Shown here: positions 1 to 32,000 of the stretch, piece by piece
Layout of the letters: the number at the start of each line of letters is the position of its first letter
Position numbering within the stretch: position 1 is the stretch's first letter
From: an uncultured Alphaproteobacteria bacterium
GTDB lineage: Bacteria; Pseudomonadota; Alphaproteobacteria; Rs-D84; CACZYB01
Direction: 5' to 3'
DNA length: 32,000 nt
Assembly: GCA_934246625.1 (NCBI GenBank)
Contig: CAKQHZ010000001.1
Span: forward strand, 150,001 to 182,000
Notes under the pieces: model-generated
What the model was told of the DNA's origin: nothing
Seen by the model: only the letters and a program-made list of their open reading frames with translations
Database searches by the model: none
Position numbers and translations under genes: made by a program

Positions 1-1319
1 GATAACAAATAATATGAAATAAGACATACAAACATAGATGAAATTATAATTGTTGGATTAAGCAATATTGTTGCAAGAATTTGATTTGTATCACTGAATA
101 AATTGACACCATTAAATATTGATGAAGCAGTTACAATTTTTCCGTCATTACCAAGCGAATCCAATAATGATTTTAAAGTTATATCAAATGGTCCAGCATT
201 AAAATTTGTAGTTAAAAGTTCGTTTAATAAATAAGTTGATATGGTCATAGCAACCGATAAAAATGCTATTCTGAAAGTGCATTGGACGACATTAAAGAAT
301 AATGGCTTTGATAATTGTCCTCGGGTATTTTTAAATGTCCACGCACCTATTGTGATTGGCATCATAACACCAACCATTGCAAGTTTAACAACTATATCTA
401 AAAGAATAAGTAAATATGTAAAGGCTATATATAAAAATGCAACTGCGATACAAAGTCCAATAAAAAATGTTAAAACATTCGCAAGAAATGTTATTACCAA
501 ATATATTTTTATAAAAAACATTATTATGGTATAAAGAATACCCCAGCCACCAAGTTTTGATAAAACCAAATTTTCAATCGTTTGCACGGCTGTTGTATTA
601 TATACAAAATCCAAAAGTTTAAATTCACCCATACCTATGCCTGCACGAGCCATTATTTTCAAACCTAATTGACTTCCTGCATTATACGTATTTTCATATT
701 CACGAGTAATGCACATAAGATTACGTAAAGTTTCTTCGTTTGCACTCATTTCATCAACAGATAAATTTGTTTTTTGATAATGGTTTAATACCTTTGTAGC
801 ATAACTTGATAATTTAACATCATCACAAGAAAAATTTTGAACCTTAAAGCCACCTAAAAAACTATCAGTAGAAACATTAAATAATTCGGTATCGGCCCTT
901 GCCTCTGTTAAAACCCATTTTGCAAAATTGGGTCCCATATTCATAATTGGGTCAATGGTATAGCTGAAAATTTCCTTTGCAGGAAGTGAAAGAAATGAAA
1001 GCACAAATGTATAAGCCAATAATTTTACAAAAACTTCTTTTAAAAAAGAAAATGTATTACCCTTTTGCTCCTTTATCGCATTAGTCCAAATATACCAAAT
1101 AAACCAAAATGCCATTGCGATAATAAGAATTTTTTGAAGTATTGGAACAAACTTATCATACAATTTATATACAAAATTAAAGACATATACATATATACCC
1201 TCAAGTATATTACAGCCCCAACAATTTTGTAGTTGTTGTGAAGAAGTATCACTTGCAAATAAAACATTGCTGGACAACAAAAACAATAATGAAAACCACA
1301 ATAATAATTTTTTCTTCAT
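1..1319 (-). CDS. virB6: VirB6/TrbL-like polytopic membrane protein, paralog E (5' part only; continues past the left edge of the window)
   Basis: Not in the ORF track because it is open-ended. I translated the minus strand by hand from ATG 1319..1317 and found no stop down to position 3 (439 codons): MKKKLLLWFSLLFLLSSNVLFASDTSSQQLQNCWGCNILEGIYVYVF...MPITIGAWTFKNTRGQLSKPLFF... It has a signal peptide, a CWGC-helix motif, several TM segments and the P-x4-[GA]-[YW]-x-F-x-x-T-R-like motif shared with the upstream paralogs. Its ATG lies 1 nt after the stop of the upstream gene (TAAAATG). Confidence 0.65.
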   Translation of the reverse strand, partial: MKKKLLLWFSLLFLLSSNVLFASDTSSQQLQNCWGCNILEGIYVYVFNFVYKLYDKFVPILQKILIIAMAFWFIWYIWTNAIKEQKGNTFSFLKEVFVKLLAYTFVLSFLSLPAKEIFSYTIDPIMNMGPNFAKWVLTEARADTELFNVSTDSFLGGFKVQNFSCDDVKLSSYATKVLNHYQKTNLSVDEMSANEETLRNLMCITREYENTYNAGSQLGLKIMARAGIGMGEFKLLDFVYNTTAVQTIENLVLSKLGGWGILYTIIMFFIKIYLVITFLANVLTFFIGLCIAVAFLYIAFTYLLILLDIVVKLAMVGVMMPITIGAWTFKNTRGQLSKPLFFNVVQCTFRIAFLSVAMTISTYLLNELLTTNFNAGPFDITLKSLLDSLGNDGKIVTASSIFNGVNLFSDTNQILATILLNPTIIISSMFVCLISYYLL

Positions 1320-1320
1320 T

Positions 1321-2829
1321 TTATGTATTATCCTTTATTTGTTCGTCCAAATCATTTGCATCTTCACGAAGAGCTTCGAATTTCTTTATTATATCAGATG
1401 TATCTTTTTTTAACAACTTTGTTGTTATTTCACGACCAAATGATTTTGCCCAAGTGCGAGTTGAATTAACAAGTTTTAAGAAGGTTCCGCCAACTTTAAA
1501 CATATAACCACTTACTATTCCTGAATAAGTATCAAGATTTCCCATAATCATCAATGAAAGTAAGCCAAGTGTGAATATAGGGAAAAAACTTCCTCCTGGG
1601 TTTTGAAGACTTGGCATTTCAAAAAGTATATCCTTTGATACTAAACAAGATTGTATTTTTGAAACATTCCCATTCGCAAGGTTAAAGCAATTTGCAAAGG
1701 CTTCGCTTTTCATTAAGGTATCTGTTTGACTTGCAACCAAATCATTATAAATAAAATCAGGAAACAAGTATGTGAAATTATCAAGTGGCCCTGGGTAATA
1801 CATATCACCAATAAAAATAAATGATGAATATATAATGCCTAAAAATATACAATACATAATGATTTTAAATGCCATACCAAACAAAGACTTAAATCCAGTT
1901 GATGAAAACTTTTTTGTTTCGTCATAGGCATAACCCGCCAACATCACAGGAACAAATGCAATTAAAATTCCGATTGTAAAAACTATATCAATCAAAGTAA
2001 AAGGAATGACTAAATACATTAAAAAGAATATTACAGTTATCGCCATACCGCCAATAATATCCAATAAAATCACAGGATTTTTATATTCAAGAAAACCCTT
2101 TAGTGAAAAATCAATCATATTCGCACCTGCGGTTGTCGCACTTAAATACACAACATTTACAGAATTTACCAAACAAAGCAAATCATTTTTTAATTCTTTG
2201 GAAAGGATACCATCAACTTCACTTTGTGGATAAGTTAAATGCTCACACACAGGAGATTTTACAATTTCCGTTCCAACACCAACCCCCATTTCCAACACGG
2301 GAATTGCCGTATTTTCAAAAATTAAATTTGCCATAGATTTCAATCTTGATGGTGTGGAATAACCGATTGCAACACCAATTATTGCAATTATGAAAAGTTT
2401 TTTTGCAAGTTCTTTTATTACATCATTAAAATTGATTTTTTGTTCGTCCTTTATATAACTATAAACTTTTGAAAGCAACCATATTGCAATTCCAAATAAA
2501 ACCAAGGTCCAAACTATATCAGAAATAAATGTAAAAACTTCTAAACCTACAACACTCATCAAATCAAATACTTTTGCGAAAATGCCACAGCTCCAACATC
2601 CATTAAAATTATCGGCAGGAAACATTCCATTTACTGGTTCAATTCCAGAAACGCTTTGATACCAATCAACAAAACTTGTGCCAACAGTAAAATCGCCCTT
2701 GATTGCAAAAATTGACATTGCAACAAAAATTCCCATTGAAAACAATCCTGACCATAAAAATATTTTTAATGGAGCAAGAAAAAATGCCTTCATCAAACGA
2801 TTTTTATTTTTAAATAAGTTATCAAGCAT
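1321..2829 (-). CDS. virB6: VirB6/TrbL-like polytopic membrane protein, paralog D
   Basis: ORF 1321..2874. I prefer the ATG at 2829 (MLDNLFKNK...) because GAGGA lies 5 nt upstream and it gives an 8-nt ATGCTTGA overlap with the upstream stop. N-terminal TM, CWSC motif (nt 2587-2598), at least 6 hydrophobic segments, VPVMLAGYAYDETKKF resembling Agrobacterium VirB6 GPLILVGYIFDRTRD (from memory), and a charged K/D/E tail. Confidence 0.7.
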   Translation of the reverse strand: MLDNLFKNKNRLMKAFFLAPLKIFLWSGLFSMGIFVAMSIFAIKGDFTVGTSFVDWYQSVSGIEPVNGMFPADNFNGCWSCGIFAKVFDLMSVVGLEVFTFISDIVWTLVLFGIAIWLLSKVYSYIKDEQKINFNDVIKELAKKLFIIAIIGVAIGYSTPSRLKSMANLIFENTAIPVLEMGVGVGTEIVKSPVCEHLTYPQSEVDGILSKELKNDLLCLVNSVNVVYLSATTAGANMIDFSLKGFLEYKNPVILLDIIGGMAITVIFFLMYLVIPFTLIDIVFTIGILIAFVPVMLAGYAYDETKKFSSTGFKSLFGMAFKIIMYCIFLGIIYSSFIFIGDMYYPGPLDNFTYLFPDFIYNDLVASQTDTLMKSEAFANCFNLANGNVSKIQSCLVSKDILFEMPSLQNPGGSFFPIFTLGLLSLMIMGNLDTYSGIVSGYMFKVGGTFLKLVNSTRTWAKSFGREITTKLLKKDTSDIIKKFEALREDANDLDEQIKDNT

Positions 2830-4816
2830 TTTTATCCTCTTTGTTATCTTCTTGTTTTTGTTTTTTTCGTTCATCTGCCATTTTTAGAATTTCTTTCTTT
2901 TCTTTGATTTTATCCTTCATATCCTTTGCAAGGACACTTGTATCAAATTTTAACTTAATTGCTTCACGACCAACTGTTGTTGTAAGTTTTACAATGTTTT
3001 GAGTCCATTTAAAGAATGTATTTGCAATCTTTTTTTCTGAAGAAATACCCTTAAATGAATTTGCGATTGATAAAGCCTTTCCCAATAAAAACCAAGATAT
3101 AAAACCTGTGTAAAAAACCTCAAGTAAAGAATTTGGTGAAAATGAAATCATATATAAAACTTCTGATGTGATTTCTTGGATATCAAGTTTTTCCAACGCA
3201 TCTTGGAAATTATAAAAATCCAAACCAGAAATATATAGCATTAACACAGATATAACTGAACACATCAATGTAAGTGATATTATTTGAAATATAGCAGATA
3301 AAAAAGTATCAAATGATTGCTTTACAAATTGTTTTTTATCAAGTGCATAGGCAACCAAAATAAGTGGGAATAAAAACACAACTATGGCAATCATAAAAAA
3401 TGCCTCAACAAAATAAAATGGCACCATTATATTTATGTAAAAGAATATCGCCATAATACAAAAACCGATAATAAGTTTGGTAAAGCCAGAACCATCAAAG
3501 TTTATAAGTTGTCGCCAACCAGTTTGTAAGTTATATTTTCCTATATCAAAATTCATATTATTAAATGCAGATATTCGTTCAATAGTGCAGACAATATTTT
3601 CTTTTATCTCCTTTGAAAAAATAACCTTATTATCACTTATATTTTTTGTTTTATATTTACAAGTAAATTGTTGATTATTGTTTTCTATACCACTTGTTAA
3701 TACACTGTTATACCCCACCATAAAATCAGTTAATGGTCGAATAGTATAATTTAAAATATTATGCTTATCAGTTATGGAAATTGTTAATGCTACACCAACA
3801 ATAAATACCCATACAGATTTTGTGAAAAATGTTTTTATAAATCCCATACCATCTTGTTTTTTAATGACATTATCAAAAAACGCAAACAGCATCCAAAATA
3901 AAAATAATCCAACCATCAAATCAATCGCATAACGTGAAAGATTATCATATAATACATAACCTATTCTTGAAACTGTATTAAATGTAATTTCAAATATATG
4001 ACAAGAGATACAGGATTTTGAAGTTTTGAAATCATACGGAAGACTTTTTAATTTGCAAGATGAACTGTTCCAACTTCCAACCTTTATATCCGTATCAAAA
4101 ATATAAATACCAGCAGTACCAATATTTAAAAATGGTATAGTTATACCTTTTGATTCCTTGTTTTTAACCTCGGCTACAACCTCGCCAAACATATTTATAA
4201 ATGTTGTGCCAAGAACTCCTATTGGTGCCAAGGCCTTTGGATAAGTTTGATTTACAAATTTTTCAAATGATATATTTGAAATTGTTGGAATACAATCGTT
4301 AAAAGCAAAAACCTTAAATATAGGAGAATAAGTTGTCTTTTTTGCAAAAATATTAAAATTCATAAGTCCACCAAGTTTACCCAATGGAATACCTATACGA
4401 TAAGGAAGCAAAGATTTAAGATGTTTTTCAGCACGATTTAAGGCCGTATCCAAAATTTTTTTATCACTTAAATTTTCCGGAATTGGTGTATCAATAAAAT
4501 AACGATAAAGATATTCTGCCTTTTCAGGGGTAATACCTGCTTGACGTAAAATATTTATATCCTTTACAAAAAGAGGTTGTGGGTAAAGTGCGAGATAAGA
4601 ATTCATATCAAAAGATAACCTTTTTTGATATTCCTTAAGATACTTAATTTCCCAACAATAAAACTCTTTGTTTGAAACATTTATTTCATCATTTAACAAA
4701 CCATAATACTTTGGATTTTGACAAAGATGTGGTGTTGATTGTGCAAAAGAAATATTTGGCATATTAAACATTATACCAAAGACAAAGCTATAAATTAAAA
4801 ATATTTTTTTAAGCAT
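2822..4816 (-). CDS. virB6: VirB6/TrbL-like polytopic membrane protein, paralog C, with an extra N-terminal secreted domain
   Basis: 664-aa ORF. Signal peptide ...NISFAQS, then a ~240-aa soluble Cys-containing domain homologous to that of paralog B, CISC motif (nt 4001-4012), multiple TM segments, FPLILVAYALDKKQF (close to VirB6 PLILVGY), and a K/E-rich tail. The start overlaps the upstream stop by 8 nt (ATGCTTAA). Confidence 0.7.
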   Translation of the reverse strand: MLKKIFLIYSFVFGIMFNMPNISFAQSTPHLCQNPKYYGLLNDEINVSNKEFYCWEIKYLKEYQKRLSFDMNSYLALYPQPLFVKDINILRQAGITPEKAEYLYRYFIDTPIPENLSDKKILDTALNRAEKHLKSLLPYRIGIPLGKLGGLMNFNIFAKKTTYSPIFKVFAFNDCIPTISNISFEKFVNQTYPKALAPIGVLGTTFINMFGEVVAEVKNKESKGITIPFLNIGTAGIYIFDTDIKVGSWNSSSCKLKSLPYDFKTSKSCISCHIFEITFNTVSRIGYVLYDNLSRYAIDLMVGLFLFWMLFAFFDNVIKKQDGMGFIKTFFTKSVWVFIVGVALTISITDKHNILNYTIRPLTDFMVGYNSVLTSGIENNNQQFTCKYKTKNISDNKVIFSKEIKENIVCTIERISAFNNMNFDIGKYNLQTGWRQLINFDGSGFTKLIIGFCIMAIFFYINIMVPFYFVEAFFMIAIVVFLFPLILVAYALDKKQFVKQSFDTFLSAIFQIISLTLMCSVISVLMLYISGLDFYNFQDALEKLDIQEITSEVLYMISFSPNSLLEVFYTGFISWFLLGKALSIANSFKGISSEKKIANTFFKWTQNIVKLTTTVGREAIKLKFDTSVLAKDMKDKIKEKKEILKMADERKKQKQEDNKEDKNA

Positions 4817-6902
4817 CTGTTATTTTATTTTCCTCTTTTACATCAACGATGGTTTCGTCATTTTCTTTTGTATTCTGTTTTATTTTATCATCTTTTTTCT
4901 TAATTGCATCTTGTTTTACAAATTCTGGATTTTCACGAGAAACTTTTAAACCTAAAATAGATTTGAAAGTTTTTCTTAGGTTTTCACCTAATGAAAGTTG
5001 ACCTGCTGAACCGCCATAACTTTGTGCGAACTCTGACAATCTAGAATATACATAATACATTGCATAAATAATAAAAATAAATTGTGAAACGCTTATTATA
5101 TCTGTTGGAATTGAATCCAAAATTATATTTGGATTATTTGTTTCAATGGCATTATCAATGATTGAAAGTATATCCTTGTTCGCATTTTTAAAATAAAAAC
5201 CATAAATAAGTGTGCGATTAAATAATGAAAATATTGCAAGAGTTATCATAGTAAATCCAAAATTTTTTGCCGTATTTATTATTGAGGTTATATTAAAACC
5301 TATCCAATTAAAGGCATAACCAAACACCATAAATGGCCAAAGAATTGCAATTTTTAAAATATCAAGAAGTCCATCTAAAATATAAAATGAAATCATAAAG
5401 TTCATTATGAAAAATAATCCCCAAATTAATAATCCGATAAAGAAACTTAATACCTTTGTATCAGAAGAAAAATTAAATAAGTTTTTCATTAAAACTTTAC
5501 CCATAGTCATTTGTTTTGCATTCGTTTGTAATGTATCGGTCAAAAAGCAAACTATATTCCCCATAGTATCCTTTGATAAAACATAACTATCAGTTAAAAT
5601 TTTATTTGATTGTATTTGTTTATTTTTAACAACAGGTGGAATAATTTGGTCGTCTGTTTTTACAACCTTTCTTTGATTTATTTCATCAATTACAGTATCT
5701 GGATTACATGTTGATGGAATATTTTGTGTTGATAAAACTTTGCTGGAGACACCCAAAGTTAAATCAATAATTGGTTGAAATGTAAATGAAAATAATACAT
5801 TCACAGGAGTAAGAAGCACAACTGAGACAATAAATATTAACCTTAGTTTTTCAGCAATCTTGCTATAATAATCACTTAAATCAACTGAAAATGGAGCATT
5901 CTTAAAACCACTTAAAAATGTTGTTGCAAAATAAAAACAACCAAATAAAACCAAAAATGAAATTATATATTTGCTAAATGTTTTATACATAAAATCGAAC
6001 AAGAAAGATATTTCATTAAATATCATCACAATATAAGGACACATAAAACATACTGAACTTTTTGCAACTTCTGCTTTTAAGTTATCAGCCTTACACTTGT
6101 TTTCATTCCAATTTACATTAACAGAAACATTTTGTGAAAAAACTTTGTTATTAAAAGTAATTCGTTTAACACTTGATTTGCCAAGTCCCTGTGAAAGAAC
6201 ATTTCCACCAACAGATGTGTTATATTCGATTGTGGCAACCGTTTCATCAAAAATATTTACAAAGTTTGTGCCCTTTATTGCAACTGGACGAAGTGCCAAT
6301 GGAATTGCTGAAATTACATCAAAATATGTCAAAGTTGATGCAGGAGTATAAAGTGCATTATCAGAAGAATAATTGATACGTTTATCAGTAATGCAATTTC
6401 GCCCTTTTTTATTAACTATACTTCCAATAAATTCGTCCGAATTATCAAAGTCCGTTGTGTTTGTAGTAAAATTTTTTGATGGAGTTATTGTAAAGTCCGC
6501 ACCTATTTGTTCGCTTACAATAGATGTTTTTATAAAATCGTTTAAAAGTTCTTGTGTTGAAAGATATGTTTCATTTTCATCATCAGAATTTATAAAATAA
6601 TCTTGAATAATATTTGGGGTAATGCCAAGACTTCTTAAATAATTAAAATTGTTTTTATAATTTCCATACATATTTTTATATTGTGCAACCGAAATCGCAC
6701 CTATACCATTTCGTTCAAGGTATAAAATATCACTGCAAAAGAAATCCTTTGAATATTTTTCAAGTATTGGCGTTGGATTTGCAAAATAAATTGATGCTTC
6801 CTTATAACTGCATTTTTCATTTGAAGATTGTGCCATAACATCAAAAGCGTTTGAAAAAATTAAGGCAAAAAGCAATGAAATGATTTTAAGATTTAGTTTC
6901 AT
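4809..6902 (-). CDS. virB6: VirB6/TrbL-like polytopic membrane protein, paralog B, with an extra N-terminal secreted domain
   Basis: ORF 4809..6929. I prefer the ATG at 6902 (MKLNLKIISLLFALIFSNAFDVMAQS, a typical signal peptide) because GTGAGG lies 6 nt upstream. The N-terminal domain aligns with paralog C (LRSLGITPNIIQDYF vs LRQAGITPEKAEYLY; PVAIKGTNFVNIFDETVATIE vs PIGVLGTTFINMFGEVVAEVK). CFMC motif (nt 6039-6050), many TM segments, WPFMVFGYAFNW, charged tail. Confidence 0.65.
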   Translation of the reverse strand: MKLNLKIISLLFALIFSNAFDVMAQSSNEKCSYKEASIYFANPTPILEKYSKDFFCSDILYLERNGIGAISVAQYKNMYGNYKNNFNYLRSLGITPNIIQDYFINSDDENETYLSTQELLNDFIKTSIVSEQIGADFTITPSKNFTTNTTDFDNSDEFIGSIVNKKGRNCITDKRINYSSDNALYTPASTLTYFDVISAIPLALRPVAIKGTNFVNIFDETVATIEYNTSVGGNVLSQGLGKSSVKRITFNNKVFSQNVSVNVNWNENKCKADNLKAEVAKSSVCFMCPYIVMIFNEISFLFDFMYKTFSKYIISFLVLFGCFYFATTFLSGFKNAPFSVDLSDYYSKIAEKLRLIFIVSVVLLTPVNVLFSFTFQPIIDLTLGVSSKVLSTQNIPSTCNPDTVIDEINQRKVVKTDDQIIPPVVKNKQIQSNKILTDSYVLSKDTMGNIVCFLTDTLQTNAKQMTMGKVLMKNLFNFSSDTKVLSFFIGLLIWGLFFIMNFMISFYILDGLLDILKIAILWPFMVFGYAFNWIGFNITSIINTAKNFGFTMITLAIFSLFNRTLIYGFYFKNANKDILSIIDNAIETNNPNIILDSIPTDIISVSQFIFIIYAMYYVYSRLSEFAQSYGGSAGQLSLGENLRKTFKSILGLKVSRENPEFVKQDAIKKKDDKIKQNTKENDETIVDVKEENKITDA

Positions 6903-8544
6903 TTGATGCCTCACTTTTATCTTTGGCATTGGATTGAATTTTATCCTTTATCAATCCAGTTGCAGATGATGTATTCTTTGCAAAGCCCACAACATTTCGT
7001 GTTGTAGATTTGGTCCAGTTCACAAAACTTTTTGATGTATTCCAAATGCTTCGTCCAAGATTTGACTCAGATATATTGCCACCAAACCAACCAGCAAACT
7101 TGTTTGTTTCAGTAATAATTTTAAAATTTAAAACCAAAGCAAAAATTATATAAAGGAAATACCAAAAACCAACAAGATTGTTAAACTCCTTGATATTACC
7201 CTCTTGAAGAAGTTTCAAAGCATATTTTGCAGATGACATACGGCTCATTCCATCAAAGGAAAACATTCCACCTAAAACCCAATCATTTAATTCATTGCAA
7301 ATTATTATCGCAACACACATAAAAACTAATCCCTTTGCAAAGCCAAATAATTTTGATAATCCCGCCGTTGCATAAGAACGTGTTTGTTCAAACACATAAC
7401 AAACGGCAAGAAATGGGAAAATTAAAAGAGCGACACCCATAAACAAAACATTTTCGATTATGATAAATGCAAAAAGCATATTTACCAAAAACAATCCTAT
7501 TACAATAGCAATACCACATAATCCCATACGAATATTATCATTCGTAATAAACGCAACTATTGATGTAATATTTGCAAAACGTGAAGCATTATTAGAAATT
7601 ACTTTACCGGTTTTTTGTGTTCGTTTTATATTTTTACCACCATTACCAGAAACGTCCTGTAAAACTTCGTCCAACTTGTCCTTTAATTTTTTAAGGCTTT
7701 CTTCGGTTTTTTTAGTATCCTTTCCACCATCTTTTTGTTTTTGAATTTTAACTTCGACTTTGCCAATCTTTTTTTGCATATTTTTAAGCCACTTTTCACT
7801 TCCAAAATGTTGTAAAGCTCTTCCACCAAAAAAGCCCGCCAAACGAATAGAAACATTTACAACTCCTGCAATTATAATTTGTGGCATACCATATTCAAAA
7901 AGTTCAATTCCTATATTCATATAGGTTTGACGAAGAAGGTCAACTTCCTTAAAAAGGCATACCATATTTTCCTTTGTATTTTCGGATAGTGCCATACCTT
8001 CTTTATAAATAAGTTTTGTATTATCCTTATCACATTCGGGTGGAACGGTTAATTGAAGATTATCAATCTTTTTTCGCAAAACACCTCTTCCAATACCACT
8101 TCCAAAATCAAGAACAAGTTCATAAGTATTTGAAAAAATATTTCGTGGAGAATTTAAAAGCAATGCCCCTATTACAAATGTTGCAAGAAAAAGTTTGCGA
8201 TAGATTTTTTTTAAATACCCACTGTCTATATCAATTTTTGGATTTATACTTACACCCTTTATAAAAATTTTATATGTTTCAAATACAATCCATAATGCAA
8301 GACATACCGATAAAATTTTCAAAGAATCATTTTGGAAAAGGTAAAATGTTTGATATGAAACCTTTGAAAAAGTATCGTAAATATTTTCAAAAACTCCACA
8401 TACCCAACAATCGGTTAAAAGTATGTAAACTCCTGTTGAAATATTATATGTTGCATAAGCAATCAAAAGAACAGCAATAACAAAAAGCACCCAGCCTTTG
8501 ATATCTGAGAATATAGAACCTGCTTTTGATAAAACGCTATTCAA
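6886..8544 (-). CDS. virB6: VirB6/TrbL-like polytopic membrane protein, paralog A (first of the array)
   Basis: 552-aa ORF. The start codon is TTG (plus strand caa at 8542-8544), 6 nt after the stop of the 87-aa ORF, with AAGGAAG upstream. N-terminal TM, CWVC motif (nt 8398-8409), an internal K/E-rich loop, TM bundle, and FPFLAVCYVFEQTRSYATAGLSKLF, which is very similar to Agrobacterium VirB6 GPLILVGYIFDRTRDIAAKWIGQLI (from memory). Confidence 0.7.
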   Translation of the reverse strand: MNSVLSKAGSIFSDIKGWVLFVIAVLLIAYATYNISTGVYILLTDCWVCGVFENIYDTFSKVSYQTFYLFQNDSLKILSVCLALWIVFETYKIFIKGVSINPKIDIDSGYLKKIYRKLFLATFVIGALLLNSPRNIFSNTYELVLDFGSGIGRGVLRKKIDNLQLTVPPECDKDNTKLIYKEGMALSENTKENMVCLFKEVDLLRQTYMNIGIELFEYGMPQIIIAGVVNVSIRLAGFFGGRALQHFGSEKWLKNMQKKIGKVEVKIQKQKDGGKDTKKTEESLKKLKDKLDEVLQDVSGNGGKNIKRTQKTGKVISNNASRFANITSIVAFITNDNIRMGLCGIAIVIGLFLVNMLFAFIIIENVLFMGVALLIFPFLAVCYVFEQTRSYATAGLSKLFGFAKGLVFMCVAIIICNELNDWVLGGMFSFDGMSRMSSAKYALKLLQEGNIKEFNNLVGFWYFLYIIFALVLNFKIITETNKFAGWFGGNISESNLGRSIWNTSKSFVNWTKSTTRNVVGFAKNTSSATGLIKDKIQSNAKDKSEASNETKS

Positions 8545-8550
8545 TCTTAT

Positions 8551-8814
8551 TTACTTCCTTTTTTCAAAGAATTTATTTTTTAACTTTATCAAAGTAGTAA
8601 AAAACTTTGACCTTAAAAACCTTGTCAACCAATCACTTACAACTTGGTTTAGCTTTCGGTTTTCAGGATGTGCCTTTGCATAAAGGATACACAAACACAC
8701 AAATATAATTCCCCAAGAAAGTATCAATATAAAAAACTTTAGCTTTGATATAATATAAAGTCCCAATAAAATTGATAAAACGGTTAAAAGTAATTTCATA
8801 TTGCCTGAAAACAT
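8551..8814 (-). CDS. small two-TM membrane protein, first gene of the VirB6-like operon (function unknown)
   Basis: 87-aa ORF with two hydrophobic helices (LLLTVLSILLGLYIISKL, FFILILSWGIIFVCLCILYA) and a basic C-terminal tail. A strong SD (GAGGGAGGA) lies ~8 nt upstream of the ATG at 8814. Its stop is 6 nt before the start of paralog A. Confidence 0.6.
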   Translation of the reverse strand: MFSGNMKLLLTVLSILLGLYIISKLKFFILILSWGIIFVCLCILYAKAHPENRKLNQVVSDWLTRFLRSKFFTTLIKLKNKFFEKRK

Positions 8815-8888
8815 TTCTTGCGTCCTCCCTCTTTTTATTATATAATATATAATAATTAAAAAATAATCAAATAAAATAAAGGGTTTTT
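8815..8888. promoter_or_regulatory. 74-bp divergent promoter region between the VirB6-like operon (-) and the orphan operon (+)
   Basis: Plus strand: TTGCGT (8818-8823), 17 nt spacer, TATAAT (8841-8846). Minus strand: TTGATT, 17 nt, TATTAT, overlapping the same AT-rich core. A 7-1-7 palindrome TTATATA-A-TATATAA sits at 8838-8852. Promoter hexamers occur easily by chance in DNA this AT-rich. Confidence 0.4.
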
Positions 8889-10367
8889 ATGGAAAATTAT
8901 AATTCATTTTTACCAGACGAGATGTTAAACAAACTTAACAGAAGTTTGGATACATTTTATTTGAAAATTAGGGAAATTATAGAAAACAAATCTTTGGCTT
9001 CTCAACAAAAGGAAGCTGAGATAAAAAAACTTTATGATAGCTCATTTGAAAATATTGACGGAATTGAAAAATCAGATGATTATATTAAGGATTTATTACA
9101 AAATATAAATGATTATTCCAATGGTAAAATTGACGATAAAGAATTGTTCTTTAATTTGGAAAAACATAAGGAAGATACAAGGTCTGCTATCTTAATAAAT
9201 TATGAAAATACTTTCCTTGCAACACAAAGAAAGGAAGAAACAGAAAAGACAAAACAAACCTTAAAAGAATTGTTTCCAAATAGTAATGTTGACAATTTGA
9301 ATCAGGCTCAATTAACAGAAATTACAAATGATTTGGAAAATCCTTATACTGCTACATTATCAGAAAAAACACTGGAAGACTTAAATCTTCCTCGAAAAGA
9401 TGCTGAAAAAATAAAGGTGCAATATAAATATAAAGTCGAAGGCAAAATAACATCTGGAATTGGTGATTTAGATACATTTTTGGGTATTATACAGCCTGGA
9501 CTTAATTTAATACTTAAAACTGGTGCAAAACTTGTTTATGAAGGTATTATTGACCCAGCAGAAAAGGTATTCTTTGGAAACGAAGAACTTGGAATAAAAA
9601 GTTTTTATCAATCATGGGCTGAACAAACTGGAAATTTAAAAAAGGATTATGATTTCCTTCATAAATTCGGTGATATGCCAGCAGATGATACCTTTAAATA
9701 TGCTCAAAGTGTGAAAAAAACTGAAAACCACGTTGCAACATATTGGCAAAATAAAATCATTGAACAAATAAATAAAAATCGTGAAACAACTTATAAAAAT
9801 AATATTTCTCAATATAATCAAAACTACAATCGTATTGTTTCAAATTTGCTAAATGATGAAAATACTTCTCAAGCATTAAAGGACAGCATAAAAAATACTG
9901 ATGATATAACAAAGTTAAAGGTATTTCCTTTGCTTGACTCTATATCAAAAGAGGATAAAGATTTGTTGATGAATAAACCTGAAGAAGTTCAAAAATTTAC
10001 TGGAAATCCATTTGATAAAACAAAGGATATAACCGAAACTCAACAGGCTTTGCAAGAAATTATAAAGCAAGTTATTTCAGAAACTCGTGAAAAAGATAGT
10101 GAAGGAAAACCCGTTGCAAAGGCAACTGATGCTGGAAAATCTGCACTTAATAGTATTATGCACTTAACTGATTTATTTAATAAAGAAGATAGTCCTGAAT
10201 TCAAAGGTAAGTTTTCTGATTTAATAGAGTATTATAAAAATGGATACCTTAAAAATTATGGAAAACTTATTGAAAACAGTGATTACTTTGAATATCAATC
10301 CAGTGAAGAAGCAAAAAATGCTGAATTTATGGATCAATTAAAGGCAATGGTAGGAAACAGTAAATAA
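8889..10367 (+). CDS. hypothetical soluble acidic/Lys-rich protein (orphan; candidate secreted effector)
   Basis: 492-aa ORF with no signal peptide or TM and a composition rich in E/K/D/N/Q. It has one central hydrophobic patch (FLGIIQPGLNLILKTGAKLVYEGII). I recognise no family. First gene of a tightly packed operon. Confidence 0.7.
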   Translation: MENYNSFLPDEMLNKLNRSLDTFYLKIREIIENKSLASQQKEAEIKKLYDSSFENIDGIEKSDDYIKDLLQNINDYSNGKIDDKELFFNLEKHKEDTRSAILINYENTFLATQRKEETEKTKQTLKELFPNSNVDNLNQAQLTEITNDLENPYTATLSEKTLEDLNLPRKDAEKIKVQYKYKVEGKITSGIGDLDTFLGIIQPGLNLILKTGAKLVYEGIIDPAEKVFFGNEELGIKSFYQSWAEQTGNLKKDYDFLHKFGDMPADDTFKYAQSVKKTENHVATYWQNKIIEQINKNRETTYKNNISQYNQNYNRIVSNLLNDENTSQALKDSIKNTDDITKLKVFPLLDSISKEDKDLLMNKPEEVQKFTGNPFDKTKDITETQQALQEIIKQVISETREKDSEGKPVAKATDAGKSALNSIMHLTDLFNKEDSPEFKGKFSDLIEYYKNGYLKNYGKLIENSDYFEYQSSEEAKNAEFMDQLKAMVGNSK

Positions 10368-10368
10368 T

Positions 10369-11457
10369 ATGAAAAAAAAGCTATCATACATATTTCTTAT
10401 TACCTTGATTTTGGTTTTGCCTATTATTTATTGGCTTAATTTTAAATGGGGTATTAAATTTTCTGCTATTGATATAAAAAAATTAAGATTTGCATTTATG
10501 CGTGATAAGTTTTTGCTTTTTGCAACTTTGTGTAATTCTGGGCTTTATGTTTTTGTTGTATATAAAATTATAAACTCTAATGTTATTGAAAATAATGGAA
10601 ACAACAATACAAAAATTCCTGAAAAACAAATAAATACTGTGCCAAATGGTATAATGTTATCTGCCTCTACTGGAAGTGGTCAAATAAACCCAAATGATAA
10701 AAAATGGCAAGATATGTATAAGGGAAATGGTGAAGATGAAGAAGTTGTTGTAAAGGAAGCTCCTCAAACTCCTATCACTAAAGAAAATATTTCAAAGCCA
10801 GAAGATAATAAAATTAGCACGGAAGAAATTCCTCAACCACAACAACCTGTTCTTGAAGAAAATCAAGATAATATTATCAATATTCCACCACTTGAATCCG
10901 AAGATGTTATCAATGTTCAAGTGGAAAGAGCTCTTGCCGAAATTGGATATGAAAATATGGGTGATATTTACATCAATGGTGTGTATGTTGACTTTGTATC
11001 TATCGCAGAAAGTGATACTTTAGTAATTGGAAAAATCAATGCAAAGGGTGGAAATATTATTGCAAATGAAACGCCAACAACTCCAAATACTCCACCATCT
11101 TGGTTCACAAATGAAGAAAAGTATCCATCACCTGTATGGGAAATAAAAAATGCCTCTAATGAATTTGTTAAAATGATTAACGAAGTTTTACCAGAAGACA
11201 ATGGTATAATTGTTAAATCTGTTGTTGTAATACCATCTGCAACTGTTGTTAATCAAGACGACATTGAACCAAAGTGGAAAGAATTAGATGTCGATGTTGT
11301 AAAATTGTCTGGAAAATCAAATCTTCCAAATATAGTTTCCGTGCTTCCTGATAGAAAGGATACCGAAGTTTTGGAAAGTTATAAAAAATTTGTTCAAACC
11401 TTGATGAAATATTTTTCACAAAAATATAAACGTCCAAATATAAAAAAGGCAGGATAG
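10369..11457 (+). CDS. membrane-anchored protein with a C-terminal NERD-like / PD-(D/E)xK-like domain
   Basis: 362-aa ORF starting 1 nt after the upstream stop. Two N-terminal TM helices, a P/E/Q-rich linker (EEIPQPQQPVLEENQDN), then VERALAEIGYENMGDIYINGVYVDFVSIAESDTLVIGKINAKGGNIIANE...SWFTNEEKYPSPVWEIKN, which follows the NERD pattern (D-hh..., hhhExK, G-x-I, W, sP). The ExK glutamate appears to be replaced (VIGK). Confidence 0.6.
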   Translation: MKKKLSYIFLITLILVLPIIYWLNFKWGIKFSAIDIKKLRFAFMRDKFLLFATLCNSGLYVFVVYKIINSNVIENNGNNNTKIPEKQINTVPNGIMLSASTGSGQINPNDKKWQDMYKGNGEDEEVVVKEAPQTPITKENISKPEDNKISTEEIPQPQQPVLEENQDNIINIPPLESEDVINVQVERALAEIGYENMGDIYINGVYVDFVSIAESDTLVIGKINAKGGNIIANETPTTPNTPPSWFTNEEKYPSPVWEIKNASNEFVKMINEVLPEDNGIIVKSVVVIPSATVVNQDDIEPKWKELDVDVVKLSGKSNLPNIVSVLPDRKDTEVLESYKKFVQTLMKYFSQKYKRPNIKKAG

Positions 11458-11460
11458 CCA

Positions 11461-12024
11461 ATGTTATTTACTGAAAATTATTATCGCGATTTGATTGCAA
11501 AGCTGGGAATTCCAGAAATGCCAATAAAAAAAGTTTTGTTCAAAAAAGATTATCTTTCAAATTGTCCTAAACTTTATAATGACTTTTTCAAAATATCAAA
11601 AAAACTTATGCAATTTGTTTATTACAATAATATTGAGGATTTGATTGGTGCAAATTTTTCACACGAAAGTATTATGAAAATGCGTGATGGAATACTTCCT
11701 GAAAATATTGATATATATTTAAAGGTTCCATTTGAATATGGTGGGACAATCGAATTTTCAAATATGTTTTTGATAAAAAAAAGACCATTCAAGGATTTGA
11801 TTGATAGTTTTATTGATGAGCAAGTCTTAACCTTTAATCGTTCCAATGGAAATTTTAATCGTGAAAGTGGTTATCAATATCCAACTGAACTTTATATCCC
11901 AAATCCAAAGGGTATTATATTTTTGCCTGCATTAAAGGGATTTGCTGGAGCTGGCGGTAATACATCTGCAGATATTATGACCGAAATAGGAAGCACTATG
12001 TTTTCAAAATCAGGAGGCTTTTAA
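11461..12024 (+). CDS. hypothetical protein in the toxin position upstream of a SUKH-like gene
   Basis: 187-aa ORF with no signal peptide or TM. The segment DIYLKVPFEYGGTIEFSNMFLIKKRPFKDLI loosely recalls an HNH/beta-beta-alpha-Me core (P-x3-GG-x5-N) but lacks the histidines. Gly-rich C-terminus. Its stop overlaps the next start (TAATG). Confidence 0.6.
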   Translation: MLFTENYYRDLIAKLGIPEMPIKKVLFKKDYLSNCPKLYNDFFKISKKLMQFVYYNNIEDLIGANFSHESIMKMRDGILPENIDIYLKVPFEYGGTIEFSNMFLIKKRPFKDLIDSFIDEQVLTFNRSNGNFNRESGYQYPTELYIPNPKGIIFLPALKGFAGAGGNTSADIMTEIGSTMFSKSGGF

Positions 12025-12470
12025 TGAACGACATTTTTAAAAAATTAAAGCTCTGTATAAATAATATAATATATTTGCCACCTGCAAAAGATGCTCAAAT
12101 TGATTTTGTAAGTGCAATGCTTAAAAATGATGGATTTGCTCCTGTGCCACAAGATTATATAGACTTTTTAAAATTAACAAATGGAATTTGTTCTGGGATT
12201 TTAGAATTTTTTGGAACCGAAAAAATTAAACGTGCAGACTATAACTATAATTTTCCAAATTTAATAGATGCAAATGAAATTTTTAAAAAATCAGAAAATC
12301 CTCTTATGAAAAATTCTGTGCTATTAGGATATAATCTTTTAAATGCAATTATTTATGATAATGATGAAAAACTTTATAAAATTGTAAATAGAAATTTTTT
12401 CACTCCTGTAAAATCTTTTATTACTTTCAAAGATGTTTTAAATGAAATAATTAAAAATCTAAGGGACTAA
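12024..12470 (+). CDS. SMI1/KNR4 (SUKH-1)-like immunity-type protein
   Basis: 148-aa ORF with an AGGAGG SD 7 nt upstream. The N-terminal pattern AKDAQIDFVSAMLKNDGFAPVPQDYIDFLKLTNG matches the SUKH signature (a..eI...E..lg..lP.dY..FL...NG). A later segment (VLLGYNLLNAIIYDNDEKLYKIV) fits the second conserved block. Confidence 0.55.
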   Translation: MNDIFKKLKLCINNIIYLPPAKDAQIDFVSAMLKNDGFAPVPQDYIDFLKLTNGICSGILEFFGTEKIKRADYNYNFPNLIDANEIFKKSENPLMKNSVLLGYNLLNAIIYDNDEKLYKIVNRNFFTPVKSFITFKDVLNEIIKNLRD

Positions 12471-12471
12471 A

Positions 12472-12678
12472 ATGCTTGAAAAACATTCAATTACATTGAT
12501 GGGTCATCAAACAAGTATTTCTATGGAACCAGAATTTTGGATTGAACTTAAAGCTATTGCAAACAAACAAAATAAATCCATCAATGAAATTATTTCGTCT
12601 ATTGATATAAGTCAACATAATGGCAATTTATCAAGTTGCATTCGTGTGTTTATTCTTAAAAACCTTAAAAATAATTAG
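12472..12678 (+). CDS. ribbon-helix-helix domain protein (RHH_4 / PF13467-like, conserved in Alphaproteobacteria)
   Basis: 68-aa ORF. The sequence HSITLMGHQTSISMEPEFWIELKAIANKQNKSINEIISSIDISQHNGNLSSCIRVFIL matches the family pattern H.TS..LE.eFW..L..IA......L..L...ID......NLSSa.RvF.L. Confidence 0.7.
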   Translation: MLEKHSITLMGHQTSISMEPEFWIELKAIANKQNKSINEIISSIDISQHNGNLSSCIRVFILKNLKNN

Positions 12679-15600
12679 TTAAAAATTTCTTTCTTTTTCT
12701 TTTGAAGATATGAAGTATTGATTTTGGACATTATCGCAGATGTATCAACTTCTCCTCCAAGATTATTAATAAAGCCTTTGATATTATAAATCAAATTTAG
12801 TGTTTCACTTGAAAGATTTTTAATTTCAAACAAACTTTCAATATTCAAGGATTTTTTTATCAAATTACCAGAAACAAATCCTGTTACAAACATATTTTTT
12901 GATGAAAGTGTAAATGCAGATTTCACAATTTCTGCCATATCAATCTTTCCTTCGATTACAAGGTTTGTAAAATTAAGCATACCTGATTTAAAACTATTTT
13001 CCAAAGCATAAAGAATATTGTTTGTTGTAATATTTGAAAGCTCAACTACATTATGAAGAATTGTATCGTAATCACTTATCCCCTTTATAGTTCCGTTTTT
13101 AATGTTGGCTTTAAAACTTCCTGATAAATTTGAGGTTAGTTGATAAATGTTCATTCCATCTGTTCTGAAATCAAGATTAAGGTTCATAAGTCCAGATGTA
13201 AGATTCATAAGTTCGTTATTCATCAAATCATTTGGAATTACAAAATTTTCTACACTTAACTTTCCTGTGAAAATTCGATTATTTAAAATTTCAGATGAAA
13301 GTTTTAAAAGTCGCCCTGCCTTTTGAATATTAAATTCAAGTGAACCTGGGTTTTTAGAATTAACAAGGTTTAAATATAAATCCTTATACACATTACCATT
13401 GTATTCAACGATATTTTTTGCATTCAATTTTATGTTATATGGAACCGTTCTGATAATTTTTAATAAAAAGTCAACATAAGCATCAGTATCCTTTAAACGT
13501 TTTATAATTGCCTTTACATCAAAATTGTCGATTGATAAATCAACATTTGTTTCATAGGTTGGATTTTTTTGGCTTCGTGAAATATTTTTTCTTAAAATAT
13601 CTCCTGTAAATAAATTATTTTTTATTTTAAGTTTGATGTCTTTTATATTATTGCCATCAACTTCTGCCTTTAATGAAAAAGGTATATCATCATAAAAATA
13701 ATTCATTAAAGTATCATCAATAAAGCCCCATGAGAATAAAAATCCCTTTAATTCAGTATGTGATAAATCAAGAGAGTATTTTTCACTTCCTTCTAATAAA
13801 CGACCATTAACTCTTACGCTTATATTATTTAAAACCGCATATACATCAGACACAGGGTTTGAGGCACTTCCATTTAATTTTATGTTTATTGTTTTTACTC
13901 CGTTTGCAATAATTTTATCAATAAAGCTGTTGCGGATAAACGGTAAAGTAAGACCTCGTAAATTATCAGAATTTATTACATAATTGAAATTTTTAAATGA
14001 ACCATTATCCTGTGTAATTCCGACTAAATCTCCACTTATGGTTGAAGAATAATCACTTTCTTTAAATGTAAGTTTTTTCACAGATAATGTATCATTTTTA
14101 AATGAGGTATCAAGTTTTAATAAATCATATTTATTTGATGGAGTTTTTAATGACTTTATCATTGCATTTAATTTAAAGGAACTTTTCTTTATCAATGAAA
14201 GATTATGTATAATATATGCTAAATCAATTTTTGATTTGGTAAATTTTGTTGTATCAAGTTCATCAGATTTTAATACAATGTTATAATCATTTCCATTTGG
14301 TGAAAGGGTTGTATCAACACTTCCAAACAATTTATTACCATCAATGTTTAAGTTTAAATCAGATACAGAAATTGTATTATTCTCCTTTATAATACGGGCA
14401 TCAAAGGAATTTATCCTTGTCATTTTGAAAAAGATATTTGGAAAATACACAGGTATTTTATTTTTTATTACTAAATCAGTTTTAATATCAGAAAAAATAT
14501 CAAAAAGTTTTCCCGTTATTTGTATTGGATTTTTACCAAGTGAGTAATTGAGCTTTTTTATATCAATTCCCATATAGTTATTATTTTGATAAATTGGTGC
14601 TGAATTTAATTCAAAATTTGTTATCAAATCATTTTCCAAAAGCAAATTTTTTACAAAAATGTTTAATGTCGGATATGCAAAAACTTTAAGTAATTCTTTG
14701 ATTTCATCTTTATTTGTATTTGATAACCTAAAAATATTATCAGGCATAGTTAAAATTTTTGAAAGTTTTAAATTTTTAAAATCAACATTAAAAGAAATGT
14801 TATTTTTTACCAAAGAGATTTTATTATCATCTGAACGAGTAAATGGAATAATACTTGAAAAATTCGCAAACGCGTCATTTGATGTAAATGTTCCATTTGA
14901 AAGAATAATTGCTTCTGATGTTGTTTGAATTGTCGTTTTAATATTAAGTTTATCATTGAATAAAGGTATATTTGGAACTTCGACACTTCCATCAATCAGT
15001 GGTATAAATTTATACAAATTGTCTGTTGTTAAATCAACTGTGCCATTTACAACTGGGGTATTTTCCTTTACAACTATATTAAAACGATTTTTAATTATGT
15101 TTTTACCATTTATATAATCAAAATTCGCATCAAGGTTATAATTTTCATTATTTACATAACGAAGATAAAAAACTATATCATCAATCTTGTTTGAAAGATA
15201 TTCAAAAGAACCAGTTCCCTGTAGTTCAGAATTTAATATGTTTTTAAAATGAATGTTAATGTTATAAATTCTTCGAACTTTATTTAATCCGTCTTTGTTA
15301 TTTTGAGATATAACAGTTGAATTTTTTATAATTAAGTCATTGAAACTTTTCCCCTTTAATATTAAATCTAGGTTTTCAAAACCACTTTCCTTATAATGGG
15401 TATAATTAAGATATCCTCCATCAATAATAATTTTGTTAATATGCAAATCACCACTCATTAAATTTAACAAATCCATACTTACAAAAATTTGTTTTGCATT
15501 TAAAAATGTTGATGTATTAGGCTCATTTTGTTTTCTAAAATTTTTGATATCAACGTTTTTCATTATAATTGCAGGATATGGAAGTATTCTGAATGTAATT

Positions 15601-15758
15601 TTACCATGAATTTCTATATCAAACTTTATTAAATTTTCTATTTGCTGTTCAATATAAACCTTTCTTTCGTTATCCAAAGAAACAAAATTTGGAAATATAT
15701 AAAGTCCTGTGAATAAAAATACAATAACTGCAGATATTTGCAAAAAACGCTTTAACAT
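12675..15758 (-). CDS. AsmA-family / TamB-like large envelope protein
   Basis: ORF 12675..15788. I prefer the ATG at 15758 (MLKRFLQISAVIVFLFTGLYIF) because GGGGAG lies 4-5 nt upstream. One N-terminal TM anchor is followed by ~1000 aa of N/K/S/T-rich, repetitive beta-strand-like sequence. The N-terminal block (IEIHGKITFRILPYPAIIMKNVDIKN) is typical of AsmA. Confidence 0.6.
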   Translation of the reverse strand: MLKRFLQISAVIVFLFTGLYIFPNFVSLDNERKVYIEQQIENLIKFDIEIHGKITFRILPYPAIIMKNVDIKNFRKQNEPNTSTFLNAKQIFVSMDLLNLMSGDLHINKIIIDGGYLNYTHYKESGFENLDLILKGKSFNDLIIKNSTVISQNNKDGLNKVRRIYNINIHFKNILNSELQGTGSFEYLSNKIDDIVFYLRYVNNENYNLDANFDYINGKNIIKNRFNIVVKENTPVVNGTVDLTTDNLYKFIPLIDGSVEVPNIPLFNDKLNIKTTIQTTSEAIILSNGTFTSNDAFANFSSIIPFTRSDDNKISLVKNNISFNVDFKNLKLSKILTMPDNIFRLSNTNKDEIKELLKVFAYPTLNIFVKNLLLENDLITNFELNSAPIYQNNNYMGIDIKKLNYSLGKNPIQITGKLFDIFSDIKTDLVIKNKIPVYFPNIFFKMTRINSFDARIIKENNTISVSDLNLNIDGNKLFGSVDTTLSPNGNDYNIVLKSDELDTTKFTKSKIDLAYIIHNLSLIKKSSFKLNAMIKSLKTPSNKYDLLKLDTSFKNDTLSVKKLTFKESDYSSTISGDLVGITQDNGSFKNFNYVINSDNLRGLTLPFIRNSFIDKIIANGVKTINIKLNGSASNPVSDVYAVLNNISVRVNGRLLEGSEKYSLDLSHTELKGFLFSWGFIDDTLMNYFYDDIPFSLKAEVDGNNIKDIKLKIKNNLFTGDILRKNISRSQKNPTYETNVDLSIDNFDVKAIIKRLKDTDAYVDFLLKIIRTVPYNIKLNAKNIVEYNGNVYKDLYLNLVNSKNPGSLEFNIQKAGRLLKLSSEILNNRIFTGKLSVENFVIPNDLMNNELMNLTSGLMNLNLDFRTDGMNIYQLTSNLSGSFKANIKNGTIKGISDYDTILHNVVELSNITTNNILYALENSFKSGMLNFTNLVIEGKIDMAEIVKSAFTLSSKNMFVTGFVSGNLIKKSLNIESLFEIKNLSSETLNLIYNIKGFINNLGGEVDTSAIMSKINTSYLQKKKKEIFN

Positions 15759-15797
15759 ATTTCTCCCCTTTTTTACTATGCTAGGCATTTATTTCCT

Positions 15798-15829
15798 TTG
15801 ACAACTCCTTATAAGAAATATACTATAAT
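15798..15829 (+). promoter_or_regulatory. putative sigma70-type promoter of uvrB
   Basis: TTGACA at 15798-15803, 17 nt spacer, TACTAT at 15821-15826 (TATAAT at 15824-15829 is an alternative). It lies ~50 nt upstream of the uvrB ATG. Confidence 0.35.
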
Positions 15830-15877
15830 TTATAGTTTAATAAGACAAGCAAAAAATTTAGATTTTAAGGTTTTATT

Positions 15878-17926
15878 ATGATTAAAAATCCGATTTTATC
15901 ATCAAAGTTTAATAAATTATCATCTGATGAACCTGCTGGGTTTAAAATGAAAACAAATTTTACACCAAGTGGAGATCAGCCAACTGCAATTAACGAACTT
16001 GTTCAGGGATTAAAAGATGGTAAAAGGAATCAAGTTTTGTTGGGTATTACAGGAAGTGGTAAAACCTTTACCATGGCAAATGTTATTCAAAAAATGCAAG
16101 TGCCTGCTTTGATTATGGCACCGAATAAAATTTTGGCTGCTCAACTTTATCAAGAAATGCTTGAACTTTTTCCAGAAAATCATGTGGAATACTTTGTGTC
16201 ATATTATGATTACTATCAACCAGAAGCATATATTCCAAAAACCGATACCTATATTGAAAAAGATAGTGCAATCAATGAACAAATAGACCGATTACGCCAT
16301 AGTGCGACCCGTTCATTATTGGAATTTAGAGATGTTATTATAGTTGCATCTGTATCTTGTATTTATGGTTTGGGTTCTCCTGAATCTTATTCTTCTATGA
16401 GTTTAACATTAGAGGAAGACCAAGAAATTTCTTTGGAAAGTGTTATCAAAAGTTTGACCGCAATGCAATATGAAAGAAATGATATTGCCCTTGATAGAGG
16501 AACTTTTCGTGTGCGTGGTGATAGTCTTGAGGTATTTCCTGTGCATTTGGAAGATAGAGCTTGGCGATATTCTTTCTTTGGTGATTTGATTGAAACAATT
16601 TCCGAATTTGATACCCTAACTGGGAAAAGGACTTTGGGACTTCACTCCACAACTATTTATCCATCAAGCCATTATGTAACTCCTGGACCTGCACTTTCAA
16701 ATGCGATTGTTGGGATAAAGGAGGAATTGACTGAACGACTTTCTTATTTTAAATCTGTTAACAAATTGCTTGAAGAACAAAGATTAAGAGAAAGAACAAA
16801 TTTTGATATTGAAATGCTGGAATCAACAGGATATTGCAAAAGCATTGAAAATTATTCAAGGTATTTGACGGGACGACCTGCTGGGGCTCCGCCTCCTACA
16901 TTATTTGAATATTTACCAGATGATGCCATAGTTTTTATTGATGAATCGCACGTTTCTGTTCCACAAATTGGAGGAATGTATAATGGCGATAGGGCAAGAA
17001 AAACAAACCTTTCCGAATATGGATTCCGACTTCCTTCTTGTTTGGATAACAGACCTTTGAAATTCGAAGAATGGAATGCGTTTCGTGGAAGAACTGTTTA
17101 TATATCTGCTACTCCTGGGGATTGGGAATTGGAACAAACAGGTGGTAAATTTACTGAACAGTTAATAAGACCAACTGGACTTTTGGATCCAGAAGTTGAA
17201 GTGCGACCTTTGGAAAATCAAGTTGATGATTTAATGCACGAATGCAGAAAAGTGGCAAAAGCTGGTGGCCGTGTGCTTTGCACTACACTTACAAAAAAAA
17301 TGGCTGAACAACTTACGGAATATCTTGCCGAATATGGAATAAAAGTTCGATACCTTCATTCGGATATTGATACTTTGGAACGTATTGAAATTATTCGTGA
17401 TTTACGAATGGGAAAGTTTGACGTGCTTGTTGGAATAAACTTACTTCGTGAAGGACTTGATATTCCAGAATGTCAGCTTGTCGCAATACTTGATGCGGAC
17501 AAGGAAGGTTTCCTTCGTTCTGAACGTTCTCTTATCCAAACAATCGGTCGTGCGGCACGAAATGCAAATGGTCGTGTGATACTTTATGCTGATAAAATGA
17601 CTAAGTCTATGAGTTTTGCACTAAGTGAAACTGCAAGACGAAGAAAGCGTCAAATGGAGTATAATCAAGAACATAATATAACTCCAAAAACTATTATTAA
17701 AAAGATTGCTTCTAATATTGCAGATATGGACTATGTCGATATTGAAAAAAATCCAGTGGCAAATAAAAAGAAGTTCAAGTTTAAAAATAAAGATGATATT
17801 TCTAAACTTATAAAATCAAAGGAAAAGGAGATGTTAAGGCTTGCCGATAACCTTGAATTTGAAAAGGCAACGATTATTCGTGATGAAATAAAGGAGCTTG
17901 AAAATATTTATCTTGAATTAGAATGA
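15878..17926 (+). CDS. uvrB: excinuclease ABC subunit B (UvrB)
   Basis: 682 aa. [11 protein letters not shown], Walker [20 protein letters not shown] box (FIDESHV), helicase motifs ([24 protein letters not shown]) and a C-terminal UVR domain ([17 protein letters not shown]). Confidence 0.97.
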
Positions 17927-17963
17927 ATTTTATAATATTATATAAATAATAAAGGAGGCCGTT

Positions 17964-18479
17964 ATGAGAAAATTTTTATATATACTTGGTTCTATTGCAT
18001 TTGTTTTGCTTGTTCTTGTTTTAGTAAAATATTTGACTGTATCAAAAATCGACACTTCAAAACTCGAATATGTTCAAACTGACACTTCTGTAAATTTAAG
18101 ACGTGTAAAACAAAATGGAAAGTGGGCTTTGGTTGATTTATCAAACAGACCTATAACCGATTTTGAATATGATTCAATAAGTCCATTTATTGAAAAAAAA
18201 TCTGTAATTGTTAAAAATGGCAAGTATGGTTTTATTGATGACAAGGTTAATGTTGTGGCTCCTGCTAAATATGATTTAGCTTTTGACTTTTTAGATGGTG
18301 TTGCAAAAGTTTCTGTTAATGGTAAATGGGGTTTAATTGATGAAAATGGTAATGAACTTATTAAACCTGACTATTATGATTATATTTCTTCTTTTGATTA
18401 CAAAGGTATCGCAAGAGCAGAAAATTATAAGGATAATGTAGTTGTTTTCATTGATAAAACTGGTAAAAAAATAAAATAA
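17964..18479 (+). CDS. WG (KWG) repeat-containing protein, membrane-anchored or secreted
   Basis: 171 aa with an AAAGGAGG SD. N-terminal TM/signal sequence, then repeated G-K-W/Y-G-[LF]-[IV]-D units (NGKWALVDLSNRPIT, NGKYGFIDDKVNVV, NGKWGLIDENGNELIKPDY). Confidence 0.75.
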   Translation: MRKFLYILGSIAFVLLVLVLVKYLTVSKIDTSKLEYVQTDTSVNLRRVKQNGKWALVDLSNRPITDFEYDSISPFIEKKSVIVKNGKYGFIDDKVNVVAPAKYDLAFDFLDGVAKVSVNGKWGLIDENGNELIKPDYYDYISSFDYKGIARAENYKDNVVVFIDKTGKKIK

Positions 18480-18500
18480 CTATTTTTAATTATCAAAATT

Positions 18501-18525
18501 GGAGGTTTTAGACCTCCTTTTTTTT
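18501..18525 (+). terminator. rho-independent terminator after the WG-repeat gene
   Basis: GGAGGT-tttag-ACCTCC hairpin (18501-18517) followed by T8 (18518-18525). Confidence 0.75.
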
Positions 18526-18563
18526 GCTTTAAAAACTTTTCATTATGTGATATATTTGTTTGT

Positions 18564-18965
18564 ATGAGAGAAAAGAAAATGTTTTATAAATTCAAATTTG
18601 TTTTAGTTCCTTTGTGTGTATTATCTGCTTGTTCTATACCAACAAGGGGTGAAATTGAAAATGCAACTGTGTATCATTGGGAAAATAATAATGTCGTAAT
18701 GGCAAAGTTTATTCAGGACCATAAGGCTTGTCTTGGGGTGAAATACACAAAACCAAAATCAAGAATACAAAATTTGCTTGACCCTATGACTCCATATACT
18801 ATTCCAAAGTGGGACGGAATGTGGGCAACATTTGAATCTCGTGGACACAGAGAAGTTGGGCAAAGAATTGCCTTTTCTATACCTTCAAATTCATCTTCTG
18901 GATTGGAAAGCCAATATAAAAAATGTATGATGAACCTTGGATACAGATTGACTTATAAACGATAA
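18564..18965 (+). CDS. hypothetical lipoprotein
   Basis: 133 aa with a signal peptide and lipobox (VLSAC, ...LVPLCVLSAC|SIP). An alternative start is M6 at 18579. No recognisable family. Confidence 0.65.
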   Translation: MREKKMFYKFKFVLVPLCVLSACSIPTRGEIENATVYHWENNNVVMAKFIQDHKACLGVKYTKPKSRIQNLLDPMTPYTIPKWDGMWATFESRGHREVGQRIAFSIPSNSSSGLESQYKKCMMNLGYRLTYKR

Positions 18966-18966
18966 G

Positions 18967-20478
18967 TTATAATGCCTTTCGTCTGAATGATAAAGCCATA
19001 GAAATATCAGATGGAATTACAATATCTCGTTGTTCCATATCAGCAATAGTTCGTGCAACACGCATAGTTTTATAATAACCACGAGCAGAAAGTTTTAATT
19101 TTTCAGCGGATTTTGTTAAAAGCTCCATAGCCTCTGGAATAATGTTTGCACTTTCTTCTATTTGTTTGCCTGATAAATTAGAATTCAAAAGATTATCTAT
19201 ATTATACAATTTTTTAAGACGGGCACTTTGAAATAATCGTGCCTCTATCACACGTTGTCGTATAGTTTTACTGTCATCAGAAACCTTAATTTTATCCAAA
19301 TCCCATGGATTGATATTTTCAACTTCAACAGTTAAATCAATTCTGTCATACAATGGTCCGCTTATTCTGTTTTGATATTTCAATGCACATAAAGGTGCAG
19401 AACTACATGCATGATTTGGATCACCAAAATGTCCGCATTTGCAAGGATTCATTGCAGCAATAAGTTGGAATTTTGCAGGATATGTGATATGTCCGTTTGC
19501 TCGGGCTATACTTACAACTCCTGTTTCAAGAGGTTGTCGCAAGCTGTCAAGAGCAGAAGAAGAAAATTCAGGAAGTTCGTCCAAAAACAAAATACCATTA
19601 TGGGCAAGTGAAACTTCACCTGGTTTTGCATGAATACCACCACCAGTCAAGGCAACTTGTGATGCAGTATGGTGAGGAGCACGAAAAGGTCGTGTTATAC
19701 AAAGCCCCTTATCCCCTAAAAGTCCAGCCACAGAATTTATTGTAGAAATTTCAAGTGCTTCCTTTGCTGTCATAGGAGGCAGTATAGTTGGAAGACGTGA
19801 TGCAAGCATAGATTTACCAACACCAGGGGGGCCAATCATTAACATATGATGTCCACCAACAGCGGCAATTTCCAAAGCCTTTCTTGCCATTTCCTGTCCT
19901 TTTATTTCAATCATATCTACATTATATTTTTCATCAAAGACAGGCGGAGTCATTTCATTTACAATTATTTGTGTCCCTTTAAAATGATTTATCAAAGAAA
20001 TAAGTGAAGATGCACCAAGGACATCTTTGTTTCCTGCCCATAAAGCCTGTGATACCTGAGATTCAGGGCAAATAATACCCAAATCCATTGCATTTGCATT
20101 GACAGCAGCAGGCAAAATTCCATTTACAGGTTTTACCATACCATCAAGACCAAGTTCACCAAGAATCATATATCTTATAATTTCTTCGTTTGGAATAACA
20201 CCAAGGGCAGTTAAAATTGCCATTGCAATAGGTAAATCAAAGTGAGACCCCTCCTTTACCACATCAGCAGGAGCAAGATTTACAATAATTCGTTTTGCAG
20301 GTAAAGAAAATCCCATAGCAGAAAAAGCGGATTGGATACGTTCCTTTGCCTCACTTACAGCCTTGTCTGGTAATCCAACGATTAAAAATTTTGGAAGCCC
20401 AGAGGAAATCATAACCTCAACAGAAACCTTTATTACATCAATACCACTAAATGCTGGTGTGAAAATTTTTGCTATCAT
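18967..20478 (-). CDS. comM: YifB/ComM family Mg-chelatase-like AAA+ ATPase
   Basis: ORF 18967..20520. I prefer the ATG at 20478 (MIAKIFTPAFSGIDVIKVSVEV, a typical N-terminus) because GGAGG lies 8 nt upstream. Lon-like N-domain, Walker A GPPGVGKSML, Walker B ILFLDELPEF, Cys cluster (NPCKCGHFGDPNHAC). Confidence 0.93.
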   Translation of the reverse strand: MIAKIFTPAFSGIDVIKVSVEVMISSGLPKFLIVGLPDKAVSEAKERIQSAFSAMGFSLPAKRIIVNLAPADVVKEGSHFDLPIAMAILTALGVIPNEEIIRYMILGELGLDGMVKPVNGILPAAVNANAMDLGIICPESQVSQALWAGNKDVLGASSLISLINHFKGTQIIVNEMTPPVFDEKYNVDMIEIKGQEMARKALEIAAVGGHHMLMIGPPGVGKSMLASRLPTILPPMTAKEALEISTINSVAGLLGDKGLCITRPFRAPHHTASQVALTGGGIHAKPGEVSLAHNGILFLDELPEFSSSALDSLRQPLETGVVSIARANGHITYPAKFQLIAAMNPCKCGHFGDPNHACSSAPLCALKYQNRISGPLYDRIDLTVEVENINPWDLDKIKVSDDSKTIRQRVIEARLFQSARLKKLYNIDNLLNSNLSGKQIEESANIIPEAMELLTKSAEKLKLSARGYYKTMRVARTIADMEQRDIVIPSDISMALSFRRKAL

Positions 20479-20569
20479 AAAAAACGACCTCCAATACAAG
20501 AACAAAAATAGCACATACATATTTAATTGTAAAGTATTTTTTCCTATTTCATTAAATATAATTTTATTA

Positions 20570-20598
20570 TTGACAAAAATATTTTTATGTTATATATT
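20570..20598 (+). promoter_or_regulatory. putative sigma70-type promoter of the OM beta-barrel gene
   Basis: TTGACA (20570-20575), 17 nt spacer, TATATT (20593-20598). The ORF-track ATG at 20587 falls inside this element, which favours the ATG at 20629. Confidence 0.4.
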
Positions 20599-20628
20599 TT
20601 AAACAAAATAAAAAATAAGGATAAAAAT

Positions 20629-21561
20629 ATGAATAAATCTTTTGTTGCATTGGCAGTTATTTCTTTGACAAGTCTTATTAACCCAGCTTGTGCAAAAATC
20701 CCTTCTAATCTTAAAAAAGAAGATATTGAAAATATTTATATTAAAACCTATGATAATAAAGATTACAAATTCGATGATAACGACGAAGAAATCAATGAAA
20801 CTCCATCTCTTCAAAAAGATATTAAAAAAGATACTCTTCCACGATTAAAAAGAATTTATATTGCTGGATATGGTGGTTATTTTTATACAAAAGAAAATAA
20901 TTTTGAATTTGCTCCAAGTGATAATTGCAAGGTTTCTTATAACTTTATTTGTAATAATGATAAATCAATTAACCCAATTAAAACAGAAGCAAAAGATGAA
21001 TATTTTTTAACAGGAGCTTTTGGTATTAACTCGGAAAATCCTCTTCGTTTAGAATTAAGTTATTATAAAATGGGTAAGGCTCTTGAACTTGATGGCAATA
21101 ATCAAGTCAACCTTAACACTATCAATTATAAAAGCAAACTTGATTTAGATGGTGGTTCTGCAAATATATATTTCGACTTTGTCCTTAACAGAAGAAAGCC
21201 AAGTTTTATCTTTACTCCTTATGCAATGGCTGGTATAGGTATTTCAAATATAAACTTGTCTGATATAACATTTAAGGGACAAAATAATCACGACATTACT
21301 ATAAAGGGTAAAGAACAAAGAAATAAAACTGTTATATACGGGGCTGGTTTAACTGCAGGTATCAATAACTATATTTCTTTGGATATTGGATACAGATATT
21401 ATGATTTTGGAACTATCAAAACCTCAAACAAAATGATTGATAGCGTTGTTGATAATTCCGACCCATTAAATCCGATTACAACAAACACAGAATACGATTT
21501 GGAACTTCAAAGTGATTTTGATGCACATATTGCAGTTATTGGTTTGAAGATTCAAATATAA
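20629..21561 (+). CDS. outer-membrane beta-barrel protein (OMP_b-brl / surface-antigen-like)
   Basis: Start at MNKSFVALAVISLTSLINPACA (signal peptide), with AAGGA upstream. The C-terminal ~230 aa show alternating hydrophobic beta-strand patterns with aromatic girdle residues (YIAGYGGYFY, LTGAFGIN, LRLELSYY, IYGAGLTAGIN, LDIGYRYYDFG, AVIGLKIQI). Confidence 0.6.
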   Translation: MNKSFVALAVISLTSLINPACAKIPSNLKKEDIENIYIKTYDNKDYKFDDNDEEINETPSLQKDIKKDTLPRLKRIYIAGYGGYFYTKENNFEFAPSDNCKVSYNFICNNDKSINPIKTEAKDEYFLTGAFGINSENPLRLELSYYKMGKALELDGNNQVNLNTINYKSKLDLDGGSANIYFDFVLNRRKPSFIFTPYAMAGIGISNINLSDITFKGQNNHDITIKGKEQRNKTVIYGAGLTAGINNYISLDIGYRYYDFGTIKTSNKMIDSVVDNSDPLNPITTNTEYDLELQSDFDAHIAVIGLKIQI

Positions 21562-21610
21562 GAATATAACTCTCTTTTCTATTTTCTCCTCCTCCTTATT
21601 AAGAGAGTTA

Positions 21611-21640
21611 AAAAAAGTCCCCCGAAATGGGGGATTTTTT
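21611..21640. terminator. bidirectional rho-independent terminator between the convergent OMP and ddl genes
   Basis: A6-G-T-CCCCC-gaaat-GGGGG-A-T6. The GC stem is flanked by an A-tract and a T-tract, so it reads as a terminator on both strands. A second hairpin, AACTCTCTT(24 nt)AAGAGAGTT, lies at 21568-21609. Confidence 0.75.
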
Positions 21641-22841
21641 ATTTACGTTTGAAAATCACAGATGATGATAATTTCAAATCAATTTCCTTTTCCTTTGAGT
21701 GATATTTTTCAAATCCATTTTGGATTATTATATTGGTCAAGTCCGTATAATTTATAGCATATTTCGAATTTTGCCACAAATAGAATGCAAATGAACCTGG
21801 AATTGGATTTACTTCATTTAACCAAATTTCACCAGTTTTTTCATTTGAAAGAAAATCAATTCGTGGATTTCCAGTTGCACCCATTGCAGAAAATAAAGTT
21901 TTCGCACTATCACAAATAAACTTTGTTTGCTTTTCTGTTAAATTAGGAGCAAACTTTCTTCGTGATTCAATAAGTTCTTCTGATGGCATAGCAGAAAGAT
22001 TTGTGCCCTTTTTCTTTGCCCCATTTTCGGACAAATATTTATCAGAAAATGATAAAAATGTATTTTCGTTATTTGGCTTTTCAATTACAGATGTAATTAT
22101 TTCACCATCAAGATTTTTCATTACCGCGACATTATATTCGACAAGGTTTTCAACAAATGGTTCAAGGATTGCTTCGGTATCCATTTTGAATATATCAAGC
22201 AAAGCTGAAGATAATTCCTCTTTGTTATTAACTTTGAATACACCTATTGAACTTCCTAAATTTGCAGGTTTTGCACAAATAGGATAATCAACATTTATAT
22301 TCTTAATTACCTTTTGAATATCAATAAAGTTTTCACCAGTTGGCTTTTGCACAACAACTTCGGATAAAACATTTATACCAAGAGTTTTGCAAATACGCTT
22401 TGTTGCAACTTTGCTCATATAAACACTTGATGAAAGAATATCTGCACCAGTGTAAGGAAGATTTGCAGTTTCAAATAAACCTTGCATACCACCACTTTCA
22501 CCAACATCACCATGAAAAGCAAAAAATGCAATATCAAATTTAATTCTTCGCTTTCCAAATAATGATGGATTCATAACTTTTAATGATGGAGTAATTGTTG
22601 CTTCACCAACGTGCAATGATACATTTAAAAGTTTTGCCTTTGTTGCATCGGTAAGTGGATAAACTTTTGTATCAAGTAGCAAATCCCCAGTCCACCATGT
22701 GCCATCACTTGCAACATAAACTGGAAATGACTCATATTTTGTGCTATCCATTGCTTGGATAACTTGAAGACCTGTTAAAATACTAACGTCGTGTTCAAAG
22801 GATTTTCCACCAAAGAAAACTGCTACTTTTATTTTATCCAT
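21639..22841 (-). CDS. ddl: D-alanine--D-alanine ligase family protein (long form)
   Basis: 400 aa. KIKVAVFFGGKSFEHDVSILTG, FHGDVGESGGMQGLFE, ATP-grasp motifs, and C-terminal PRIDFL...WLNEVNPIPG (R/D/E/N catalytic set). It starts 9 nt after the alaS stop, suggesting an alaS-ddl operon. Confidence 0.85.
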   Translation of the reverse strand: MDKIKVAVFFGGKSFEHDVSILTGLQVIQAMDSTKYESFPVYVASDGTWWTGDLLLDTKVYPLTDATKAKLLNVSLHVGEATITPSLKVMNPSLFGKRRIKFDIAFFAFHGDVGESGGMQGLFETANLPYTGADILSSSVYMSKVATKRICKTLGINVLSEVVVQKPTGENFIDIQKVIKNINVDYPICAKPANLGSSIGVFKVNNKEELSSALLDIFKMDTEAILEPFVENLVEYNVAVMKNLDGEIITSVIEKPNNENTFLSFSDKYLSENGAKKKGTNLSAMPSEELIESRRKFAPNLTEKQTKFICDSAKTLFSAMGATGNPRIDFLSNEKTGEIWLNEVNPIPGSFAFYLWQNSKYAINYTDLTNIIIQNGFEKYHSKEKEIDLKLSSSVIFKRK

Positions 22842-22850
22842 TTTACACCT

Positions 22851-25484
22851 TTAACCTTTTATTTTGTTTTCAATTTCAATCAAAGCATCGTTTGCCTTTG
22901 TTTTATCGACACCACCTGCTTGAGCCAAATCAGGACGTCCACCACCGCCCTTTCCACCCATAATGATAGATGCGGTTTTTACTAAGTCAACAGCATTGAT
23001 TTTTTCTTTTAAATCTGATGAAACTGACACAATTACAGATACCTTATTATCAACTGTTGCAATAATTGTCATAACAGAATTTTTTGTATGTAAATCACGT
23101 AATTTATCCATCGCAGGTTTTAAATTCTTTGGATTTACATTTTCAAAAATTCCAGAAACAAAATTGATACCTGAAACATCGTGTTGTGAAATTCCATTTA
23201 CAACGGTTTCAATATCCTTTTGTGTTTGAAGTTCTTCTGCCTTTTTCTTTTCTTCAAATTCTTGGGCAAGTTTATCTTGCTCTGCTTGTCTTTCCATCTT
23301 TAATTTTTCATTAAGAGATTTTAAGATTTCGGTTGGTTTTTGATTTATATCAACACCACGAGAACTTGCAAAATCAAGTGCGTCAACATTTGTAATGGCT
23401 TCTATTCTTCGGATACCAGCGGAAATTGATTCTTCCTTTAATATCTTAAAAAATTTGATTTCTGATGTATTTGAACAATGTGTTCCACCACAAAATTCAA
23501 CAGAAACATTACTCATATTTACAACACGAACTATGTCGCCATATTTTTCACCGAAAAGAGCAATCGCGCCTGTGGATTTTGCCTCTTCAATTGGCATTTC
23601 ATTTACACAAATACAAAGTTCATCTTCAATATATTTATTTACAAGAGTTTCGATTTTTATAAGTTCATCAGAGGTCAAAGCCTTTGGATTTGAAAAATCA
23701 AATCTAAGTCCATTTTCACCGACATAAGAACCCTTTTGTGCAATATGATTACCAATTACTTCACGAAGTGCCTTTTGTAAAAGATGTGTTGCTGAATGGT
23801 TTGCCATAATTCTTTTTCTTATTGGAGCATCAACCTTTAATTCAACACTTTCACCAATGGAAAGAGTTTCACCAACGGATAAATCAATTTTATGGAAATA
23901 AAGGTTTTCCAAAGCTCTTTTTACATCAGATACAGCATAAGTTTTGCCATTCGCAATCATAACACCTGTATCAGAAATTTGACCACCACATTCTGCATAA
24001 AATGGAGTTTTATCAACGATAATATATATTTCATCATCTGGTGTTGCAGTCGCAGATGAAACGATTTCACCATTTTTAATGATTGATTTTATTGTTGCAA
24101 CTTCGTCCAATTTTTCATAACCGACAAATTTTGTGCCACCAACTTCTGCCTTAAGGTCATAGAAAATCTTTTTTGTTCCTGCTTCACCCTTAAATTGTGA
24201 TGCTTTCTTTGATTTTGAACGTTGTTCTTCCATAGCTTTATCAAAAGCCTTTGTATCAACAGTCATATTTTTTGTGCGGAGAATATCTGCTGTTAAGTCA
24301 AGAGGGAAACCATAAGTATCATAAAGTTTGAAAGCACTTTCACCACTTAAAACCTTGCCACTTGTTTTTGAAATTTCATCTTCCAAAATCTTAAGTCCAG
24401 CATCAAGGGTTGTGCTGAAATTTTCTTCTTCGGTTTTAATTGTTTGGGTAATTAAATTTTCTGCATCAATAAGTTCGTAGTATGTATCACCCATTTGTTC
24501 CTTTACATTTTCGAACATTTTATAAAATGCAGGTTTCTTTACACCAAGCATATTGATATGACGTAAAGCTCGTCTCATAATACGGCGAAGAACATATCCT
24601 CTTCCTTCGTTTGATGGAATAACACCATCGGCAATTAAAAATGATGTTGCACGGATATGATCAGCAATAACATTAAATGAAGTCATATTTTCAGGTGTAA
24701 TTTTTACACCAAGGACATCACTTATATAAGATTTTAAATTTCTGAATAAATCTATTTCAAAATTGCTGTTCACACCTTGAAGCACAGCAGCAACTCGTTC
24801 TGCTCCCATACCTGTATCAATATTTTTATTTTTAAGTTCAACTTTTGAACCATCTGGAAGTGTTTCAAATTGCATAAATACATTGTTCCAAATTTCAACA
24901 TATCTATCACCATCTTCATCAGGTGTTCCAGGAAGACCACCAGCAACTTCTGGTCCCTTATCATAGAAAATTTCAGTATCAAAACCACATGGACCAGTAT
25001 CACCCATAGCCCAAATATTATCTTCGATATTTAAAATACGACTTTCTGGAAGTCCAGATATTTTTTTCCAAAGCTCTCTTGCTTCTGTATCATTTGGATA
25101 TACGGTTGTATAAAGTTTATCCTTATCCAAACCCAATACATTTGTTGTAAAATCCCAAGCGAAAGTGATTGCTTGTTCCTTAAAATAATCACCAAAAGAG
25201 AAATTTCCAAGCATTTCAAAGAATGTATGGTGTCTTGTTGTGTATCCTACATTATCCAAATCGTTATGTTTTCCACCTGCACGAACACATTTTTGTGCAG
25301 TTGTGGCACGTGTATATTCACGTTTTTCTTTTCCTGTAAAAACATCTTTAAATTGAACCATACCTGCATTTGTAAAAAGCAATGTTGGGTCATTTTGTGG
25401 AATAAGTGAACTTGAACGAACAAGTTTATGTCCTTTACTTACGAAATAATCAGTGTAAGTTTTTCTTAAATCATTAAGTTTCAT
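22851..25484 (-). CDS. alaS: alanine--tRNA ligase
   Basis: 877 aa. Class II core (FTNAGMVQFK, RAGGKHNDLDNVG), editing-domain HxxxH / CGGTHC motifs (HSATHLLQ, FCGGTHCSNTSEI) and a C-terminal DHHA1 region (GGKGGGGRPDLAQAGG). Confidence 0.97.
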   Translation of the reverse strand: MKLNDLRKTYTDYFVSKGHKLVRSSSLIPQNDPTLLFTNAGMVQFKDVFTGKEKREYTRATTAQKCVRAGGKHNDLDNVGYTTRHHTFFEMLGNFSFGDYFKEQAITFAWDFTTNVLGLDKDKLYTTVYPNDTEARELWKKISGLPESRILNIEDNIWAMGDTGPCGFDTEIFYDKGPEVAGGLPGTPDEDGDRYVEIWNNVFMQFETLPDGSKVELKNKNIDTGMGAERVAAVLQGVNSNFEIDLFRNLKSYISDVLGVKITPENMTSFNVIADHIRATSFLIADGVIPSNEGRGYVLRRIMRRALRHINMLGVKKPAFYKMFENVKEQMGDTYYELIDAENLITQTIKTEEENFSTTLDAGLKILEDEISKTSGKVLSGESAFKLYDTYGFPLDLTADILRTKNMTVDTKAFDKAMEEQRSKSKKASQFKGEAGTKKIFYDLKAEVGGTKFVGYEKLDEVATIKSIIKNGEIVSSATATPDDEIYIIVDKTPFYAECGGQISDTGVMIANGKTYAVSDVKRALENLYFHKIDLSVGETLSIGESVELKVDAPIRKRIMANHSATHLLQKALREVIGNHIAQKGSYVGENGLRFDFSNPKALTSDELIKIETLVNKYIEDELCICVNEMPIEEAKSTGAIALFGEKYGDIVRVVNMSNVSVEFCGGTHCSNTSEIKFFKILKEESISAGIRRIEAITNVDALDFASSRGVDINQKPTEILKSLNEKLKMERQAEQDKLAQEFEEKKKAEELQTQKDIETVVNGISQHDVSGINFVSGIFENVNPKNLKPAMDKLRDLHTKNSVMTIIATVDNKVSVIVSVSSDLKEKINAVDLVKTASIIMGGKGGGGRPDLAQAGGVDKTKANDALIEIENKIKG

Positions 25485-25593
25485 AATAATACGCCTTTGT
25501 TATGTTCGATTTTTTGTATTTTGCTATTATAATGCCGTTTCAAATGAATTGTCATTAAAAAAAATAAAAATATTTAATTCTGTTATTTATAAC

Positions 25594-25622
25594 TTGCAAG
25601 AAAGCCAAAAAAAGTGTAAAAT
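25594..25622 (+). promoter_or_regulatory. putative sigma70-type promoter of the 452-aa secreted protein gene
   Basis: TTGCAA (25594-25599), 17 nt spacer, TAAAAT (25617-25622). An AAAGGAG SD precedes the ATG at 25654. Confidence 0.35.
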
Positions 25623-25653
25623 TAAGCATAAATATATGTAAAAGGAGAAAAGT

Positions 25654-27012
25654 ATGAAGTTGTCATCTAGATTGTTTATGTGTTTGTTGGCTTTTTATTC
25701 AATTCCAACAAATAATTCTTTTGCCGCGAGGGGGTCTTCTACAAAAAAAAGAACAACAACAACAACTTCTACAAACACAACTGAACAAACAAAACAGGAT
25801 TGTATCACAAAATACATCTCTGCTTTGGATAAAGAGTGTTATAATGCCAATAATACAAATAAAGGTGGAGTATATTCTGATTGCAGTGATAAAACAATCA
25901 CTGAACTTTATGATGTGATGGATATGCAACTTGCAAGAATTGTCGGCAATAGTGAACTTTCAAAATTTTTGAAAAATTGCTCTTCTTACAAGGGTGAAGC
26001 CGTTTCAAAATGGCTTGGAGCAAAAAATGTTATTGAAAAAAGTGCTGTAAAATCATCAAGTGAATGTATTTATGCAACCGAAAAATTAAGTGCTGCAAAA
26101 AAATGTTATTCTGCAGCTTTGGCTCATGATGGAAACTTTTTTGACTTTGATAAATTAATGAAGGCAAATTGTGGAAGCTATCCTGAAGTTGCACAAAAGT
26201 TTTCAAAGGCTGGCGATTTAGGTTTATCAAATATTCCTAAAATGCTTGAAAATTACTCTACTGGACAATTTACAAATAAGGCTGATAATTGGAGAAATGC
26301 AGTTGAAGCAACTTTGGCTGGCTATATTTATGAAGCAAAAGATGCTTGTGGTGAGGAAAATTACGAAATAATCGAACTTAATACATTTGAAAAGGATAGC
26401 CGTGAAAACTTACTTACAAAGGCAAACGAAAGTTTTGTTTCACAAATTGGTGAACAATTAGGAAGCAGAACCGAAAACCTTCTTTCAACTGGAAAACCTA
26501 CTGTTGGCAAACCTACTCAAGCTGTAAATAACAATACTTTAATTGGGCAAACTGTTTCAACTTTCTATGAAAATATGGGTTGGAAAAATAATATTGCAAC
26601 TGGAAACGTTAAAAAACGTGTTGATAATTCAAAATTTGGAACAACATCTTCACAAAAAATCAATTACAAAGTAAAAGATGTATATATTATCGACAGAGTT
26701 TCAAACCTTAATAATGCAAAGGCAAGACTTTCAAATATTATTAAAACTGGTGATATTGGAACATCATACAATCAAGATGCCCTTGATATATCAATTTTGA
26801 ATGCTCTTGGAGCAAGAGTTGATGACTCCTCTGTTTATAATATTCTTGCAGATTTAGAAGATGGAGATACATTCATTGTAAAACAAAATAATGGTATGTG
26901 TATGGCATTGTATTTGAAAAATAATGAACTTATCAAACTTACAAACTCTGATGTTGATTATTTAACTGATTTACATAGCTATATGAATGGTTGTCAAGAT
27001 TTGGCTGAATAG
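25654..27012 (+). CDS. secreted Cys-rich hypothetical protein with a poly-Thr tract
   Basis: 452 aa. Signal peptide (...IPTNNSFAARG), a Thr-rich tract (KKRTTTTTSTNTTEQT) and about 12 Cys residues, mostly in the first 240 aa. No recognisable family. Confidence 0.7.
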   Translation: MKLSSRLFMCLLAFYSIPTNNSFAARGSSTKKRTTTTTSTNTTEQTKQDCITKYISALDKECYNANNTNKGGVYSDCSDKTITELYDVMDMQLARIVGNSELSKFLKNCSSYKGEAVSKWLGAKNVIEKSAVKSSSECIYATEKLSAAKKCYSAALAHDGNFFDFDKLMKANCGSYPEVAQKFSKAGDLGLSNIPKMLENYSTGQFTNKADNWRNAVEATLAGYIYEAKDACGEENYEIIELNTFEKDSRENLLTKANESFVSQIGEQLGSRTENLLSTGKPTVGKPTQAVNNNTLIGQTVSTFYENMGWKNNIATGNVKKRVDNSKFGTTSSQKINYKVKDVYIIDRVSNLNNAKARLSNIIKTGDIGTSYNQDALDISILNALGARVDDSSVYNILADLEDGDTFIVKQNNGMCMALYLKNNELIKLTNSDVDYLTDLHSYMNGCQDLAE

Positions 27013-27019
27013 GACAGAA

Positions 27020-28118
27020 ATGCAAGAAAATCTTATTTCTCAAATAAAACAGGTTATTTCTGAAATAAGGGGGTGTCTTTGACATAACCCGTCTTGAAGA
27101 TATTCAAAAAAATTTGGATAAAGAAGCAAATGAGCCAAACTTATGGAATGACAAGGACAAGGCTCAAAAAATCCTTACACAAAAGGCTGAAATAGATGGC
27201 AAAATTAAATTCCTTAGAAACATTGATACTGAATTTGAGGATTTGATTGAACTTCACAATATTGCAATTTCAGAAAATGACGAACAAAGCAAAGTTGAAA
27301 TTGAAAATTCACTTGAAATCTTTTTAAAAAAACTTTCAAAAGAAAAATTGGATTTAATGCTAAATGGTGAAGCGGATAGCAATTCTGCATATCTTGAAAT
27401 TCACAGTGGAGCTGGTGGCACAGAGGCTTGCGATTGGGCAGAAATGCTTCTTCGTATGTATTTAAGATGGGCAGAAAAACATAATTTTAAAGTTTCTTTG
27501 ATTGAAGAACACAGCGGTGATGAAGCTGGTATAAAATCTGCAACTTTGGAAATTGATGGAAGAAATGTTTATGGCTGGTTAAAAGGAGAAAGCGGTATTC
27601 ACAGACTTGTCCGCATATCTCCATTTGATAGTGGGGCAAGACGTCATACAAGTTTTGCATCTGTTTGGGTTTATCCTGTTGTTGATGATAAAATAAATAT
27701 TGAAATCAACGAAAAGGATTTGAAAATTGATACTTATCGTGCAAGTGGTGCTGGTGGTCAACATGTTAATAAAACAGATAGTGCCGTTCGAATTACTCAT
27801 TTACCGACTGGGGTTGTTGTTCAATGCCAAAATGAACGTTCACAATTTAAAAACAAAGAAATTGCTATGAGTATGCTTAAATCTCGACTTTATAATTTGG
27901 AACTTCAAAAACGACAAGAAGAGGCAGATAAAATCAATTCAACAAAATCTGAAATCGGTTGGGGTTCACAAATTCGTTCCTATGTTATGCAACCTTATCA
28001 AATGGTAAAGGATTTGCGAACCAATCATGAAACATCAAATGTTAGTGCGGTGTTAGATGGGGACATTGATGACTTTTTATCATCAACTCTTTTGTTTAAC
28101 AATACAAAAAGGGTATAG
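27020..28118 (+). CDS. prfB: peptide chain release factor 2, expressed via programmed +1 ribosomal frameshift
   Basis: Frame 0 runs from ATG 27020 (MQENLISQIKQVISEIRGCL) to an in-frame TGA at 27080-27082. The +1 frame from 27081 (DITRLEDIQKNLDKEANEPNLW...) is in frame with ORF 27114..28118. SPF motif (RISPFDSG) and GGQ motif (YRASGAGGQHVNKTDSAVR). Confidence 0.95.
27068..27083 (+). promoter_or_regulatory. prfB +1 frameshift site
   Basis: AGGGGG (an internal SD-like element), TGT, then CTT TGA C. This is the canonical autoregulatory RF2 frameshift cassette. Confidence 0.9.
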
Positions 28119-28131
28119 TCGCCCTTTCCCA

Positions 28132-29097
28132 TTAAAGATTATGAAAAACGTGTTTTTTGATTGAACGATATGGCTTTACAAAAAGTCTTCGTAATAAAAT
28201 ATTATATACACAAGTGTAAAGATTTAAAATTATATATAATGGATATTTTAAAACCCTTAAATATGATGGAAGAATAAAATCAATACCAGCCATAGTTTTA
28301 TAGTTAGAAGATTTTAAAATGCTTTTCCTTATCACCTTATCAAGATTTACCTTCTTTCTTTTTAAATGATTAAGGATAAGGTTAAAATCGTATTGCGGAT
28401 ATTTCTTCTTTAACTTTGGAAAAAGATTTGTAATATCCTCCTTTGACATATATTGTGTGAAAATACTTACCTTTAAAAGAAAACCATCTTGGTTTAAAAT
28501 TTGATTTGGGAAATAGCAATCATAATTTTTGATAAAGGTATCGGATTTGAAACCCAAAGAATAAAGAAGGTTTGAAAAACCCTTTTCATATAATTTGATT
28601 ATATCACCCTTGTTGGAAAGTTCCTTTATATCATCAAAAAATCTTTGAACCTTTTTATTTACAAAGACATTATGTTTCATCATAATAAAGTATGATTGTA
28701 TATGATATGAATGTCGTTTCGGATTTGGTGTAAAGCCATAAAAATCAGCATTACTTTTATAAAAATTATCTATAACCTTTTTTATATCATAAAATGGACC
28801 ATAAACAGAATCATTTATAAGTATTAAGTTATCATATTTACAGATAGTATCCCACCCAATGTTTTTGATAAGTTCTGACCAAGAACCGAAATCATATTTT
28901 TTGTGGCGATAGGTCCACATACCCTTTACAAATGGGGCAAGTTCAGATTTAGAGTTATTGTTCATCTTACAATCTGAAAGATAGTAGACATCACATATTT
29001 TTGAAAATTGTTTAATGCTGTAAAGGACGTAATTATCAATAATCCCGTCCTTATCATAGCCAGCAAAAAGACATAATGTTTTCATTTTATTTTTCAA
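28132..29097 (-). CDS. polysaccharide/LPS biosynthesis protein, rhamnan synthesis F (RgpF)-like glycosyltransferase family
   Basis: 321 aa; an alternative start at 29085 (MKTLCLF) lies 1 nt after the ctpA stop. The pattern CLFAGYDKDGIIDNYVLYSIKQ...YDFGSWSELIKN...YDNLILINDSVYGPF...DFYGFT...HIQSYFIMMK matches what I recall for short RgpF-like proteins (faHyD.dG.vddYv.yyl; N.GyDFGsw; yd.lil.NDSvyGP; HlQSYF). Confidence 0.5.
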   Translation of the reverse strand: MKNKMKTLCLFAGYDKDGIIDNYVLYSIKQFSKICDVYYLSDCKMNNNSKSELAPFVKGMWTYRHKKYDFGSWSELIKNIGWDTICKYDNLILINDSVYGPFYDIKKVIDNFYKSNADFYGFTPNPKRHSYHIQSYFIMMKHNVFVNKKVQRFFDDIKELSNKGDIIKLYEKGFSNLLYSLGFKSDTFIKNYDCYFPNQILNQDGFLLKVSIFTQYMSKEDITNLFPKLKKKYPQYDFNLILNHLKRKKVNLDKVIRKSILKSSNYKTMAGIDFILPSYLRVLKYPLYIILNLYTCVYNILLRRLFVKPYRSIKKHVFHNL

Positions 29098-30466
29098 TTG
29101 GTGTTTTTACTTTTGGCTTTGTGAAATTTTTATTTTCATATACTGCCAAACCCTTTACCATATCAATAGCACGAAGAAGTTGATAATCATTTGCATCTCG
29201 TTCTTCTTCTGCTTTTTCCTTATCTGACTTTTTATTTAATTTATCAGATTTTTTTGTATCATTTTTAAGGGCATTAGTCAAAGTTTCTTCGGCAAACATT
29301 CTGTTTTCTTTAAATTCTTCAAGTTTTGCACGATTTACTTCAACATCTGGAGTAATACCTTCTGCCTGTATTGAACGACCACTTGGAGTATAATATCTTG
29401 CAGTTGTAATTTTAAGGGCTGTGTCAGCCATAGGTATCAATGTTTGAACAGAACCCTTTCCATAAGATTTTGTTCCAATCAAAACTGCACGTCTGTGGTC
29501 TTGAAGTGCACCAGCAACAATTTCAGATGCAGATGCAGATGCTCCGTTTATAATTACAACCAGCGGTTTATTATCCAAAATATCACCTTCTGAGGCAAAG
29601 AAAACCCTATTGCCATTTTCCTGTCTTGACATAATAGATACGATTTCACCTTCTTCAAGGAAAGCATCTGAAACCTTTACTGCTTGGTCAAGAAGTCCAC
29701 CTGTGTTGTTTCGTAAATCCAAAACATAACCTATAATTTTATCGTTATTCATTTTATCAACTACTTTTTTAAGCTCGTTATATGAATTTTCATTAAATGT
29801 TGAAAGACGGATATAACCAACTGTGCCATCTGCCTTTAATTTTGATTTTACGGCATCAACTTTTATTATCGCACGAGTAAGGGTTAAATCAAATGGCTCC
29901 TTTCCTTCACGGAAAACTTTAAGTTTTACTTTTGAACCTGGGGTTCCCTTCATTTTTTTAACTGCTTCTTGAAGAGTCAAACCTTGAACTTGTTCATCAT
30001 CAATGTGTGTAATTAAATCACCTGGTTCAATGCCTGCTTTGAATGCAGGTGTATCGTCAATAGGAGAAATAACCTTGATTGCACCATTATCCATTGTTAC
30101 TTCAATACCAAGTCCGCCAAAGGCACCAGAAGTTTGTTCATTCATATCCTTGAAATCATCTTCGTTTAAAAATGATGAGTGAGGGTCAAGTTTTGATAAC
30201 ATACCATCAATGGCAGCTTCAATTAACTTTTTGTTGCTTACTTCATCAACATATCTTGCCTTTGTTATTTCAAAAGCCTTTCCAAACATTTCAAGATATT
30301 CATAGACATCATCATCTTTGTTTTTTGTATTAGATGTTTTTTCTTTTTCCTTTGCCCCACTTATATTTGAACTTGAAATTTCAAACATAACAATTGAACT
30401 TATAAAAAAGAAAAACGCAAGTATTGTAAAAATACGTGTTGTAGATGATTTTTGTTTTGACATCAA
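29087..30466 (-). CDS. ctpA: carboxy-terminal processing protease (S41 family)
   Basis: 459 aa. N-terminal TM anchor, PDZ domain (GGLGIEVTMDNGAIKVISPIDDTPAFKAGIEPGDLI), and S41 catalytic blocks (DLRNNTGGLLDQAV, NGASASASEIVAGALQD, GTKSYGKGSVQ). Confidence 0.93.
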   Translation of the reverse strand: MMSKQKSSTTRIFTILAFFFFISSIVMFEISSSNISGAKEKEKTSNTKNKDDDVYEYLEMFGKAFEITKARYVDEVSNKKLIEAAIDGMLSKLDPHSSFLNEDDFKDMNEQTSGAFGGLGIEVTMDNGAIKVISPIDDTPAFKAGIEPGDLITHIDDEQVQGLTLQEAVKKMKGTPGSKVKLKVFREGKEPFDLTLTRAIIKVDAVKSKLKADGTVGYIRLSTFNENSYNELKKVVDKMNNDKIIGYVLDLRNNTGGLLDQAVKVSDAFLEEGEIVSIMSRQENGNRVFFASEGDILDNKPLVVIINGASASASEIVAGALQDHRRAVLIGTKSYGKGSVQTLIPMADTALKITTARYYTPSGRSIQAEGITPDVEVNRAKLEEFKENRMFAEETLTNALKNDTKKSDKLNKKSDKEKAEEERDANDYQLLRAIDMVKGLAVYENKNFTKPKVKTPIEK

Positions 30467-30524
30467 TTTGCTCCCTTTTGTTTTTTATTTAGTTTAGTAT
30501 ATTTTTAATAAAAGTCAAAAATTT

Positions 30525-31676
30525 TTACCCCTTAAAATAAACAAGTGGGTTTATTGGAGTTTCTTTATCGCGAAGCTCTATATAAAATTCGGCATTACCC
30601 ATTTGTCCTACTGGTTCACCAGCAAGCAAACTTTGACCTTCACTTGCAAATACTTCATTCATACCACCCATAATGATATAGTAATCATCATTGCTGTGTA
30701 ATATAAGTAAATTTTTATATCCGTAAAAGGCACCTGCAAACACAACTTCGGCATCGGTTGGTGAAATTACCTGTGCATCATTTCGGGTTTTTATGTAAAG
30801 TCCCTTTGATTTAACACCACCAATTTTTTTATCACCAAAGTATGTTTCAATTTTTCCATCAACAGGAAGAGCAACTTTGCCAACGGAAAGTCGTCTTAAA
30901 CTTTGTGATTTTTTAAGACCTGCAAGACGTTTTGCCTCCTCCTTTTGCTTACGAAGTCGTTCCGCCTTTTTCAAAAATTCTTCGATTGTTTTTGATTCTG
31001 ATACAAGTTTTTTTATTTCCTTTTGCTTTTGCAAATTTTCGTTTGTTAATTTTTTATATGAAGATTGTTTTGATTTTATAAGGCTTGCAATTTTATCCTT
31101 TTCTCCCTTAACCTTATTATTCAAAGAGTAAATTGAAAGTTTTGCCCTTATAATATCATTTTTCAATTTTACAAGGTCATCTAAATCACGGGAAAATTCT
31201 GCACGAGATTTATTAAGGTTTTCAACAACTGTTTTAAGAAGAATTGAAGTATTAAACATTGTATCAATTTTCGATGGTGATACAACCAAATATCCCTTTG
31301 GTGTAAGAGATATATTTTCAAATATTGCAATTATTTTAACAAGTTCATCGTTATTGTTTTCGATTTTACGATTAAGGCTTCGTTCTTTGTCATAAAGTTT
31401 TACCAAATCCCTATCATATCCATTTAATTTACGTTCATATTTTTTAACATTGTTGGCAATTTCAACCATTTTATTTTGGGTTTGTTTTATTTCAGATTGA
31501 AGTTTTTTTGTTTGCTCCTCAAGAACCTTTGATTCCTTTTTTTTGGCTTCTATCTGTTTATTGATTTTTGCAAGATTTTTAGCAGATTTTTTTTGCGCAA
31601 AAGATGGTGTAATAAACATTACACAACCAAGAAATAATAGGATTATTTTTTTTATATCTTTTTTTAACAAAATCAT
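30525..31676 (-). CDS. EnvC-like murein hydrolase activator (coiled coil plus degenerate LytM/M23 domain)
   Basis: 383 aa. Signal peptide (...ITPSFAQ), ~230 aa of K/E/Q-rich coiled coil, then a C-terminal M23 fold (LPVDGKIETYFG..., NLLILHSNDDYYIIMGGM, GEPVGQMG). The Zn ligands are missing: KSKGLYIK replaces HxGxD, and EFYIELR replaces HLHFE. Confidence 0.8.
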   Translation of the reverse strand: MILLKKDIKKIILLFLGCVMFITPSFAQKKSAKNLAKINKQIEAKKKESKVLEEQTKKLQSEIKQTQNKMVEIANNVKKYERKLNGYDRDLVKLYDKERSLNRKIENNNDELVKIIAIFENISLTPKGYLVVSPSKIDTMFNTSILLKTVVENLNKSRAEFSRDLDDLVKLKNDIIRAKLSIYSLNNKVKGEKDKIASLIKSKQSSYKKLTNENLQKQKEIKKLVSESKTIEEFLKKAERLRKQKEEAKRLAGLKKSQSLRRLSVGKVALPVDGKIETYFGDKKIGGVKSKGLYIKTRNDAQVISPTDAEVVFAGAFYGYKNLLILHSNDDYYIIMGGMNEVFASEGQSLLAGEPVGQMGNAEFYIELRDKETPINPLVYFKG

Positions 31677-31733
31677 TTTATTAACCTTTTGTTTATGTTA
31701 TACTAGAATCAAAAAAAGTGCAAGGGTGAAGTA

Positions 31734-32000
31734 TTGGAATTTAATTTTTTACAAAATCCATCTGTGATAAAATTGTTTGACTTGTTTGAACAAGAAGATT
31801 GTCGATTATATGTTGTTGGTGGAGCTGTTAGAGATGCTTTTTTAGGAATAAAAACTAATGATATTGATTTTGCCACACCTGTGAAACCGGAAAAGGTTTT
31901 GGAAATGCTTCAATCACATAATATTGAAGTTGATTTAAAGGGAATTAAGTTTGGAACAATTTCCGCAAATATTGATGGGGAAAAGTTTGATATAACTACA
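31734..32000 (+). CDS. cca: CCA-adding tRNA nucleotidyltransferase / poly(A) polymerase family protein (N-terminal part; runs off the right edge of the window)
   Basis: Open-ended frame: (L/M)EFNFLQNPSVIKLFDLFEQEDCRLYVVGGAVRDAFLGIKTNDIDFATPVKPEKVLEML..., with the PolyA_pol head motif VGGxVRD...DxDF. An upstream in-frame stop at 31704-31706 leaves only non-ATG starts (TTG 31734 or GTG 31764). Confidence 0.75.
   Translation, partial: MEFNFLQNPSVIKLFDLFEQEDCRLYVVGGAVRDAFLGIKTNDIDFATPVKPEKVLEMLQSHNIEVDLKGIKFGTISANIDGEKFDITT

Follow-up and report, generated by a model that had tools for sequence, protein, structure and literature searches.

The window, i.e., the whole 32,000-nt stretch of DNA analysed here, carries on its minus strand (positions 3-8814) a tightly packed six-gene operon in which the gene for an 87-aa two-TM protein is followed by five mutual paralogs, A-E, of 552, 697, 664, 502, and 826 aa, with E extending past the window. 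The first gene, a small ORF (8551..8814, minus strand), encodes a two-TM hairpin with a basic C-terminal tail. Paralog A (6886..8544, minus strand) has a TTG start, a TM anchor, CWVC, and a VirB6 core; B (4809..6902, minus strand) has a VirB6 core and is taken as 697 aa, its length in public contigs, or 706 aa when counted from the first ATG; C (2822..4816, minus strand) has a signal peptide, CISC, and a VirB6 core; and D (1321..2829, minus strand), the most compact paralog, has a TM anchor and CWSC (517 aa if read from the first ATG). E, which has a VirB6-like core, lies in the window with its N-terminal 439 aa (3..1319, minus strand), and the full-length protein was taken from the identical public contig L001. 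Neighbouring genes overlap by 17 nt (A/B) or 8 nt (B/C and C/D), or are separated by 1 nt (D/E) or 6 nt (small ORF/A). The GC content of the array equals that of its flanks, a native composition, and the locus is chromosomal and vertically inherited. The operon is one half of an 11-gene block whose other half is a divergent five-gene operon. The 74-bp divergent intergenic region (8815..8888) holds a strong Shine-Dalgarno sequence, GAGGGAGG, ahead of the small ORF. It also has a sequence resembling a promoter (minus strand, 8870-8842) that matches no better than background in DNA so rich in AT.

The divergent operon, on the plus strand, begins with u492 (8889..10367), which encodes a soluble, fast-evolving 492-aa protein whose orthologs always adjoin the array and are 24-43% identical. 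It is followed by u362 (10369..11457), with an N-terminal pair of TM segments joined by a Pro/Glu-rich linker to a globular domain at the C-terminus; neither protein had a Pfam or PDB match. The product of u187 (11461..12024) is the most conserved protein of the block, at 82% identity where A has 63%, which is unusual conservation for a polymorphic toxin. It is a candidate effector or toxin, in which a recognisable toxin domain was not found, and is paired with u148 (12024..12470), whose start overlaps the u187 stop. The u148 protein of the window scored 21.3 bits with a SUKH-family HMM, below the 25.4 cutoff; among 11 orthologs, SMI1_KNR4 was matched by four (best 9.3e-7), SUKH_6 by four, and SUKH_5 by two. 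Judged from these profile matches, u148 belongs to the SUKH (SMI1/KNR4) superfamily and is immunity-like, SUKH being a family typical of immunity proteins. The last gene, u68 (12472..12678), encodes an RHH_4 ribbon-helix-helix protein (Pfam PF13467, precomputed for the public contigs) that is kept in all loci and is likely a regulator.

That the five consecutive genes are mutual paralogs, as the original prediction held, was borne out by pairwise profile-profile comparison of the five ortholog groups using hhalign (probability 96-99.9%, E 2e-9 to 7e-35), by which the paralogy of A-E appears far above chance. The common core spans about 350-400 columns and starts at the CxxC helix. Each protein has exactly one CxxC, i.e., CWVC (A), CFMC (B), CISC (C), CWSC (D), and CWGC (E), and across all five families (eight species) there is little or no variation in four Cys, two Gly, and the motif Pro. 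The predicted CxxC helix, N-terminal signal peptide or TM anchor, and charged tails were each seen in sequence, with signal-peptide-like N-termini in B, C, and E, TM anchors in A and D, and C-terminal tails rich in Lys, Glu, and Asp; past the window start, E ends in a Lys/Glu/Asn-rich tail of about 340 aa. A Lys-rich insertion of about 90 aa lies within the VirB6 core of A, and C has an alpha/beta periplasmic N-terminal domain of about 230 aa that is homologous to that of B and is included in the B-C alignment (E 7e-35 over 572 columns). The predicted topology of A-E is VirB6-like, the N-terminus being periplasmic, the core polytopic, and the tail charged and cytoplasmic; B and C are predicted to have extra periplasmic domains. 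Where the central TM helix ends on the cytoplasmic side, all five paralogs have a P-x4-G-Y-x-F-type motif at the expected place: PFLAVCYVFEQTRSYA (A), PFMVFGYAF (B), PLILVAYAL (C), PVMLAGYAY (D), and PITIGAWTF (E).

In type IV secretion machines VirB6 is the platform protein of the inner membrane, and the predicted assignment to VirB6/TrbL was upheld; A-E are members of this fold family. Paralog A matched Pfam PF04610 (TrbL) at threshold (26.2-26.9 bits, gathering cutoff 25.9), D scored below threshold at 20.2 bits, and B, C, and E of the window had no Pfam match; a search of PDB sequences with the A profile did not find VirB6. These results would suit a chance match of an unrelated helical transporter family to TrbL, a reading that is very improbable on the remaining evidence. 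TrbL was the sole recurrent Pfam family among the orthologous cores (15/39 at E<=0.01, best 6e-9), and more distant family members reached 30-33 bits (up to 32.7). Modelling with AlphaFold followed by a Foldseek search had been proposed as a check, and here the AF2 model of C (pLDDT 86.5, pTM 0.79) matched only R388 TrwI/VirB6 chains in the PDB: these make up the top eight matches, the five TrwI chains 7o3v_F-J are among the hits, and nothing else exceeded a Foldseek probability of 0.5. The best match, 8rt9_F (E 5.3e-4, probability 1.00, TM 0.58 on the target, 332 columns), covers the whole chain. For the A model, the high-probability matches were again only TrwI/VirB6 (probability 0.91-0.92, TM 0.45-0.49). 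Profile matches to Agrobacterium VirB6 were obtained with A (E 7.3e-5) and D (E 2.3e-4), and hhalign places the invariant Pro and the G-Y-x-F of the family on the VirB6 segment that reads GPLILTGYIFDRTRDIA in pTiC58 of strain C58; the Agrobacterium motif given in the original prediction was nearly exact. Also opposed to a chance match is the physical linkage of sister-lineage family members to virB8-11 (see below). A Trp downstream of the VirB6 motif has been reported as invariant and essential (PMC2653234). In one profile-to-sequence alignment, of low confidence beyond the motif, this Trp (AAKW) faces Gly/Leu in A, with no conserved Trp at that position. An exhaustive search yielded 1471 family representatives.

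No virB3-virB4 pair lies upstream of the array, as predicted; the small ORF is found there, followed by the divergent operon. The 87-aa ORF is real and kept in every locus (consensus MFSGN.KLL...SW..I..C..ILY.K). Similarity to VirB3 (hhalign probability 1.7%, no PF05101 match) or to VirB2 was not detectable, and its resemblance to DUF4131, the N-terminal domain of ComEC, is weak (E 0.013, 4/12 orthologs). The window beyond the array contained no VirB/Trb protein or secretion ATPase using Pfam and phmmer with Agrobacterium VirB1-11, again as predicted, and VirB4, VirB8-11, and VirD4 were absent from 54 kb of contiguous sequence and from within 10 kb of the array in >20 A-E-type loci. The array is shown to be an orphan only at the local scale. 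The 11-gene block includes no ATPase or other energy source, and all loci examined were free of genes for a relaxase, a coupling protein, an integrase, or competence.

The block recurs in the same order and with 1:1 orthologs in >20 loci of uncultured, mostly gut Alphaproteobacteria of 26-57% GC, and the order A-B-C-D-E is fixed, with each paralog's orthologs at 31-69% identity. It stays whole in every A-E-type locus though the flanks vary (UvrB/AsmA vs MnmE/phosphorylase/DnaA). The hhalign results among ortholog groups and these fixed-order 1:1 orthologs mark A-E as ancient, non-redundant paralogs. The submitters of the public contigs labelled them 'Alphaproteobacteria bacterium' or 'Rickettsiales bacterium.' Across a large clade of uncultured MAG lineages this layout is the standard one, and a literature search found no characterised organism or paper describing it. 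In relatives, periplasmic M23 and VgrG3-like peptidoglycan hydrolase domains are fused to VirB6; in E orthologs of GC-rich relatives, a Peptidase_M23 domain is inserted in the loop after the motif. In three loci of a sister lineage (L024, L026, and L027), a small ORF and four family members lie about 7 kb from virB8-virB9-virB10-virB11, identified as VirB8 (PF04335), VirB9 (CagX), VirB10 (TrbI), and VirB11 (TIGR02788 at 6e-41; Agrobacterium VirB11 by phmmer at 5.8e-21), and a YD-repeat protein is encoded within this cluster. Because 1:1 orthology does not hold between the paralogs of the sister lineage and A-E, and the accessory genes differ too, a T4SS association is something we infer for the A-E lineage.

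Multicopy tandem VirB6 and the absence of VirB5 are hallmarks of the rvh (Rickettsiales vir homolog) system, whose genes are scattered in islets (PMC2653234; PMC11077975). VirB4, VirB8, and VirB9 are duplicated in rvh. Islet A of rvh reads virB3-virB4a-virB6a-e in Rickettsia and virB3-virB4-virB6 x4 in Anaplasmataceae. Common to rvh and the present array are four or five tandem, enlarged, highly divergent VirB6/TrbL paralogs, each conserved across species, with hydrophilic extensions around the TrbL core and AT-rich Alphaproteobacteria hosts; the Rickettsia VirB6 copies differ by about 80% in aa sequence, and the copies here are 15-22% identical. The T4SS genes of rvh are spread over the chromosome, and those of the present system would be scattered likewise, the array lying apart from any other secretion gene in 54 kb. 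Unlike in rvh, the array is preceded by the unrelated 87-aa hairpin protein rather than by virB3-virB4, is paired with a conserved five-gene operon that runs divergently and encodes a SUKH-family protein, and occurs in uncultured, mostly gut-associated organisms, some of them of 50-57% GC; its proteins have 502-826 aa vs 674-1154 aa for RvhB6. With A. tumefaciens VirB6 and R388 TrwI (minimal P-type T4SS; PDB 7O3V, 8RT9), the array proteins share, according to the models, the same fold, and also the P-x4-G-Y-x-F-[DE]-x-T-[RK] motif ending a TM helix and a polytopic inner-membrane layout with a periplasmic N-terminus and a cytoplasmic C-terminus (predicted here); the five subunits of the VirB6 pentamer equal the paralog count. 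They differ from VirB6/TrwI in being 2-3x larger, in a conserved CxxC and two further Cys, in the signal peptides and additional periplasmic domains that B and C carry, in being five distinct genes rather than one, outside any virB operon, and in their marginal sequence similarity (12% identity in the structural alignment). As in the Xanthomonadales X-T4SS and the proposed congener-killing rvh of basal Rickettsiales, a candidate effector/immunity pair (u187 and u148) adjoins the machine genes, and, as in bacteria-killing T4SS, in relatives the system is linked to peptidoglycan-hydrolase domains. Unlike in the X-T4SS, no XVIPCD-type signal and no VirD4 were identified here.

The reading to which we lean, with somewhat better than even confidence, is that the region is the VirB6 module of a split, rvh-like (P-type) T4SS in an uncultured gut alphaproteobacterium, and the system probably serves interbacterial antagonism. 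VirB6 forms a pentamer in the T4SS stalk (PMC12624023), and since this pentamer sits at the stalk base and the five paralogs are 1:1 and fixed in order, A-E may assemble into a heteropentamer that serves as a single platform and valve in the inner membrane. A missing VirB5 may be made up for by the N-terminal domains of B and C. Genes for the ATPases VirB4, VirB11, and VirD4 and for the VirB8-10 envelope complex would lie at other chromosomal sites, as in the Rickettsia 'archipelago.' Regulation and a cognate effector/immunity pair would come from the divergent operon, which encodes the RHH regulator, the immunity-like SUKH protein, the highly conserved u187, the fast-evolving u492, and the membrane protein u362; this points to contact-dependent antagonism of neighbouring cells. 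The SUKH protein u148, the M23/VgrG3-like fusions in relatives, and the sister-lineage YD-repeat protein likewise suggest antagonism.

The original prediction had left a split T4SS and the use of VirB6-like proteins in a new context side by side; the sister-lineage array beside virB8-11 favours the former. The new context would be a self-contained 11-gene apparatus built on VirB6 without VirB4, VirB11, VirD4, or an outer-membrane core complex, which would export or insert a toxin or remodel the envelope. Such autonomy is fairly unlikely. The intactness of the block in every A-E-type locus, despite changed flanks and a GC range of 26-57%, speaks for it, as does the lack of a T4SS core gene near any of these loci, but it would have to work without an ATPase or other energy source, to our knowledge VirB6 is known only as a part of T4SS, and the T4SS genes of Rickettsiales are normally scattered. 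A more specific version, also unlikely, is an apparatus of a new kind in which a heteropentameric VirB6 ring, the hairpin protein, and u362, without T4SS ATPase or outer-membrane core, export or insert u187/u492 or remodel the envelope.

The module could also belong to a T4SS that moves DNA rather than protein toxins, a ComB-like or rvh-like import/export or conjugation-type system. A likeness of VirB6 to ComEC-type channels has been pointed out, and RvhB6 copies have been proposed as DNA import channels (PMC2653234); the weak DUF4131 resemblance of the small ORF also speaks for this reading. Against this stand the lack of relaxase, coupling protein, integrase, and competence genes and the chromosomal, vertically inherited locus of native composition, and the SUKH protein, hydrolase fusions, and YD-repeat protein better suit protein toxins; DNA transfer is quite improbable. 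A locus in decay and without current function, left over from a T4SS or integrated conjugative element that was lost, is a reading for which the lack of partner T4SS genes nearby speaks, but it is highly implausible and is already contradicted by conservation: none of the six ORFs is broken, they lie close together with ends that overlap or abut, the orthologs of each paralog are kept in >20 loci, the four invariant Cys and the motif Pro are retained, the family is large, and the GC content is that of the flanks.

Multicopy VirB6 has been treated as an rvh signature, and its purpose is a long-standing puzzle. It is now seen in uncultured Alphaproteobacteria that live largely in the gut, some of them common species of human metagenomes, and about 1,500 clusters of 'hypothetical' proteins are thereby defined as VirB6 family members. 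The five paralogs, 1:1 and fixed in order over a very deep divergence, match in number the five-fold symmetry of the VirB6 stalk base in the R388 structure, and a heteropentameric platform would be a concrete explanation for the four or five VirB6 genes of Rickettsiales-type systems. If the apparatus were instead of a new kind, a widespread group of gut Alphaproteobacteria would be using VirB6 for something other than type IV secretion. The conserved companions, among them the new hairpin protein and the SUKH immunity-like protein beside u187, together with the hydrolase fusions seen in relatives, suggest a weapon against other bacteria in little-studied members of the gut microbiota.

The window (GC ~30%) is chromosomal and encodes UvrB, AlaRS, Ddl, RF2, CtpA, and AsmA. 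Six closely packed genes occupy window positions 3-8814 on the minus strand: a small ORF (8551-8814; 87 aa) with a strong Shine-Dalgarno sequence, A (6886-8544; 552 aa), B (4809-6902; 697 aa), C (2822-4816; 664 aa), D (1321-2829; 502 aa), and E (3-1319), which is truncated by the window edge and is 826 aa long in public contigs. The gene boundaries are overlaps of 8-17 nt or gaps of 1-6 nt, and the small ORF and A-E therefore look like one operon. The same locus was retrieved by exact look-up of protein C from human-gut metagenome contigs of 127-540 kb, in which VanH-like, VanX-like, VgrG3-C-like, and LicD genes lie downstream of E. The array proteins are annotated as "hypothetical" in public records. 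For profile-profile comparison, ortholog groups were built per gene from 11 related species. The five array proteins proved to be mutual paralogs, as the original prediction had claimed, with probabilities of 96-99.9% over a common core of ~350-400 columns that starts at a single CxxC. B and C have in common an extra N-terminal domain of ~260 aa led by a signal peptide, and E ends in a charged C-terminal tail of ~340 aa. The residues that stay fully or almost invariant (five families, eight species) are four Cys, two Gly, and one Pro, and it is with this Pro that the motif at the end of a transmembrane (TM) helix begins, which the first reading had likened to Agrobacterium VirB6.

The predicted VirB6 fold of the array proteins is solid because recurrent TrbL matches, alignment of the motif, and structural models of A and C all lead to the same family, in agreement with the family call made from the sequence. 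TrbL/VirB6 was the sole recurrent Pfam family among the orthologous cores (15 of 39, best E 6e-9). At the level of single proteins, the suggested hmmsearch with PF04610 was borne out for A only, which reached the gathering score; D was sub-threshold and C had no Pfam match. The genuine VirB6 of A. fabrum C58, read from pTiC58, contains GPLILTGYIFDRTRDIA, and hhalign puts the array-family motif exactly on this segment, so that the likeness noted at first stands. The Trp after the motif, reported as essential in VirB6 (PMC2653234), is not evident in the array family in this single alignment with C58 VirB6, which is of low confidence beyond the motif. The AF2 model of A (18 sequences, pLDDT 71) had TrwI/VirB6 proteins as its sole high-probability Foldseek matches. 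An exhaustive HMMER search yielded 1471 family representatives, which made possible a 134-sequence alignment for modeling C (AF2 pLDDT 86.5, pTM 0.79). R388 TrwI/VirB6 chains took all of the first eight places among the PDB matches of the C model (E 5.3e-4, probability 1.00, TM 0.58, full chain), with every non-TrwI/VirB6 protein at probability ≤0.5. A search of PDB sequences using the profile of A orthologs returned coiled-coil noise only, and a multi-paralog alignment profile run against a 5.8-billion-protein set returned A orthologs and no named VirB6, a weak negative from a word-indexed search. Both a non-VirB6 transporter and a pseudogenised remnant are contradicted by conservation, composition, and fold evidence.

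A divergent plus-strand operon (8889-12678) adjoins the array and completes an 11-gene block. In the first comparison set (11 GTDB species, all mammalian gut MAGs), gene order is identical throughout: UvrB, AsmA, the divergent operon (the RHH_4 protein u68, u148, u187, u362, and u492), the small ORF with A, B, C, D, and E on the opposite strand, VanH-like, and VanX-like, and each species has its own ortholog of every paralog A-E. The block, with the A-E order unchanged, is also present in far more divergent lineages, whose GC content is 49-57% and whose flanking genes differ (loci L019, L022/L033, and L034). Both the five-fold duplication and its association with the divergent operon must therefore be ancient and maintained by selection. 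Identity to the related locus L007 was 82% for u187, 75% for u68, 72% for the small ORF, 69% for D, 66% for B, 65% for C, 63% for A, 61% for u148, 52% for E and u362, and 42% for u492. A mobile-element origin was rejected, as the GC content does not differ from that of the flanks, an integrase, a relaxase, and a tRNA are all missing, and the chromosomal neighbours are fixed.

The small ORF encodes a conserved two-TM hairpin; an identity as VirB3 or VirB2 was not detectable in similarity tests. In the divergent operon, u148 belongs to the SUKH superfamily, a typical immunity-protein family, and its start overlaps the u187 stop codon. No other protein of the block is as conserved as u187 (window 11461-12024, +), in which 31 positions are invariant across 9 orthologs, P.EYGG and GGNT..D.M..G..M among them; u187 falls into no recognisable family, and Pfam and PDB searches found no relative. 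Searches with u362, u492, and the N-terminal domain of C against PDB or Pfam gave no match, and none of the profiles of the five operon proteins matched Agrobacterium VirB1-11.

A human-gut alphaproteobacterium of very high prevalence (44-49% GC), here called the sister lineage, has more distant members of the array family. Its array consists of a small ORF and four VirB6-like genes, and the products of several of the latter include periplasmic peptidoglycan-hydrolase domains of the Peptidase_M23 and VgrG3-C-like types. About 7 kb from this array, in convergent orientation, are genes for VirB8 (PF04335), VirB9 (CagX), a YD-repeat protein, a 1544-aa VirB10 (TrbI), and VirB11 (TIGR02788 6e-41; phmmer 5.8e-21 against Agrobacterium VirB11), which physically ties the array protein family to type IV secretion system (T4SS) core genes. 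On sister-lineage contig L026, the cluster (272-9986, +) encodes a VirB9 of 563 aa, a YD-repeat (Rhs-like) protein of 1138 aa inserted between virB9 and virB10, and the giant VirB10 with Bflower-type repeats. The genes beside the sister array (~800, 250, 425, and 280 aa) were considered as divergent VirB4 and others and rejected, with neither a Pfam match nor a Walker A motif. At sister locus L021, the four-copy array starts with a small ORF (1762-1977, +) that is unrelated in sequence to the 87-aa ORF and was the sole small ORF to match the TrbC/VirB2 pilin family, weakly (E 0.011), so the leading gene there may be a pilin.

The window array lacks a virB3-virB4 partner, as originally noted, and Pfam searches and phmmer searches with Agrobacterium and sister-lineage queries found no other T4SS component in the rest of the window. 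VirB4, VirB8-11, and VirD4 were likewise not detected across 54 kb of contiguous sequence or at a distance of up to 10 kb from any A-E-type locus, and the 10 kb beyond the window on either side holds housekeeping genes only. Probing GTDB species genomes and JGI metagenomes with alignments of A orthologs gave further arrays, none adjoining T4SS genes. An autonomous system made of VirB6-like proteins only would accord with a block that always travels as a unit and never has T4SS genes nearby, but the block lacks an energy source. We infer instead that the other T4SS genes are present elsewhere in genomes of the window's clade. With the sister-lineage VirB11 as query, at least 120 matching clusters were obtained, all of those listed being >93% identical to the query, and this search is therefore a weak negative for a more distant VirB11 of the window lineage. 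In Rickettsia, T4SS genes are scattered in five islets, one of which holds five VirB6 copies (PMC2653234).

VirB6-family proteins fused to peptidoglycan hydrolases were observed in relatives (L019:10001-12697, L022:10001-12961, L021:8479-12474, and L026:20534-20969), with Peptidase_M23 either placed N-terminally or inserted in the loop that follows the motif helix and, in some, a VgrG3-C-like domain. On L001, a public contig identical to the window locus, a secreted protein of 523 aa, whose C-terminal domain is T6SS_VgrG3-like (peptidoglycan hydrolase), is encoded close to the array (17819-19390, -), and VirB6-like proteins of other lineages carry a fusion to this domain (P0107 and P0141). Just past the window start (L001:16013-17826) are genes for a VanH-like D-2-hydroxyacid dehydrogenase and a VanX-like D-Ala-D-Ala dipeptidase whose N-terminus resembles a signal peptide; both flank the array in every AT-rich clade member. 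With the Ddl-type ligase (400 aa) 13 kb from the array (window 21639-22841), they could make up a vanHAX-like cell-wall precursor set.

Elsewhere in the window, prfB (RF2) has a classical programmed +1 frameshift site (27021-27090, +; AGGGGG, spacer, CTT TGA C) upstream of ORF 27114-28118, so what was called as a 334-aa "TTG-start" ORF is in reality the downstream frame of a longer RF2, whose start is ATG 27021. Other plus-strand genes encode an outer-membrane beta-barrel protein weakly like the Rickettsia adhesin Adr (20587-21561; NF052636, E 2.6e-5), a 452-aa ORF with no family (25654-27012), and a WG-repeat protein kept beside uvrB in all relatives (17964-18479).

Multicopy RvhB6 without VirB5 is an accepted hallmark of the Rickettsiales rvh system (PMC11077975). 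The array shares the multicopy VirB6 with rvh, whereas it is detached from virB3-virB4, begins with the gene of a new hairpin protein, and is firmly coupled to an operon that contains a SUKH gene. Literature searches found no description of this Rickettsiales-style multicopy layout in uncultured gut Alphaproteobacteria or of the secretion genes of these lineages. VirB6 is a pentamer at the membrane base of the stalk and is thought to be a platform or valve for pilin and substrate passage (PMC12624023); five TrwI chains are among the structural matches of the C model. Five ancient paralogs in fixed order, kept in each genome, would suit a heteropentameric ring. The N-termini of B, C, and E would be periplasmic, which fits their signal peptides, and the hydrolase domains at the N-terminus or after the motif helix in relatives fit periplasmic exposure there; the charged tails suggest that the C-terminus is cytoplasmic, like that of Agrobacterium VirB6. 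The hydrolase fusions may serve in VirB1-like opening of the cell wall or as antibacterial cargo. A role in interbacterial antagonism, as proposed for the rvh of free-living basal Rickettsiales (PMC11077975), is suggested by these fusions in combination with the u187/SUKH pair and the YD-repeat gene.

What the first reader, a model, noticed from the sequence alone, without database searches (positions are those of the whole stretch)
1212..8409. Conserved CxxC-plus-helix motif at the start of the membrane domain in all five VirB6-like paralogs
Each paralog has C-x-x-C followed by a short hydrophobic/amphipathic helix just before the first long Trp-containing TM segment. A has TDCWVCGVFENIYDTF (nt 8398-8409), B has SSVCFMCPYIVMIFNEI (6039-6050), C has SKSCISCHIFEITFNTV (4001-4012), D has NGCWSCGIFAKVFDLM (2587-2598) and E has QNCWGCNILEGIYVYV (1212-1223). 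In E, B and C it follows a cleavable signal peptide or secreted domain, so it should face the periplasm. I do not recall such a motif in Agrobacterium VirB6. Conservation across otherwise divergent paralogs implies function, for example a redox-active or structural disulfide, metal binding, or a helix-capping element.
Basis: seen in the sequence. Interest (0 to 1): 0.65.

Follow-up and report, generated by a model that had tools for sequence, protein, structure and literature searches.

The report
Four-cysteine signature of extended VirB6-like proteins
All five tandem VirB6-like membrane proteins in this window carry a C-x-x-C at the start of their first helix plus two more conserved cysteines in the next periplasmic loop. 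This signature marks a large, mostly uncultured branch of type IV secretion VirB6 proteins, is absent from the textbook VirB6/TrbL proteins checked, and most likely forms two structural disulfide bonds.

Summary
Each of the five tandem minus-strand ORFs (A-E, window 3-8544) has exactly one CxxC, at the stated coordinates, and the five align.

It is half of a larger signature. In 41 sequences covering all five paralog types, the only invariant columns are the two CxxC cysteines, two cysteines in the following periplasmic loop, and one proline.

The same five-gene array, with the cysteines, occurs in 15 related metagenome-assembled genome loci. A profile search finds 1643 cluster representatives, and 168 of 170 aligned ones have both cysteines.

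Canonical VirB6 (Agrobacterium), TraD (R46) and TrbL (RK2, pTi) lack the motif. Their N-terminal helix aligns with the helix that follows the CxxC.

AlphaFold models of D and C put the CxxC in the first turn of a roughly 50-residue helix. Their best structural match is TrwI/VirB6 of R388.

Counts of periplasmic cysteines are even in 153 of 168 proteins. The CxxC and the loop pair are each lost as a pair, independently of the other.

Best reading, inferred and not shown: two separate periplasmic disulfides, one capping helix alpha1 and one stapling the loop.

It is a new variant of a known kind and of moderate interest. Whether Rickettsia RvhB6 shares the motif could not be tested.

The parts
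6886..8544 (-). Paralog A, VirB6-like, 552 aa (TTG start). N-terminal anchor helix, then the CxxC.
   Evidence: ORF. Pfam TrbL 26.2 bits against a cut-off of 25.9. NCBIfam PRK13852 VirB6, weak.
8398..8409 (-). A CxxC (C46-W-V-C49)
7957..8034 (-). A loop cysteine pair, C171 to C196
4809..6929 (-). Paralog B, 706 aa. Signal peptide, a secreted N-domain of about 255 aa, then the CxxC and the VirB6-like core.
   Evidence: No Pfam hit. Aligns with the family profile.
6039..6050 (-). B CxxC (C294-F-M-C297)
5547..5708 (-). B loop cysteine pair, C408 to C461
2822..4816 (-). Paralog C, 664 aa. Signal peptide, a secreted alpha/beta N-domain, then the CxxC and the VirB6-like core.
   Evidence: AF2 model with pLDDT 79; helix 270-319 starts at the CxxC. 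Foldseek best match TrwI/VirB6, E=4e-4.
4001..4012 (-). C CxxC (C269-I-S-C272)
3587..3661 (-). C loop cysteine pair, C386 to C410
1321..2874 (-). Paralog D, 517 aa. N-in anchor helix, about 35 periplasmic residues, then the CxxC and the VirB6-like core.
   Evidence: AF2 model with pLDDT 73; helix 94-142 starts at the CxxC. Foldseek best match TrwI/VirB6, probability 1.0. Pfam TrbL 20.2 bits, below the cut-off.
2587..2598 (-). D CxxC (C93-W-S-C96)
   Evidence: Invariant in 21 D orthologs.
2173..2247 (-). D loop cysteine pair, C210 to C234
1..1319 (-). Paralog E, N-terminal 439 aa. The gene runs off the window start; the full protein is 826 aa. Signal peptide, then the CxxC.
   Evidence: P0032.
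1212..1223 (-). E CxxC (C33-W-G-C36)
711..827 (-). E loop cysteine pair, C165 to C203
8551..8814 (-). An 87-aa ORF with two membrane helices, first gene of the array. It is conserved upstream of such arrays in related and distant loci.
   Evidence: No family match.

Best explanation
The five genes encode 'extended' VirB6-like inner-membrane proteins of a type IV secretion-related apparatus. They belong to a large branch of the family, mostly from uncultured bacteria, that is defined by four periplasmic cysteines.

The CxxC sits in the first turn of helix alpha1. Alpha1 corresponds to the N-terminal helix of canonical VirB6, which in R388 TrwI runs down into the membrane and is proposed to recruit pilin. 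Canonical VirB6 starts a few residues before this helix. In this branch the helix is preceded by an anchor helix, a signal peptide or a secreted domain, and the CxxC marks that junction.

Most likely mechanism (inferred, not shown): after export, the two cysteines of the CxxC are oxidised to a local i,i+3 disulfide. This fixes and caps the start of alpha1 and separates it from the N-terminal extension. The second pair forms a separate disulfide that staples the loop between the next periplasmic helices, in the part that forms the base of the stalk in R388.

Shown here: the homology, conservation and position of the cysteines, the VirB6 fold, and the absence of the motif from canonical members.

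Inferred: the oxidised state, which cysteine pairs with which, and the structural role.
For: - Conservation. Across all five paralog types the only invariant columns are the four cysteines and one proline. The CxxC is present in 75/77 VirB6-like ORFs of the window plus 15 related loci and in 168/170 aligned family representatives.
- VirB6 identity. Pfam TrbL hits. Foldseek best match TrwI/VirB6 for the D and C models. The family profile aligns to At VirB6 residues 14-77 and 173-220 and to TrwI 8-78 and 136-227.
- Link to T4SS. VirB11-like and VirB10/TrbI-domain genes lie within 7 kb of a five-paralog array in L028. A VirD4-type gene lies 7 kb from the array in L002.
- Position. The AF2 helices start at the CxxC: D 94-142, C 270-319. 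After the second Cys come residues typical of a helix N-cap (P, D, G, S or N).
- Periplasmic side. Signal peptides or anchor helices precede the motif, and the loop between the first two membrane helices is rich in Lys/Arg.
- Disulfides. Periplasmic Cys counts are even in 153/168 proteins, and in 48/52 of a non-redundant subset. An odd count upstream of the CxxC goes with an odd count in the loop in 41 cases, against 15 cases where the parities disagree.
- Independent pairs. P0049 and P0063 lack both CxxC cysteines but keep the loop pair. P0089, P0108, P0126 and P0143 keep the CxxC with no loop cysteine.
- Absent from canonical proteins. At VirB6, R46 TraD and TrbL of RK2, pTi and another IncP plasmid have 0-3 Cys and no CxxC.
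Against: - No coordinates of the models were available, so S-S distances were never measured. The pairing rests on a handful of proteins that have lost one pair.
- The coupled parity between the segment just upstream of the CxxC and the loop shows that these two regions are close in space. Cross-links between the CxxC and the loop pair are therefore geometrically possible.
- A purely structural i,i+3 disulfide is unusual, and near-total conservation over more than 1000 clusters could point to a chemical role.
- The hosts are gut and rumen bacteria, and I could not check whether they have a periplasmic oxidation system (DsbA/DsbB or VKOR).
Confidence: 0.5

Rival explanations
1. Cross-linking disulfides: each CxxC cysteine bonds to one of the two loop cysteines, tying the start of alpha1 to the periplasmic loop domain.
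For: All four cysteines are invariant together in this lineage. In relatives, an extra Cys 12-15 residues upstream of the CxxC co-occurs with an extra loop Cys (odd/odd parity in 41 proteins), so the two regions are neighbours in space.
Against: Family members keep the CxxC with no loop cysteine at all, and others keep the loop pair with no CxxC. With cross-links, either loss would leave unpaired cysteines. Oxidation of consecutive cysteines during export favours 1-2 and 3-4 pairing (general knowledge of DsbA, not tested here).
Confidence: 0.15
2. Redox-active site: the CxxC at the helix N-terminus is a reactive dithiol/disulfide. It could exchange with the loop pair, as in the DsbB/VKOR arrangement of a CxxC plus a loop pair. 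It could also form mixed disulfides with a partner such as a pilin or substrate, or act as a redox switch on the channel.
For: A CxxC in the first turn of a helix is the geometry of thiol oxidoreductase active sites (general knowledge). A CxxC followed by a Cys pair 24-53 residues apart in the next periplasmic loop resembles DsbB (from memory). Conservation is stronger than is usual for a structural staple. Alpha1 is the proposed pilin-recruitment helix in R388 (PMC9259494).
Against: There is no thioredoxin fold and no fold match to DsbB or VKOR. The CxxC lies 23-31 residues before the membrane segment where this could be measured (A, C, D, E), so not at a quinone site. The second residue between the cysteines is variable. 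The loop pair is dispensable in several members. No oxidoreductase gene is linked to the arrays.
Confidence: 0.13
3. Intermolecular disulfides: the CxxC cysteines link neighbouring subunits of a VirB6 ring, possibly a hetero-pentamer of the five paralogs.
For: VirB6 is a pentamer in R388 (PMC9259494). This lineage and L028 each keep five paralogs in fixed order. All paralogs keep the motif.
Against: Other arrays have three or four paralogs. In L023, L027 and L028 one paralog of the array lacks the second Cys or the whole motif at the aligned position. Nothing places the alpha1 N-termini of neighbouring subunits in contact.
Confidence: 0.08
4. Metal site: the four cysteines, or the CxxC alone, bind Zn, Cu or an Fe-S cluster.
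For: Four invariant cysteines including a CxxC resemble a tetrahedral metal site.
Against: The location is periplasmic. The second pair is 24-53 residues apart rather than a second knuckle. Family members have 2, 4, 6 or 8 periplasmic cysteines with pair-wise gain and loss, not sets of four. No conserved His or Asp partner column was found.
Confidence: 0.06

Closest known systems
Canonical P-type VirB6/TrbL (A. tumefaciens VirB6, R388 TrwI, R46/pKM101 TraD, RK2 and pTi TrbL; Pfam PF04610)
   Same: Same fold: Foldseek best match TrwI, TM-score 0.52-0.57 normalised to TrwI. Same order of elements: alpha1 with the first membrane helix, a short cytoplasmic turn, a second membrane helix, a periplasmic loop, then the hydrophobic core. 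Shared motif after the core proline: At 'GPLILVGYIFDRTRD' against family 'LLPLLIVAWVFxxTR'. The helix after the CxxC aligns with the N-terminal helix of At VirB6 (residues 14-77) and TrwI (8-78).
   Different: Canonical proteins begin about 5 residues before this helix, or directly after a signal peptide in TrbL. They have no CxxC and no loop cysteine pair. The window proteins have N-terminal anchors or secreted domains and C-terminal tails, mostly fall below the Pfam threshold, occur as five tandem paralogs, and are chromosomal. This type is nearly absent from 72,556 plasmids.
Extended VirB6 paralog arrays of Rickettsiales (RvhB6a-e of Rickettsia; VirB6-1 to -4 of Anaplasma and Ehrlichia)
   Same: Three to five tandem, highly divergent VirB6-like paralogs with large hydrophilic extensions and signal peptides, on the chromosome of an AT-rich alphaproteobacterium, with other T4SS genes scattered elsewhere (PMC2653234, PMC7648143, PMC10732058).
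   Different: In Rickettsiales the array follows virB3-virB4. Here it follows an 87-aa two-helix ORF with no virB4 nearby. The relatives are gut and rumen metagenome genomes labelled Alphaproteobacteria, with two labelled Rickettsiales. Whether RvhB6 proteins carry the CxxC could not be tested. The papers read do not mention it.
DsbB / VKOR thiol oxidases (resemblance only)
   Same: A membrane protein with a periplasmic CxxC plus a second cysteine pair in the next periplasmic loop (from memory).
   Different: No sequence or fold similarity. The CxxC is far above the membrane rather than at a quinone site. The loop pair is dispensable in some members.

Membership tests
TrbL/VirB6 (Pfam PF04610) | Match to the family HMM above the curated threshold | tested here: inconclusive
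   A scores 26.2 bits against a cut-off of 25.9 (met). D scores 20.2 bits (below). B, C and E have no hit. Distant CxxC-type relatives hit TrbL at up to 29 bits.
TrbL/VirB6 (Pfam PF04610) | VirB6 fold as seen in R388 TrwI | tested here: met
   The AF2 models of D and C have TrwI/VirB6 chains as their top PDB matches: probability 1.0, E = 1.7e-3 and 4.2e-4, TM-score 0.52-0.57 normalised to TrwI. Model confidence is moderate (pLDDT 73 and 79).
TrbL/VirB6 (Pfam PF04610) | Conserved core motif after the membrane proline, and co-linear alpha1/TM1 | tested here: met
   Family profile against At VirB6: residues 173-220 (E = 1.8e-7) and 14-77 (weak, co-linear). TrwI is the only PDB sequence hit of the family profile.
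TrbL/VirB6 (Pfam PF04610) | Encoded with other T4SS genes (VirB3/4, B8-B11, D4) | tested here: inconclusive
   None in the 32-kb window or within 10 kb in the 15 related loci. L002 has a VirD4-type gene 7 kb away. A distant five-paralog CxxC array (L028) lies beside VirB11-like and TrbI/VirB10-domain genes. Whole genomes could not be searched.
TrbL/VirB6 (Pfam PF04610) | Pentameric stalk base in an assembled T4SS | not testable with these tools
   Only single-chain predictions were available, and without coordinates.
Rickettsiales extended VirB6 (RvhB6) | Three to five tandem divergent paralogs with large flanking hydrophilic regions | tested here: met
   Five tandem ORFs at 21-24% identity. 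B and C have N-domains of about 255 aa. E has a C-terminal extension of about 400 aa.
Rickettsiales extended VirB6 (RvhB6) | Array directly downstream of rvhB3-rvhB4 | tested here: not met
   Upstream of A there is only an 87-aa two-helix ORF, then divergent ORFs of unknown function. There is no VirB4.
Rickettsiales extended VirB6 (RvhB6) | Sequence-level orthology with RvhB6a-e, including presence of the CxxC | not tested
   No Rickettsia, Anaplasma or Wolbachia VirB6 sequence could be retrieved.
Thioredoxin-fold oxidoreductases | CxxC at a helix N-terminus within a thioredoxin fold with a cis-Pro loop | tested here: not met
   The CxxC is at a helix start, but the helix 94-142 that follows, and the rest of the VirB6 core, are all-helical membrane protein with no thioredoxin fold match.
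DsbB/VKOR | Four-helix bundle with the CxxC at the membrane/quinone interface | tested here: not met
   The CxxC lies 23-31 residues before the membrane segment in A, C, D and E. No fold or sequence match.

The most novel reading that the evidence does not exclude
The CxxC is a reactive thiol/disulfide centre at the top of the pilin- or substrate-handling helix of a VirB6 ring built from several paralogs. Together with the loop pair, it makes secretion or assembly depend on the periplasmic redox state, or forms transient mixed disulfides with cargo or pilin. That would be a redox-gated step with no counterpart in studied T4SSs.
Probability: 0.08. Interest if true: 0.75.

Novelty: new variant of a known kind. 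Interest (0 to 1): 0.42.

Why it matters
Extended VirB6 proteins are among the least understood T4SS parts. A 2025 review states that the contribution of their architecture is not known (PMC12857230).

The four-cysteine signature gives three things:
- A simple sequence marker for a large branch of VirB6-like proteins that standard models mostly miss. B, C and E here have no Pfam hit.
- A precise landmark for where the conserved VirB6 module begins inside these long proteins.
- Four obvious residues to mutate or thiol-trap, to test how the periplasmic part of VirB6 is built.

It also shows that multi-paralog VirB6 arrays occur outside classical Rickettsiales, in gut and rumen Alphaproteobacteria.

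Tried and rejected
- A third homolog search with a 23-sequence diverse profile returned only 4 unnamed proteins, so no named relatives were obtained.
- Cluster look-ups of 20 distant hits gave almost no organism names.
- A PDB sequence search with At VirB6 found nothing useful.
- The R388 accession was not in the collection.
- A guessed pTi region did not contain trb. TrbL was instead found with a remembered peptide and read from real records.
- Gillespie 2016 is not held.
- The predicted models come without coordinates, so Cys-Cys distances could not be measured.
- Whole-chain Foldseek of C gave no match for the secreted N-domain.
- Phage origin was considered because of a 'Bacteriophage sp.' hit. 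I rejected it: that unverified contig is syntenic with a bacterial VirB6 array.
- Chance or alignment artefact was rejected on the conservation counts.
Full report
**Observation.** The region holds five tandem minus-strand ORFs:
- A: 6886-8544, 552 aa
- B: 4809-6929, 706 aa
- C: 2822-4816, 664 aa
- D: 1321-2874, 517 aa
- E: starts at 1319 and runs off the window start. 439 aa are visible here and the full protein is 826 aa (P0032).

MAFFT puts the five motifs in the same two columns although the paralogs share only 21-24% identity.

Two further cysteines are invariant, in the large loop after the second membrane helix: A 171/196, B 408/461, C 386/410, D 210/234, E 165/203. An alignment of 41 proteins contains all five paralog types and their relatives. 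In it, the only invariant columns are these four cysteines and one proline in the membrane core.

Minor corrections: A and D have an N-terminal anchor helix rather than a signal peptide, and the first membrane segment of B has no Trp.

**Conservation beyond the window.** D has 31 close relatives, all from metagenomes. Fetching their contigs and a scan of reference genomes gave 15 loci with the same arrangement: a small two-helix ORF followed by A-E in the same order. They come from gut and rumen metagenome genomes labelled Alphaproteobacteria. Of the 77 VirB6-like ORFs in the window plus these loci, 75 have the CxxC and the two loop cysteines. One exception has CxxxC and the other is a cut ORF.

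A profile of the five window proteins was searched against 1.84 billion cluster representatives. It found 1643 proteins at E <= 1e-3 and 1049 at E <= 1e-10. I could examine only the best 150 together with the close relatives. Among the 170 of these that cover the first Cys column, 168 have Cys there. At the second Cys column the count is 169 of 172.

The family consensus is C-[WFL]-x-C-[PDGSN]-[LIV]-F-x-x-[ILV]-[FY]-[DN]. Two cultured Alphaproteobacteria carry members with the same four cysteines, on a Microvirga and an Erythrobacter plasmid. Otherwise the type is nearly absent from 72,556 plasmids.

**What the proteins are.**
- Pfam TrbL/VirB6 hits A just above its cut-off and D below it. B, C and E have no hit.
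- AlphaFold2 models of D (pLDDT 73) and C (pLDDT 79) have the R388 TrwI/VirB6 chains as their best PDB matches, with probability 1.0 and TM-score 0.52-0.57 normalised to TrwI.
- A profile of 23 diverse family members finds TrwI as its only PDB sequence hit.
- The same profile aligns to A. tumefaciens VirB6 at residues 173-220 (the PLILVGYIFDRTRD motif, E = 1.8e-7). It also aligns co-linearly at residues 14-77.

There are no other T4SS genes in the window or within 10 kb in the close relatives. One relative has a VirD4-type gene 7 kb downstream. A more distant locus, L028, has five tandem CxxC-type paralogs lying next to VirB11-like and VirB10/TrbI-domain genes. I therefore file these proteins as extended VirB6-like proteins. 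They resemble the Rickettsiales RvhB6 arrays in organisation but are not placed after virB3-virB4.

**Where the CxxC sits.**
- In both models a long helix starts at the motif: D 94-142 and C 270-319.
- The first 18 residues after the motif are moderately amphipathic. In A, C, D and E the membrane segment begins 23-31 residues after the first Cys.
- This helix is the counterpart of alpha1 of TrwI. In R388, alpha1 is one of only two helices inserted in the membrane and is the proposed pilin-recruitment site (PMC9259494).
- In the profile alignments the CxxC columns fall on P6 and F9 of At VirB6 and on residues 4 and 7 of TrwI.
- Canonical VirB6, TraD and TrbL start at, or are cleaved just before, this helix, and they have no CxxC and 0-3 cysteines in total. 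At VirB6 was verified at 100% identity on Ti plasmids. R46 TraD and the RK2, pTi and IncP TrbL proteins were read from the records.

So the CxxC marks the junction between the conserved VirB6 module and an N-terminal extension that canonical proteins lack.

The motif lies on the periplasmic side. It follows a signal peptide (E), a signal peptide plus a secreted domain (B, C), or an N-in anchor helix (A, D). The loop after the first membrane helix is rich in Lys/Arg. No dedicated topology predictor was available, so this rests on inspection and on the models.

**How it probably works.**
- I counted cysteines in the predicted periplasmic parts of 168 family proteins. The total is even in 153 of them, and in 48 of 52 in a subset with less than 35% mutual identity.
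- When the segment upstream of the CxxC has an odd number of cysteines, the loop also has an odd number. There are 41 such cases against 15 where the parities disagree.
- This is what pair-wise disulfide bonding predicts. It is not what sets of four metal ligands predict, because totals of 2, 4, 6 and 8 all occur.
- The two pairs are lost independently. P0049 and P0063 have lost both CxxC cysteines but keep the loop pair. P0089, P0108, P0126 and P0143 keep the CxxC with no loop cysteine.

The simplest reading is therefore two separate disulfides. One is local to the CxxC and caps and fixes the start of alpha1. The other closes the loop between the following periplasmic helices. This pairing is an inference from few cases. 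I could not measure distances because the models come without coordinates.

**Rivals kept open.**
- Cross-links from the CxxC to the loop pair. The parity coupling shows that the two regions are neighbours in space.
- A reactive CxxC, as a DsbB/VKOR-like relay, a mixed disulfide with a partner, or a redox switch.
- Links between subunits of a ring made of several paralogs.
- A metal site.

**Comparison and novelty.** Neither the papers I read nor my text searches mention this motif:
- The Rickettsia T4SS analysis (PMC2653234).
- The Anaplasma VirB6 study (PMC7648143).
- The Orientia mobilome paper (PMC10732058), where CxxC refers to TraF.
- The 2025 nomenclature review (PMC12857230), which has no occurrence of 'cysteine' and says the role of extended-VirB6 architecture is unknown.
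- Two text searches.

I could not obtain Rickettsiales VirB6 sequences, so whether RvhB6 shares the signature is untested. I rate this a new variant of a known kind. It is a real and very strongly conserved feature of a large, poorly annotated VirB6 branch, with an ordinary most-likely mechanism (periplasmic disulfides) and a small chance of something more interesting.

Noticed in passing
window 8551-8814 (-): An 87-aa ORF with two membrane helices lies directly upstream of paralog A. Orthologs of 85-89 aa occur in L001, L003 and L004, and similar small ORFs of 63 and 72 aa precede distant VirB6-like arrays (L023, L028). It has no family match. It could be a VirB3- or pilin-like partner.
   Followed up: partly
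window 8889-12470 (+): Four divergently transcribed ORFs (492, 362, 187 and 148 aa) stay next to the VirB6 array in L001, L002 and L004. The last is a SUKH-1/YrhA-family immunity-like protein, which hints at a toxin-immunity or effector module beside the array.
   Followed up: partly
window 4037-4816 and 6075-6929 (-): B and C carry related secreted N-terminal domains of about 255 aa, with four conserved cysteines (C: 32, 54, 175, 254). AF2 predicts a confident alpha/beta fold (pLDDT about 90). There is no Pfam hit and no PDB match in the whole-chain search.
   Followed up: partly
P0135, P0144, P0163, P0169, P0183; L003 9772-11613; P0066: Many distant family members fuse a peptidoglycan hydrolase (M23 peptidase or VgrG3-like lysozyme domain) in front of the CxxC. 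Some E-type orthologs carry one after the membrane core. This looks like a VirB1-like function fused to VirB6. No such domain is detectable in the window's E (P0032).
   Followed up: partly
L023/L024, L025/L026, L027 (MT835708.1), L028, L029: Other lineages (43-52% GC) have arrays of two to five CxxC-type VirB6-like paralogs. Each array is followed by a conserved HTH protein of about 325 aa and, where the contig continues, by further ORFs of unknown function. In L023, L027 and L028 one paralog lacks the CxxC at the helix start. L028 also has VirB11-like and VirB10-domain genes nearby.
   Followed up: partly
L027 = MT835708.1: A GenBank record labelled 'UNVERIFIED: Bacteriophage sp.' from a human faecal virome is syntenic with the bacterial VirB6-array locus L023. 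It is probably bacterial DNA, not a phage.
   Followed up: partly
L016 (Microvirga plasmid) and L017 (Erythrobacter plasmid): The only plasmid-borne CxxC-type VirB6-like genes found are single genes on plasmids typed as non-mobilizable. They sit among helicase, RecJ, RadA, RNR and SSB genes, with no T4SS genes within 12 kb.
   Followed up: no
window 12675-31676: The rest of the window is ordinary chromosomal content at about 30% GC: an AsmA-family protein, uvrB, a WG-repeat protein, a Mg-chelatase-like ATPase, an outer-membrane beta-barrel protein, ddl, alaS, prfB, RgpF, a Ctp protease and an M23 peptidase.
   Followed up: no

Follow-up and report, generated by a model that had tools for sequence, protein, structure and literature searches.

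What role does a compact five-gene operon play that diverges from an array of VirB6-like genes? The preliminary description of this 32,000-nt window (the whole stretch of DNA analysed here) had read it as effectors delivered by a type IV secretion system (T4SS), as a toxin-immunity module or as a defence system. The results presented below uphold descent from a toxin and a SUKH partner as well as the T4SS link; the active toxin, the variable conflict locus and the defence system did not hold up. They point to an undescribed secretion accessory or cargo module, and render an active toxin or defence system unlikely.

A conserved operon diverging from VirB6-like genes

The ORF list confirms five plus-strand genes, g1 (8889-10367; 492 aa), g2 (10369-11457; 362 aa), g3 (11461-12024; 187 aa), g4 (12024-12470; 148 aa) and g5 (12472-12678; 68 aa), with the positions and spacings (+1, +3, -1 and +1 nt) given in the preliminary description. 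No terminator-like site was seen on the plus strand within g1-g5 and the gene order is conserved, in line with the single tight operon that had been proposed. In the gene-neighbourhood comparison suggested at that stage, g1-g5 co-occur in unchanged order in 13 GTDB species and further metagenome loci; because this order is kept, they are not chance ORFs. All members come from metagenome-assembled genomes (MAGs) and carry no annotation.

At least five VirB6/TrbL-like paralogues on the minus strand (1-8544) give the operon its type IV secretion context. Four ORFs (6886-8544, 4809-6929, 2822-4816 and 1321-2874) were recognized by Pfam TrbL and paralogue cross-matches, and a fifth (1-1319) continues past the window start. 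TrbL scored 26.2 bits with ORF 6886-8544 (cut-off 25.9) and 20.2 bits with ORF 1321-2874, and the paralogues cross-match one another. The first gene of this operon, tm87 (8551-8814, minus strand), encodes a basic (pI 10.4) 87-aa protein with two transmembrane (TM) segments by hydropathy, which matched no Pfam family and may be VirB3- or VirB2-like. It is kept at the same position wherever that contig side is present, including loci L005 and L024; the VirB6 array likewise adjoins the operon in every locus of the window's type (type A) with that side present. The array, which diverges from the operon as originally described, lies 74 bp away from it.

The intervening 74 bp (8815-8888), the shared control region of the two operons, contain a 12-bp palindrome, TATTATATAATA (8836-8847), and overlapping divergent promoter-like elements, TTGATT-N17-TATTAT on the minus strand and, read by eye, TTGCGT-N17-TATAAT on the plus strand. 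Among nine loci (the window and eight related species), mean pairwise identity of this spacer is 82%, as compared to 61% for the asmA-uvrB control spacer.

The order of tm87 and VirB6 array, then g1-g5, is found in the 13 species and also in distant lineages with a different downstream flank. The operon is single-copy, vertically inherited and fixed in chromosomal position, with neither cassette polymorphism nor island-like presence/absence. Identity among orthologues is 49-82% for g3 (100% in four strains), compared with 33-73% for the VirB6 paralogues and 38-67% for AsmA. Judged from these alignments, g3 is under purifying selection and is the most conserved, slowest-evolving gene of the operon. 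With the gene order unchanged throughout the 13 species and distant lineages, and with g3 conserved best, the operon is not a variable conflict island.

Synteny across the 13 species extends over the entire 20 kb, asmA and uvrB included, and VirB6 adjacency there is therefore weak evidence on its own. Such synteny would also suit a housekeeping or stress operon unrelated to secretion, placed beside T4SS genes by an accident that low rearrangement in small genomes preserved. RHH_4, the family of g5, is widespread in Alphaproteobacteria, and one relative pair (L057/L058) carries g3-g4 with no T4SS gene within 10 kb. We return to this explanation with the VirD4-linked loci.

g3 and g4 derive from a nuclease toxin and its immunity protein

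Initially regarded as an orphan, g3 turned out to belong to an HNH toxin family. Its family profile found 231 relatives among 1.84e9 proteins, many of them C-terminal domains of PT-HINT, PT-TG, PAAR-like, LXG and RHS toxins, which carry weak Pfam HNH matches where the g3-like region sits. In hhalign, the g3 profile matched the canonical toxin domains at 99.6% (E 2.8e-24), and the canonical toxin profile matches Cas8f-HNH, pyocin AP41 and colicin E7 in the PDB. The g3 model contains a beta-beta-alpha unit (E83-87, E102-106, H107-129); since even its best Foldseek match to an HNH structure fell short of significance (prob 0.25), the fold is assigned by profile homology.

Where the canonical family toxins have the motif VHHKxP..GG..N..PYH, g3 reads IYLKVP..GG..N..PFK. 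In every g3-clade member, the colicin-E9-type residues H102, H103, H127 and H131 are replaced by Y/F/C, L/I/M, K/R and D/N, respectively, so that neither the general-base histidine nor any of the three metal-ligand histidines is left; the C-terminal tail, GGNTSxDxMTEIGSTMF, is conserved. We conclude that g3 is a colicin/pyocin-type HNH (His-Me finger) DNase-toxin domain, predicted from its residues to be catalytically dead. The best 150 representatives form a graded series, with 74 canonical proteins (HH..N), about 46 in which the general base alone is missing (38 of these keep His at all three ligand positions) and 25 that are histidine-free. The proteins lacking the general base adjoin virD4, the histidine-free ones sit in operons like that of the window, and a crude NJ tree did not resolve these two degenerate classes as sisters.

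The g3 stop and g4 start codons share 1 nt. g4 matches NCBIfam NF038335 (YrhA family) with 60.4 bits (cut-off 55), and Pfam scans of 12 orthologues returned SMI1_KNR4 in six, SUKH_6 in four and SUKH_5 in four, corroborating the earlier SUKH/SMI1-KNR4 call. A g4-like gene directly follows the g3-like gene in every locus extending far enough downstream, and the downstream gene encodes a SUKH protein for both canonical toxins sampled (n=2). The g3-g4 pair does descend from a nuclease toxin and SUKH immunity pair, g4 being the former immunity partner of g3.

The pair might still be in use, with g3 (perhaps also g1 or g2) a T4SS-delivered nuclease effector active against neighbouring bacteria or host cells, and g4 the cognate immunity protein. 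Effectors encoded directly downstream of virD4 have precedents in Agrobacterium virD5 and the Bartonella bep genes. The g3 family comprises polymorphic-toxin HNH domains, SUKH is the classic immunity family for such toxins and lies directly 3' of g3, and T4SS genes adjoin the operon; in basal Rickettsiales, the rvh T4SS has been proposed to kill other microbes (PMC11077975). However, the g3 clade has all four active-site histidines replaced throughout, the general base is missing from virD4-linked relatives, g3 carries no trafficking domain at its N-terminus and is the operon's slowest-evolving gene, single-copy and free of cassette polymorphism, and g2 lacks the (D/E)xK motif. We therefore regard an active effector, as put forward in the preliminary description, as unlikely.

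g2 combines a membrane anchor with a nuclease-like fold

The N-terminus of g2 contains two hydrophobic segments by hydropathy, suggesting a TM hairpin, followed by a disordered linker (residues ~73-167) and a C-terminal domain (~175-352), which AlphaFold2 modeled with a pLDDT of about 90. The closest PDB matches of this domain in Foldseek were NucS (2vld; E 1.7e-3, prob 1.0), SfsA and EndoMS, with Can2 and Card1 lower among the matches. The window protein had no Pfam match, and NERD was found in four of 27 distinct family members, always below the gathering score (best 20.8 bits vs 22.1). D208 is conserved, while the ExK position reads [IVL]-G-[KILM], i.e. the (D/E)xK motif is missing. As modeled, the domain is a NERD-like PD-(D/E)xK fold without that motif; of the original "TM-anchored NERD-like" label, the anchor and the nuclease-like fold stand, and NERD itself has sub-threshold matches only.

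NERD, HNH and SUKH parts could in principle make up a stand-alone anti-phage or anti-plasmid defence system, as conflict systems commonly contain nuclease folds and SUKH-type partners (PMC3113570). In PADLOC, nothing scored better than a weak match to g3 (E 0.01, 12.7 bits), which is not a meaningful family assignment. The active sites of the nuclease folds have degenerated, the neighbourhood lacks defence and mobile genes, and inheritance is vertical at a fixed chromosomal position without island-like variability, all of which makes a defence function highly improbable.

g1 and g5 at the ends of the operon

g1 is acidic (pI 5.0, net charge -18) and devoid of hydrophobic or TM segments, as first described, but is no orphan, since relatives exist within the clade; no significant match was found in Pfam, NCBIfam, PADLOC or the PDB. 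With 26-43% identity among orthologues, as opposed to 49-82% for g3, it is the fastest-evolving operon gene, and an alignment of relatives reveals a conserved central block (~residues 165-295). Type A loci with that contig side present have a 421-921-aa gene at the g1 position, and virD4-linked loci have none. g1 is thus a cytoplasmic protein restricted to one lineage group.

g5 matches Pfam PF13467 (RHH_4; E 8.5e-22, 77 bits), in agreement with the earlier assignment. It closes the operon in all type A loci reaching that far, including the distant L005, L021, L024 and L054, and is probably a DNA-binding regulator of the locus.

Relatives of g2, g3 and g4 bracket virD4

virD4 was not found within the window. 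In a second, widespread arrangement, however, homologues flank the coupling ATPase in the order g2-like, VirD4, g3-like, g4-like, with the g2 homologue directly 5' of virD4. In a set of 26 metagenome loci, L020, L022, L023 and L056, counted where upstream sequence was present, VirD4 lies directly 5' of the g3-like gene in 22 of 22 loci, 18 of which hold the full g2-virD4-g3-g4 set. These loci range from 31 to 59% GC, with VirD4 identity down to about 60% and differing flanking genes; their g3-like proteins have lost the HNH general base and kept the three metal ligands. In L046 the cassette adjoins uvrB, the orthologous position of the operon in the window. The suspected type IV secretion link is thereby substantiated, and uncultured, low-GC gut Alphaproteobacteria keep the g2-g3-g4 set next to type IV secretion genes.

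These loci also bear on the housekeeping explanation. The two arrangements tie the genes to different T4SS components, VirB6 and VirD4, and virD4 stays between g2 and g3 across that breadth of GC content, VirD4 divergence and flanks, which leaves an accidental adjacency quite improbable.

The genes might instead be a relic DNA-processing (Dtr-like) module for DNA transfer, with an RHH accessory protein and nuclease folds beside the coupling protein. Plasmid R388 (trwA-trwB-trwC) and the restriction-endonuclease-like MOBC relaxases offer analogies, and locus L049 has the order RHH_4, g2, virD4, g3, g4. PD-(D/E)xK (g2) and HNH (g3) are both DNA-binding folds, and the virD4-linked class of g3 retains three metal ligands. 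On the other hand, both nuclease folds are without catalytic residues, g2 carries a membrane anchor and lacks an HTH domain, and the chromosomal locus lies among housekeeping genes, with no relaxase, oriT-like repeat or mobile-element gene nearby. We know of no role for SUKH proteins in DNA transfer and hold this origin to be rather improbable.

A proposed domesticated toxin-immunity module

We somewhat favor the interpretation that the operon is a domesticated, vertically inherited toxin-immunity pair with a membrane tether, a predicted accessory of a Rickettsiales-like (multi-VirB6) T4SS. Its core would be g2-g3-g4, and the toxin-immunity pair would formerly have ridden the T4SS before domestication. 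The inert g3 may have remained bound to g4 in an obligate heterodimer that would dock on the coupling protein VirD4, as translocated conserved cargo accompanied by its chaperone or as an adaptor for substrate recruitment or gating, while g2 might anchor the assembly at the inner membrane. g5 might bind the conserved palindromic 74-bp spacer and co-regulate g1-g5 and the divergent VirB6 operon, and g1 could be a fast-evolving, lineage-specific acidic partner or cargo.

Comparison with known systems

Systems of polymorphic-toxin HNH DNases and SUKH immunity proteins have been described (Zhang, Iyer and Aravind 2011; PMC3113570). g3 is homologous to the C-terminal HNH domains of LXG, PAAR-like, RHS, PT-HINT and PT-TG toxins, for which the colicin E7/E9 and pyocin AP41 DNases are the structural archetype, and SUKH genes lie directly 3' both in the window and after the two sampled canonical members. 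Unlike these toxins, g3 lacks active-site histidines and has neither a trafficking nor a pre-toxin domain at its N-terminus; it is a core gene that is present in single copy, evolves slowly and shows no cassette polymorphism, and it is tied to T4SS genes rather than to secretion loci of the T5, T6 or T7 type.

The C-terminal domain of g2 shares its fold with NERD (PF08378) and the NucS/EndoMS nucleases, some relatives scoring near the NERD threshold, and also their G-x-I...W...SP pattern after the third strand. It differs from them in that (D/E)xK is not conserved, in its fusion to an N-terminal TM hairpin and disordered linker, and in being encoded, in relatives, upstream of virD4.

As in the bacteria-killing T4SS of Xanthomonadales (X-Tfe/X-Tfi), virD5 and bep, a toxin-derived protein and its partner are encoded beside T4SS genes, with g3 relatives directly downstream of virD4. 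Pfam scans detected no XVIPCD or other known VirD4-interaction domain. In contrast to X-Tfe, g3 is predicted to be catalytically dead; g4 is a SUKH protein, unlike the periplasmic lipoprotein-type X-Tfi, and the set is conserved across genera, whereas X-Tfe/X-Tfi vary between strains.

The Legionella DotL complex (with DotM, DotN, IcmS, IcmW and LvgA) offers a functional analogy only: no sequence or fold relationship was found, the VirD4 interaction proposed here is putative, and the T4SS of the window is type IVA and Rickettsiales-like, unlike Dot. In both cases, genes for small soluble proteins and a membrane protein accompany that of the coupling ATPase, on which their products presumably act, and the virD4-linked g3 relatives, with their three-histidine metal site lacking catalysis, recall the zinc-binding DotN.

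A tightly packed operon diverges from a VirB6 array

The five plus-strand genes g1–g5 set out in the preliminary description coincide exactly with ORFs of the listing: g1 at 8889–10367 (492 aa), g2 at 10369–11457 (362 aa), g3 at 11461–12024 (187 aa), g4 at 12024–12470 (148 aa) and g5 at 12472–12678 (68 aa). Their tight spacing of +1, +3, −1 and +1 nt held as well, and a terminator scan found no terminator-like site on the plus strand inside the operon. g5 and asmA converge and share 4 nt at their stop codons (12675–12678), which leaves no space for a terminator between the two genes.

On the opposite strand, an 87-aa ORF with two transmembrane segments (tm87) starts 74 bp upstream of g1 and is the first gene of a VirB6/TrbL-like run. 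Its further minus-strand members lie at 6886–8544 (Pfam TrbL, 26.2 bits against a cut-off of 25.9), at 4809–6929 and 2822–4816 (both recognized by paralogue cross-hits) and at 1321–2874 (TrbL, 20.2 bits, below the 25.9 cut-off). Since a fifth paralogous ORF of at least 439 aa (1–1319, minus strand) runs off the window start, the array comprises at least five paralogues. Tandem VirB6 paralogues are a trait of Rickettsiales-like (rvh-type) type IV secretion systems (T4SSs), and the array resembles rvhB6a–e of Rickettsiales. The N-terminus of the fifth ORF is signal-peptide-like, and a CWGC motif is present.

Downstream of the operon, asmA is followed by uvrB, and the remaining window genes are housekeeping genes (comM, ddl, alaS, prfB, ctpA and an M23 peptidase gene). 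The locus, in a window of about 29% GC, is chromosomal, with no mobile gene nearby in the window annotation, and an Rfam search of the window gave no match. Between uvrB and comM lie genes for a 171-aa WG-repeat protein (17964–18479, plus strand) and a 133-aa ORF without family (18564–18965, plus strand), both kept in same-species strains. The release-factor gene at 27114–28118 (plus strand) encodes PCRF and RF-1 domains, starts with TTG and matches its profile from position 9; it appears to be prfB with the usual programmed +1 frameshift and a short first exon upstream.

The operon is inherited as a unit

When a single genome was scanned for each GTDB species, g3 turned up in 13 species. All are uncultured Alphaproteobacteria, represented by metagenome-assembled genomes (MAGs) that come from the guts of humans, ruminants and other animals; among the MAGs of the analysis, one carries the label Rickettsiales and the others Alphaproteobacteria. 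At every locus long enough, tm87 and the VirB6 array on the minus strand are followed by g1, g2, g3, g4 and g5 on the plus strand with the same tight spacing, so that the co-occurrence on which the preliminary description depended is borne out. The same operon is kept at the distant loci L005 (57% GC), L024, L021 and L054; the upstream sequence of L005 and L024 is long enough to show that they also retain the divergent VirB6 array, and the downstream flank of L005 differs from that of the window. Identity to the window proteins ranks g3 (49–82%) > g5 (52–77%) > g2 (25–56%) ~ g4 (34–66%) > g1 (26–43%), compared with 33–73% for the VirB6 paralogues, 38–67% for AsmA and 85–92% for UvrB. Within the species to which the window belongs, g3 is 100% identical between four strains. 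The operon is thus under strong purifying selection and vertically inherited, and with its fixed order and single-copy g3 the locus is unlike a conflict island.

The 74-bp spacer that separates g1 from the VirB6 operon (8815–8888) is unusually well conserved: its mean pairwise identity is 82% in a set of nine loci, made up of the window and those of eight related species, as opposed to 61% for the asmA–uvrB control spacer; the g1 proteins of the same nine loci are just 24–49% identical. It contains a 12-bp palindrome, TATTATATAATA, at 8836–8847, and overlapping divergent, back-to-back promoter-like hexamers. A promoter scan returned 23 sites against 28.5 expected and is uninformative because the DNA is AT-rich. 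As the preliminary description had proposed, g5 is an RHH_4 protein (PF13467), matched over its full length with 77.4 bits against a cut-off of 25 (E 8.5e-22). We predict that g5 probably regulates via the shared spacer, which is a candidate operator for this protein. The identity of g5 with cREM-3, a small RvhD4-binding protein of Rickettsia, was considered and rejected because cREM-3 is DUF2671.

g3 and g4 derive from an HNH toxin paired with a SUKH immunity protein

For g1, g2 and g3, no Pfam, NCBIfam or PADLOC model scored significantly, and sequence-profile searches of the PDB with these three and with g4 brought no useful match. A different picture emerged when a profile built from the 14 closest relatives of g3 (A1) was searched against 1.84 billion representative proteins, which yielded 231 relatives. 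Many of these are C-terminal domains of polymorphic toxins with PT-HINT, PT-TG, PAAR-like, LXG or RHS N-terminal regions, and at the position aligned with g3 these toxins show a weak Pfam HNH match. Profile–profile comparison (hhalign) of A1 with the canonical toxin domains, i.e. those with a full HNH active site (profile A9), gave a probability of 99.6% (E 2.8e-24, 132 columns), and A9 in turn matched Cas8f-HNH (8e-6), a group II intron maturase, pyocin AP41 and colicin E7 in the PDB. On this profile evidence g3, previously regarded as an orphan, is homologous to HNH domains. In its AlphaFold2 model a beta-beta-alpha unit is seen; Foldseek matches of the model to HNH structures were not significant.

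The canonical toxins carry the motif G-W-Q-V-H-H-K-x-P...G-G-T-N...N-L...P-Y-H, and g3 the corresponding N-I-D-I-Y-L-K-V-P...G-G-T-I...N-M...P-F-K. In colicin E9 numbering, we take the metal ligand H102 to correspond to Y86 of g3, the general base H103 to L87, the ligands H127 and H131 to K111 and D115, and N118 to N101. All that g3 retains of the active site is the P/GG scaffold and N101, the structural Asn; the general-base and metal-ligand histidines are all gone, and they are likewise missing from 14 of 14 aligned members of the clade and from 25 representatives. As judged from these alignments, the catalytic residues of g3 have been lost. Among the best 150 representatives of the g3 relatives, 74 are canonical, about 46 have lost the general base (38 of them with three His ligands) and 25 lack the histidines, like g3. 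In a neighbour-joining tree of the HNH domain these three motif classes fall into separate blocks, whose order the tree did not resolve. Lined up by motif, the classes make a putative stepwise decay series of the active site, from the full site through loss of the general base to loss of the metal site.

The preliminary description had recognized g4 as a SUKH-like protein, and this assignment is upheld. Window g4 passes the curated threshold of NCBIfam NF038335 (YrhA/YPO0640 family; 60.4 bits against 55) and scores 21.3 bits with Pfam SMI1_KNR4, under the gathering score of 25.4; its orthologues match SMI1_KNR4 (SUKH-1) in 6 of 12 cases (best E 9e-7), SUKH_6 in 4 of 12 and SUKH_5 in 4 of 12. 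The g4 start codon overlaps the g3 stop codon by 1 nt, and a g4-like gene directly follows the g3-like gene at every locus with enough downstream sequence. Since g3 is a toxin homologue and the genes following two sampled canonical toxins encode SUKH proteins, g3 and g4 are, by homology and gene order, descendants of an HNH DNase toxin and its SUKH immunity protein.

One of the two readings put forward initially, that the operon encodes an active T4SS toxin and an immunity protein against it, is nevertheless improbable, given that the histidines of g3 are missing and that g3 evolves slowly and without cassette polymorphism. g3 is a stand-alone 187-aa domain, single-copy at one locus throughout, and neither an N-terminal trafficking or pre-toxin domain nor strain-level cassette polymorphism was found. 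The other initial reading, a stand-alone defence system, is scarcely credible, as the sole match of the five proteins in PADLOC-DB 2.0 was a marginal one of g3 to Orf5 (E 0.01, 12.7 bits).

g1 is clade-specific and g2 has a nuclease-type fold

g1 is an acidic (pI 5.0), soluble and fast-evolving protein with a conserved central block; searches of Pfam, NCBIfam, PADLOC and PDB profiles detected no relatives outside the clade. We considered g1 as a possible divergent g2 paralogue or VirD4 remnant and adopted neither idea; a search with the g2 profile (A2) gave no match to the g1-position gene of the distant loci L005 and L024.

g2 consists of an N-terminal transmembrane hairpin, a disordered linker and a C-terminal domain modelled confidently by AlphaFold2 (pLDDT about 90). 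In a Foldseek search of the PDB this domain is matched best by NucS (2vld; E 1.7e-3, probability 1.00), SfsA and EndoMS, with Can2 and Card1 lower in the list; at these borderline E-values, the model appears to contain a restriction-endonuclease-like alpha-beta-beta-beta-alpha-beta core. Pfam NERD did not match window g2 at E ≤ 1, and its best score in the g2 family, 20.8 bits, falls short of the gathering score (22.1), with 4 of 27 distinct members matched below threshold. A catalytic D...(D/E)xK motif was not found: D208 is conserved, and the third-strand position, [IVL]-G-[KILM] in the clade and h-D-x-E in the virD4-linked relatives described below, lacks a conserved Lys. The earlier designation of g2 as NERD-like thus stands for the fold, with its PD-(D/E)xK nuclease-type matches, and falls for the enzyme, the (D/E)xK position not being conserved. 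In virD4-linked g2 homologues a K/R-rich stretch follows the transmembrane region, which suggests that the domain is cytoplasmic.

g2, g3 and g4 homologues flank a coupling-protein gene

The g3 relatives of intermediate rank, between clade members and true toxins, are encoded in the layout g2-like, VirD4, g3-like, g4-like, with the Pfam domains T4SS-DNA_transf, TrwB_AAD_bind and TraG-D_C in VirD4. A metagenome scan with these proteins yielded 26 loci, which were pooled with the relative loci L020, L022, L023 and L056. VirD4 lies directly upstream of the g3-like gene at all 22 pooled loci that hold upstream sequence, and the complete g2-virD4-g3-g4 set is present at 18 of these 22. The cassette is flanked by housekeeping genes, the genomes range from 31 to 59% GC, and identity between the VirD4 proteins falls to about 60%. 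The L046 cassette is situated directly upstream of uvrB, and the window operon nearly so, which suggests that the two occupy an orthologous locus. By gene order, g2, g3 and g4 are thus repeatedly linked to two different T4SS genes. A merely coincidental synteny with T4SS genes is quite unlikely, as it would have to explain why virD4 separates g2 from g3 in genomes that have diverged widely.

The virD4-linked g3 homologues carry the motif V-H-[LIM]-K...T-H-P-Y-H-x-x-I-H, in which the general base is lost and all three metal ligands are kept. In the sampled loci of the His-free class no virD4 intervenes between g2 and g3, and RHH_4 comes last where the contig reaches (window, L005, L021, L024 and L054). 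The only exception to T4SS linkage is a lone g3-g4 pair (L057, 10001–11034; L058, 1666–2699), which diverges from the genes of two proteins of 582 and 704 aa whose N-termini are prepilin-like; within 10 kb of the pair there is neither VirD4 nor VirB6 nor g2.

At L049, an RHH_4 gene stands in front of g2-virD4-g3-g4. A relic DNA-processing module would fit such a layout of RHH protein, coupling protein and nuclease fold, but it would come without catalytic residues, a relaxase or an oriT-like feature, and we give this explanation little credence.

Two further features of the virD4-linked loci were observed. The g3 homologues (e.g. L046, 7590–8543; L033, 7491–8540; L022, 3455–4420) share an N-terminal MWDWSG motif; between it and the pseudo-HNH domain lies a P/Q-rich low-complexity linker, which varies greatly in length and is made up, for example, of PQPYAPQQP repeats. 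In L033–L037 and L045, two tandem, highly diverged g2 paralogues lie upstream of virD4 (e.g. L033, 2806–3921 and 3941–5017).

A putative accessory module of type IV secretion

On balance, and by a modest measure, we favour the view that the operon is a T4SS-accessory module, in which the g3-g4 pair would have been domesticated for its binding interface and would now work with the coupling protein. The pair may act as translocated cargo, conserved and non-catalytic, that a chaperone maintains, or as an adaptor that recruits substrates or gates their passage; g2 would be a membrane tether. A more specific possibility, which we put forward tentatively and consider rather doubtful, is that g3-g4 and g2 form a new class of type IV coupling-protein accessory complex, with a non-catalytic adaptor or gate docking on VirD4 to select or time substrates and the membrane-anchored pseudo-NERD protein g2 as its tether. 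If true, a toxin–immunity pair would here, for the first time, have become part of a secretion machine, and the complex would supply Rickettsiales-like T4SSs with a layer of substrate recognition so far missing. Little is known about substrate recognition by these systems, and to our knowledge no accessory or adaptor proteins of their coupling protein have been described.

A conserved set of pseudo-HNH, SUKH and membrane pseudo-NERD proteins travels with virD4 or the VirB6 array in a broad group of uncultured anaerobic Alphaproteobacteria, sampled from human gut, rumen and digesters, and offers concrete candidates for coupling-protein partners or conserved cargo. The decay series of the HNH site would be a clean example of a toxin–immunity pair kept for a binding interface rather than for killing. 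Such loci would be mistaken for active toxin–immunity modules by any annotation pipeline, defence finder or toxin finder that scores nothing but domain content.

The named members of the g2–g4 families that we checked are all annotated as hypothetical proteins, from Alphaproteobacteria MAGs. Full-text searches for SUKH or HNH proteins linked with VirD4 found no paper, and in the literature on gut alphaproteobacterial orders and T4SSs we found no description of the module. In the main survey of Rickettsiales T4SS effectors, "SUKH" is absent and "HNH" appears once, for an unrelated toxin warhead. We also considered the two-gene module cREM-5/5p as a counterpart of g3-g4 and set it apart on the basis of its description. 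HNH-SUKH pairs and T4SS effector–immunity pairs are both known from before; a dead HNH-SUKH pair conserved, together with a pseudo-NERD membrane protein, alongside a coupling protein appears to be undescribed.
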